Below are positions 1-64,000 of a DNA stretch of 64,000 bases, piece by piece. Where the stretch lies: positions 120,776,001 through 120,840,000 of the forward strand of contig NC_086105.1 of assembly GCF_963921235.1 (NCBI RefSeq). The letters run 5' to 3'. Below the pieces are notes generated by a model, which was given only the letters and a program-made list of their open reading frames with translations, was not told the origin of the DNA and searched no databases. The translations under genes and the position numbers were made by a program. Position 1 is the stretch's first letter, and each line of letters opens with the position of its first letter. The stretch is from Mobula hypostoma. Its lineage: Eukaryota.

Positions 1-1724
1 GTGGAAAAATGTGTATAGAACCGGAGGAGACAACAGAGGTACTTATTGAGTACTTTGCTTCAGTATTCACTACAGAAAAGGATCTTGGCAATTGTAGGGA
101 TTACTTACAGCGGACTGAAAAGCTTGAGCATGTAGATATTAAGAAAGAGGATGTGCTAGAGCTTTTGGAAAGCATCAAGTTGGATAAGTCACCAAGACCG
201 GACGAGATGTACCCCAGGCTACTGTGGGAGGTGAGGGATGAGATTGCTGAGCTTCTGGCGATGATGTTTGCATCATCAATGGGGACGGGAGAGGTTCCGG
301 ATGATTGGAAAGTTGCGGATGTTGTTCCCTTATTCTAGAGACAGCCCAGGAAATTATGGATCAGTGAGTCTTACTTCAGTGGTTGGCAAGTTGATGGAGA
401 AGATCCTGAAAGGCAGGATTTATGAACATTTGGAGAGGCATAATATGATTAGGAAAGTTGGCATGGCTTTGTGAAAGGCAGGTCGTGCCTTACGAGCCTA
501 GTTGAATTTTTGAGGATGCGACTAAACACATTGATGAAGGTAGAGCAGTAGATGTAGTGTGTATGGATTTTGGCAAGGCATTTGATAAGGTACCCCATGC
601 AAGGCTTATTGAGAAAGTAAGGAGGCATGGGACCCAAGGAGACATTGCTTTGTGGATCCAGAACAGGCTTGCCCACAGAAGGCAAAGAGTGGTTGGAGAT
701 GAGTCATATTCTGCATGGAGGTCGGTAGCCAGTGGTGTGCCTCAGGGATCCGTTTTGGCACCCCTATTCCTTGTGACTTTTATAAATGACCTGAATGAGG
801 AAGTGGAGGGATGGGTTAGTAAATTTGCTGATGACACAAAGGTTGGGTGTGTTGTGGATAGTGTGGAGGGCTGTCAGAGGTTACAATGGGATATTAATAA
901 GATGCACAACTGGGCTGAGAAGTGGCAGATGGAGTTCAACCCAGATAAGTGTGAGGTGGTTCATTTTGGTAGGTCAAATATGATGGCAGAATATAGTATT
1001 AATGGTAAGACTCTTGGCAGTGTGGAGGATCAGAGGGATCTTGGGGTCCGAGTCCATTGGACACTCAAAGCTGCTGCACAGGTCAAATCTGTGGTTAAGA
1101 AAGGATATGGTGCATTGGCCTTCATCAATTGTGGGATTGAGTTTAGGAACCGAGGGGTAATGTTGCAGCTGTACAGGACGCTGGTCAGACCCCACTTGGA
1201 GGACTGCTCAGTTCTGGTCGCCTAACTATAGGAAGGATGTGGAAACCATAGAAAGGGTGCAGAGGAGATTTACAAGGATCTTGCTTGGATTGAGAGCATG
1301 CCTTATGAGAATAGGTTGAGTGAACTTGGCCTTTTCTCCTTGGAGCGATGAAGGATGAGAGGTGACCTGATAGAGGAGTATAAGATGAGAGGTATTGATC
1401 GTGTGGATAGTCAGAAGCTTTTTCCCAGTGCTGAAATTGCTAGCACGAGAGGGCACAGTTTTAAGGTGCTTGGAAGTAGGTACAGAGGAGATGTCAGAGG
1501 TAAGTTTTTTACACTGAGAGCGGTGAGTGCGTGGAATGGGCTGCGGCGACGGTGGTGGAGGCAGATACGATAGGGTCTTTTAAGAGACTACTGGACAGGT
1601 ACATGGAGCTCAGAAAAATAGAGGGCTATGGGTAACCCTAGGTAATTTCTAAGGTAAGGGACATGTTCGGCATAGCTTTGTGGGAGTGAAGGGCTTGTAT
1701 TTTGCTGTAGGTTTTGTATGTTCT
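1..1724 (+). mobile_element. CR1 LINE, 3' part of ORF2 (RT) plus 3' UTR, frameshifted
   Basis: ORFs contain [42 protein letters not shown] and WQMEFNPDKC; ends in a short ttgtatgttcta-type tail. Confidence 0.95.
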
Positions 1725-1943
1725 AAGTTATCGTAACGAGAGAGAGAAAAAGAAACAAAATTTTTTTTCCAAATTTCAGCGTTCCCTTGAAATGCTGCCA
1801 AGTGGAACAACTAATTGAGAACAGCAGCATAACCAGAGTAGAGCCTGAAAATATGCAGATGGGAAAAATATACTTTAAAACTGTATAAAATTAAACTATT
1901 CATGTCAGCACAGTCAGAGACTTCATTAAGTAAAATAGCATAC

Positions 1944-2109
1944 CTGTTGAAAGGTCATATAATGCAGTGACAGCAGTGATCAGCTGACAGCAAAACCGTG
2001 GACTGGCATGAACAATTCGCTTTAATGTCTGCACAGATCCTGGTACCAATATGCAGTAATCCTCAACAAGTACCTTTGCAAGTTTCACACAGAATACCGC
2101 ATGCGTTCG
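1944..2109 (-). CDS. INTS15: Integrator complex subunit 15 (C7orf26), coding exon 3
   Basis: RTHAVFCVKLAKVLVEDYCILVPGSVQTLKRIVHASPRFCCQLITAVTALYDLST matches recalled C7orf26; acceptor ttgcag, donor G|gtatgc; gene continues left of the window. Confidence 0.93.
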
Positions 2110-2461
2110 CTGCAAATCCAACCAATTTAATTTCAAACATTTTTAATGTTAAGTATCATTAAATGATTGATCTAACCATATTTAAAAATTAATAATACAA
2201 CACTGGCAATGGATACAATAAATCACGCAAGTAACTTGGTAAAATACAGAAAAGTTTTAATTACTAATATAAAACATTACTTTTATAAACTTGATAATTA
2301 TAAGGATTTTCTTTTGCAACCTAAATTAACAATCTCTTGTACTCCACAAACATATACAAATGATGGCAACAAATTATTAGAATTATACATTCATTATTAC
2401 AGAACAGCAATATACTTTACAATATCTTTTAAAATTCACTTTCTCATTAGGTGAAACATAC

Positions 2462-2683
2462 CTGCAACCATAATGCAGTACATTCCAAAATGGGAACACG
2501 ACAAATTGCTACTGCCATGGATACAAGTTTTCCCAACATAGCCAGTCTATTTTCATCAGCTTTATTACCCTGAGGACCAAACAGTGCAGAGAAGATGATC
2601 TGTCGAACTGCATCTTTACTCTGTTCTTGGAAGTAACTACACATGATCTCCAGCAATTGTAGCTCCTGTAATGAACTTAACCG
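2462..2683 (-). CDS. INTS15: INTS15 coding exon 2
   Basis: RLSSLQELQLLEIMCSYFQEQSKDAVRQIIFSALFGPQGNKADENRLAMLGKLVSMAVAICRVPILECTALWLQ; 222 nt, phase 0/0; acceptor ttgtaag, donor gtatgt. Confidence 0.95.
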
Positions 2684-3014
2684 CTTACAATAAAAAACAA
2701 TATAATTAGTACACAGTAGAAATATGACCTCTCAGAAGAAAGCACAATTAAAATAAATTTTAAAAAGACACACATCATTGGAAAACTAATGGCCTACAAC
2801 TTACTAAGAATAGCAGACTCACCTGCCCCCAGATCAGTTTTTTTCCCCTACTAAGCAGATACCCCCATCTAATCCTTCTTCACAGATGATAGAAATGCTT
2901 TTGGTAGCCCAACAAATCTCAGCCTAAGCCCAAACAGACTGTCAAACAGCTTGAAAATTGAAGAATTTCTCCAATATTTACAGGTATTTGAAAATTAAAC
3001 TAAATGTAATTTTT

Positions 3015-3328
3015 AGCAACACACATCAAAGTTGCTGGTGAACGCAGCAGGCCAGGCAGCATCTCTAGGAAGAGGTACAGTCCACATTTCAGGCCGAGAC
3101 CCTTCGTCAGGACTAACGGAAGGAAGAGTTAGTAAAAGATTGAAGGAACAGATTGTAGTAAGAGATTGAAGATAATCTCTTACTAACTGTTCCTTCAGTT
3201 AGTCCTGACGAAGGGTCTCAGCCTAAAACGTCGACAGTACCTCTTCCTAGAGATGCTGCCTGGCCTGCTGCGTTCACCAGCAACTTTGATGTGTGTTGCT
3301 TGAATTTCCAGCATCTGCAGAATTCCTC
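3015..3328. mobile_element. Penelope-derived fold-back element with two hammerhead motifs
   Basis: Inverted arms 3015-3141 and 3174-3300, then a 3' tail; 12-bp direct repeat ATGTAATTTTTA at 3004-3015 and 3329-3340. Confidence 0.85.
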
Positions 3329-3684
3329 ATGTAATTTTTAAATGTTTAAAACACCAGAAACCACTAAAAATGGAATTTAGTGTTATCAGAAAAATAAAAT
3401 TAAAGTTTATTCCATTTCTCCACACTAAAATCAAGAAGTCAAACAGGTATGTTTCCCATCATATGGAAATCTGGGACTTCCTCATTCTTACATGCTTATA
3501 TTAGAGTCCCAAACTTACTATCCACCATGATAAATTCTAGAGGTCTGTCATACATGAAAAGAACAAATGCTTTAAGCCTAGTCCTTATTCTCAAAAAGGG
3601 CATTGCCTGAAACGTTTAACTATTCCATTCTTTCCATGCATTTCTAGTTTGTTTTTGTAGTTCCAAAGTTTGCAAATTTCATAT

Positions 3685-4372
3685 ACCATACAGCCCTCAT
3701 TGCAGAAGGAAAAGCTCCATTCAATGCAGGTTGGCATTTCCATTGTATCCTGGATAACGGACTACCTGACTGGCAGACCACGGTTTGTACAGCTTCAGAG
3801 CTGTGTGTCAGTCATGACTATAAGCAGCACTGGGGGCCAACAGAGAGCAGAATTGGCCCCCTTTCTGTTTACCCTGTATAGCTCAGACTTTAGATATAAC
3901 ACAGAGTCATGTCATCTGCAGAAATTCTCTGATAACTAAGCAATAGCTGGGTGCATAAAGGGAGGACACAAGGATTTTGTCAAATGGTGCAGGCTGAATC
4001 AACTGCAGCTCAACATCAGTAAGACAAAAGAAATGGTGATGGACTTTAGGAAGACAAAGCCTGCATAGCTCCCGGTTATTACTGATGGTGAGGACCTACA
4101 AGTACCTGGGGGTGCACCTGGATGACAGACTTGATTAGAGCATCAACACAGAGGCTGTATTCAAGAAGGGCCAGAGTTGCCTCTACTTCCTGAGGAGACT
4201 GAGGTCTTTTGGAGTATGCAGGCCTCTCCTTCACATATTCTACCAGTCTGTTATCACCAGTACAATCTTCTATGCAGTGGTGTGCTGGGGCAATGGCATC
4301 AACATGAGTGATGCCAACAGGCTCAAAATACTGATTAGAAAGGCTGGCTCTATTATAGGAGTCAAACTGGAC
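3685..4372 (+). mobile_element. Rex1-type LINE RT fragment
   Basis: WITDYLTGRP...LAPFLFTLYSSDFRYNTESCHLQKFSD, followed by the LQLNISKTKEMVMDFRK and LYFLRRLRSF-type regions. Confidence 0.85.
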
Positions 4373-4489
4373 ATACTAGTCCAGTTTGAATTATGGTTTG
4401 AATTATAGGTCTTTTAAAATTATAGGTCATGCTAGTCTGAATTATGGGTCTTCTGAAATTATCTTGTACAGTTTACTTATTTAACTTAC

Positions 4490-4681
4490 TTTTGGCTGTG
4501 TGTTACGTTCTTTTGGAAGCTGAAAAATAAATTCCTCCACCAGTTCAATGGTGGACTTGTCAACCAGTGGACCAGGTACATTCTGCAGCTGGCTGTTGAA
4601 GAAAATGTCCAAATGATACAGGAGTTCTTTTGCTGCACTTAAAGCATCTCGCCTCAAAAGGGAATGGCGAATATCAGTCAT
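4490..4681 (-). CDS. INTS15: INTS15 coding exon 1 (start codon)
   Basis: MTDIRHSLLRRDALSAAKELLYHLDIFFNSQLQNVPGPLVDKSTIELVEEFIFQLPKERNTQPK; donor gtaagt; acceptor aacag|G-ATG with a CTAAC branch point upstream. Confidence 0.95.
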
Positions 4682-5924
4682 CCTGTTCGGTAGACACACA
4701 TAAGTTAGCAGTGCAATAAAATACAGGATACTTTCATTTTATTTACTTCAGTAGTTTGCATCTTATTCTACAGAAGGATACGTAAAATTAGAACTTAACT
4801 TTAGGATCTACAAAAGTTTAAATAAGTTTATTCCAAGTCATTTCTGTAATCTTTATTTTACCTCAAGGTCACTTTAATATAAAATCTGCCTTTCCGTGAA
4901 ATATGTTCACTATCACTTTATGGAAAACACATTTTAACATTTAACAAATTTAATCTAATCACATTTTCACAAGAAACCTAGCACCTCGTGACCTGTCAGA
5001 CTTTCCATAAGTAGATATAATGTTCAAGCATTTTTAAATCAGCAAATCTTTTTCTAGAGTCCAATCATTTAGCAGATAAAATACTAAATTATCAGAAATT
5101 ATCACTGTAATTCTTGTTTGTCTAAACAATTATATCATGTGCTTTAAAATATTCTGATGTAAAGGGTGTAAATATATTTTTCCTACATTCACTATTTCTG
5201 CCTGATTGTTTTACTCTTTTGTTACATTGACAGTTACAGTACTAATAACCAAATTTCCTGAAAGTTTGAGATAAGAGCACAATATACCTAGATTGCTTAA
5301 ATATTTAGTACAATTTATAAGTAGTCACCAACTGGAACCTATAAAATTTGTACTATGAATTATTAAAGCTGTCATTTACTGCCCCATATTTTGTGGCCAG
5401 TGACAAAAGGACACCACCTCCCAATGGTTTCTGAAATTCAATTTTAATTTCTTCCATTTTTGTGAGATTTTCACGCCACAATCATCAACAGGGAACCTAT
5501 AGGTCGAGGAACAGGCTGAGCTCCACAGTAACAGCTCTTGCTGTCAGCAAATAAGTAATAAACACTAATTATATATTTTTTAAATTATATTACAAAAAAA
5601 TAAAATGAAAAGTTTGATATATTAATATCGGGATTAAGACAGAAACTGAAATATGAAGTAATTAAGTTAATAACAGACATTTCAAAATAAATGGAATTTA
5701 TTGTCAGCATATGGAGAGAATGACACACAAGTTAACAAAATTTGTTCCTTGGCAGTAAAGAGACTGATTACAGTAATTTTCCTTTAATAAACCATTAAAA
5801 ATTAACCTTATTCAACATTTTCATTGGTTTTTATACAAGAAAGGCACACAAGTAGTCAAGTTCAAGTTATATTAACTACAGTCACTGTCAGAGCCAACCT
5901 GCAGAATAGCAGTCAGCAATTTGC

Positions 5925-7570
5925 ATAAGACCATAAGATATAGGAGCAGAATTAGGCCATTTGGCCCATCAGGTCTGCTCTGCCATTTCATCATGGCTGA
6001 TTCAATTTCCCTCTCAGCCCCCATCTCCTGCCTTCTCCCTGTATCCCTTCATGCCCTGAACAATCAAGAATCTATCATCCTCTGCCATAAATATACATAA
6101 ATAAACACTTGGCCTCCACAGATGCCTGTGGCAAAGAATTCTCTGGCTAAAGAAATTCTTCCTCATCCGTCCTAAAAGGATGCCCCTCTATTCTGAGGCT
6201 GTGTCCTCTTGTCTTAAGCTCTCCCACCATAGGGAACATGCTCTCCACATTCACTATAACAAAGCCTTTTGCCATTTGACAGGTTTCAATGAGGTCACTC
6301 CTCATTCTTCTGAATTCTAGTGAAAGCAGGCCCAGAGCTATCAAACGCCACTCTTCATGACAAGCCATTCAATCCTGCAATCATTTTACTGAACCTCCTT
6401 TGAACCCTCTCCAGTTTCAGCACATCCTTTCTAAGGGGCCCAAAACTGTTCACAATACTCCAAGTGAGACTTCACCAGTGTTTTATAAAGTCTCAACATT
6501 ACATCTTTGCTTTTATATTCTAGGCAAATGTATGTTGACATTGCATTTGCCTTCCTCACCAGACTCATCCGGCAAATTAACCTTTAGGTAATCCTGCACA
6601 AGGACTCCTAATTCCCTTTGCACCTCAGTTTTTTTGTACTTTCTCTCCATTTAGAAAATAGTCAACCCTTTCATTTCTACATAAGACCATGACCACACAC
6701 TTCCCGACACTGTATTCCAACTGCCATTTCTTTGCCTTTTCTCCTAATCTGTCAAAGTCCTTCTGCAGCCTCTCCACTTCCCCAAAACTACCTGCCCCTC
6801 CACCTATCTTCATATCATCCGCAAACTTTGCAACAAAGCCATCAATTTCATCATCTGAATCATTGACATATAACATAAAAAGAATCGGACCTAATACCGA
6901 CCCTGTGGAACACCATTAGACACCAGCAGCCAATCAGAAAAGGCTCCCTTTACTCCCAATCCTTGCCTCCAGCCCAATCAGCCAATTCTTTATCCATGCT
7001 AGAATCTTTCCTGTAATACCATGGGCTTGTAGTTTGTTAAGTAGCTTCATGTGCTGCACCTTGTGAAAGGCCTTCAGAAAATCCAAGTACGCACTATCTA
7101 CCGATTCTCCTTTGTTTGTCCTGCTTGTTATATTTTCAAAGAATTCCAAAAGATTTGTCAGGCAAGATTTTCCCTTGAGGGAACCATACTAACTGCAGCT
7201 TATTTTATCATATGCCTCCAAGTATCCTGAGACCTCATCCTTAATAATCAACTCCAACATCTTCCTAACCACAGAAGTCAGACTAACCGGCCTATAGTTT
7301 CCTTTCTTCTGCCTCTCGCCCTTCTTGAAGAGCAGAGTGACATTTGCAATTTTCCAGTCCTCCAAAACCATTCCAAAATCTGGAGATTCTTGAGAGATCA
7401 TTACTAATACCACCACAATCTCTTCAGCCACCACTTTTAGAACTCTAGGGCGTACACTATCTGATCCAGGTGACTTATCTACCTTCAGATCTTTCAGTTT
7501 CCCCAAGAACCTTCTCTCTAGTTATGTTAACTCCACATACTTCAGACCCCCATCACCTGGAACTTCCATC
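5925..7570 (-). mobile_element. CR1 LINE ORF2 and 3' UTR, degenerate
   Basis: LKVDKSPGSDSVRPRVLK, GNYRPVSLTS, YLDFLKAFHKV and KFADDMK; (cttatg)n-like tail near 5925. Confidence 0.93.
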
Positions 7571-7609
7571 ATATTCCAGCACGATTACTACTATGGGAAC
7601 TTAACGCAG

Positions 7610-7762
7610 AGTTGGTAAGAACTTGATTAGTAGGGTTGTCAAAGGTTACACGGAGAATGCAGGGGAATGGGGTTTTGAAAGAAAATCAATTTTCCATGAT
7701 CAAATGGCAGAGCAGACTCGATGGGATAATTGTCCTAATTCTGCTCCCATGTCTCATGGTCT
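7610..7762 (+). mobile_element. CR1 3' UTR fragment
   Basis: ggcagagcagactcgatggg...ctaattctgctcccatgtctcatggtctt terminus. Confidence 0.7.
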
Positions 7763-8329
7763 TAAATGCTTTGAGTTGTATGGTATAAAAGTGAATTTTG
7801 AGAATTCTTCTTAGCACTGAATATTCTAGGCTATTGCTTGTTTACTAAAACTTTTAAGCTGATGGTGACCTTCAGCAAATGGAAATCTTTAGTGGCATCT
7901 TTAACAAGAAACTGTCTTGGGCACAATGGAATATATTATTCATAAAATCAAGATGATTTGGTTTAAAAAAGGTATTGATATTGTAAACAGAAAAATTAAT
8001 ACCTATTACAAAACTGCCCGAGGGGAAAATTTGATCTACTAACTTCTGAATGTATCAGCTACATCCAGTGCAGAGCAGCAATAAACAACTAAATCACTCT
8101 CGGAGAACTGCATTTAACATCAGCCAAATGAAGATGGCACTGGCATTAAGGAGGAACCTTACTATCCAAGAAGAAACAGCAATGATAGGATAAGCTATTG
8201 TACTAAATGTCATTTCATCTCTAGCTTTACAAGATTGATGACAAGCCCAAAGACTTAATTTAGTGGACTAAATGGCCTAATTCTGCTCCCATGTCAAATA
8301 ATTAATGTCTCATAATTGTATAAGTACCT

Positions 8330-9080
8330 TCAAACTGCGTCCTATTCCCAATGATCTTCAGTGACATTCTACCCATCACAAGGTCAGAATTGGTGACTGT
8401 ACAATGCTATTACAGCTCCTCAGAAAATGAAGCTGTCTACACAGACATGAAGCAAGATCTAAACAACGTAACAGGCATCGGTTGATAATGACAAGTAACA
8501 TTTATCCCACAAAAGTGCCAAACAATAACCATTTTCAACAAGAAAGTGTACAATAATCACCTACTGCAGATATTCAATGGCAATGTCATCATTATATCCC
8601 CTTCCCATCAACATAATTGATGGAAAACTCAAATGGCTCAGCAGATTATATGTTGTGGGTTCAAGAACACAGTAAGAGGCTGGGTATCCTGCTATGCACA
8701 ACTTATCCTAAAGACTTCACACAACTCACAAGATACTAGTTAGGTACTAGTTATGCTTAAATTAATGTAGTTCCAACAACATTTCAAAGCTCAACACCAT
8801 CAAGAAAAAAGTAGGCGGCATGACTGCAACCCAAGCACCACCCTAAATATTCAGTCTCTCCACCAGCTGAGCACCATGACCGAAGTACACGTCATCTACA
8901 AAAATGCACTACAATTACATACCAGGACAATTCCAACATGTTCAGAACCCAAAACATCTACCAATGCAGAATAAGTGAAAAGGCACCCAAAAACATCACC
9001 AACTGCACATGTTCCCGTTAAGTCAAACATATCCCCATTACCCATCATGCCTGGTCACAGATTCCAGAACTCCCAATACA
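8330..9080 (+). mobile_element. Ancient CR1/L2-group LINE remnant
   Basis: Decayed EAVxxDMxQDL..WADKWQVTFxPxKCQ-like RT C-terminal signature. Confidence 0.55.
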
Positions 9081-9109
9081 AGCATCAGGATAATTAGTTT
9101 ACTTGTGTA

Positions 9110-10280
9110 TGTCATGGAAGTTGGAGATGTTACAGATAGCCAGGAAGACTGTCTAAGGATGCAGATCACATAGAAAATTGGGCAGAGTTTTGGTGGATGG
9201 AATTTAACCACCACAAATGGAAGATCATGCATTTTGGGAATTCAAAAGAAGGGCGAGTCATTTACAGCAAATGATAGGTTCTAATGAACATCGATGAACA
9301 GAAAGTCCTTGGGATTCAACTCTATAGTTCCCTGAATGGTCACACAGGGTGACAAAGATGACATAGATCAGGACACAGAACATAAAGGACACTTTATAAC
9401 AGCAGTGAGACTGCACTTGCAGTACTGTGCATTTCTGGTTACCACACCATAGTAAGCATGTGGTTGTGCTGGAGAGAATACAGAGAAGATTCACCAGCAC
9501 ATTGGCTGGATTGGAGGAGAGATGTCCCAAGAGCAGTGGAAATGGAGGGGTGGCCTGATAGTGGTATGTAAAATTATAAACAGTCAATATCTTTTACCCA
9601 TAGTGGGTATAATCACAAACAAGTGGACATGGGTTTAAAGTGAGAGAAGAGTTTTAAAGGGAATTTGAGGGAAAAGTTTTATTTGACACAGATCAACACA
9701 CACAAAATGATGGAGAAACTCAGCAGGTCAGGCAGCATCTATGGAAATTAATACAGTTGACATTTTGGGCCATGGCCCTTCTTCAGGACTAAGAAGGGAA
9801 GGGGAAGATAGCAAAGTCAAAAGGTGGGAGAAGGGGAGGGAGGCTAGTTGGAAGGTGATAGGTGAAGACAGGTGAGCAGGAGAGGTCAAGAGCTGGAGAA
9901 GAAGGAATCTGATATGAGAGGAGAGTGGATCATAGGGGAAAGGGAAGGAGGGAGGACCCAGAGGGAAATGATAGACAGGTGAGGAGGTAAAAGGTCAGAG
10001 TGGGGACTAGAGGAAGAGAAGGGGTGAATTGTTTACCAGAAGGAGAGACGATTGATACTCATGCCATCACAGATAGTGGTTGATATTTAGAACTCTGCTA
10101 CAGGAGATGATGGAGGAATTGAATACAACCATTTGCCTAGGAGATAATTAGAAAGACACTTAAAGTCAAAGAAAGATGCAGATGTACAGCAGGCAATTAG
10201 GATGAGCATTGATGGCCAAAAACAGTTGGCATAGATGCAGCAGGCTAAAGGTTCACTTCTGTTCTGTAACTCTGCGGTTA
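9110..10280 (+). mobile_element. Old CR1 3' portion, interrupted by a Penelope insertion
   Basis: Decayed WxMEFN, cacttgcagtactgtg and agaagattcacca motifs; resumes after about 10070. Confidence 0.7.
9694..10070 (-). mobile_element. Penelope-like element 3' end (pLTR) with degenerate hammerhead at 9755-9790
   Basis: aacacacacaaaatgatggagaaactcagcaggtcaggcagcatctatgg terminus and a purine-rich body like the reverse complement of 24300-24688. Confidence 0.8.
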
Positions 10281-11449
10281 TGATTCTAATTGTACTGCGG
10301 GAGTACCGTCACCAAAAGCACTACAGTGCGTGAAGGTGGCAGCTCACTACCATGTACTTGAGGGCAAATAGAGATAAGCCATGAATGCTGAAAAATAAAT
10401 GACAAATATTGTTCATGGAATTATAACCAAGTTCCAAAATGCATTAATTAACAGCTATGGCAAGAAGGCAGGTTGCCTTGACAAATTTGTTCAGTTCTGA
10501 CAAGACCATCATGCACACATGCATTGTAGTTATTTGCCTAGGCTATTCTGAAAGCAGCCAAATTCCAGTGACACAGAGATTTTGTAGAAACCATACTCTA
10601 GATTATCTTTTAAAATTACTTCATTTGTCTGATTAACAATCTTGTTCTATGTGTTTAAATAAACAAAAAATATTTTGTTTCTATGTAACTTTACCAGGCT
10701 GATCCACAAACTTCCAGGTGTATACCAAAATCATAACTCGACTAATGACAAGCTATTCAAATTGCATGTGACGACTTGCTCATTTGAAAGGAAGTCTCTT
10801 AACTGAGTCAGTAATAATTATTTTCTCCTTATTTAATCTAATCTCAATGGACACATCCTGCAATAATATTCTGTTAACCACAGCAGATTTTAAACATCTA
10901 CCATTTAAACTAAGAATGCATTTATTTCAGATTTGAAAAGGTGAAAAAATAACTCTTAATCGTAAAACTGATCTGAACAAGTAGCCATATAGAACAGGAA
11001 AGTTGACCGTGCCTGTGAATAGCTTATGCATTCACAGGCCAGGACATCAAAATAAAGTTAGAAGTTATGATTGGTGGAGTTGAGAAGTTGTTTTGAATCA
11101 ACATATTAAGCCTTTGTGTTTGCAGACTCACTTGGTAATAATCTCCACTCTAAGGCAGAAATGTTTGTGTTCAAATACTACTTTGGAACAAAATAAGCTC
11201 AAGACTAATAACAAATGGAAAAAGTACAATGTCATTTGAAATCGAGGACAGAAAGTTGTAGGAAGAAGGATGGAGGCGTTATTCGCAGGTGTCAAGACCA
11301 CGACTTTTCACATCAGAAACATTTTGGTCACGATCGACCTTCTGTTTGTGGGCACATGCTGTGTGCAGCGTGACGCCATTGCAAACAACTTCTCTTCAGA
11401 AAAGGGAGTGAAACCGAAGTACGCAGCATGGAGGCCTTGACTTTCTTAG

Positions 11450-11780
11450 TGTCTTTCCCCCATGCCCCAAAGCCCAAATGTTAGCAGAGGCCCAGTCCAC
11501 GCTCCACCGCTGCCGGTCCGAGGGGGGCCCAAACCTTCCGCCGCTCAGCAGAAGCACTCACCCGATGCCGGCCTTGAACGGCTTGTGGCCGGCCCGGAGC
11601 AGGTGAGAGGGAGACTGGATGGCGCACGACGGGATCCCGAAGGTGGGCAGACAGGTAGCTCAACCCCACATCTCGACAGCCACTGGGAACTCAACACCGG
11701 AATCTCATCTCACTCCCAACAACGGCTGCAGAGGCCGATGGGACGGACGGCGGCCGCACGGATTCAAATCGCACATATAT
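11450..11780 (-). promoter_or_regulatory. INTS15: CpG island: probable INTS15 promoter and non-coding exon 1 (about 11760 to 11562)
   Basis: Non-repeat GC/CpG-rich island upstream of the ATG exon; consensus minus-strand donor CGG|GTGAGT at 11562/11561. Confidence 0.7.
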
Positions 11781-12159
11781 TGAACTGGTTTCTGCTAATA
11801 CCCCAAAACAAATATAACCATATTTATCTACCTGTTAAGTTTCTGTTTGCACATTAGTCAACCGTAACTTAATACTTTTACGATGTCCTCAGGTTGAGTT
11901 CAAATTACTGAGGTTTCTTTTCAGATATTGTTATTTATTTTGAACCAATACACCATGCCTTTATACCAATATAATGCTTGCAGGCTGAGCGAGTCATACT
12001 GCGCTCAAAGGCAAAGTTTCTGTGTGAAAATGTTGATTAAATAGTTAGTGGAATGATAGAAAATTTTGTAAACAGGTGGTTTGGAAATCATGTCAAACGT
12101 CTAAACACAAGAGATTCTGCAGATCCTGGAAACACAAAATGCTGGAGCTAATCAATGAT

Positions 12160-13110
12160 ACAAGATTTAAGATTGTTTAACGTAATTTTCTGTATTCAGT
12201 GTAAGGAGAACAAAATAATTGTTAGTCTATATCCGATGCAACACAAAAAATTAAGCCCACAATAATAATAAAATAAACACAATAAACATAAAAGATGGCT
12301 TATAATACATAAATTGATTGTATGTCCACAAAGTGACACTAGGTTGTACAAAATGTGACTGAGGGAAAATAATAAAGTAGAGGTTGAGTTGGTGGGTGGA
12401 TGTGTTGATCAGTCTTGCTGCTTGGGAAAGTGACTGTTACTTTGAGTATGGTGATCCTGGTGTCATTGCTATGTAGCCTCCTCCCTGATGGTAGTGGAGC
12501 ACAGTCCGTGAGCTGGGTGTGTGGTGTGTGGGATTCTTCATGATGGTACTGGCTCTTTTTCAACACCTTTCTGTATAAGTGTCATTAATACCGGGTAAGA
12601 TGGTGCCAGTGATGCGTTGGGCAGTTTTGACAACCCACGCCAGAGCTTTTTTGCCCGCCATAGTCAAGTTTCCATACCATGCAGTGATGCAGCTTGTTAG
12701 GATGCTCTCTACTTTGCATATGTAGAATGACTTGCGGTAGACATGCAAAGTCCAGCTGTCTTCGGCCTCCTCTGAAAGTAAAGGCTTTTGGTGACCTTTC
12801 TTAACTGTGCAAGATGTATTCTGGGCCATGATAGGTTGTGTACGATGGGCACTGCCCAGGAGTTTGAAACGGCTTTGAGTTTCCAGTTTCCACTGCTGTG
12901 CCCTGATGTTAAGCGGGGGGGTGAATGCAGTGAGTTCTCCTGGATCTCCTTTGTCTTCTTGACACGACGGAAGTGATTTTTTGGCTGGCACCCGTGTTGA
13001 GGATGATGTGGATGGAGGGGCAGATGTGCATCCTGACTACCTGAGCTCTGTTCATTAGGAAGACTAACACTGTGTTGCATGATGGCGTATTTAGACAAGA
13101 GTATGAGCTT
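12160..13110 (-). mobile_element. Rex1/Babar LINE 3' portion
   Basis: KVESILTSCITAWYGN...VVKTAQRITG and LPSGRRL motifs. Confidence 0.8.
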
Positions 13111-13299
13111 GTTCACCACGGTTTGATACAATTGTATTTCAATGCTATATTGACTGTTCTGTTGTATATTTTACTGTACATACTATTTATTACAAATTAC
13201 TATAATTTGCACATTGAATATTTAGATGGAGATGTAATGTAAAGATTTTTACTCCTCACATATTTGAAGAATGTAAGAAATAAAGTCAATTCAATTCAG

Positions 13300-13500
13300 T
13301 TGTATTTATTGAGATAGAGTGTGGGATAAGACCTTCCGGCCCTTCAAGCCGCTGTGCCCAACAATCCCCCAATTTAATCTGAGCCTAATCATGGGACAAT
13401 TTACAATGACCAATTAACCTACCAACCCATATATATCTTTGGACTGTGGGAGGAAACTGGAGTACACGAAGGACACCCATGCGGTCATGGGGAGAACTAC
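13300..13500 (-). mobile_element. tRNA-derived V-SINE/HE1-like SINE fragment
   Basis: V-domain-like tctccccatgaccgcatgggtgtccttc...ttcctcccacagtccaaagat. Confidence 0.7.
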
Positions 13501-14469
13501 ATGGTACACACACTTTGATAATAAACTTACTTAAAGCTTTGAACTTTATTAATTCCATCTCACATGCTACTAACAGTGTGCTCAATCCAAATCTGTGTTT
13601 CCAACATTAAATCTGTCGAAGACTACAGAGGTCTAAAAACCCCAGAGGAAACCCAGGCATTCCACGGGAGGACATACAGAGGACGCCGTGATTGAACTCC
13701 AATGCCCTGTGCTGGAGTAGCAATGTCATTCAACTATACACCTGAATACAGCCTCCAGGGCCAAGATGCAAAGCACAGTACCAACAGTCACACACAGCAA
13801 TATAACTATGGCAGCAGAAAAACATAGTCACAAAAAATAGTAATATAGCCCAAGTCCCTGAGTGTCGTGGCCTGTAGGTTGATGGCATGGGATGTTTGTC
13901 CTGCAGCCACATTCACACACCAGTGCAGCCACTGAAGAAAGGAATCCAGGTTATCCTACTCCAAGTGAACACTGGAGGGAACCACTGACAGGAGGGTCCA
14001 GCCTGGACCCCCACTGGACACCGCCTCCAGCGTCTCCTCCCCTGGGTCACTGCAGCAGATGACCCCGTGGCATGAGGGCCTGGCTCATGCAACAACCAAG
14101 GCCACACAGCTCCCCTGCTGTCAGTCATGCAAACAAACCAGTGAAATTAACTTGCAATATTGTACATTACCAAAATCCAACAGGGTCTTGTGACCAGAAG
14201 GAAAATGTCCAAGGCAATGATTTGCACCATTTATTGGATCGTGCACCACCTCCGACACCTTCCTCCATTGGTGACTAACAGGTTGTAACACAGTACAAAA
14301 TGCCTTGCTAAGAAGCAACTCGTTGATGGAGCAGACCTTTAGTACTTGATGTTTTCAATATCCAGCAGTGTCTTTTGCTTGCAAAAAAAAGTCATAAAGG
14401 ATGAACAATTACGTCCTTGCTTGGACATAGAGAGGCCACTGCAACCAAGCACACTGCCATCTTACCAGA

Positions 14470-14730
14470 AGTTGTTGTTCAGACCAAACATCACAATGGG
14501 GAAGAAATGTAATCGAAGTGACTTTGACCGTGGAATGATTGTTGGAGCCAAACAGGGTGGTTTGAGTATCTCAGAAACTGCTGCTCTCTTGGGATTGTCA
14601 CACATAACTATCACTAGAAGTTATAGAGAATGGTGCAAAATACAAAAAAAAATCCAGTGAGCGGCAGTTTTGTGGGCAAAAGCACCCTGTTAATGAGAGG
14701 AGGTAACTAATAAAGTGGCCACTGAGTGTA
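14470..14730 (+). mobile_element. Tc1-family DNA transposon deletion derivative
   Basis: MGKKCNRSDFDRGMIVGAKQGGLSISETAALLG (paired-like HTH); right terminus ctaataaagtggccactgagtg followed by TA. Confidence 0.8.
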
Positions 14731-14854
14731 AATCCTCGGCTTAACTGTGAAATCTTCTGACCTTAATGACATTTTAATTTAGCTTTCTTCAGCCATTTAC
14801 AGTCTTGCCATTGTCTATCATCTGTGGTTAAAAAGGTTGAATACATGCAATATG

Positions 14855-15210
14855 TATAAAATGCTGGAGGAACTCAGGAGGTTAGGGACCATCTATGGAG
14901 ATGAATAAACAGTCAACTTTTTGGGCCGAGACCCTTCATCAGGACTGGAAAGGAAGGGAGAAGATGCCAGAATATGGAGGTGGGAGGAAGGGAGGGAGGT
15001 GGTGATGGGCAAAACCAGGTGGGTGGGTGAGGAGGAAGTAACGGGATAGGTGGAGAAGGTAAAGAGCTGAAGAAGAAGGAATCTGATAGGAAAGGAGAAT
15101 GGACCATGGGGGAGAGGTGAGGAGGAGGGACACAGGGAGGTGGTAGGCAGGTAAGGAGAAGAGGTAGAGACCAGGGTAGGGAATTGAAGAAGAGGAAAGG
15201 GGGAAGGGAA
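14855..15210 (-). mobile_element. Penelope-like 3' end with degenerate hammerhead at 14911-14946
   Basis: aaaatgctggaggaactcagg...gggccgagacccttcatcaggact followed by a purine-rich body. Confidence 0.8.
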
Positions 15211-16574
15211 TGCATACACTGTATTTCAAAGTTATTAAAGTTAATGGATCACAGGTATGACTGGAGAAAACCTTTTCACTTGTAAACTAAAATGTGAAGA
15301 AGATTCTCAAATTATATAAAAAGTGAAACAATTTTTCAAAAGTTGTATTGAAGATATAAGCAACACCCCTATGCAGCAAGACATGACCACTGTTCAGGCT
15401 GGAACTAAAATATGACAACTAACACAATGCTGTTGGTGGAAGACAATGGTCATTTCCAAACATGAATCACCTGTCCATGAAATCCAATTGCATTAACACT
15501 GGCAAATAACCCACTTCCATCTTTCTGGAGCTCTCCATAGACCAAAATCCTGACCATACAAATGCTTTTGCTACAAGGACAGCGAAAGAGATCTCAGATG
15601 GTGACAAGAAGGTGCACAGGAGTGAAAGAGATCAGCTGGTTGAATGGTGTCACAATAACAACCTTCCACTAAACATCAGCAAGACCAAGAGAATGATTGT
15701 GGATTTCAGGAAGGTGAAGTTGGGAGAACACACACCCGTACTCAACCCTAACCCTGAAATAAGATGGTGCCAGCAACCAACACAATTAACGCCGATGTCC
15801 TGCCGTCTGCTCACGAAACTACTTCTTCTCCTTCTTTTAAATATACTTCTACTACCAATCTGTGTACAATTGGAGCTTGTAATTTACATCTTGATAATGT
15901 GGTTTTGGACCGACTGAGTGCTTTTGCTATCTCTGAGAGAATTTGGCATGGTTGAGAACGGAGTGTGAGACCTAATGGAGAAGTGCAAATCCACAATTGG
16001 CTCCAGTTTTCGACCAAGTCGCCAATGAAAACGTCCAGCAAGATTGAAATCATCAATCAGATGAGAGCGGAAGGAGAGCAGGTGTCCAGCATTGTCTGCT
16101 TGTGTTTGACCTGTTTCCCTCTCCCTCTCATTCACTGCTGTCAGAGGAAGGTACAGGAGTCTTGGGCAAGTTTTGATCAGCATGTTTGTGGATTGGACTT
16201 GTTTTTAGAGGGCTCTGCAGTTCATGTTATATGGGTTTCTGGTTACTCCTTTTTTACTGCTACTCTGCTCGATTTTGATGGACTGACTCTGTAGCCTGCA
16301 GTCAACAAACAACAGTGCTAAATTGAACTGAACTGAACTAAACTGAACATTCCTAGACTGTTTCAATTACTGTGCAGTTTGATGTTTAATATTCTGTGTG
16401 TTATTTGCTCATTTTTTGCCATTTGCTCGATTTATTCTATTTTTCTGTGCATTGGGAGTTTGATATTTTCTTTGAACAGGTTCCATGGAGTTTCTTTATT
16501 CCGTAGCTGTCTATGGGGAAGACAAATCTTAGGGTTGTATACTGAATACATACTTTGATAATAAATGTTCTTTG

Positions 16575-17200
16575 ATCTTTGATTGAGGGGTCAGTGGAAA
16601 AGGTGAGCAGTTTCGAGTTCCTTGATGTCAACATCTCTGAAGATCCTTCCTGGGCCCAAAACTTCAATGCAATGATGAAGAAGCCATGCAAGCAGCTCTA
16701 CTTTATTAATAGTTTGAGGAGATTCGGTGTGTCACAAATTAGTCTTGCAAATTTCTATGCATGTACAATGGGGAGCATTCTGACTGGTTGCATCACCACC
16801 TTATACGGAGCCTCCAACGTACAGGGTTGCAACAAGCTGCAAAGACTCAGCCAGCTCCATCGGGGGCACAACCCTTCCTACCGTTGAGGACATCTACAAG
16901 AGGTAGTGCCTCAAGAAAGTGGAATCTATCTCTGAGGATTCTCACTATATGGGGTATGTCCACTTTTCATTACTACCATTATGGAGGAGCTGGAAGATCT
17001 ACACTCAATGATTCAGGAACAGCTTCTTATCTGCCATCAGATTTCTGAACAATGCATGAAAACATGACCGCTACCTCATTATTCTTTTTTTTTTGCACTA
17101 TTTATTTTGTAATTCATAGGTATTTTATGTCTTTGCACTGTGCTGCCACAAAACAACCATATATCATATAAGCAATGATAATAAACCTAATACTGATTCT
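16575..17200 (+). mobile_element. Rex1/Babar LINE 3' portion
   Basis: VEKVSSFEFLDVNISEDPSW..QLYFINSLRRFG..GSILTGCITT; tail ataataaacc..ctgattctga. Confidence 0.85.
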
Positions 17201-17835
17201 GAAAGACCAGATGCTTCACAATGAGTAGTTGATTTTAATCACCGGTTTACTGGCTATCTTTTACTTAACTAAAACTGTGTTAAGATCACTGACAAAACCA
17301 GTTTGTATAAAGATTAATTCTATCCCCAACTGCAAGTTATTTCGTAGATTTGATTTCACATCTTCGCCAATTTCCTATGAGTTACTTTTTCATTTGAAAT
17401 AGACATCTTTTAAAAAATCTCTTCTGAACAAAAAAATAGTTCAGCTTTCCCACAAAAATTAAATTCTGAATTCCCAAAACTCCCGGACTTGTTTTGTAAA
17501 GATTCAACCAATTAAGTAAAAGTTACACTGAAAGCTACTGTTTCAATTACTATTAGGCTATTCAGGCATTCAACAAGCTTCTTGAGTAAACTGCACAATC
17601 AAGAGACTGATAGCAGCAGATTTAGGCACTTTCACACTTTACAATATAAAGGGTCTGGACATAAAATTCCATTTGTCTTTCATTTTGGAAAAGATGCAAA
17701 TTTTCATTGATTAAATTACAGAAACAATATTCCAAAATCATTTGGAATGATCAAAATACAGAAAAATACAATTAGATATTCAGAGTCTTTAGAATTATTA
17801 CCCATTAAGTCATGCCACCCTGTTTAACAACACAG

Positions 17836-18005
17836 TTATTCAGCTTTTCTTTGTTTCAGATTCTCCATGTACATCTCAAGAGACTTTTGAATAGAATCTT
17901 TACTGATAAAATTGACAAAATTTTGTATATCTGCTTCCCTTTGAGCCAAAAGTCGTTCAAGTATTGGTTTCCGCATCATGGTCTTGCTTATTTGCCGAGC
18001 ATGAT
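17836..18005 (-). CDS. ECI1: Enoyl-CoA delta isomerase 1, exon 7 (last)
   Basis: (D)HARQISKTMMRKPILERLLAQREADIQNFVNFISKDSIQKSLEMYMENLKQRKAE*; acceptor cttgcag; not listed in the ORF track. Confidence 0.93.
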
Positions 18006-18297
18006 CTGCAAGATAAATGGTTTAAGAAGGTAAGGGGTCCAAAAAAGAAATGAAAGAGAAAACCTTACCTAAAGCGATTTATTAATTACAAATAATCCTA
18101 CGTTAAGAAATGGGAATTAAAAAGTACATTCAAGCTATCTGAAGTTATGTCATTTCTTAGGTCTTGCCAATCAAGCTGTGTGTATTGACTGAATTTACCA
18201 CATTTTGAAGCCATGAGGGGTGAAAACTACTCTGTAACTGATAAACTGCTGATCACAAAAGGATCCATGGGAGTAAGTTAATAACATATAGCTCTTT

Positions 18298-18548
18298 TTT
18301 TTTTGTGTGCCATACTCTGCCAGAGCCTCGGCGACCACTTTTCAAGTGGTTGTCTTGGAGGAAAGATTCTGTGAGTAGTCCCCCATGTCCTTCTCACAGT
18401 GCAGTTTTTTTTACGAGGCCGAGTTGCAAGCTCGACACTCAACCCGGCACGGATGGAAAGTGTGCCCGGGAGCGGCCCGACTGGATTCGAATTCGGGAAC
18501 CTTTGCTCCGGAGTCTGGTGCTGATGTCACTGCACCACCAGCCAGGTT
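18298..18548 (-). mobile_element. Young tRNA-headed SINE with poly(A) tail
   Basis: A box TGGTGCAGTGA and B box-like TTCGAATCC on the minus strand; 12-bp TSD ATATAGCTCTTT at 18286-18297 and 18549-18560. Confidence 0.85.
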
Positions 18549-19519
18549 ATATAGCTCTTTAGGGCTTGAGAAAGTACACCAAGAAATGATTAATTAGTAG
18601 CAATGCAGGGATATGCCACAAATTAAATGAAGAAGAACTTCAATCTGCCACGCCACTGATTTCCTGACCTCAGTCACATTTAAGGAATAGTCCTGAGGAG
18701 AGGTTAGAGGCCCCTTTGTACAAATAGAATTGCACAGAGAACTAGCTCAGTGCTGTGACTAGCACAGAATGCTAAGTTCAGAGAATGCAAATTGCAAAAA
18801 AGCATGTGACATGGAAAACTGAAAGATATGTAACCTAACCAGAACTGTGTAGTTAAGCATGCACTTAGATGTGAAGGAGGAAAAGGATATTTGGAATACC
18901 AGTAAAGTGGATGAGGTTATATTCAAATCAGCAATGTTCATTTTGGATGGTGCAACAAGATTGAGAGGCCAAGTGTCTACTTCTGCACCCAATTCACATG
19001 TTCACACACACTTTCTATATTCTGGTCATGAATGGTAAACCTAAAATGTTACTTAAAAAATGGATGATCAAATACTTCTAAAAAAGAACTAGTATGTAGA
19101 GATGAACTCAGATAACAGACTATTTTAAGTTTAGTTTCTGTAACAGTAGTACATTGTTACTACAGGCATAAAAGATGGTTATCGATGCAAAGACGTGTAC
19201 AGTGTGTCTTCTTGGAGGCCAACTATGGAAATTCAGCACAATATAAATGGCACAATTTTGAAAAAGTACTGGCAAGGTAAGCTTGGTGTCTATACAAATA
19301 ATTTTAATGTAGGCACTGGATGAGTTACTTTGGTTTATAGATGTACAGAATAGAAAACTAAAAAGTCAGACTAGAATTTTGTAAATTGCTGCTTAGGCTT
19401 TAGCTGGAGTACTGTGAACAATACTAGATGTAGATTAAGAAGTTAAGGGCTTAAAACAAGGGAGGTTTACCATAAGTTAGCAGAGATAAGGGGCTTTAGT
19501 GATGGTTTAGTAATGGCTT

Positions 19520-19830
19520 TAGGGCATGTCATTGGTAGTATCGCTGCGAGTACAACACTTTACAGCACCAGCTGTAAGATTGGGGTTCATTTCCTGCCGC
19601 TGCCTGTAACGAGTTTGTATGTTCTCCCCATGATCGCATGGGTTTCCTCTGGGTGCTGCGGTTTCCTCCCATGTTTCAAAGACATACGGGTTAGGGTTGG
19701 TAAGTTGTGGGCATGGCAACACTTGTGGACTGCCCCAGAACGTCATTGGACTGTGATGATCATTGTCACAAATGACATATTTCACTGCATGTTTTGATGT
19801 ATATGTGACAAATAAAGGTAATCTTTAAAA
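19520..19830 (+). mobile_element. V-SINE-like element inside an ancient CR1 remnant (about 19190-20150)
   Basis: ggggttcatttcc head and gttctccccatgatcgcatgggtttcctctgggtgctgcggtttcctccc V-domain. Confidence 0.7.
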
Positions 19831-20631
19831 TCTTTAATGGGGGTAAGTTAGGACTGCCATCCTTGAAACAAAGAGGTGGGTCAGAATAAAATGATTACAG
19901 CTTTAAAGGGAGATGTGAAATAGAGAGAAACTATCTCCCCTACTGAGATAATCATAAAATACACATTCAAAATCGCTGACAATACACACACTTATTTATT
20001 TAATGCAGTAGTCCTCAGAATCTTAAAACTTGATCTGAAAAGCTGATTTCATAAAAGAAAATAAAGTAACTCAAAAAGGTACTTGAGGATGTAGAAGTTA
20101 CAAGACTACAGATAAAAATGTAGAGGATAATTACATAAAGATGACTGCTTTAAGAACATTTGCAGGTATTGCAGGCTCCCTTTTTCTATGATTACATGAT
20201 TACAGTGTACAAATTTGTGTAAATTTTTCATGGCCCTAGCTAGTATGAAAGCATCGTGTTCTGGTTAGAACCTCAGATGAGGCCAAAGGTTATTATAACC
20301 AAGTAGAGTTATTGATTTTGGCAAACAAAAACATATTTTGCAAATAAAGAACATAGAGGCTGAATTTTAACACTCTAATGGAACCACATCTCAAAGACTT
20401 TCTCAATGTGAAACATTCACACGAGATTCAGAGATTACAAAATTAGTATTGTTTTTTTTCCAATTTATGCAGTGACAAAGTAATTTTTAACTACAACTGA
20501 GCACATGTTCAGCACCTTTTAATGTAAACATTTTTCTTTAATTTTTTTGCGGGATAAAATAAAATCTTCCTCAAAAAGATTCATCAGAACTATTTTACGT
20601 TTTACTATTTTTAAATTTAGAAAAGTTTTAC

Positions 20632-20810
20632 CTGGAATAGTCAACCATTCAGACATCGTGCTCAAAGCAGTAGACATAATTTTATCTTGTGCCACTAGGC
20701 GATCAACAAGTCCAATTTTCAAAGCCTCTGGAGCACTGTACAAAATGCCAAGTTGAAGAGAATGCTCTGTAGCTCTCCTTCCAATGGTATTTTTCATGGT
20801 GTCCTTGAAC
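20632..20810 (-). CDS. ECI1: ECI1 exon 6
   Basis: FKDTMKNTIGRRATEHSLQLGILYSAPEALKIGLVDRLVAQDKIMSTALSTMSEWLTIP; 179 nt; phases fit neighbouring exons. Confidence 0.95.
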
Positions 20811-21144
20811 CTTTGATGGTGACATGGAGAAAAAGCTACACTTTAAATTAAAATCCATTCAGTATTTAATGAATGGCGCAAGAAAAAACAAACTGCTGAA
20901 GGAACTCAGCAATTCAGGCAGCATCTGGGGAAGCAAAGAGATAGTCGACTTTTCTGGTGCACCACGCTGCAGCTCGATGACATTTAGCTCATACGGGGGA
21001 CTGAGGATTGACAGATAGGAGCTACAGGGAGGCAGTCACCACTAGGTTGCAGGAGGCAGGTAAATGGGTGACTGTCAGGAGAAGGAAGGGAAATAAGCCA
21101 CCAGTACAGGGTATCCCTGTGGTTGTTCCCCTCAATAATAAGTA

Positions 21145-21970
21145 CAGGTGCACATTCCTTTATCCGAAATTCTCAAATCCAAAAAGCTCCGAAAACCGAA
21201 GTTTTTTCCGCCAACAGCTGACGTCACTCGGGTGTGGCGTGGCAGCACTAGCAGGGGCCGCCAGATGTCAGTTGTGGCTCAGCGCTCATACTGGTTACAC
21301 ATGCATTTGCTGTTCACTGATATTTAGTGTTCATTATTGACTTTGAGTTTAATTTCACTGTGAAAATGTCAAAAAGAGCTGCAGATACCCCTATGGGTAA
21401 CAATGAGAAAAAGAGAAGGAATCTTCTCTATCACGCAGAAAGTGGAGTTATTGCAGAAGCTTGATCGTTGTGTGTCTGTGCAGCGTCTTACTAAAGAAAA
21501 TAGCGTCAGAACTACCACTGTATATGATTTAAATGAACAGAGAGACAAGTTACTGAAGTTTTATAGTGACAGTGACATTCTACATTTATTCCAATAAGTC
21601 ATTTACCACGTGTTTGATTCGGTTCGTTTGAGGCTGTATATTTTTATGTTTTATTGAACGTTTTTGTTGGAAATAAAATTTCTTCCTGTCATTATTCCCT
21701 AAACTATACAGTATAACAATTACTTACATAACATTTACATTGTATTAGATATTATAAGTAATCTAGAGATGATTTAAAGTATACGGGAGGATGTGTGTAG
21801 GTTTGGTGCACCGTCGGGTCCTAAAGTCCACCGAACTGGGACAGGTTAAATAAGGGACTTGAGCATACGTGTTTTTTCGTATGGCGGGGGGGCAGATCTG
21901 AAATCTGAAAAATTCTGAATTCCGAAATGCAACTGGCCCCAAGGATTTTGGATAAGGGATTGTGGACTTG
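21145..21970 (+). mobile_element. Tigger (pogo) family non-autonomous DNA transposon, Tigger4-like
   Basis: Imperfect ~28-bp TIRs CAGGTGCACATTCCTTTATCCGAAATTC / CAAGTCCACAATCCCTTATCCAAAATCC; TA duplicated at 21143-4 and 21971-2; CENP-B/psq HTH MSKRAADTPMGNNEKKRR..SITQKVELLQKLD..TTTVYDL. Confidence 0.9.
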
Positions 21971-23883
21971 TATACCATTTTGAATACTATTGAGGGGGAC
22001 CACCTACCGAGGGGAGTCACAGCGACTGGGTCTCCGGCACTGTCTAGCACTGTGGCTCAGAAGAGAAAAGAGGTGAAGAGGACTGCAGTAGTGATAGGAG
22101 ATTCCATAGTTTGAGGTATAGAGAAGAGAATCTGTGGATGTGATAGAGACTCCCGGATGGTATGTTGCCTCCCAGGTGCCAGAGTCAAGGATGTCTCAGA
22201 TCGGGTCCACAACATTCTAAAGGGGAGGGTGAGCAGGCAGAAGTCTTGGTACATATTGGCACCAATGACATAGATAGGAAAGGCAAGGACGTCCTGAAGA
22301 GCGACTTTAGGGAGCTAGGTAGAAAGCTGAAAAGCAGGACCGCCAGGGTAGTAATCTCTGGATTGCTGCCTGTGCCACGTGCCAGTGAGGGTAAGAATCG
22401 GAGCATTTGTCATATAAATATGTGGTTGAGGACTAGCGCAGGGTACAGGGGTTCAGATTTCTGGATCATTAGGACTTCTGCTGGGGAAAATACGACCTGT
22501 ACAAAAGGGACAGGTTACACCTGAACCCGAGGGGGACCATTATCCTTGCGGGCAGATTTGCTCGAGCAGTATAGAAGGGTTTAGGCTAATTTGGCAGGGG
22601 GATGGGAACTAGAGTGATAGGGCTATGGATGAAGCAGTTGGTTTACAAACAGACGCAGTGTGTAGAGGGACTGCTAGCAAAGACAGGCTGATGATAGGGC
22701 AAGATTGCAGTCAATAGGATGAGTTGCAATGTAAAAAGGGGACAAAATCAGAAAAGGGTGATGAATATGGACTGAAAGTGTTATATTTGAATACACGCAG
22801 TATACGGAATAAGGGTAGGTGGACTTACAGCACTTTGAGATGGGCAGGTATGACATTGTGGGCATCACTGAGTGTTGGCTGAAAGAAGATTATAGCTTGG
22901 AGCTTAACATCCAAAGATACACTGTATCAAAAGGACAGGCTGGTAGGCAGAGGGAGTGGGGTGACTCTGTCGGTAAAAAATGAAATCAAATGGTCAGAAA
23001 GAGGTGACATAGGATCAGTAGATGTAGAATTGTTGTGAGTAGAGCTAAAAAACTGCAAGGATAAAAAGGCCCTAATGGGAGTTATATACAGGCCTCCAAA
23101 TAGTAGCAAAGATATAGGCTATAAATTGCAACAGGAGATAGAAAATGCATGTCAAAGGGGTAATGTTATGATAGTCATGGAGGATTTCAACATGCAGGTA
23201 CATTGGGAAAATCAGGTTGGTGCTGGATCCCAAGAGGGGGAATTTGTAGAATGCCTTAAAGATGGCTTTTTAGAGCAACTTGTGGTAGAGCTCGCTAGGG
23301 GATCAGCTATTCTGGATTGGGTGCTGTGCAATGAACTGGAATTGATTAGAGAGCTTAAGGTACAGGAACCCTTAAGGGCCAGTGATCATAATATGATAGA
23401 ATTGACCCTGCAAATTGAGGGGGAGAAGCTAGAGTCAGATGTATCAGTGTTACAGTGGAGTAAAGCGAATTACAGAGACATGAGAGAGGAGCTGGCCAAA
23501 GTTGATTGGAAGGGGACACCAGCAGGGATGACAGCAGAGCAGCAATGGCTGGAAATTCTGGGAGCAATTCAGAAGGTGCAGTATATGTACATCCCAAACA
23601 AGAAAAAAGCAGGATGATGCAGCCGTGGCTGACAAAGGAAGTCAAAGCCAACATAAAAGCCAAGGAGAGTATACAATAGACCAAAAATTAGTGAGAAGTT
23701 AGTGGATTGGGAAGCTTTTTAAAATTAACAGAAGGCAACTAAAAAGTCATAAAGAGGGAAAAGATGGAATATGAAGATAAGCTAGCAATAATATTAAAGA
23801 GGATACCAAAAGTTTCTTCAGATATACAAAGAGTAAAAGGGAGGTGAGTGTAGATATCAGTCCGCTGGAAAATGAGCTAGAGA

Positions 23884-24689
23884 CTGCTACACTGCGAAGT
23901 CTCTTCCAAGGATGCCGACTCTGAAGCGGAACAAGTGCCACACCTGCCCCTACACCTCCTCCCTCACTACCATTCAGGGCCCCAAGCAGTCCTTCCAGGT
24001 GAGGCAACACTTCACCTGTGAGTCTGTTGGGGCACCTACTGTATCTGGTGCTCCCGGTGTGGCCTTCTATATATTGGTGAGACCCGACACAGATTGGGAG
24101 ACCGTTTTGCCGAGCACCTATGTTTCATTTGCCAGAAAAAGTAGGATCTCCCCATGGCCACCCACTTGACTTTCACTTTCCATTCCCATTCCAACATATC
24201 TGTCAATGGCATCTCCTATTGTCGCAAAGAGACCACACTCAGGTTGAAAGAGCAACACCTGATATTCCGTCTGGGTATCCTCCAACCTGATGTATAAACA
24301 TCGATTTCTCGAACTTCCAGTAATGCCCACCCCCTTCACCATCCCCTTTTCCCTCTCTCACCTTATCTTCTTACCTGCCTATCACCTCCCTCTGGTGCTC
24401 CTCCCCATTTTCTTTTTCCATGGCCTTCTGTCCTCTCCTATCAGATTCCCCCTTCTCCAGCCCTCTTTCACCAAACAACTTCTCAGATCTTTGCTTCACC
24501 CCTCCCCCCTTCCAATTTTGCCTATCACCTTGTGTTTCTTCCTCCCCTCCCCCCACCTTCTAACTCTGACTCCTCAACTTTGTTTTCCTCTGGTCCCTGT
24601 GAAGGGTCTCGGCCCGAACCATCGCCTAGACACCTTCCATAGATGCTGCCTGACCTGCTGAGTTCCTCCAGCATTTTGTGTGTGTTACT
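23884..24689 (+). mobile_element. Penelope-like element: GIY-YIG endonuclease C-terminus plus pLTR
   Basis: KRNKCHTCPYT...HFTCESVG..YCIWCSRCGLLYIGETRHRLGDRFAEHL across a frameshift; flanked by TAGAGA repeats; degenerate hammerhead near 24592-24627. Confidence 0.9.
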
Positions 24690-26048
24690 TAGAGAGGTAG
24701 TTATAGGGGACAAGGAAATGGCAGACGAACTGAATAAGTATTTTGCATCAGTCTTCACTGTGGAAGACTCTAGCAGTATGACAGAAGTTCGAGAGTGTCA
24801 GGATGCAGAAGAGAGTGAAGTTGCCATTACTAGGGAGAAGGTGCTTGGGAAAATGAAAGATCTGAAGGTAGATAAATCACTTGGACCAGATGGTGTACAC
24901 CCCAGGGTTCTGAAAGAGGTGGCTGACGAGATTGTGGAGGCATTAATATTGATCTTTCAAGATTCACGAGATGGTTCCAGAGAACTGGAAAAATGCAAGT
25001 GACACTCCACTCTTCAAGAAGGGAGATAGGCAGAAGAAAGGAAATCATAGGCCAGTTAGTCTGACTTCATTGGTTGGGAATATGCTGAATGTGATTGTTA
25101 AGGATGTGATTTCACGGTAGTTGGAGACACATGATAAAACAGGCCAAAGTCAGCACTGTTTCCTCAAGGGAAATCTTGCCTGACAACATCCGTTGGAATT
25201 CTTTGAAGAAATAACAACCAGGATAGACAAAGGAGAATCGGTGGATGTAGTGTACTTGGGTTTTCAGAAGGCCTTTAACAAGGTGCTGCACATGAGGCTG
25301 CCTAACAAGTTAAGAGCTCATGGTATTACAGGAAAGATACTAGCATGGACAAAGCAGTGGCTGATTGGCAGGAGGCAAAGAGAGTGAATAAAGGGAGCCT
25401 TTTCTGATTGGCTGCCAATGACTAGAGGTGTTCACTAGGGGTCTATGTTTGGACTGCTTCTTTTTACATTGAACGTCAATAATCTGGTAAATCTGTAGAA
25501 TTTGATGTCACAGGCGGCTCCGGAGGCCAAGTAATTGGCTATACTTAAGGCAGAAATTGATAGATTCTTGATTAGTCAGGTATGAAGGATTACAGGGAGA
25601 AGACAGGAGATTGGGGCTGAGAAAAAAAATGGATCAACCATGATGAAATGGCGGAGCAGACTCCATGGGCTAAACAGCATAATTCTGTTCCTATATCTTA
25701 GGGTCTTATAGTAAATCTGATTCTGATTCTGAGACTGAAGAATGCAGAACAAAAGGAAACAAGATCCATAAGGAAGAAAACAAGAAAGAGAGTTATAGAT
25801 CTCAGAATACAAAGGAAATTTGAAACATGAAAAAGGATAGCAAAGGAAATATCAAACTAAGTAGAAATGGAGATTGAAGAGTTAGAAAGACATGACAGAA
25901 TTATGCACATAAATAGTGGAGACAAGTAAACTCCAAGAATCAAAGAAATACATAGCTCAAGTTATGAGATTGAGAATCCTGACAAATCGCATAATACACA
26001 ATAATAATAATAATAATATATTTAGCTGAATAATATTTGATGACGTAC

Positions 26049-26170
26049 CAGAAAGGTGCAACAATTCCAAGCTTTGTCTCATTAAGGCCAATCCCATACT
26101 TTGGATTATCTGCCATAATACGGTAGTCACAAGCCATTGCCATGAGACATCCTCCAGCAGGACTGGCTCC
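26049..26170 (-). CDS. ECI1: ECI1 exon 5 (catalytic Glu in IGLNE)
   Basis: GASPAGGCLMAMACDYRIMADNPKYGIGLNETKLGIVAPFW crotonase signature; 122 nt. Confidence 0.97.
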
Positions 26171-26349
26171 CTAGAATAATAACCAAAATGCCGATTTCAA
26201 AACATGCACCACTGTCTACTACATTAGCTGAGTTACTTAATACGTTTCCAATTGTTACTTTTAAGAATAAAAGTCCCATATACACGACAGCTATGAAGAG
26301 TTAAAAGCAAAAGACAGAATGACTCATTTATGATTATGAGGACACACAG

Positions 26350-26952
26350 TCCCCTTTTATTATCATTTAGTAATGCATGCATTAATAAATGAAACAATGT
26401 TTTTCCAAAATGATATCACGAAAACACATGACAAACCGACTTAAAAAACTAACAAAATACAAATAATTATAACATATAGTTACAACAGTGCAATGCAATA
26501 CCGTAATTTGATAAGAACAGACGATGGCACAGTAAAAGTCTCAAAGTCTCTCGAAAGTCCCATCATCTCACGCAGACGGTAAACCTCCAGCGCCGCCAAC
26601 TTGCCGATGCAGCATCCTAGAAGCATCCAACCACAGTCCGACTCAGAGTCCACCCGAAAACTCCGAGCCTCCAACCACCTCTTCGACATCGGGCACCGAG
26701 CACCATCTCTGTCGAGCATTTCGACCCCGGCCCTGGCAACAGGCAATAGGCAAAGCCGAGGATTTGGGGCCTTTGTCTCCGAAGATCCTTCACAGCAGCA
26801 GCGAAGCAGGCATTTCAGAAGTTACTCCAGATGTTCCCCTGCGCTTCTCACGGCTGTCTCCATCAAATCCGGATTGTGCACGGCCCCCTAGTTACACATA
26901 ATCGATATTCATTCGGAACGGTTGCGCGCGCTGCGTTGCGTCGCCATCTTCT
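26350..26952 (-). mobile_element. CpG-rich non-autonomous retroelement with Rex/Babar-like ends
   Basis: 5' end AAGATGGCGACG and 3' end AAATGATAATAAA resemble the ends of the 31742-34781 LINE; no coding similarity seen. Confidence 0.5.
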
Positions 26953-28059
26953 CCTCCTCCTACTATCATTTGATAGTAATCTTGGTTCTAAGTCTAGGTA
27001 TATGCAAGTTCTACTTAGAGACTGGTGTGCAAATATCTTGGGTGCCACTTCAGTTTATTTCTGAGCAAGAACTGCAAAGTGTTCTGAGCAAGAACTGCAA
27101 AGTGTGAAGGTGGGAGTCAGTAGAGACCGTAATGGGTTCAATACACAACATACTGTGCATTGACCTCTCACGAGCCAATAATGACTGCAGTGTATACTCT
27201 GTCCTAACTGGCAAAACTTCACTGACCTGCCCACGTAATTTGACAGTCTCTTCCTCCAATTAATCCCAGGCCAGCTGGTCTCATCAGTGTTTAGCGAGAG
27301 TCACATTCCCAGTCCCTTCATTTGTCACATTGCGACAGCAGTACATTGCAGCACATGATAATAAAAAGAAAAACTAGAAAATTACAATAAGAAATTAATA
27401 AAATATTACATCAGAGCAAAAAAGAAAAATAGTGAGGTAGGCTACATGGGTTCAATGCCCATGCAGAATTCTGATGGCAGATGATGCTAGTTTAAAGGCA
27501 CACAGCCAAAGATTTGTTTCTCAACTTAATAGGCAATGCCTTACAAAACAGCTTCCTTAGTACGAAGGAATGTGGAAATAAAATGAGTGTTCTTTGCTCT
27601 GAAATATTAAATCTGTTTCTCTCCATTCAGATACCACCTGACCAGTTGTGTATTTCCAGCATTTGTGCCTTTTTACGAGATTTACAGCACTGCAGCTTTT
27701 TATTTTACTTTATGAAAATATCTTTGTAGTCCATTCTTGATTGAATAAGAAAGCAAACACATTGATTTCTTTGGTATCCACCATTATCTTGTAAATGAAT
27801 AACAGTCCCTCAAACTTCTGTGCTACCTCAGATAACCTTGTTTACAGTTTATCTCTATGGTTTCACCCTCTTATCAGCTTGATGTCACCTCACACTCCCT
27901 GACCCTTGCTGTAGCTTCACGAACTTTTTTGTCTCCTTTTCAGTTTTGATGAAGAGTCTCTAAATAGAGATGGTAACTGTTTCTCTTCCTGCAGATGCAG
28001 CCCGACCTGCGGAGTAGTTACTACATTCTTTTGTTTTTGTTTTACCTCTCCTTTGCACA

Positions 28060-28510
28060 TATCCAGGACAAAGTAGTAGTGTGATCACTCGAGTATGATG
28101 TTCTATTGAGAGATTGTCTATTTGTGGGTCCTTGGGTGGCTGTAGAGGCTGAACCAAGATCCACATATTCTGGTGCAGTGTGGGCAAAAGTAAGAGGTGG
28201 CTGTGGTTAGTGGTTGAGTCTTTTGGTTTGCTGTCTGCAGCACAGCAGAGGTCACAGTCATTTAACGCAGTTCCCACTTAATCAGATTTCCTCTAAGTGT
28301 ATCTATTGAGTCCAATGTCTTCCCAGTTTTTAGATGTAACGTTGGATTTCTTCAGGCTGATTTTGATGTTATCTTTGAAGTGTTTCCTTTGCCCACCAGA
28401 AGCTCAATAACCTTCCTTCAACTGGGAGTAAAGGATCTGTTGGAGGAAACATGAGCTTGGCACTTGGATGACATAACCTGTCCATCAAAGTTGGTGTTGC
28501 TTTATCGATA
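28060..28510 (-). mobile_element. RTE-clade LINE 3' fragment, decayed
   Basis: QL*WTGYVIQVPSSCFLQQILYSQLKEG-like RTE C-terminal motif. Confidence 0.6.
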
Positions 28511-28701
28511 CACATTATCCATTCAAACAGATCAAAATCTGTTTGATTTTTTAAGTAAATGACAAATGTGAAATTCTTAAATGAACTTGGTTCTGTAGGA
28601 TTTCATGTTCCACTTCAATTGTTTTCTTTATGAACAATGTCAGGATAAATAACAATCCAAACAAACAATTTACAAATTGTAATGACTATTGGATCACTTA
28701 C

Positions 28702-28848
28702 ATTGATTGCAGCAATGGTCACCAAGTTAGATCCGTACAACTTCAACCACATTTCCTGAACAGATCTCCAGAACTCTCCTGTATGCTCCGGTGACTTCCC
28801 ATACATCTCAGTGATATCCAAGCCACCAGAAAAGATGTTGGGGATAGA
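28702..28848 (-). CDS. ECI1: ECI1 exon 4
   Basis: SIPNIFSGGLDITEMYGKSPEHTGEFWRSVQEMWLKLYGSNLVTIAAIN; 147 nt; acceptor tttag, donor gtaagt. Confidence 0.96.
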
Positions 28849-28989
28849 CTAAAATTGAAGCATAATTATATTTCATCCTTATGAAAGGTAGAAAAAAAAT
28901 CAAAGACTTAGAAAGCTTATTATGATCATCTTGTACTTTGGACTGATTTAATTTTAAGGTGAAATTCCTTATTGTACATATTGTTTCTT

Positions 28990-29827
28990 CAGGCCACACC
29001 ATTAATTCAGAAAGCTATGTTCCTTGGGAACAGATTCATTACTGTGTGAACATATGCCTGATATACCAACCAATGAGGAGCTGGCTTCTGTGCTCCACCC
29101 CTTGAACTCATTACTACAGATTGGGAAGAAATGGCAATGGACAAAGCAGTGTGAGGTGGCTTTCCAAAAGGTAAAAGAAATGGTGACGGCAGACACTTTA
29201 CTCACACATTATGTTTCACATCGTCCAGTGAAGCTTGCCACGCACTGCTTGGGATGCCAACACATCCAGAAGAAAGATATCCAGAGCTGTCAGAACCACT
29301 TCCTGCAGTCCCAGAGTCAGCTCCTACAACTACCATGGAGAAGGCCCCAGAATCCGAGATAGTTTCACAACCACAAGTCCCTCCTGCCAAGCAAAGTGAC
29401 CCACTCTCCTTGTCAGGAAAGACATTATCCCACAAGTGTAACAAAACCTCCACAGCAATTAAATCTTTAGGCATGCATGGGAAGATTTAAAATTTACTAT
29501 GCTGCGGATGTTTCGATATAATAGTTGTATCATATAGTATATTGTATATATGTTGAGTTACATTCTGTATTTGGTTGGAGTTTGTAGTTAAGCAGGGAGG
29601 AGTGTTGTGGATTTAATATTTCAGTGATATTTAAGTAAGCATTCTTTATTTGTTTAAATAATTTATTATGGGTTATATGTAAAAATACATGAAATGCATT
29701 CGTCATGATGCTACCACATGATGCCTATGTGTCTTGCTTAAAGTAAAAACAAAACTAGACACATTCTCCTGGGTTCCCATCTTTTTCTTGTAATTAGTTT
29801 CATGTCTTAAAGTTATAAAACGTAACA
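28990..29827 (+). mobile_element. Gypsy LTR retrotransposon remnant (RT/RH connection, IN fragment, PPT, 3' LTR 29603-29827)
   Basis: LHPLNSLLQIGKKWQWTKQCEVAFQKVK and HCLGCQH; PPT aagcagggaggag next to TGTTG...AACA. Confidence 0.8.
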
Positions 29828-30026
29828 GTGTTGAGAACAGATTCAATTAGAACATTTTAAAGATAATTATTTGTATGTTTCACTTGGAACAAAAGAAATC
29901 TACAGAAGAACTGTATAAAGAACACAATGAATGTAGTCATTCTACCAAAGAGCCTGCATAATCCTGATAGAATAAATGCTATGTTATTCCATGAATAAAT
30001 TAACCAGGATCATTGACCATACATAC

Positions 30027-30154
30027 AGAAGTGAGGATAACTCCACGACATCCTCGGTCCATCTCAAGTTTTTCTAGGTTAATTGCAAACTCTGTGAGAA
30101 ATTCCAGGTTTAGACTGTTAACGGGAGGCTTCTTCATTTTAATCACAGCAACTC
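30027..30154 (-). CDS. ECI1: ECI1 exon 3
   Basis: (G)VAVIKMKKPPVNSLNLEFLTEFAINLEKLEMDRGCRGVILTS; 128 nt; acceptor tttcag, donor gtatgt. Confidence 0.95.
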
Positions 30155-30901
30155 CTGAAAATAAATGATAAGTTTTAAACTCTTTTTTTTGTCATCCTTT
30201 TATGCAATGAAAAGTGAGTCAGAAGTTGATGGCGAACAGGAAAAAAATACGGATTTTGACCAGAGGGTAAGGAGGCTTTGCACATCTATTAAAAACATTT
30301 ATAGAGTTATAGTGATAGCTGTTCCATTTCTGCTACAATGAATTCACTGTCTACAGTGGAATAACTGCAATGTCTTGAAATGGTTGTATACACAGCGCAG
30401 TTGAAAATCTCTGGCTTTTTGAAATACATGATTCAATCCCTACCCCTGAACTTTAGCATATAATTTCAGTCATCAATAACCTCATGTTTAATTTTGTTTT
30501 AGTTCCACAGTTGATGGGAGATTCAGTAAGTAAAAGGTAAGTAATTACCCTTCTATAGAATCATGTAAGATCCAGACCATTCACCATCTCTATAGCCGGT
30601 CCTTCAAAACTCACTGGGAGATCAGTAATTTGGCGATTTTTAAGTTTTCAAGATCAACATCTTCTCTGGTAACATTTTTTAACAAATCCTTCAGTTTACC
30701 ATTCTCACTTATCCCTCTGCTCTTTAGTTAATTTGTCGGGGAAGATGCAGAAAATCGAACACAAAGGAATTTGTTTAATTCTTTTGTCATTTTCTTACTT
30801 TCGTTTGTAAATTCTCCTGTCCCTTTCTGCAGGGAGCCCATATTCCTCCCCCCCCCATTATATTGGCAAAAGTTTACAGAGGCAGATTATTCTGTATTTA
30901 C

Positions 30902-31039
30902 CTGAATTGTTGTCAAGTTCCACGACCATGTTCTTATTTGTGAATGATCTCCTCTGACCTGATGCCCTACATGGTAACTGGCATAAAATCCTTCCTGGCT
31001 TATACTGTAAATTCTTAATACTGTTAAGTGATGCATGTC
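30902..31039 (-). CDS. ECI1: ECI1 exon 2 (mitochondrial transit peptide region)
   Basis: (G)HASLNSIKNLQYKPGRILCQLPCRASGQRRSFTNKNMVVELDNNS(G); strong T-tract acceptor, donor gtaaat, phase 1/1. Confidence 0.85.
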
Positions 31040-31741
31040 CTAAAACACAAAAAAAAATTGCAGCTGTTATATGGAGAGGGAATGCGAAAATCTAATCCTA
31101 GCCATATCTCTTTCGTTGTGTGGTACAGTAATAATCTTACACTTCTTATTAAATTGATCTCATGAGGACACAAGGAACATGAACAGTACTAGGTCACACG
31201 GCCCATCAATAAGATCATGGATGATAGGACCTTGCATTCAATGCCACCTTCCTGCCCCTTCTCCTTTATGCATAATTCTCCAATTGTCTAAAAATCCATC
31301 TATTCAGTAATTCCATTTCCAAGACTCTGTTGTAGAGCATTCCAAATATTGTCAACTCACAGATTCAAGCCTTCTTCATCTTCCTCTTAAATAGCAAATT
31401 CCCTTTAATCTGAAACTTGGTCCTGATTCTACTTTCCTCTCAGAATCTAATGTTTTCAAAGTCATTTGAGTCTCTAAACTCTGCTGAATACAGATTCAAC
31501 CTTTCCTCATCCAACCCTCCCCCCAATCTATTCCAGGAATCAACCTCTTGAACCTTCTCTGAATTAACTCCAATATATTTAAGTATACTTACATATGGAG
31601 ACCAACAGTGAACATAGTGTTCACCAAAGCCCAGCACAGTTGTGGCAAGATCTCTGTACACATGTACTCTACTTCCCTTTCAATAAAGGGCAATAGTTCA
31701 TTGCTTTCCTTACAACTTGCTGCATCTGCATGTTAACTACG

Positions 31742-34700
31742 AAGTCAAGTTTATTATCATTTAAATATATATATGTATATAACGTATAGAACCATACAAC
31801 ATTATATAGAAACAAGCTATTTCTTCGAGCCAGGGAGTAAAGCACAGTAGTACACATAACACACAATAACTTATGAAGGTACGTATAAGTCTACAGATGA
31901 ATCACACATAAATCACAAGCTAAAGTGCATTAATTTTAAATATTGGAAGGTACGGAACAGATTAACCAGTGACACTTTGAATACGATGCGGCCAGGAGTG
32001 CAGAAACCTAATGGCCTGGGGGAAGAAACAGTTTCTCATCCTGACCATTCTTGTTTTTATGCATCATAGTCTCCTGCCTGATGGTAGAAAGTCAAAGAGG
32101 ATGCTGGATGGCTGGGTGGGATCCTTAATAATAGTAAGGGCCCTACATATGCAGCACTCCTGATAAATGTCTCCGGTAGATGGTAGAGAGACCCCTACGA
32201 TCCTCTCAGCTGTTCTCACAGCTCACAGTCCTTTGTAGGGACTTCTGGTCCAATACTCAACTCCTCCCATACCAGATGGAGGTACAACCTGTCAGGATGC
32301 TCTCAATGGTGCTCCTGTAAAACACAGTTAAAATGGGGGCTAGGAGCCTTGTCTGCCTCAATCTTAGGAAGTGGAGGTGATGCTGTGCCTTCTTGTTCAG
32401 GGAGATAATATTAAGGGACCGGGTGAGGTCATCCATGATGTGAACTCTCAGGAACTTAGTGCACTTAACTCTCTCTACATAGAGCCATGTACTCGCAGAG
32501 GGGGATGGTTCGTCTACACCTTCTTTAACTCCACAATGATTTCCTTTGTCTTCTCCAAGTTCAGGCTTAGGTGGCTGTTCTCACACCAGCCGCTCCGCTT
32601 CCTCTCTATACTCCGTTCATCATCGTTCTTGATAAGGCCCACCACTGTTGTGTCACCTGCAAACTTAATGACACGGTTTGAGCTGGATCCTGTCATGTGT
32701 CAGCAGTGTGACCAGTAGCGGACTGCTCAACGTAATGGGACTAGAGATGTTGCTGCCCACACGGTCTGACTGTGGCCTTACTGTTAAGAAGTCCAGTATC
32801 CAATTGCAGAGGGAGGTGTTGAGACCCAGTGAGGACAGTTTTCCCACCAGTTTCTGGGGTATGACGGCGTTGAACGCCAGACTGAAGTATATAAACAGCA
32901 GTCTGGTATATGAGACCCCATTTTCCAATTGGGACAGGACAGAGTGGAGAGCAGAGGCTATTGCATCATCAGTGGATCAACTTGAGTGAGAATTGAACTG
33001 GAAAGGATCTAGTGTAGCCGGGAGAAAGGCTTTAATGTGCTCCAGGACCAGCCGCTCAAAGCATTTCATTATGGTTGATGTTAATGCCACCAAACAATAG
33101 TCATTTAGGCAGGTTACTGTCTCGTTCTTTGGCACTGGAATGACGGCCACCTTGAAAGCCAAAGGGACAATGGATTGTTCCAGAGAGATGTTGAATATAT
33201 CCGTCAGCTGGGCTGTAGTCTTTCAGAACCGGACCTGGTATATTATCGGGCCCCGCAACTTTGCATGGGTCGACTCTGGCCAGGGTCTGCCTCACCTCGG
33301 CTTCAGCCATACAGAGTATCTGTTCACCTGGGGGAAGGGGTTCCTTCCTCACCAGCACTTTTTTCTGCGCATCAAACTGGATATAGAGTATATTGAACCT
33401 CTCAGGAAGTGAAGCATCCTGGTAAAGCATCATGAGTCCTGATGAAGGCCCGAAGCGTCGACTATACTCTTTTCCATAGATGCTGCCCAGCCTGATGAGT
33501 TCCTCTAGTGTTCTGTGTGTGTGTCACAATCCCTCAGCCTGGCACGGACCTTTGCAGTAAGCCATAGCATCTGATTTGCCCGCACCTGGATGTGTTTCAT
33601 GATGGTAACATTCTCAGTACACTTCTCTATGTAGCTGGTCGCAGAGTCCACATATTCCTCAATATTAACATGGTTGCCATAGGTAGCAGCCTCCCTGAAT
33701 ATTCTCCAGTTCCTATTATCAAAGCAGTCCTGTGGTGCAGAGACTGCACTGTCGGACTATGTTTCTGCCACCTTTAGAACTGGTTTGACCCGTTTGATCA
33801 ATGGTTTGTATGCTGGAATTAACATGACAAATACGTGATCTGTGAGGCCAAGGTGGGATTGAGCAACTGCTTTATAGGCACTTGGTATGTTATTGTAAAC
33901 CAGGTCTAGTGTATTTTCTATAGTGTATACCTCTGGTAGCAAAATCAACATGCTGGTGGAATTCAGACAGGACTGTCTTTAGGTTCACATGGTTAAAATC
34001 GCTTGTGATGATTAAAATACCTTCAGGGTGCTTAGTTTGAAAATACTGATAGCGCTGTATACCAACACAGTGCATCGCTGGCATTAGCAGAGAGGGTGTG
34101 GTGATATATACAGCTGCCAATGCAATTGTGGTGAACTCCCTCAATAAATAAAATGGTTTGCACTTCACAAAAGTGAACTCAATCATTGGTGAACAATGGG
34201 GCACCACTGTTAAAGCGTCTGTACACCAGTTTTTATTTATGTAAATATAGATATTACCACCGCATGCCTTGTCTGAGATTGCTGGATTCCTGTCAACCTG
34301 AAACGCACTGAAACCCTCCAGCTGGATGACTGTGTCTGGGATGGATTCATGAAGTCTTGATTCCATGAGAATGTGTGCACAGAAGTTTCTACCTCACTGT
34401 TTCAGTCTCAGGCACAGGTAGTCCAGTTTATTTTCAAGTGAGCGGACGTTTGCCAGTAAGAATGAGGGGAGAGCTGACCTGAAGGGCTTCAACCTAAGTT
34501 GTTCCTGAATTCCAACGTGTTTTCCCCCTTTTCGTTTCTTTGCGCTCCTCTTCCTATGGTATCACTCACGGAGGTCTGTAGCAGGCAATGGTGTGCACAA
34601 TAAGCCCAGACTGCCGAGCTCCTCTGCAGTTCAACAGTTCATAATGAGGTAGAATTGCAGTGTACAGTATATTTCATAGCTGGTTGCATTTTCCGATCGT

Positions 34701-34781
34701 GACAAAGACATACCGGACACGGACGAGCTGTTACGTCCAGAGATGATGTGGTCGCTGCGTCTGAACACGCCGTCATCTTGG
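31742..34781 (-). mobile_element. Near full-length Rex1/Babar LINE (APE + RT), frameshifted
   Basis: [51 protein letters not shown]; 5' end CCAAGATGACGGCG. Confidence 0.9.
33433..33522 (+). mobile_element. Short Penelope pLTR fragment nested in Rex/Babar
   Basis: agtcctgatgaaggcccgaagcgtcgact (deleted hammerhead) then atagatgctgcc...tgtgtgtg. Confidence 0.75.
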
Positions 34782-35269
34782 AAAGTGTTTCATGATCTCT
34801 CTATGCAGCAGCATTCAGTAGTCCCCCCATTTAAACAGTATTTTACTTCTCCATTTTAGCTTTGAAAATGAATAACATCACATTATACCCCATCAGCCAT
34901 TGTTTTGATCACTCAATTAATCTATCTATATCCCTTTGCAGACATGTTGCATCATTTTCCTACAACTTGCTTTCCCAAATATCATTGTGACAGGTGTAAA
35001 TTGAGATTTCGCTAATCATGGCTCATCTAAGTGTGAATGGTTATCTAATCTTCTATCTGTTCTACTGTCCCCAGAGCAATAAGCTCTTACCTTCTTGTGC
35101 TGCCTCACCAAAGAACCCTTGAAAATCCAGATCCTCATTCACCTTTCTCTGTCCTGATAGTTATAATGTCACAGAGCTATAGTAAATCGACCAAGCCCCA
35201 CTTCTTTTTCACAAAGCCATGTTGACTCCAGCAACTTGCCTTGGAACTACTTAACTTCTATTCTTTTTT

Positions 35270-35460
35270 TTTAAATTTAGAGATACAGCATGCAATAGGC
35301 CCTTCCCCGCAACCCACCTCATTTAACCTGAGGCTAATCACAGGACAATTTACAATGACCAATTAAGCTACTAACTGCAATGTCTTTGCAATGTGGGAAG
35401 AAACCAGAGCACCAAGAGAAAACCCATGCACTCTAGGGGAAGGACTTACAAACTTCTGAT
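35270..35460 (-). mobile_element. V-SINE/HE1-like fragment
   Basis: Same family as 13300-13500 (caggacaatttacaatgaccaattaa). Confidence 0.65.
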
Positions 35461-35649
35461 GCTATTTCATTCCCATAGCAACTCCAACAACAGCTTCTAA
35501 ATAAAAGCTGAAAATAAATCTTGACATTGGGCCAGAGAATTGTATTCAGTTATGAAATAAATAATAGCTCCTGATGACAAATATGAAAATAAATGAGGGA
35601 AGAACCTAGAATGTAATAATGTAGGGGACAATTAATACAGTAAATAAAA

Positions 35650-35970
35650 TCCCCTCCACCCCTCTATTCTCCACTCTGGCCCTTTTATTTTCTTGTCACT
35701 TACCTATTACATCCCCCTGGGTCGCCTCCTCCTATAGTCCACTCTTCTCTCCTATCTGATTCTTTCTTCTCCAGCCCTCGACTTTTCCTACCCACCTGGC
35801 TTCACCTATCACCTTTCAGCTATCCTTCCCCTCTTTCCACCTTTTATTCTGGCATCTTCCCCCTTCCTTCTCAGTCCTGAAGAAGGGGATTAGACTGAAA
35901 CATTGACTGTTTCTTCATTTCCATAGATGCTGCCTGGCCTGCTGAGTTCCTCCAGCACTTTGTGTGTGCT
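35650..35970 (+). mobile_element. Penelope-like 3' end with hammerhead motif at 35873-35908
   Basis: Pyrimidine-rich body, agtcctgaagaagg..ctgaaacattgact, pLTR terminus. Confidence 0.8.
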
Positions 35971-37429
35971 GAGTAGAATAGCCTGTTTGAGGAAGAGTAA
36001 TGAAAGAGGAGAGAATCCAAATAGAAGTGGACCAGCACACCATGAATACACAAAATAGAAAACGTTCAGCAAGTTCACAAAATACTAAATCTCAGAAGAT
36101 AAGAGACTGCATAAGAAGTGGAACTAAGTGTCTTATTAAACGCAGGAGCTTATGTTGGACTTGACTTTTTCCGTTTTAACCGAGAAAGCTGAAAAAAGGG
36201 TCAAACTATTTTTGAATTTTTATCTCAGCCATAAACATCCTTGCTTGCAATAATTATCAACCAGGCAGATTTTCTTGGCTGAACTGCAAATGATTCGGCC
36301 CACTGCTCTGACTCAGTCCCCACCCCTACGTTTAAGTTTATGTGGATGCCAGTTCATACTGTCTTAGGACTTTCAATCTCAGAGTCAGGTGACAGGGCAC
36401 AATTACATCCCACACAACCTATCACAGATGCTTGTTTTCTGAATATTCTGGCAGCCTTTGACAGAGCAATGTTCCGTTGCCAGTCTGAGGGGTTCTGTGA
36501 ATGCTTACATAGCTCTGCTAGTCAGACACAAGTGAAACGAATAAACTATTTTAATTAAGAAACAATAAATACATTATTTGTTTTTCTATAAAAGTATTCA
36601 AGTTATTAAAACATTATAGCATGAATAAATATTCAAATGCACTAATAAACATTCATTAGTATTTAAAATGACAAATGAGGATTTCCATCCTACAGTAGGT
36701 TGGATGATGCAGAGGAATCCTAGACTTATTTTCCGATTCCATGTGGAATTCAGTGGTAGGACACAGTACGGTATGGTCTTAGATGCAAGTGGCAGCTTCC
36801 TTACAGATTTGACACCTACAGCACTGTAATGAGCCAATATTTTCACTCATTTTTCTTTAAAAATACCATATGTGGCTTTCAAAACACATATTAACTGCAG
36901 ATAATAAATAAATCATCTTATATGAAACCAAGTTATGAAGAAACAGCCAGAAGTTTTAAACTAGTACTGATTAAATGTGAATTATCTGCAAAGCATTACT
37001 CAGTCAGTACAAACTGAGCAACTTCATTTGTCACTTTAAAACCAATCACAAGTTGTCATCTATGGTTACCTTGTATGAATATAAGGTGATTACATAGTCA
37101 TAGTCATACTTTATTGATCCCAGGGGAAATTGGTTAATTTTTAAATCATACCCCATAGTTTAGATGAAGATAACACAAAATTTCTGTAAGTAATAAATTA
37201 AATATCAATTTTGTGCCTCGTTACAGAGAAACAGTATTCTTGATCTCCCAGGTTGGTGCTAATGTTGAGAACTAAATACAAGGCAATTTGAAGTAATCAG
37301 CTTTACTCAATGAAGCCACAAAGAAAACAAATTACAAAAATATTTTTCATTATTTCTGGATAAAAGAAAAATGTTGGATATAGTGGTGGTAAAATAAACA
37401 ATCATGGTGCTTATGTAAAGACTATAAGT

Positions 37430-38085
37430 GGCTATATTTTCATCAGGAGTTGAGGAGATTTGGTTTGTCACCTAAAACACACAAAAACTTCTACAAATGT
37501 AACATGGAGAGCATTCTCACTGGCTGAATCACTGTCTGGTTTTGGGGGGAGGTGCTACTGCACAGGATCGTAGTAAGCTGTAGAGAGCTATAAGATTAGT
37601 CAGCTCCATCATGGGTACTAGGCATCCAAGGTATCTTCAAGGAGCCTCAGAGAAGTGGCTTTATCAAGGTCCCCCACCACCAAGGACATGCTCCCTTCTC
37701 ATTGTTACCATCAGGAAGGAGGTACAGAAACCTGAATGTACACACTCAGTGATTCAGGACAGCTTCATCCCCTCTCCCATCCAATTTCCAAATGTCATTC
37801 AATCAATGAATACTACCTCACAAATTCTTTTTAAAAATTCTGTTTTTTGTACTACTTATCTTAATTTATCATGAATTGCATTGTACTGCTGCTGCAAAGT
37901 CAACAAATTTCACGACAAATGCCGGTGATATTAAGCAACACACATAAAAAACGTCAACTGTACCTCTTCCTATAGATGCTGTCTGGCCTGCTGCGTTCAC
38001 CAGCAATTTTTATGTGTGTTGCTTGAAATTCCAACATCTGCAGATTTCCTCGTGTTTCCGGTGATATTACGCCTGATTCTGATTG
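37430..38085 (+). mobile_element. Rex1/Babar 3' portion with a Penelope mini-element (37934-38057) in its tail
   Basis: ctatattttcatcaggagttgaggagatt motif; insertion flanked by 12-bp TSD CCGGTGATATTA. Confidence 0.8.
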
Positions 38086-38249
38086 TAGCTGACAAATTAT
38101 TGGAAAGTACCAAGTGCCTACATTAATATCTCTGTTACGCTGTATGTAGATTTTACCAAACTCTTGAAATCCATCCCAAACATCCAGGATTTCTTCTGTT
38201 CATTGCATCAACTATCACAATCTCCAAAAGCAGGCAATTGCAATATGAA

Positions 38250-38645
38250 TTCCAACACAAAATGGGGATGGAACTGGACTCTCTGACGGTGGTGTCTGAA
38301 AAGAGGATGCTGTCCAAGTTGCATGCCATCTTGGACAATTCTCCCATCCACTACATAATGTACTGGTTGGGCACAGGAGTACATTCAGCCAGAGACTCAT
38401 TCCACCAAGATGCAACACAGAGCGTCATAGGAGGTTATTCCTGCCTGTGGCCTTCAAACTTTACAACTCCTTCCTTAGAGGGTCAGACACCCTGAGCCAA
38501 TAGGCTGGTCCTGAACTTATTTCCTGGCATAATTTACATATTACTATTTAACTATTTATGGTTTTATTACTATTTAATTACTTATGGTGCAACTGTAATG
38601 AAAACCAATTTCCCCCGGGATCAATAAAGTATGACTATGACTACT
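38250..38645 (+). mobile_element. Rex1 3' end with (ATGACT)n tail
   Basis: ELDSLTVVSEKRMLSKLHAILDN; ends ggatcaataaagtatgactatgacta. Confidence 0.8.
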
Positions 38646-39977
38646 AAATATATCCATAAAGTTATCAAATTTAACTTGAATAGCTTTGTGGAAATTTTGG
38701 AGCCTATCAATGCTTTCCCTAAAGAAAACAGGAAATCCTATCTGCAACTTGAAGATGAGTAATGGACTAGGAGCTGGTACTCCTTACTGATACTAAGCTC
38801 TCCGTTTAGCTGTCCAAGGCAAGAATAAGGTTGTATTCTGTCCCCTCTCATAGTTATCAACTTCTATAACAGTTAAAGTTTGTGCAGAGACGTAATCACT
38901 TGACACTTCTGCAATTCAAACTAGAGTAAACATGCCACCAGAAGTCCAGGTAAAAGATTGCAAAAGTAACAAATACAAAGGTAAATTGCTAGAACTGTTT
39001 GATGACTTTCAGGCCAGATCTGAAGATTTGCTGAACTTCAGACTCTGCTTCTCCTACCTTGATTATGATTGATGAAGGAGTGAAGGAGTCTTATTTTCAA
39101 AAAGATGATTATGGAAACATTCACTGTATAGATAGAATTACCGGAACTCCAAGAAGTGCAAGCTCTGAACATGATCTGCATGTTAAGAGTCTACAAATGA
39201 ATTCTGGAAGCAATTACCAGGACCAGTATCCTCATTACAAGAATAGCATCATATGACTCATTTTAATTAACAGCATATTGTTTTGAATCACAGTATTTTT
39301 TGATGAAATTCATCAAATTAGTATTTCCTTGACATTTGGCTGAGAAACCCTAGATTATTTGAGAACTTGCTAAGAACATTCCCAAACACAACCATATTGG
39401 AGAATCACAAAGCCTCCAATTCCACCGTAAATAGGATAGAGGAAGATTATGCTTAACAACTTTCTAGAAGTTGGAGTGTCTGCAGTAAAAATGCATACCT
39501 TGCAGCTCTCAAACTTCTGAATATCATTGAATTGCTCTGAAGGTTAGCAAGTTTAGCCACACTGCTATAAATTAAATGGTTTAGTCTGTTAGGTGGCACA
39601 GGAACAATTTGGCATTTAATTGGAATTTAAATGAAGACAATTGCACAAATAAGCTTGTACAGCACATGGAAAGGACACAAGGTCAAAAGTATACCTTCTA
39701 AAGATATAAAGGTCAATTTTCTATTGGTATATGGCAATTGACAATCACTATATTACTGTTTTTACTGGAGATGATCCACATACTGGCAGTAAAAGGTGCA
39801 CAGGCCTTGTACATTTAACATATTAGGGTTGGTATTTGTGATCAGTAATGATAGCACTGTATCAATAGAGAACGCAGTAGAGTAGGAATGGTGAATGCAG
39901 TACGAAGTGAGAATTGCCACTGATGTACTAGATAGTGTAGTGTTATAGTGACATTGGGTAGGGTAATGGTATAAGCT

Positions 39978-40170
39978 ACACTCACAAAACGCTGGAGGAA
40001 CTAAGGAGGAAAGGCAGCATCCATGGAAAAGAGCAGTCCTGATTAGGGGTTTCGGCCGGAGGCGTCAACTGTTTGCTCTTTTCCATCGATTTTGCCAGGC
40101 CTGCTGAGTTCATCCAGCGTTCTGTGTGTTGCTTTGGATCTCCAGCATCTGCAGATTTTCTCTTGCTTGT
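39978..40170 (+). mobile_element. Penelope-derived fold-back element with degenerate hammerhead in its loop (40035-40070)
   Basis: Arms cacaaaacgctggaggaact..catccatggaaaagagca and tgctcttttccatcg..tccagcgttctgtg, plus tail tccagcatctgcagatttt. Confidence 0.8.
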
Positions 40171-40457
40171 GAATGGTACAAGCTGTGGGGATGTTGGGTA
40201 GGGTAAGAGCACTGTGGTGATACCAGAGAGGATACTGGCACTTCATTGCCGCTAATAGTGATACCAGGCAGTCCACTGATGCCAGGTAGGCAGAGAGCAT
40301 TAAAGGGTTTAGCACTAGCCAGTGCCCTGGTGCCGGGCAGGCGAAGAACGGGGGCCGAGCCTACAATTCCTAATTTCCCTCCAATATTTGGTACCGGTCC
40401 AGTTAATTCCGGCCTGCACCCGGAGGCCGCCACCCGCTGGACCCCGGTGTCACAGAC

Positions 40458-40497
40458 CTGAACAAAACCCTCGAACCGCCTTCAACAGCGCCGCCAT
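40458..40497 (-). CDS. ECI1: ECI1 exon 1 (start codon)
   Basis: AAAATGGCG Kozak; MAALLKAVRGFCS(G) transit-peptide-like; phase-1 donor G|gtctgt; the 7 exons sum to 924 nt (307 aa + stop). Confidence 0.85.
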
Positions 40498-40528
40498 TTT
40501 TTGCCGGGGAACAGAAACCGGAAGCTGT

Positions 40529-40621
40529 GGGGCGGAAGCAGTGCTGCCTTTCGAGCTGCGGGGCGGAAGCAGTGCTGCCTTTCGAGCTGCGGGGCGGAAG
40601 CAGCTCTGCCTTTCGAGTTGC
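40529..40621. repeat. 3 x 31-bp tandem repeat GGGGCGGAAGCAGTGCTGCCTTTCGAGCTGC
   Basis: Copies at 40529 and 40560 are identical; the copy at 40591 has 3 substitutions. Confidence 0.97.
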
Positions 40622-41008
40622 GATGGAACTGCAGCTTGTGTTGTCCGGCCTGCAAATCCACGATGATCCTGCAGATGGTGAGGGGGAGTCCTTTCGAAAA
40701 CCGTACTTTGTGCTTTATCTCCGAAATGGTCGTACGTTCGCTGATTGCTCCCGTCCAGTTTCAAGTATGCACATAGCACCAGATGGATTTTAACTTATGC
40801 CGCTGTTCATTTGATTTGTGTGATTGAAAACACCTCTGTTACTTTCTACGACGTATTTGCAAACTATGAAAAACATTTTGTTTGAATAAATGGTCCGTAA
40901 AAGTGGAGTGGCAATTTAGAGAGAAGAGGAAGTTCTCTTCAGTGGATTACAAGGGGTGGTTAATAAGTTCCTGGCCTAAGGTGGAAGGAGTCAATTTTAG
41001 AAAACCTA

Positions 41009-41196
41009 AACACGAGGAAGTCTGCAGAAGCTGGAAATTCAAGCAACACACACAAAATGCAAGTGGAACGCAGTAGGCCAGGCAGCATCTATAGGAAGAA
41101 TCCTGACGAAGGGTCTCGGCTCGAAACGTTGACTATACTTCTTCCTACAGATGCTGCCTGGCCTGCTGCGTTCCACCAGCATTTTGTGTGTGTTGC
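41009..41196. mobile_element. Penelope-derived fold-back element
   Basis: Arms 41041-41100 and 41139-41198; tail 41009-41040; 13-bp TSD TTTAGAAAACCTA at 40996-41008 and 41197-41209. Confidence 0.88.
41099..41134 (+). ncRNA. Minimal type-I hammerhead ribozyme motif with intact core
   Basis: AAUC-CUGACGA-A-GGGU[CUCG]GCUC-GAAA-CGUU/GACU; predicted cleavage after 41130; transcription and activity not shown. Confidence 0.7.
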
Positions 41197-41289
41197 TTTA
41201 GAAAACCTAGCACATTTATTTTTTAACATAGTTCCCTCAAACATGTACACACTTAGTCCAGTGGTCGTGGAGCATACAGATCACTTCTT

Positions 41290-42254
41290 TAGAACATAGA
41301 ATAGTACAGCACAGTACAGGCCCTTCGGCCCACAATGTTGTGCCAACCCTCAAACCCTGCCTCCCATATAAGCCCCCACCTTAAATTCCTCCATATACCT
41401 GTCTAGTAGTCTCTTAAACTTCACTAGTGTATCTGCCTCCACCACTGACTCAGGCAGTGCATTCCACGCACCAACCACTCTCTGAGTAAAAAACCTTCCT
41501 CTAATATCCCCCTTGAACTTCCCACCCCTTACCTTAAAGCCATGTCCTCTTGTATTGAACCGTGGTGCCCTGGGGAAGAGGCGCTGGCTATCCTCTCTCT
41601 ATTCCTCTTAATATCTTGTATACCTCTATCATGTCTCCTCTCATCCTCCTTCTCTCCAAAGAGTAAAGCCCTAGCTCCCTTAATCTCTGATCATAATGCA
41701 TACTCTCTAAACCAGGCAGCATCCTGGTAAATCTCCTCTGTACCCTTTCCACTGCTTCCACATCCTTCCTATAGTGAGGCGACCAGAACTGGACACAGTA
41801 CTCCAAGTGTGGCCTAACCAGAGTTTTATAGAGCTGCATCATTACATCGTGATTCTTAAACTCTGTCCCGCGACTTATGAAAGCTAACACCCCATAAGCT
41901 TTCTTAACTACCCTATCCACCTGTGAGGCAACTTTCAGGGATCGGTGGACATGTACCCCCAGATCCCTCTGCTCCTCCACACTACCAAGTATCCTGCCAT
42001 TTACTTTGTACTCTGCCTTGGAGTTTGTCCTTCCAAAGTGTACCACCTCACACTTCTTCAGGTTGAACTCCATCTGCCACTTCTCAGCCCACTTCTGCAA
42101 CCTATCAATGTCTCTCTGCAATCTTCAACAAACCCCTACACTATCTACAACACCACCAACCTTTGTGTCATCTGCAAACTTGCCAACCCACCCCTCTACC
42201 CGCACACCCAGGTCATTAATAAAAATCACGAGAAGTGGAGGTCCCAAAACAGAA
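41290..42254 (-). mobile_element. Young 5'-truncated CR1
   Basis: Clean ORF WQMEFNLKKCEVVHFG...RPHLEYCVQFWSPHYRKD, KFADDTK, (ttctatg)n tail. Confidence 0.95.
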
Positions 42255-43889
42255 GTGGTCCACAACAGGGATGATTGATAAGTTGGTGGCCTAAGGTAAA
42301 CAGAAATGAGGGATACAGCTCTCGTTACATGCACGTGCAGTTCAACTCTTTGAGTGAAAATGCAGAAAGTTTGAAGTTAATAACTCATCTCCTTTTACCT
42401 TAGGCCACGAACTTAACAAAAGATGTGTGGGTATAGGTCCACTAAAGGTTGCACAAGTAAAACCCATAGGTAATGATACTGAAGGGGCAGAGAAATTGAA
42501 TACTTTTCCTCACCAATTTACTGAGAACAATAAGGTGAAATACATTTTCTGAAAAAATTATTGCTAGCAATTTCTCCCTGCATTAATTTTACACAACTAA
42601 AATCTGCTTATTTTCTGATTGAATAATAACACCTTAATACATAAAGTTTACATTTTGGTAGGGGACTCTGAATGAATTTCAATGGCATTAATTACTAATA
42701 TTGCTTACCTTTTTTTATTTAGAAAGGGGAAAATACTAGTTTGTATTATCAAAAGTCGCAGCAGGGATGACTCTGCCACATAGGAGCACTGGGAAGAGAA
42801 CCCAATTTGGGGCCAAATTATGAGATTCGGGATCTAATGATCTCTGAGAGTGAACGAGAAGAATGAATTCCAAGCATGCTGGAATGGAGCTCACGATACT
42901 AAAATCAACCAGAGAGATATTGTGTAAATTAGCGATTTTGAAGCCTGGAACATTTGGGTAGTTCTGGGATCAAGGAGCACTAGAAATACAGTCAAGGGGG
43001 TTGTGGAAAATGGCAGGGATCTTGACATCTGGAGATCATAGGGCTTGGAAGTGGTGGAGTGAAGATGAGTGGGATTTTAAGTCAAATCATTGTGTTCAGT
43101 AAGGTTTGAAGGAATTTTAAGATAATGGAGTGTAATGTGATTATCACTAAATTTTACAGAATGTAAGGTTTTTTTCTTGTTTATAAAATGAATGATTAAA
43201 TTATGGGATAGGAACGTGCAACTTTACAAAATGGACTTACAATATTTGATATGAATATGTGAGTAGATGTTCATTCATCAGTGGATTATTAACATTTGTT
43301 GGTGTTTGCAGTCTAAATAAACATAAGCTTCAGCATAATATATTCAAAACTTCATTTATACAATTTCCATATTATTATATACGAAGCAGATTTTATTAAT
43401 TTGCATTTCTACAGAAACAAACAAGTGATTAAAACAAATTATATATTAACAATTTTTCTTTCTAATTCATCCACAGCACAGATATTACCTTTGAAAAATT
43501 TGTGGCATGGTTAAACTGAATGCTTGGGTTCTGATGAAAGGTCACAGATCATTTTCTCTCCCTTCACAAATAGTATTTATCTGCAGAGTAGTTTCAGCAT
43601 TTTCTGTTTGTCATTTATTTTCCTGTGATAGCACCATTGTCAAATATTCCACAGACATTAACTTTGAAAGTTCGAACAGGAATAATGAAGAAATTATTGA
43701 AATAATATAGGCACGTACAACAACTGCAATGTATATGTACACCTTAAGTCACTCAAGTAAATTCTGTGTTCAATGTTAATGAATTTATTACATTTAACTT
43801 CATCAATTGTGTAAAGTTTGGAAGAAGTTAAAACTTGTCCAAAAGTGTGGTTTTATGAAATTACAAATATAGAGGATTTTCCCTTACAA

Positions 43890-45780
43890 AGATCAATGTA
43901 AATTTTATTATCAAAGTACACATATGTCACCATATACAGTCCTGAGATTCATTTTCTTGTAGGCATACTCAGCAAATTTGCAGAATATATAACAGGATCA
44001 ATGAAAGATCAACTAGCATGTAGAAAGTCTTCGACTGTAAGTACCTCTGGTCAAGAATGATGAGTTCGGAAGGCACTGGCGTGGAGGGCAAAGAACGACA
44101 TGAAGGAAATCTGGAAGTTGAGTCTGATCAGAGGGCTTAAAAATGATCTTCATAGCAGTCATAGAGTCCATTCTCACGTACGGATGCGAGACGTGGACAC
44201 TCACCAAGACTATGCAAAAGTCTCTAGATAGTTGCTGTACACAAATGCTCCAGATGGCTCTTGACGTGAGTTGGCAACAGCACATGACAAACATTGAGCT
44301 CTATAACGACCTACCGATGCTGACCACTAAAATCGAGGCGAGAAGAATGCAACTAGCAAGGCACTGTCTACGCCACCCCGAGCTACGTGCCAGCCTAGTC
44401 ATCATATGGGAGCCCAAGCATGGGAGGATGAACCTTGGGCACCCTCCCAAGACTATGGTCAACACGCTCCTAGAAGACAGCGGCGCGACTAATGTAGATG
44501 AACTGAACACACTGATGAGGGAGAGGGAGAAGTAGAGAGGCCGTCATCGTGCCCGACGCCGACCCCCTAGGCCTGAGTCAACGTAGTAGTAGTAGTAGTC
44601 GTAGCAGAAGACAACAAATTGTGCAAATGCAAAAGTAAATAAACAACAATAAATAATGGGAATGTGAGATAAAGAGTCCTTAAAGTGAGATCATTGGTTG
44701 TGGGAACATTTCTACGATGGGGCAAGTTATCCCCTTTATTCAAGAGCCCAATGGTTGAGGGGTAGTAACTGTTCTTGAACCTGGTGGTGCAAGTCCTAAA
44801 CCTTTTGTACCTTCTATCTGATGGAAGCAGTGAGAAGAGAGCATGACCTGGGTGGTGGGGATCTTTGCTGATAGATGCTATTTTCCTTCGACAGCGTTTC
44901 ATGTAGATGTACTCAATGGTTGGGAGCTTTACCCTGATGTACTGGGCTGAATCTTCTGAAATAGTAACACCCAGGAATTTGAAGTTGCTAACCCTCTCCA
45001 TCTCTGATCCTCTGAAGAGGACTGGCTCATGAACCTCTGGTTTCCCTCTCCTGCTCTATAATCAGTTCCTTGGTCTTGCTGATATTGAGTGAGAGGTTGT
45101 TGTTATGATGCCACTTAACCAAATTTTCATTCTCCCTCCTGTATGCTGATTCATCACCACCTTTGATTCAGCCCACACAGTGGTGTCATTAGCAAACTTG
45201 AGTATGGTTTTGGAGCTATACTTAGCCACACAGGGTTAGGTGTAAAGTGAGTAGAACAGGGGGTACACAGCCCTATGGTGCACCTTTGCTGATGGAGATC
45301 ATGGAGAAGATGATGTTACCAATCTGAACTGACTGGTTTCTACAAGTGAGAAAATCCAGGATCCAATTGCATAAGGAGGTATTGAGGCCAAAGTCTTGGA
45401 GCTTATTGATTAGTTTTGAGGGGACGATGGCATTGAATATTGAGTTGTAGTTTATAACGAGCATGCTGATTTAAGCATCATTGCTGTTCTGATGTTACAG
45501 GGTTGATTGAAGAGCCAATGGGATGGTATCTGCTGTGTATCTGTTGCTTCAGTAGGCAAACTGGAGCGAATCTGTTTGTAAGTCGCCTCTCAGGCGGGAA
45601 CTGATATGTTTCATCAGCAATCTCGCAAAACACTTCATTACTGTAGGTGTAAGTGCAACTGGGTGATAGTCATTGTGGTAGGTTACCATACTCTTCTTGG
45701 GCAATGGATTAACTGAAGTCTGCTTGAAGCAGGTGGGTACCACACAAGCGAAAGGTTGAAGATCTCAGTGAACTCACCAG
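43890..45780 (-). mobile_element. Rex1/Babar LINE interrupted by an RTE element
   Basis: [33 protein letters not shown] and VSNFKFLGVTISED. Confidence 0.85.
44015..44603 (+). mobile_element. RTE-clade LINE 3' end with (TAG)n tail
   Basis: ESILTYGCETWTLT..RRMQLARHCLRH..LVIIWEP; tail gtagtagtagtagtagt. Confidence 0.85.
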
Positions 45781-45935
45781 CCTTTCATATATAAGCTCCA
45801 TTCAATCTACTGACTCCTTCTGTGCCAACCTTTGGCCACAAAATGGAGCAAAGGGAAGGGTTACATGGGTCATGATGCTTAACTCACCTCCTTATCAAAT
45901 CTACTTTCCTCTTAATTTAAATTTAGCACTTTGGT

Positions 45936-46092
45936 AACATTATCTACAGTAACTTTGTGGCCCGGGAGTGTTACCTTCTGTAACTTTGTGGCCCGTGAAA
46001 ATTACCTACAGTAACTTTGTGGCCTAGGAACATTATCTGCAGTAACTCTGTGGCCCAGGAATGTTACCTGCAGTAACTTTGTGGGCTGGGAT
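45936..46092. repeat. 5 x 31-bp minisatellite
   Basis: GTAAC recurs at 45949, 45980, 46011, 46042 and 46073; consensus AAYRTTACCTRCAGTAACTTTGTGGCCCRGG. Confidence 0.93.
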
Positions 46093-46399
46093 CCCTAATT
46101 CACTTTTCAGTAATCTCCCTGTTTTTATTGTCTATGTGCTATTTCTGTCCTTTACATTTGTTGCTCATACAAAGCTGCATCTCTGATACAATTGGAGCAA
46201 CCTGCACAGCCCTAATCTTATGACAGCAGCAATGGAACACTATGAACCACCTCCTGGGCTACTATTGAATTGTCTCTGATTGTGGCTTTGTTTTTTCACA
46301 GTCTTTTTTTCTCTCTCTCTTCACTGTCTTGTATAATTTATGGATTGCATGTTGTCTGTATTTATGTACATGTGAAGCAGCTGCAAGTAAGTTTTTTGG

Positions 46400-46645
46400 T
46401 ACAGGGCGAGCAATTTCAACTTCCTGGCTGTGAACATCTCTGAGGATCTATCCTTGGCCCAACGTATCGATACAGCTACAAAGAAAGTACGACCGAGGCT
46501 ATATTTCATTAGGAGTTTGAGGAGATTTAGTATGTCACCAAAGAAACTTGTAAATTTCTACAGACATACTGTGGAGAGCCTTCTAACTGGCTGTATTACC
46601 ATCTGGTATCGGGGTGCTACTGCACAGGATCAAAATACTTTTCAA
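46400..46645 (+). mobile_element. Rex1/Babar fragment
   Basis: NISEDLSLAQRID..RLYFIRSLRRF..VESLLTGCITIWY. Confidence 0.8.
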
Positions 46646-46669
46646 TGTACCTGTGCTCCCATGTAGATG

Positions 46670-47010
46670 AGGCTCATCAGCTGTAGCAGCTCATCTAGGA
46701 GAAGGAAAACTCTAATCTCAAACCTCCGCTGCCTTGCAGCCATAACCGTTCACGGAGAAGGCTTCGGGAGTAAACCCCAAGGAGAAATCCAGAGTTGGAG
46801 TCCCTAAGTCAGTCCTACGTTGAGTTCAATGCTGACTAGCAACTCCTGCAATACGACTGGTGCCAAACTGCATCGGACTCTGCAGTTCCTTTGATTTCAT
46901 CAGTTGCATGGATGGGGTGCCTGCTGCAAGGGCAACAATTTGCACTCCATATCATACTGCCCCAACTTGCTTATTAATTAAACATAAAACAGCTGGGTCG
47001 CAACATGCTC
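46670..47010 (+). mobile_element. RTE-like 5' UTR or derived non-autonomous element
   Basis: ctaggagaaggaaaactctaatctcaaacc resembles a recalled RTE 5' UTR motif. Confidence 0.4.
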
Positions 47011-47011
47011 T

Positions 47012-48374
47012 TGGTGGGAGAGCATTTTGGAGGTAGCAATCACAACTCTATCTCTTTTACCATAGCGCTGGAGAGGGATAGGAGCTGACAAATTGGGGAA
47101 CATTTTAATTGGGGTAGGGGGAAATGTGATGCTATTAGGTAGAAACTTGGGAACGTAAATTGGGATCAGATGTTTTCAGGGAAATGCACAACAGAAATGT
47201 GGCAAATATTCAAGGAACATTTGCACGACATTCTGCATAAGTATGTTCTGTTGAGGCAGGGAAAGGATGGTAGGGGTAGGAACCATGGTGTACAAAGGAC
47301 ATAGAAAATCTAGTTAAGAAGAAAAGTAAAGCTTAGAAAAGGTTCAAGAAACTAGGTACTGTTAGAGCTCTAGAAAATTACAGGGGTGCCAGGAAGGAGC
47401 TCGAGAATGAAATTAGGAGAGCTAGAAGGGGCCATGAGAAGGCCTTGGCAAGCAAAATTAAGGATTAAGGGAAATCCCCAACGTATTCTACAAGTATGTG
47501 AAGAGCAAGAGGTTTAGCCATGTGAGAATAGAATCAATCAAGTGCAATAGTGGAAATATATGCATGGAGCCAGAGGAAGTAGCAGAGGTACTTAATGAAT
47601 ACTTTGCTTCAGTATTCACCAGTGAAAAGGACCTTGCCAATTGTGGAGATGACTTACAATGGACAGAAACACTTGAGTGTGTACAAAGAGGATGTGCTGG
47701 AGTTGTTGAAAGGTATTAAGTTATATAAGACACCAGGACCGGACGAGGGATACCCCAGGCTACTGTAGGATGCGATGGAGGAGATTACTGAGCCATTGGT
47801 GATGATCTTTACATCATCAATAGGGATAGGAGGGGTACCAGAGGACTGGAAGATTGCAAGTGTTGTTCCCTTCTTCAAGAAAGGGAGTAGAGATAACCCA
47901 GGAAATTATAGACCAGAGAGTCTTACTTCAGTGGTGGGCAAATTGTTGCAGAAGATCCTGAGAGGCAGGATTTATGAGCATTTGGAGAGACATAATCTGA
48001 TTGGGGATAGTTAGCATGGCTTTGTCAAGGACAGCCCGTGTTTTATGAGTCTAAATGAATTTTTTGAGGAGGTAACAAAACACATTGATGTAAGTAGAGT
48101 AGAGGATGTAGTGTATATGGATTTCAGTAAGGCAGTTGATAAGGCTCATGCAAGGCTCCTTTAGAAAGTATTGAGGCATGGGATCCAAGGAGACCTTGCT
48201 TTGTGGATCCAGAATTGGCTTGGCCACAGAAGGCAAAGGGTGGTTGTAGGTGGTTTGTATTCTGCATGGAGGTCAGTGACCAGTGGTGTTCCACAGGGAT
48301 CTGTTCTGGGATCCCTCCTCTTTGTCATTTTTATAAATGACCTAGATGAGGAAGTAGAAGGGTGGGCTAGTAAG
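47012..48374 (+). mobile_element. CR1 ORF2 middle portion, cut just before FADD
   Basis: [36 protein letters not shown], then an abrupt switch to LTR sequence. Confidence 0.92.
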
Positions 48375-49536
48375 ATGCCTACTGATGATGTCATCAACTA
48401 GAGACAAAGATCACATGACCTAAATGACTGCTATATGAAACTACCAGCAAAGGGTGCAAAATGACAAATAAAATAACTGACTTAAGGCAGCACACTCCCT
48501 GCCTGGTATCCATAGATACCACAATTTAACACTTTCACAGTTCACCTCTAAATGAGGAAGTCCCTCATTCCTAGTCCTCAAGGGAGAGCAGCAGGACCAC
48601 TTCAGCCACAGGCCTGAGTAACAGCTTTGTTCCATCACCTCTGTTGGTCTTCACCTCAACCTTACGGACTCTTCCATCCTTGCTGGGAAATACCTGAGTT
48701 ATGACGCCTAAAGGCCTGTCACTTCTCTTGGATTGACAATCCCTCATGAGCACCACAGATCCTGGTGTGATGTTTGGCCTACTGGACGTCCATTTCCTTC
48801 GTAACTACAAGGTAGACAAGTATTGTTTGCGCCATCTGTCCCAGAAGGTACTGGCGAGGCTTTGCACCTGCCGCCACTGTCTCTTGTACAGGTCCTTGCT
48901 GTTGAACTCACCTGAAGGAATGGGATAAGGGTTGCTGTTCTGTGTGAGCGGCGTGGCAGGAGTGAGAATGAATGGATCTTCTGCATCTGTAGACATGGGC
49001 ACTGGAGGTCTATTGTTCACAATGGCCATCACCTCGACCATAAAGGTGGTGGGCACCTCATGAGTGAGACAAGAAGGTCCTGACTAGAGAAGCATAGAGT
49101 CCAGGATTTTGCGGGTGATGCCGATCATTCTCTCCAGTGCACCTCCCATATGGGAGGAATGAGGCGGATTGAATGTCCAGGTACAGCCCTTTTCTGAGAG
49201 GTACCTCTTCACCACATCTTCGTTAACATTGGAGGAGATTCCTAGATCTTTGCATGCGCTGATGAATTTCGTTCCCCGGTCAGAACGGATTTGCTTGAAT
49301 GACCCATGAATCGCCAGGAACCCTCTCAGGGCATTTATAAAACTTGAGCTGTCCATGGACTGTATGACCTCAAGGTGGATGGCTCTGATGCTTAAACAGG
49401 TAAATAAAACTGCCCATCTTTTACTTTCGGCATGGCCACCCCTCGTACGGTGCGCAGAGATAGTCCAGGATCCAAATACGTCAACACCAACATGTATGAA
49501 GGGCGGTTCCATGCTGAGTCTATCAGAAGGTAAGTC

Positions 49537-50467
49537 AATAGACAATAGGTGCAGGAGTAGGCCATTTGGCCCTTCGAGCCAGCACCGTCATTCACTGTGA
49601 TCATGGCTGATCATCCACAACCAGTACCCTGTTCCTGCCTTATCCCCATAACCTTTGATTCCACTATCTTTAAGAGCTCTATCTAACTCTTTCTTGAAAG
49701 AATTCAGAGAATTGGCCTCCATTATCTTCTTAGGCAGAGCATTCCACAGACCCACAACCCCTGTGTGAAAAAGTTTTTCCTCAACTCCGTTCTAAATGGT
49801 CTTCCCCTTATTCTTAAACTGTGGCCTTTGGTTCTGGACTCCCCCAACATCGGGAACATGTTTCCTGCCTCCAGCGTGTCCAATCCCTTAATAATCTTAC
49901 ATGTTTCAATCAGATCCCCTCCCATCCTTCTAAATTCCAGTGTGTACAAGCCCAGTCGCTCCAATCTTTCAACATATGACATTCCCGCCATCCCTGGAAT
50001 TAACGTAGTGAATCTACTTTGCACTCCCTCCATAGCAAGAATGTCCTTCCTCAAATTTGGAGATCAATACTGCACACAATACTCCAGGTGGGGTCTCACC
50101 AGGGCCTTGTACAACTGCAGAAGGACCTCTTTGCTCCTATACTCAACTCCCCTTGTTATGAAGGCCAACATGCCATTAGCTTTCTTCACTGCCTGCTGTA
50201 CCTGTATGCTTACTTTCAGTGACTGATGAACAAGGACACCCAGATCTCGTTGTACTTCCCCTTTTCCTAACTTGACTCCATTTAGATAATAATCTGCCTT
50301 CCTGTTCTTGCCACCAAAGTAGATAACCTCACATTTATCCACATTAAACTGCATCTGCCATGCATCTGCCCACTCACCCAACCTGTCCAAGTCACCCTGT
50401 ATTCTCATAACATCCTCCTCACATTTCACACTGTCACCCAGCTTTGTGTCATCTGCAAAGTTGCTAG
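49537..50467 (-). mobile_element. Young CR1 nested in the BEL integrase
   Basis: FADDTKLG..WQMQFNVDKC..RPHLEYC; (ctattgt)n tail; splits CRKLRG from DLPSDRL. Confidence 0.95.
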
Positions 50468-50830
50468 ACTTAACATGTCCCCCGAAGCTTACGGCAGGTG
50501 ATGCACTTGAAGATGAAACTGCTTACACACCTACAGCACCCACAATCCAGTAACCAGCTGCGCGGACAGAATGGCATCCTTGATGTTTTAACTTCACATG
50601 GTAATGTTGCACAAGGAATAATGTAACATGATGCCATTTGGGAATGATTAGGGGCCTCTTCTCTTCATGTCCCAATTGTGATTCCTGTACAATATATGTC
50701 CACCGACTCTTAATAGGCTGTCCTCACCAATAAATGGATATAGCATCCTCAGAGGACTGTCCTTTGGGATATCTCTTTGGGTACTGATGTATTCCATTTC
50801 TTCAGCATAAGTTTCCTGCTGGACAGATCA

Positions 50831-50998
50831 AATGATGACGTTTTTGCTCTGACTGAGATCCTCCACTGTGTATGGTGTCTCACAATGATGACGTTTTTGC
50901 TCTGACTGAGATCCTCCACTGTGTATGGTGTCTCACAATGATGACGTTTTTGCTCTGACTGAGATCGTCCACTGTGTATGGTGTCTCACAATGATGAC
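50831..50998. repeat. 3 x 53-bp tandem triplication inside BEL pol
   Basis: AATGATGAC at 50831, 50884, 50937 and 50990. Confidence 0.95.
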
Positions 50999-53662
50999 AT
51001 CCCTTGCAGCTCCCTGTAGAGTCTTCTGAGGTCTTCTTGAAAAAGCATGCAATATGTCTGAGATGAGATATGGCACGAGTAAGAGCCGTCCAGGTAGAAA
51101 AGTACTCAAAGTGCTGAGATCCAAGTCGGCTGTCTTGGGTGGTAGAGGTGAGCACTGTTACTTGCGTGTGAATTTCTTTATCTTGTTCTGGGTCCACTAG
51201 TTCAAAGACAGAATGGTGGCCATTTTCCAGAGTGTTTGTATAGTAGGTGCTCACAGTGGCCGACTTGTGGACATTCCCTAGACAGACGTTGCCAACAATT
51301 ACCCATCCCAAGTCCAGATTTTGAGCGCAGGGGGAGTCATGTGGCCGACTTATCTGTTTCCGTACTTTATGGATCCTTATGATGTCTTTTCCAAGAAGGA
51401 TCATGATGGGAGCCTGAGGGTCGAGCTCTGGGATCTTTTGCACCAGAGGTTTCAGATGAGCATGGTACAGTGCTGCTTCCGGTGTGGGGATTTCAGAGCA
51501 ATTATTCGGAATTGCGTTACACTCAATCAGTGTTGGTAGAGCGAGAATAACCTGCCCATCCATGGATTCCACCTGAAAGCCATGCGCTCTTCTGCCTGCT
51601 GTCTCAACCACACCAGCACATGTCTTGAGGAAGTAAAGAGAATTGTGGCCTTTGATGTTAAAAAGGTCAAAGAACTCAGACTTTACCAATGAGTGATTAC
51701 TCTGATCGTCCAGTATTGCATATAACCGGATTGCCTTTTCCTGCTGGCCAGCTGGGTAGACTTTCACGAGACAAATCTTTGAGCACGATTTTCCAGTGAG
51801 GTCCCCCCCCCCCCACAGACCTGTGTACAGCTTGAGGAAACAGTAGCTTCTTCAGTATTGTTCCCTTCCTCCCCGCCATACGCACATGCAGGGGTTTGAG
51901 CCTTTGAGGACCAAGGAGCTAGTCTAGGGTACAAGGCTGAGCTGTGACTCCCGCTTCCACATTCAGCACACTTTATGCTGCTGTCACAATTTTTGGCTCG
52001 ATGTGCTGATGATGCACAGCATTTGTAGCAGATGCCATGCTGCTTTAAAAAGGCTTTCCTATTCTCGATGGACTTCTCCCTAAATCCACAGCATTTTTGG
52101 AGGGGGTGCAGTTTATTGTGTAAGGGACATTGCTTAGCAGGATCCACTTTACTCTTGCATGTCGTGTCAGCTGAAGAGAAGGTTCAAGGAGACACTTCAG
52201 TCTTGTGGACTGAGATTGGAGGCCTCTGACTGCTGTACTTAGGAGCTGACTTTCCCATCGCTGGAGGGTCAGTACTGCCTGGAATGAGAGAGAAGCTGGG
52301 ATCATTTCACACCTTGGCTTGCTGACAAACGAACTCCACAAAATAGGCAAACGGTGAAAAGGGAACATTATGCTCTTCCTTGAACTTAAAACTGTGCGAG
52401 AGCCATCTCTCCTGCAAATTATATGGCAGCTTCTGCACAATGGGATTGATACCACGGGCTGTGTCGAAGTAGGTGAGTCCCGGCAGGTCCCCATCAGATT
52501 TAGCAGCTTCAAGCTCCCTTAACAAGTCACCTAGCTCTCTTAACTTCCTGTGCTCCTTGTTAGAGATCTTAGGGAAGCTTTCCACTCACCTGAACAGCGC
52601 ATTCTCAATTACCTCTGGTGACCCATAACACTCGTCAAGTCTGCTCCAAGCCATTCTGAGCCCTCTCTGTGGGTGATGGACATGCATAGCTCTTATCCTT
52701 CTCACATGTTCAGCTGACTCGGTAGCTAGCCACTTCACCAAGAGGTCCATCTCTTCACTATCTGTAAGGTTTAGACCTCGTATGGCATTCAGGAATGATG
52801 CTTTCTAAGCCCTGTAACTCTCAGGATGGTCACTAAACTGCAGAAGCCCTGAGGACACAAGTTCATGTCTTGCAAAAAACCTGCCAAAGTCGGACATGCT
52901 CTCACTATCAGCAGGATTAGCCTGTTGGGCTCCTGCATACTGGTGTGCTTGAGGACGATCTCTGTCATTGGATACCTCTGTGTAACTCATGCGATCCATG
53001 GCTCCCCTTGAACTCCGCACTATCTGGGGCTTTCTACCCGAAGGGTGTGACATGTGAGCGTCAGTGTGCCTTAATTGACTTCCAACCAATGAAATACGCT
53101 CCTGAGGATGATGGTCATGACTGGGCTTATCATCCTGAATGTGACACTGCACAGTAGCTTTGGGTGGACGCTGTACAACAGTGGCTGGTTGACTAACACT
53201 GTTAGTAGAGTCTCCTTCCAATGTAGGTATTGACTGATAGGTAGCATGCTTTGCCTGCTCTTCCACATGTTCTTTTGTGCGCTCCGCTGGATCGTGGGTT
53301 TGAAGATCAATTTTAGAGCTGAGGTCCTCATTTTGCTCTTCCATGGCTGCCTCTAATGCTTCAGCTACCGCAGCTGCAGCTCTTTTCTCCCGTTGAAGGG
53401 CAACAACAAGTGATAACTCTAAGTGTGCTTGTTCCATTTTGATTTGGTGTTCCTTTTCTGCAAATGCGGCCTCTGCTTTAGCAGCTTGGGCTTCAGTTCA
53501 AGCTAAGGCTGCGGCTGCACTGATGGAGGAGACATATGATCGTTTGAATGAAGACGAACCTGAGGCATGAGACCTTGTCTGTAGTGACCGAGATCCTGAA
53601 GATTTTTTGTCCAACATTTTGAAAAGAGAATTGCCTTCGTATTCCAGAAAGCGTCGTTTCAC

Positions 53663-54337
53663 TGTCCTGTCCTCGTCACACACCTTGCATGAATTGACAG
53701 GCAGATGAACTCCATCCCCAATTACCACACTGACAAAAACGTTCCAAGTTGACTTTCTTTAACGTGGCAACTGATGGTAGGGTAAAACTGACAGAAAGAA
53801 AAACGTACAATCAGAAGGTGTCCAAATTCCCATTATTGTTAAGTACAAAGCAAGCATTAAGTATACGACAAATGATACAAAATAATACCCAAGATACTGT
53901 ATACAAATAAGTTCCAAATATATCATAAAGATAGACTACTGGTAAGCAAGATGTTGCTACATACAATGTATCTTATGCACATTTTCTCACTACAGGTTAG
54001 CCAGAACATGTGGCCCACATGAATATTCCATCTGTATTTCATCTGCACACAAACCATTCAAATATCTGATTTGTGGAAATATGCATATACATCAATAAAT
54101 AATAAACCCAAAGATTACTTTTACATACGGACGATGCTTTCAAAGACCTGAACGTCAGGATGATGTCGAATGAAAAGGCACAGGCTCTCCCTCAACTCTA
54201 CATGGAGAACTGTCTCGATGCCTACTGATGATGCAATCAACCAGAAACACAGATCACATGACCTAAATGACTGCTATACGAAACTACCAGCAAAGGGTGC
54301 TAAATGACAAATAAAATAACTGACTTAAGGCAGCACA
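53663..54337 (-). repeat. 5' LTR of the BEL element (inner boundary tentative)
   Basis: Starts TGTGCTG at 54337 and matches the 3' LTR remnant; tentative ...GGACA end about 45 nt before the gag ATG. Confidence 0.6.
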
Positions 54338-54759
54338 GATAGGTTTGTATTATTATCACTAGATTTCAAAACCTCCACTCCGCCGTTTATCCAGTCCTAG
54401 CCAAAGCTCTGTTATTATTCCTGCTAGGACACTAGTGTGCCCAGTAACAATTTTTCTTGGCCATCATGTGAAGCAGTGTAATGACAATAACAGAGGGACT
54501 GAGAGGAAGTCTGGATATTTACCAATGGTATTTGTACAATTCCTTTCACAAATGTATTTTCAATTCAGTTCAATGTCTAGTTAAGTATTTCATTGGAAAT
54601 ATTTCCCTCCACAGTTGGCTTTTGTCCACGACACACAACAAAACCCAATTTTAACCAAGATGAGAAACATTCCATCCTGCGCTTGATTGCGGGTTTGTTA
54701 CTGTGAGTTGTTATTTTTGTGCCCACCATGAAAATGCTTCCTCAACTTTTATCTGAGGA

Positions 54760-55160
54760 CTGGCCAGTGGTGCAGAATGTGATGCTACTGTCAGCTCCAG
54801 CGAACCTTTTCAAGCTGGCCCAGTGCCTAAAGTGATGTCCAAACACTGGGTTCAGTCATCTAGTTATGCTCCAGGGCCTGGACCCCACCACCTCAATTTG
54901 GCTATAACCGACCAGTCCAGGATGAAGTTTTCATTTCATCCTTGGATCACATGGGTTTTCCTCAGATGTTCAAATTCAACCCCCCCCCCCCCCCCCCGCA
55001 TAGCCCTGTTGGTAAATTATCTCATGTAGATATGTTGCAAGGGAATTGGTGGGAGTTAATGGGAACAGAGTACATGAGACAATAAGTTACAGGGAAATAA
55101 AGGAATAACATTGCTCTGCGACCTGGCTTAGATTCACTGGGGCAAATGGCCTCCCTCTCT
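54760..55160 (+). mobile_element. tRNA/V-SINE-like element with poly(C) run
   Basis: ggccagtggtgcagaa A-box, ctgggttcagtc, catgggttttcctc; CR1-like 3' end gggcaaatggcctcc. Confidence 0.55.
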
Positions 55161-56274
55161 ATCACAAACAAGTATACATTTGAAAATGCTCCAATTCATT
55201 TCTTTGCTAGCTGTTCTATTAATTTTTCGACCTCTAGCCCATATTGTCTGAAATGGAGAAAGCACATCTGGAATGGAATTGAGAACTCCAGACACCTGAA
55301 GCACACAGAAGCTCTGCATGGTGCAAAGAGTGCACCCACTCACCTGCCACCTGCTGAGTCATCTATGGAACAGTGTCCTGTTCACAAAGTTGTCTTGTAA
55401 TGAGCTCCTTGGGCTTGTGCAGAAAGCTAGAGACCATTGGGCTCCGAGGTTTTTGGAGCACCTGAGTTGGTTAATTGTTGCCCAATGAGGGTTATAATTG
55501 TTTAGAATTCCTTGTTTTTTTTTCTTGAGCAACTTGCTCTTTGCAATGGGTTCTCCTGGTGCTTTCTGTTTAACTTGTTAAATTTATTTTGATAGGCTCA
55601 GGGATTCCATATTACTTGTATTACTTAAGCTGACACCCAACAGGGGCTAATCGCAGGGTCCTTGTTTTGAGAATGCCACGTCTTACTTTGTCACTCGGCT
55701 GAGCAACCAATATTCCGTTGGGATCCGTATGAATGAACTCTGGTTGCCGTCTCTACATTGGAATCTGCCTTTCCTGCACACTTGGGTTCCAACATTGCAG
55801 TGCACATCATGACAAGTGTCATCAGACAGCTCAAACCAGAATGGAAACAATTCATCCCGTATATCCAGAACTGCTGAAGAAGAGGATATGGCTCTAGTCT
55901 GTTTATCCTACACTCTTTTCTTCTTTGTGATCCTTTATAGATGTTGACTTAGCTGTGTGTTCCCTTTATTTTGTTTTATCTTTACAATGTGCAGGCTCCC
56001 TTTGGTACACCTGGAAAACTGCTCAAGTAGAGCACAAAGTTACCTTGAGTGGCCCGCAGTGCATTCCTTGAAGAACAACACATTTCGTTAACATTGCCAA
56101 GTTACAATAACACTTGGAAACTATGTCAATGCATTTAGACAGAACAGTGAGTCAAGTCTGGACACCTCCTCCTCCTAAGTGACTTTCTTAATTTCCGCTT
56201 ACCCTGTAACCGAAGCCGGAGTGAGGGGCGCTGCTGGAATGAAAACGTAATTCATTTCAAAGATAGACATGCCT

Positions 56275-56282
56275 TATATAAA
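56275..56282 (+). promoter_or_regulatory. PTX4: TATA box of PTX4
   Basis: TATATAAA about 90 nt upstream of the ATG. Confidence 0.7.
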
Positions 56283-56369
56283 GCAAGATTGCTTGCCATA
56301 GCGAGCCATCTCCCGGGTTTGTTATCGGTCTGCACTGACGGGGGTGACAGAGGAATCCTAATGTTAAAC

Positions 56370-56507
56370 ATGGGTTTCAGCAAAAAGCTTATTTGGATTT
56401 TCCTGATGTGGATCTGTTGTAACCTACGTATGACATGCTCACAATACACTGAGGGTGTAAAACAGAGGAAACCGTTTTTCGAACGCTTTCGGCGTCTGGA
56501 AGAGCAG
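56370..56507 (+). CDS. PTX4: Pentraxin-4 exon 1 (signal peptide)
   Basis: MGFSKKLIWIFLMWICCNLRMTCSQYTEGVKQRKPFFERFRRLEEQ; PTX4-type RKPFFERxRRLEEQ; donor gtaggt; alternative in-frame ATG at 56361. Confidence 0.9.
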
Positions 56508-56832
56508 GTAGGTCCCAACAGACTTCGGAGCTGAGTAACTTTGTTTTGGAGAGTATGTTCCTCTAAGTGGGGCCAGAGCAATTGGTCGGTCGGGTCGCTG
56601 TACACAGCAGGGTGAGAAGCGCGGTCATTCCGATTATCCCCGGTAGATATTTAGAATTTAAACGCGAATTGGAACAATTTTCTATGATCGAATGTCCTGA
56701 AACGAATTTACAGTGTTAAACTGGGAGCTTCTGGGGTCTCTGCCAGGGTAGTCCAAGCGAATATATCCCATAAACTTCATCTGCTGCTATTTCTTGTTGT
56801 AATGCGTATTCTCCCCCACATTATTCCCACAG

Positions 56833-57415
56833 TTCCGCCGATTTCAAGAAATTAGCTTGACACGTTTGCAAATAATTTCTGAGAACTTCAATGCGTCTTC
56901 TAACCTGGACGTTCGCCTTCAATTGCTGACAGAGCAATACAATAATATCTCGGCAATGATGCAGGGCTTCCAAACGGTTACAGAAAACGACATCAGGAGC
57001 TTGAAATCATGGATCAAAAAACTACAAAAGGAAACCAGGAAGATTGACCTGAAAATGTCAACCTTGGAGAAAGTCCTCAATGAGCGAAGCAAGCAAATCT
57101 TAAAAGACAAGAAAGTACAGAGCGAGATCACGTCTAACCTGACAGCCGAAGTAAAACATCAGAGGAATGAAATCAATTCTTTGGCTGCGGGCAAGAAGAA
57201 ACTGCAAAAGGAAATAGAGAGCATTCAAGAAGTTGTTAAGGGGCAACATATTAAGATAGCAAGGTTTCAGGAACAGATGAAGAGTGCTTTGCAGAATGAC
57301 GCGCTCTTGGCCAAACCCAGTTCCGTCGACTTGTCAGAGCCGCGAGTCCACCATGCCAAGTCCTTTAACCAGTCGCCCAGGGGCAAGCAGCGAATGCCCA
57401 GAAAAGAAGGGTCAA
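56833..57415 (+). CDS. PTX4: PTX4 exon 2 (coiled-coil N-terminal domain)
   Basis: Acceptor cccacag|TTC, FRRFQEISLTRLQIISENFN...; phase-1 donor TCA A|gtatgt gives ICNV with exon 3. Confidence 0.88.
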
Positions 57416-58849
57416 GTATGTCAAAATTCTCGCAGCAATCTAGCGCAGGTTCTATGTTTATACGGCTATTTAAAGATTTAATACGAAACAACCAAGCATC
57501 ATTCTTCCCAAATTATAATAATTTCAGATTCCCCTTTGTTTATGTAAATCATCACGGAATTTCCCTTAACATGTAATTGAATGATTGTCCGCTGCAATAA
57601 TTTAACCCAACCTCCCTCCAGTTCCAAAGCAAAGTAAAAAAACAAAACCAAGTTAATCATTCGACTGCAACTCTTATCCCGTTAAAGCGAATGGGATTTG
57701 ACTTCTGCATTGAGATGTGATAGATAGCTAATACTTAAATCAGAATTTTTAAAAAATCGAAAATAACACATCAATAACATTACTGTATGTTTTATAAAAA
57801 CAATTTGATTTAATCAAGGCAGCGGTTGAGGAGATACTTTCTTTGTGGATATTACATTCTGTATTCTATTTATACAGCACTGGAACGATTTAGATGTTTC
57901 ACTATAATTAATACAGTATACGGCGCGGACACCCTCGCCTACACCACCTAACCTCAGAATAGTAGTGTGTTCAAGAATCCAAGCAGGCAGAATGATGAAA
58001 GGTCAGAAATAACTCAGAGTACAGTTGCTGCTAAGTTACTTACATGAAGTGTAACATTCTGTAAATGCAACGGAATACAAATGTAATTAAACACGGTTTC
58101 CTCTCACAGTCCAAAGACATACAGGTTGGTAGGTTAATTGGTCATTGTAAAGTGTCCTGTGATGGCGCGGAAGGACCTGTTCCGCTCTGTATCTCTAAAT
58201 AAGTAAATAAATAAAATTATTTTTGATCGGTGGATAATGAGAAGATGAGGTTTACGTGGTTCGTAGTGAAAAATCAAAAACTTATTTAGTAAAATGCATA
58301 AACACTTTCACCAGTCCAGCGTTTATACCCAGGAAAGAAATGTGTGGATCTTCGTGTACAGGCGATTCAAATTGTATGTTCAGCATCCTCAGGTGAGGAA
58401 ACGAAATGATGATTGGATAGTCAAGTATGTGACTTGTCATTCGGAATTAGTGTTGATCACTTTGACGTCACACGCAAGTAGGCTGTACATTGTAGAGTTT
58501 GTTTTCTGTATACAGGGAAAATGCAGAATTATTTCAAGGGGTAAAAACAAATATAGTTATAAAGAGTAATTCTGGAAATTTGAGGGCTGAGTTATGAGGA
58601 AAAGTTGTTTGCACTGGGAAATTACTCCACAGAAAAGGATAGAACGAAATTACATTTGCTAGTGATCAATAAGATTTTGTCAGCTTTAGGGAAATTGATA
58701 TCGAGGTAACTCTTTTACATGGCATCTCATTTTAAGAAGGTAAGATTTACGGTGCTGCATACATCTGCATGAATTGAGTCAAGAGGCGTTTCATCAATGG
58801 AAGGTATTTGTTGCTCAGAAGCCGCCTTTTCCTGGATCTGATTTTCAAG

Positions 58850-60080
58850 AAGAAGAAATAATCTAGTCCCTTGAGTCTATTCCACCTTCCATCAAGGTCA
58901 TGGCTAATCTGTCTGTTATTTTCCTGTACTATTCTCAAATCTCTTATTATCTTTTATGAATGAACTCATTGACTGAGCCTCCACAGCCTTCTTGGGTAGA
59001 GAATTCTGAAGATCACCTACTTCAAAACGGAGAAATTTCTTCTCAACTCAATCCTAAACAGCCTTCCTGTCAGGATGCTGGGGCAGGGATCCAATCGCAG
59101 ACGCAGTACTGTGCACACAGTGATATTAATTGAGTAACAAATCCCGAGGTGTCAAAGTTCAAGCAGAGATCAAAACATCCAAAAAAAAATCGAAAAACCA
59201 GAATTGGGAATCAGGCAGAGTCAATATTCGGACAGACAGACAGAGTACAGATATAAATGCTGGAAAGGCTCAGGAAAATTCACTGGCACAATCTGGCAAC
59301 AAACAGGTGAAAACACAGGACTGAAATACACTGAGCAATAAACAGAGGGGCAGATGATAGGTGAAGCACAAGGAGACACAGGTGGCAGCAATACAGGTAA
59401 TAATGAGAAGCAGATGAGAGACGGAGTATTCAGTAATACAGGGGCTGGAGTAGAGCAGGAGAGGGGACAGGAGCACATGGCAATACAAAACCACAGACTG
59501 ACAGCTAGGGGGAAGCACACAAAAAGAGTTCAATTGGAAGTACTGACACTTCCTTTATTCTTAGTCTCTGAGCCTTGGTTGTAGACATTGCTGCCAGAGG
59601 AAGGACCTTCACTACATCCAGCTTGTGAAGCCTTGTTAGAATTTTGGAACTTCAGTGAGAGTTTTTGTTCTTCTAAACTCCAGAGAATAGAGTGCTATTC
59701 CACTCAACTCTCTGCGTGCAACAAACTTTTTCATCTCTTGAACCAGGTGTTCAGGAATTGAGTGACGAGCCAATGAGATGGCATCTGCTGTGGAGCTGTT
59801 TCTCCAGTAGGCAAATTGGAGCAGATCCAAGACATCTCTCAATCAGGAGCTGATATGTTTCATCACCAACCTCTCAAATCACTGCAGTCCTTCCCTAGCA
59901 AGTACATCCTTTCTCATGAAAGTAGATAAAAAACACACACAATTCTCCAAGTGTGGCCTCATGAAGGTGAAATACAATTACAGTAAGCTTTCTTTGCACT
60001 GCATTCAAATCCTCTCATCATGAAGGGCTGTATACCATTTGCCTTTCTAATTCTTACTGGACCTGTGAGTTGATTCTCAG
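58850..60080 (-). mobile_element. Old CR1 fragments interrupted by a solo LTR and a Rex fragment (59740-59885)
   Basis: LYSLEFRR and ctccaagtgtggcctc motifs in pieces. Confidence 0.6.
59068..59548. mobile_element. Solo LTR (Gypsy-like), 481 bp
   Basis: TGTCAG...CTGACA inverted termini; 5-bp TSD CTTCC at 59063-67 and 59549-53. Confidence 0.88.
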
Positions 60081-60084
60081 TGAC

Positions 60085-61285
60085 TTGTGACCTGGCCCCA
60101 CTGCAATTTTCCTATCGCCACAATAGGTCTATAGTTCATGTGATTTCATTGGCTCTTCATGTGGCTTTGGACCACCTGGACATTGCTAATATTTATGTCA
60201 GGCTGCTGTTCATTGACTACAGCTCAGCATTTAACACAAACATTCCTACAGTTCTGATCAAAAAATTCCAAAACCTGGGCCTCTGTACTTCACTCCACAA
60301 CTGGATCCTCAACTTCTTCAATGGAAAACCCGCAGTCTGTGTGGATCAGAAATGACATTTCCACCTCGCTGATAATCAACACTGATGCACCTCAAGGATA
60401 TGTGCTTAACCCACTGTTCTACTCTCACTACCCTCATGATTGTGTGGCTAGGCACAGCTCAAATGCCATCTATAAATTTGCTAATGACACAACTATTGTT
60501 GGCAGAAATTCAGATGGTGATGATAAGGTGTACAAGAGCAAGGTAGATCAGTTGGTTGAGTGGTGTTGCAGCATCATCTTTGAACTCAATGTCAGTAAGT
60601 CCAAAGAATTAGTTGTGGACTTCAGAAATGTTAAGGTGAGGGCACACACACCAGTCTTCATTGAGGGATCAGTAGTGGAAAGGGTAAGCAATTTCAAGTT
60701 CCTGTGTGTCAGCATCTCTGAGGATCTGCTTGGGCACAACATATTGATGCCGTTGCAAAGAAGACATGACAGTGGCTATATTTCATTAGGAGTTTGAGGA
60801 GATCTGGTATGTCACAGAAGACACTCACAAATTTCTACAGATGTACTGTGGAGAGCTTTCTATATGGCTACATCTCTGACTGGCATGGGGGGAGGCACTG
60901 CACAGGATCAAAATAAGCTGTAGAAAGTTGTGAAACTCAGTCAGCCCCATCATGGGCTCTTGCCTTCACAGCATCCAGGACATTTTCAAGGAGCGATGCC
61001 TCAAAAAGGCAGTCTTCATTATTAAGGACCCCCCCCCCCATCACCCAGGACATGCCCCCTTCTCATTGCTACCATCAGAGAGGAAGTACAGGAGCCTAAA
61101 GACACATACTCAATGATTCAGGAACAGCTTCTTCCTCTCTGCCATCAGATTTCTGAATGGAAATTGAACCCATGACCACCACCTCACTATTTTTTTCCCT
61201 TTTTGCACTATTCATGTAATATAACCGTATATATAACTAATTTCATGACACATGCCAGTGATATTAAACCTGCTTCTGATTCTGA
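60085..61285 (+). mobile_element. Rex1/Babar LINE RT and 3' end
   Basis: YVRLLFIDYSSAFNT, APQGYVLNPL, KFANDTTIVG; tail ctgattctga. Confidence 0.9.
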
Positions 61286-62969
61286 CGTGTGCAAGCACAC
61301 TTGGCCTTGCTTTGCACACCAACTATACAGCTATACGCATTCCCTCAGGCGCTTTATATGGGCATACACCAGAAGAACAGTGAAGGGCTATAAACCATTC
61401 TGTTTGTGGTACATACAAATTGACATGTGTGTTAATAAATCAGAACTGATACAGTCAATGACACTCAGCACCATGGAGAAATCCAAATATTGCAAAGATG
61501 CCTTTAACTTCACCTTTTGCTCTTGAAACAGAACTTTGGCAAGGTTTTGCAGTAGTAAAGATTAACTATGAGATATTAGCCAGGTCTAGAAGGGAAGACA
61601 TTTGAGAGAAGATTCAAAGTCTTGGCATTGATTAAGCAATCCATGCTTTCTTCTGAGGTCAAACTTGCACTTGACTATAGTAGTCATAGTCATACTTTAT
61701 TGATCCTGGGGGAATATTATATTGGAGATATTCCTGCTGAGGTGCATAAGTCTCAGAGTTTGTTTCTCCATGAATTTCATTTCGGAAAACTGTTCTTTGA
61801 ACATATTGGTTGAATTTGCCCCATTACTGAGGATTCCTATTTCCAGTAGCTTGTCCTACTCTGCATGCCCTCAGTTAATTTTCCAAGTAATGCTGCACTC
61901 CAATTGTGCAATATGATTGGGACAAAATAATCAGGTGCTTGAAAACAACACTTGAAATGAGAGCAACGACCTTCAGCACTTGACACACAATTATCTGTTG
62001 ATTTTTAAATACTTCCTCTAAGTAGCAGTTGTACATGCTCTCTTCTGTCGCTGAATATGTGTACAGATGTGCAAGGTTAAGACAGGTGTAAACCAGAATT
62101 TGGGCTTCAATTTAACAACTCTATCTCAACCAATAATACATTCTGATTGATATTATGTGCAGTGCTGTAATTATAATATTAAGCTCAACATGAGACAAAC
62201 ATTCAATCCTGTGCTAATATGAATTGCTCATGGGGAATTGGTTCAGTTATGATCACTGTAATATTGTTTGTCCTCTGAACTTATTTAGCATCAAGTTTAA
62301 GCATATAAGAGATAAATGAGAATATATATTATAAAATCTCTCTTGGAAGTAGAATTGTATATTATCCATAAGATCCACCATAATTTGCAAAGCTTTATTT
62401 GTAATTTCTAAGAATTTCAGTCAAACTGTTCAAATAATGGAAAGCCAAAATAAAACTTAAAATTGTCAATGGTCTACAAATGGGTTCAAATGGAATACAT
62501 TGTACAACAATCTCTGTTTCATAAGTCTTGAGGTGAAATAATCCATATTAGAACAATTCCTTCTATGAAAACTTTTCCTCTGATTTTTCCTGATAATCCA
62601 AGGGCTATGCAATTTCTGAAAGATCCACAAACAGATAAAAAAAAATCCTTCACAATTCAGCTTCTCAAAATCTTACAGTGTTGAAATTTCTATCAAACAC
62701 TCTTAAATTTGTTTATGGAATGCAACAAACTACCCCTTAAAATCAATGTATACACAAAAATGCATTACTACATGATGTAAATAGTTACAACTTAACATAT
62801 GTTAGAATCGTATGTAAGACTCTAACCATTCAAGCATGTTTGGTGCCAAAGTATCAAAAGTTAGTTTGTAAAATAGGGATCAAGTAGCAATTGCATAAAT
62901 ATTGAACAGATTGCCCTTTTGTTATTCATACTATGCATATTTATTATTTATTGTTTTCTTGTATTACAG

Positions 62970-63610
62970 TCTGTAATGTGAAATCAATGATGCATTTTCC
63001 CAATTCTTCCATTGAAAATTATGCAACTTTCAGCAGAGGCTTTTCAACTGGGCTCTTTGAAATGACTATCTGCTCTTGGATCAGCACCAATTCAAATTAC
63101 TTGGGAACCATATTATCCTATGCCACAGAAGATAATGACAACAAATTGGTACTGCACGGCAGAAATACAAGCAAACAAAGCACTATTCATTTCGTAATTG
63201 GAGATCCAGCATTCAGGGAACTTCCTGTGATTCCACTCTTAGATGGCCGCTGGCATCATGTCTGCATTATATGGTCTTCCTTTGAGGGTAGATACTGGTA
63301 CTATATAGACAGACGTCTGATAGCAGCTGGATCCAAATTTCAAAAAGGATATGAGATTCCAGCTGGTGGAATACTTATAATAGGTCAGGAACAGGATAAA
63401 ATGGGAGGGGGATTTGATAATACTGAGTCCTTTGTGGGAAGTTTGGCTGGATTTACAATTTGGAACCGTGCTTTGTCTCCTGGGGAAATCTCGGGCATTA
63501 CTACAGGAAAGGCATTACCTGGAGGCAGAGTTTTAACTTTCAATGATATTTCCACTCTCAGTGGTGCTATTCAGCATTTTAATTGTACATGCCTAGATGA
63601 TTGTTATTAA
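62970..63610 (+). CDS. PTX4: PTX4 exon 3 (pentraxin domain)
   Basis: CNVKSMMHFPN..TICSW..SYATEDNDNKL..WHHVCIIWSS..GQEQDKMGGGFD..WNRALSPGEI..CTCLDDCY*; acceptor ttacag. Confidence 0.96.
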
Positions 63611-63804
63611 AACCAATGTATTGGATAGGGATTCATTAACAATATACATGCTTTGTGGTCATAGGCAAAGTTTACCATATGGAAATTTAATTGAGTTATT
63701 TAATCCCCCAGCAAACTGATTTACAGCTTAAAATTAATAACTTCAGATATCAAACAGTATTATTTGTCTAACTTTGTGATTATAGTAGGACTATAAACAA
63801 GTAC

Positions 63805-63810
63805 AATAAA
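63805..63810 (+). terminator. Candidate PTX4 polyadenylation signal AATAAA
   Basis: First canonical hexamer about 195 nt after the stop codon. Confidence 0.45.
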
Positions 63811-64000
63811 GAAAACCCTCGTGTGACATTCATTAAAATAAGTTCAACATATTTGTAATGATCTTTACAAAATATAATATAGAAATATTTAAAAGACCAA
63901 TTATGAGGATACTGCAATTTTAATGCCTAAGATAGTCTTGCAGAATCTATTTTTTGTACAATACTCATAATTTATAAATTTAATCATGTCATACTAATTT

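What the first reader, a model, noticed from the sequence alone, without database searches (positions are those of the whole stretch)
41009..41209. Core-intact minimal hammerhead ribozyme at the tip of a 60-bp hairpin, about 600 bp upstream of ECI1
Seen: AAUC-CUGACGA-A-GGGU(CUCG)GCUC-GAAA-CGUU-GACU at 41099-41134 has both catalytic boxes, a stem II, an extra A after A9, a palindromic ACGU in place of stem III and an allowed NUH (GUU). The element's inverted arms (41041-41100 / 41139-41198) extend stem I into a long helix, and the ~190-bp unit has a 13-bp TSD. Established: Penelope-like elements carry such minimal type-I hammerheads, thought to cleave as dimers. Inference: this is a ribozyme-capped mobile hairpin, oriented so that divergent (upstream antisense) transcription from the ECI1 CpG promoter would read it in sense and could be cleaved.
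Basis: partly seen in the sequence, partly recalled or inferred. Interest (0 to 1): 0.8.

Follow-up and report, generated by a model that had tools for sequence, protein, structure and literature searches.

The report
Penelope-element fold-back scrap with hammerhead
The hairpin with a hammerhead ribozyme motif near the ECI1 promoter is real, but it is one short, dead-on-arrival insertion of a very abundant Penelope-like retrotransposon family whose ends are already known to carry such ribozymes, so it is ordinary for this genome.

Summary
That covers both catalytic boxes, a 4-bp stem II, the extra A after A9, the ACGU palindrome, the GUU triplet, the 60-nt arms and a perfect 13-bp TSD.

The motif is not a chance match. 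It is the only intact minimal hammerhead in the window (0.05 expected per shuffle). It also matches the consensus of a repeat family with about 10 copies in these 64 kb and huge depth in DNA runs of three related species.

The family shows the published signatures of Penelope-like element (PLE) insertions:
- an inverted 5'-truncated copy lies against a direct copy;
- a 34-nt "tail" sits at one end only;
- TSDs are 12-13 bp;
- the minimal dimer-type hammerhead sits near the 3' end.

The hairpin is therefore a by-product of integration, not a designed stem I. Stem I keeps only 2 native pairs.

This copy has weakened pairs, no partner ribozyme in cis, and no transcription evidence. The ECI1 upstream-antisense cleavage idea is unsupported and was barely testable here.

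One point remains open. A second, divergent hairpin at 39978-40171 has the same 38-nt loop geometry, so such hairpins may form at a hot spot or be re-copied as units.

The scan has already noted this family many times in this genome. Low interest: a new member of a known kind.

The parts
40996..41008 (.). Left copy of the target-site duplication (TTTAGAAAACCTA)
   Evidence: Perfect 13-nt direct repeat with 41197-41209. The first two T could also be element-derived, so the TSD is 11-13 bp.
41009..41042 (-). 34-nt PLE 'tail', the 3' extension present at this end only
   Evidence: It matches the tails of other copies at 3298-3330, 38024-38057 and 40134-40171 in the opposite orientation. Many genomic copies continue with this tail where the right arm stops (table 7, loose ends behind 41197-41199). 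A 30-40 bp one-sided tail is a PLE signature (PMC8557442, PMC11167929).
41043..41100 (-). Body of the tail-bearing, 5'-truncated copy. It starts about 9 nt downstream of the family's hammerhead cleavage site and carries no ribozyme.
   Evidence: It forms the inverted repeat with 41139-41196 and aligns to the family 3' ends.
41101..41138 (+). Loop: 5' part of the tail-less direct copy. It holds the minimal hammerhead (core 41103-41130, predicted cleavage 41130/41131).
   Evidence: The majority consensus of 9 copies is a perfect min-HHR with helix I GUC/GAC and a GUC triplet.
41139..41196 (+). Body of the tail-less direct copy, ending at ...GTGTTGC
   Evidence: The same tail-less end abuts the TSD at 3016, 37935 and 39978.
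41197..41209 (.). Right copy of the target-site duplication

Best explanation
The unit 41009-41196 is a 188-bp, heavily 5'-truncated insertion made by the machinery of a Penelope-like retroelement (PLE) or of a non-autonomous derivative of its terminal repeat. It consists of two copies of the element's 3' end placed head to head. One, on the minus strand, started at the distal reverse-transcription start and so carries the 34-nt tail. The other, on the plus strand, started at the proximal start and so has no tail, and it runs back just far enough to include the family's hammerhead. Inferred mechanism: the two 3'-OH ends of a 13-bp staggered break each primed a cDNA, as shown in vitro for an Anolis PLE. 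One cDNA then jumped onto the end of the other, which produced the hairpin and the TSD. The hammerhead is inherited from the family, where it is thought to act as a dimer on tandem element transcripts. At this locus it is a passenger: monomeric, weakened (C11.2 to U, C17 to U, helix I cut to 2 bp), and most likely inactive with no role in ECI1 expression. Shown here: family membership, architecture, TSD and intact core. Inferred: the priming and jump steps, and the inactivity.
For: There are about 10 family copies in 64 kb. The consensus of 9 hammerhead segments is a perfect PLE-type min-HHR: CUGANGA, an unpaired A, G10.1-C11.1, GAAA, palindromic ACGU and GUC. These are the features listed as typical for metazoan PLE-HHRs in PMC4209133. 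Eight of the nine copies have lost core bases, and three of these lost G12, which sits in a CpG. That indicates neutral decay after insertion. Four fold-back insertions in the window share the same layout: a tail at one end only, the other end stopping at ...GTTGC, and TSDs of 12-13 bp. Craig et al. describe exactly this structure (inverted 5'-truncated copy, one-sided 30-40 bp tail). Frangieh et al. show cleavage and extension of both target strands and two RT start sites that bracket the tail. Summed depth over the element is about 10^6, against 15-85 on the unique flank, in DNA runs of three related species. A relative's contig carries the insertion at the same site. Two contigs join 40998 to 41200, skipping exactly 201 nt, as uninterrupted copies of the host repeat would. 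The ribozyme-compatible fold is 4.3 kcal/mol above the loop's MFE, and stem II has about 5% pair probability.
Against: No PLE ORF (RT plus GIY-YIG) is linked to this terminus in the window. The only RT, at 9-1573, is LINE-like. PLE membership therefore rests on the architecture and the ribozyme type. A second, about 30% divergent hairpin at 39978-40171 has the same 38-nt loop and the same break points. Independent random truncation does not predict that. No cleavage assay was done, and stranded RNA data were not available. Inactivity is inferred from published in vitro work on other min-HHRs.
Confidence: 0.85

Rival explanations
1. The hairpin with the hammerhead in its loop is itself a propagating non-autonomous unit, which is the reader's 'mobile hairpin'. 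It would be transcribed from either strand and re-copied whole by the PLE enzyme, rather than formed anew at this integration.
For: Two hairpins that differ by about 30% in sequence (41009-41196 and 39978-40171) both have exactly 38 nt between the arms. In both, the direct copy starts at the 5' edge of the hammerhead and the inverted arm starts 8-9 nt past the cleavage site. In one the tail is on the ribozyme-sense arm and in the other on the antisense arm, as expected if either strand can serve as template. Earlier unchecked notes in this genome describe similar hairpin mini-elements (s1-141886; s1-144962).
Against: The other two fold-backs in the window have different junctions: 137-nt arms at 3005-3310, and a 16-nt inverted piece at 37934-37949. 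The four arm mismatches of this copy are private to one arm each, when compared with other copies, as expected for decay after de novo formation. A helix of -114 kcal/mol is a poor RT template. A shared hot spot, such as a discrete RNA 5' end at the hammerhead edge (copy 33434 also starts there), would explain the shared geometry equally well.
Confidence: 0.2
2. The ribozyme is active at this locus and cleaves promoter-upstream antisense transcripts of ECI1, either by trans-dimerising with other PLE hammerhead RNAs or helped by the long helix.
For: The core is intact and the orientation is right for plus-strand divergent transcription from the CpG island. Family sequences are abundant in an RNA run. 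The predicted dimer of the loop region is 9 kcal/mol more stable than two monomers.
Against: Published single min-HHRs do not cleave, and dimers cleave poorly. Stem II has two G-U pairs and helix I has only 2 native bp. An alternative pairing sequesters C3 and U4 in the MFE. The C17-to-U change extends the palindrome to AACGUU, which would mispair A14 in a dimer. Other copies decay freely, so there is no sign of selection. No RNA contig covers the unique flanks, although that run also lacks exon 1.
Confidence: 0.03
3. A chance hammerhead look-alike, a TIR-type DNA transposon (MITE), or a microRNA precursor hairpin.
For: Rfam gives sub-threshold matches of the hairpin to several miRNA precursor models (best 53 bits against a gathering score of 85). 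The unit has long terminal inverted repeats and a TSD.
Against: The motif is the family consensus, not a one-off, and is expected 0.05 times by chance. The ends are asymmetric, with the tail on one side only. The junctions vary between copies, and most copies are not hairpins at all. The miRNA hits are generic long-helix matches far below threshold, on both strands.
Confidence: 0.02

Closest known systems
Minimal type-I hammerheads of metazoan Penelope-like elements (Cervera and De la Pena 2014, PMC4209133; Lunse, Weinberg and Breaker 2017, cited in PMC6765202)
   Same: It has both catalytic boxes, an unpaired base between A9 and 10.1, a G10.1-C11.1 pair, no helix III but a palindromic ACGU that allows a dimeric helix III, a short helix I, and a location near the element's 3' end. 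These motifs are massively dispersed, mostly as single motifs in truncated copies, and pairs on opposite strands 100-700 bp apart are also reported.
   Different: Stem II is 4 bp rather than the 6-8 bp common in Schistosoma and Drosophila PLE-HHRs. This copy has lost the 5' strand of helix I. The host is a cartilaginous fish (a devil ray according to an earlier scan note), a family I did not find described by sequence.
PLE insertion architecture: inverted 5'-truncated copy plus one-sided 30-40 bp tail (Craig et al. 2021, PMC8557442; Frangieh et al. 2024, PMC11167929)
   Same: There is an inverted copy abutting a direct copy, a 34-nt tail at one end only, and a TSD. The two alternative ends correspond to the two adjacent RT start sites.
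   Different: This is an extreme miniature, 92 + 96 nt, with no ORF and no pLTR body. The published cases are kilobase-scale units.
Non-LTR retrozymes of animals (Cervera and De la Pena 2020, PMC7229834; Li et al. 2026 preprint, doi 10.64898/2026.07.22.740005)
   Same: These are short non-coding hammerhead-bearing repeats related to PLE terminal repeats. The older copies in this window are discrete units of about 340 bp, close to the 363-bp mean reported for the one chondrichthyan sampled.
   Different: Retrozymes are defined by tandem arrays whose transcripts self-cleave and circularise. No tandem array of this family exists in the window, and this copy is a fold-back, not a tandem.
L1 twin priming (Ostertag and Kazazian 2001; from my own knowledge, not checked here)
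   Same: Both 3'-OH ends of a staggered break prime cDNA synthesis, which gives an inverted/direct pair flanked by a TSD.
   Different: In L1 the inverted segment comes from an internal part of the RNA and the event is occasional. Here both arms start at the element's 3' start sites, and the layout is habitual for the family.

Membership tests
Hammerhead ribozyme, PLE-type minimal type I | Catalytic boxes C3-U4-G5-A6-N7-G8-A9 and G12-A13-A14 plus A15.1 | tested here: met
   CUGACGA at 41103-41109 and GAAA at 41123-41126.
Hammerhead ribozyme, PLE-type minimal type I | Helix II closed by G10.1-C11.1, with one unpaired base after A9 | tested here: met
   A41110 is unpaired. G41111-C41122 pairs, followed by G-U, G-C and U-G, with loop CUCG. 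The stem is weak, with about 5% pair probability. The family consensus has GCCC.
Hammerhead ribozyme, PLE-type minimal type I | No helix III loop; palindromic 15.1-16.1 that allows a dimeric helix III; U16.1-H17 cleavage site | tested here: met
   ACGU at 41126-41129 and H17 = U at 41130. The family consensus has C17.
Hammerhead ribozyme, PLE-type minimal type I | Helix I of 4-5 bp flanking the core | tested here: not met
   Only 41102:41131 and 41101:41132 pair in register, and the next position is C x A. The family consensus has 5 bp (CAGUC/GACUG), but the 5' strand was lost here by truncation. The long arms pair out of register after a 6-nt bulge.
Hammerhead ribozyme, PLE-type minimal type I | Match to a curated hammerhead covariance model | tested here: not met
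   No Rfam hammerhead family reported at E up to 10 on 1.2 kb, nor at gathering score on the whole window. A motif without helix III scoring poorly on these models is my own explanation, not something I tested.
Hammerhead ribozyme, PLE-type minimal type I | Mg2+-dependent site-specific self-cleavage | not testable with these tools
   This needs in vitro transcription of monomer and dimer constructs.
Penelope-like element (EN+ clades) | ORF with a telomerase-like RT and a GIY-YIG endonuclease linked to this terminus | tested here: inconclusive
   No such ORF is in the window. The RVT_1 ORFs at 9-1573 have LINE-type motifs, and an Exo_endo_phos_2 ORF lies at 23075. The rest of the genome could not be searched, and two metagenome pattern scans found nothing.
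Penelope-like element (EN+ clades) | Inverted 5'-truncated copy adjacent to a direct copy | tested here: met
   41009-41100 (minus) against 41101-41196 (plus). Three more cases lie at 3016-3328, 37934-38057 and 39978-40171.
Penelope-like element (EN+ clades) | [quoted passage not shown] | tested here: met
   A 34-nt tail lies at 41009-41042. The right end stops at ...GTTGC. All four fold-backs follow the same rule, and many genomic copies carry the tail after that point (table 7).
Penelope-like element (EN+ clades) | Target-site duplication | tested here: met
   The repeats are 13/13 here, 12/12 at the 3016 copy, 12/12 at the 37934 copy and 12/13 at the 39978 copy.
Non-LTR retrozyme | Tandem head-to-tail repeats of a hammerhead-bearing unit | tested here: not met
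   TRF finds no array of this family in the window. All copies are solo or fold-back.
MITE / TIR DNA transposon | Symmetric terminal inverted repeats and a TSD of fixed length and sequence rule | tested here: not met
   The ends are asymmetric by 34 nt. Most family copies have no inverted arm at all.
microRNA precursor | Match above a curated threshold | tested here: not met
   The best match is MIR842 at 53.4 bits against a gathering score of 85. Hits occur on both strands and to unrelated families.

The most novel reading that the evidence does not exclude
The recurrent geometry would be a fossil record of how PLE RNA is processed or how its RT jumps templates in vivo, or would mark a hairpin lineage that parasitises the PLE enzyme. 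That geometry is a direct copy beginning exactly at the 5' edge of the hammerhead, an inverted arm beginning 8-9 nt past the cleavage site, and a 38-nt loop in two divergent hairpins. In older copies the hammerhead edge abuts a polypyrimidine-AG that looks like a 3' splice site, as in the Drosophila virilis Penelope intron. A genome-wide map of 5' break points relative to the ribozyme in this very copy-rich genome could then address two open questions: whether PLE hammerheads act in vivo, and where PLE template RNAs begin.
Probability: 0.15. Interest if true: 0.45.

Novelty: new member of a known kind. Interest (0 to 1): 0.15.

Why it matters
For this locus it matters little. The element is a neutral scrap of a retrotransposon family that litters the genome, and nothing ties it to ECI1 regulation.

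It is useful as a very clean miniature of the PLE integration product: two start sites, a one-sided tail, a head-to-head junction and a perfect TSD, all within 214 bp. It also shows that a cartilaginous fish carries a huge family of PLE-type minimal hammerheads.

The family's abundance makes the genome a good substrate for a census of break points. Such a census could test in vivo ribozyme action and template-jump rules of PLEs, which are still unsettled in the literature (PMC11167929 found no RNA ends at the cleavage site).

Tried and rejected
1. Rfam. There was no hammerhead hit at E up to 10 and none at gathering score in the window. The only hits were sub-threshold miRNA-precursor matches, which I rejected as generic long-helix hits.

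2. Link to an autonomous PLE. Pfam on the ten longest of the 17 ORFs of 130 aa or more and reading of ORFs in 1-3100 found only LINE-type RT and endonuclease.

3. Related DNA elsewhere. Two exact-pattern scans of metagenome contigs for the consensus hammerhead found nothing.

4. Empty-site paralog in the window. BLAST of the joined flanks found none. The only hint is two contigs in a DNA run that skip exactly 201 nt, with only 24 nt on the shorter side.

5. Transcription and cleavage at 41130/41131.
   - The runs were available only as strandless contigs.
   - The RNA run had no contig on the unique 40200-40940, which includes the presumed exon 1, so the negative result says nothing.

6. Snap-back self-priming as the origin of the hairpin. 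I considered and rejected it because the tail sits on the arm that would have been copied from a tail-less cDNA.

7. Lunse et al. 2017 could not be read because it is not held.

8. Look-up of earlier notes by sequence and by place returned nothing.

9. A covariation test on the 9 window copies was not run. The copies are few and mostly decayed, so it would add nothing to the published evidence.

Full report
**Observation**

On the plus strand:
- CUGACGA lies at 41103-41109 and an unpaired A at 41110.
- Stem II is GGGU/GCUC with loop CUCG (41111-41122).
- GAAA lies at 41123-41126, followed by CGU and U41130.
- The predicted scissile bond therefore lies between 41130 and 41131.

The repeat finder gives arms 41041-41100 and 41139-41198 (60 nt, 93% complementary, 38 nt apart). 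It also gives a perfect 13-nt direct repeat at 40996-41008 and 41197-41209. The 188-nt unit folds at -113.9 kcal/mol, z = -13.

I wrote a descriptor after the published min-HHR. It requires both boxes, an optional unpaired base, a stem II of at least 3 bp, a self-complementary 15.1-16.1 stretch and H17. It hits only this site in the window, on either strand. In 200 dinucleotide shuffles the mean is 0.05 hits.

Rfam reports no hammerhead match, even at E up to 10. Those models include a helix III that this motif lacks, which I take to be the reason.

**It is a family, not a one-off**

BLAST of the unit against the window finds related segments at these positions:
- 3016-3330
- 9694-10024 (minus)
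- 14858-15202 (minus)
- 20888-20954 (minus)
- 24351-24690
- 33435-33522
- 35661-35972
- 37934-38057
- 39978-40171

I aligned the nine segments that cover the ribozyme. Their majority consensus is a textbook PLE-type minimal hammerhead:
- helix I CAGUC/GACUG;
- CUGANGA, then an unpaired A;
- stem II GGGU(CUCG)GCCC;
- GAAA, then CGU-C and the cut.

Eight of the nine copies have lost core bases. Three lost G12, which sits in a CpG. Others lost A6, G8, stem II or H17. Genomic copies therefore decay freely. The finding's copy is simply the one in this window whose core happens to survive.

Even this copy differs from the consensus:
- C11.2 is now U, which makes a second G-U pair in stem II.
- C17 is now U, a CpG transition.
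- The 5' strand of helix I is lost.

**Architecture**

The left arm does not end at 41041. Bases 41009-41042 are the reverse complement of a 34-nt extension. Other copies carry that extension after ...GTGTTGC (3298-3330, 38024-38057, 40134-40171). The right arm stops at ...GTTGC (41196) and abuts the TSD directly.

The unit therefore has two parts:
- a tail-bearing copy on the minus strand (41009-41100), truncated about 9 nt downstream of the cleavage site;
- a tail-less copy on the plus strand (41101-41196), truncated at the 5' edge of the hammerhead.

The three other fold-back insertions in the window obey the same rule. Each has a tail at one end only, the other end at ...GTTGC, and a TSD of 12/12, 12/12 or 12/13.

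This is the published PLE insertion structure. [quoted passage not shown] Frangieh et al. showed three things for an Anolis PLE protein (PMC11167929):
- it cleaves and extends both target strands;
- it starts reverse transcription at two adjacent internal sites;
- the sequence between those two sites is the tail.

Cervera and De la Pena list four features as typical of metazoan PLE hammerheads: the unpaired base after A9, G10.1-C11.1, the palindromic 15.2-16.2 and a short helix I. They also note pairs of motifs on opposite strands 100-700 bp apart (PMC4209133).

**Most likely origin (inference)**

I infer the following sequence of events:
1. A 13-bp staggered break was made.
2. The plus-strand 3'-OH at 41008 primed a cDNA from the distal start, which includes the tail. 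That cDNA reached about +9.
3. The minus-strand 3'-OH at 41197 primed a cDNA from the proximal start. That cDNA ran through the ribozyme to its 5' edge.
4. The first cDNA then jumped onto the 3' end of the second and copied it.

This gives the observed plus strand: antisense tail and body, then the sense hammerhead and body. Simple snap-back self-priming does not fit, because the tail lies on the arm that would have been copied from a tail-less strand.

**Abundance and age**

I laid contigs of three DNA runs and one RNA run on 40200-41900.
- Summed word depth is 15-85 on the unique 40200-40940 and about 10^6 across the element and the repeats to its right. This holds in all three species, so the family is very abundant. 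The tool warns that this depth is not a copy number.
- One species matches the unique flank perfectly.
- A second species (about 2% divergent) has a contig running from 40200 into the element to 41036, so the insertion predates their split.
- A third species (about 9% divergent) has a contig that aligns only to 40949.
- Two contigs join 40998 to 41200, skipping exactly 201 nt. That is expected from uninterrupted paralogs of the older repeat into which the element inserted (depth is already high from about 40941). The evidence is weak, with only 24 nt on the shorter side.
- Loose-end consensus sequences confirm the family hammerhead 3' half upstream of 41149. They also confirm the tail after 41198 in many other copies.

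**Function at this locus**

The gene is on the minus strand. Evidence: an ECH_1 exon at about 26.1 kb, a CpG island at 40.25-40.7 kb, and a plausible exon 1 with ATG at 40497. Divergent transcription would indeed read the motif in sense. Nothing else supports activity:
- Single min-HHRs gave no detectable cleavage in vitro, and dimers gave only low activity.
- The nearest same-strand family member (40036-40073) has a dead core.
- The ribozyme-compatible fold of the loop is 4.3 kcal/mol above the MFE, which pairs C3 and U4 elsewhere. Stem II pairs have about 5% probability.
- The C17-to-U change extends the palindrome to AACGUU, which in a dimer would tie up A14.
- The RNA run laid had no contig on the unique flanks. 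It lacked the presumed exon 1 as well, so this negative result is uninformative.

**An open point**

The hairpin at 39978-40171 is about 30% divergent from this one. It nevertheless has the same 38-nt spacing between arms and the same two break points, and its tail is on the opposite arm relative to the ribozyme. Copy 33434 also begins at the hammerhead's 5' edge. Earlier unchecked notes mention further hairpin mini-elements in this genome.

Either the break points are hot spots, for example a discrete RNA 5' end, or such hairpins are re-copied as units. I put that at about 0.2. The two other fold-backs in the window have different junctions, and the arm mismatches here are private to one arm each. 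Both points favour formation at integration.

**Verdict**

This is a new member of a known kind: PLE minimal hammerheads and PLE fold-back insertions. The same scan has already noted the family many times on other DNA of this genome. Interest is low.

Noticed in passing
window 39978-40171: A second PLE fold-back lies next to the ECI1 CpG island. Its arms are 39980-40035 / 40074-40129, again with exactly 38 nt between them, and the loop holds a decayed hammerhead. It has a 13-nt TSD with one mismatch (39965-39977 / 40172-40184). The tail is on the ribozyme-sense arm, the opposite of the finding.
   Followed up: partly
window 35845-35875, 9792-9815 (minus), 14948-14975 (minus): In the older copies of about 340 bp, a polypyrimidine run ending in YAG directly abuts the 5' strand of hammerhead helix I. 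It looks like a 3' splice site. Cervera and De la Pena report that the Drosophila virilis Penelope intron ends at that same position.
   Followed up: no
window 40523-40622: There are 3.2 tandem copies of a 31-bp GC-rich unit (94% matches) inside the CpG island, just upstream of the presumed ECI1 start codon.
   Followed up: no
window 40941-41289 (minus the insertion) and 41290-41900: The PLE scrap sits inside another high-copy repeat, since depth jumps from about 17 to about 10^5 at about 40941. A further very abundant SINE-like repeat starts at 41290. Many contigs in all three DNA runs join PLE 3' ends (41191-41199) to 41290, with unknown letters between.
   Followed up: no
window 9-1573 (+) and 23075-23617 (+): These are LINE-type reverse transcriptase fragments (RVT_1, 1.7e-19) and an endonuclease fragment (Exo_endo_phos_2). 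They are not PLE-type.
   Followed up: partly
window 62933-63610 (+): This ORF has a Pentaxin domain (1.6e-29), probably an exon of a pentraxin-family gene.
   Followed up: no
window 50831-50998 and 45939-46091: There are two more tandem arrays: 53 bp x 3.2 at 99% matches, and 31 bp x 4.9 at 79% matches.
   Followed up: no
window 37934-38057: This is a 124-bp PLE insertion with a 12-bp TSD. Its direct copy begins inside the GAAA box, 6 nt before the cleavage site, and is preceded by a 16-nt inverted piece of the tail-less end.
   Followed up: partly
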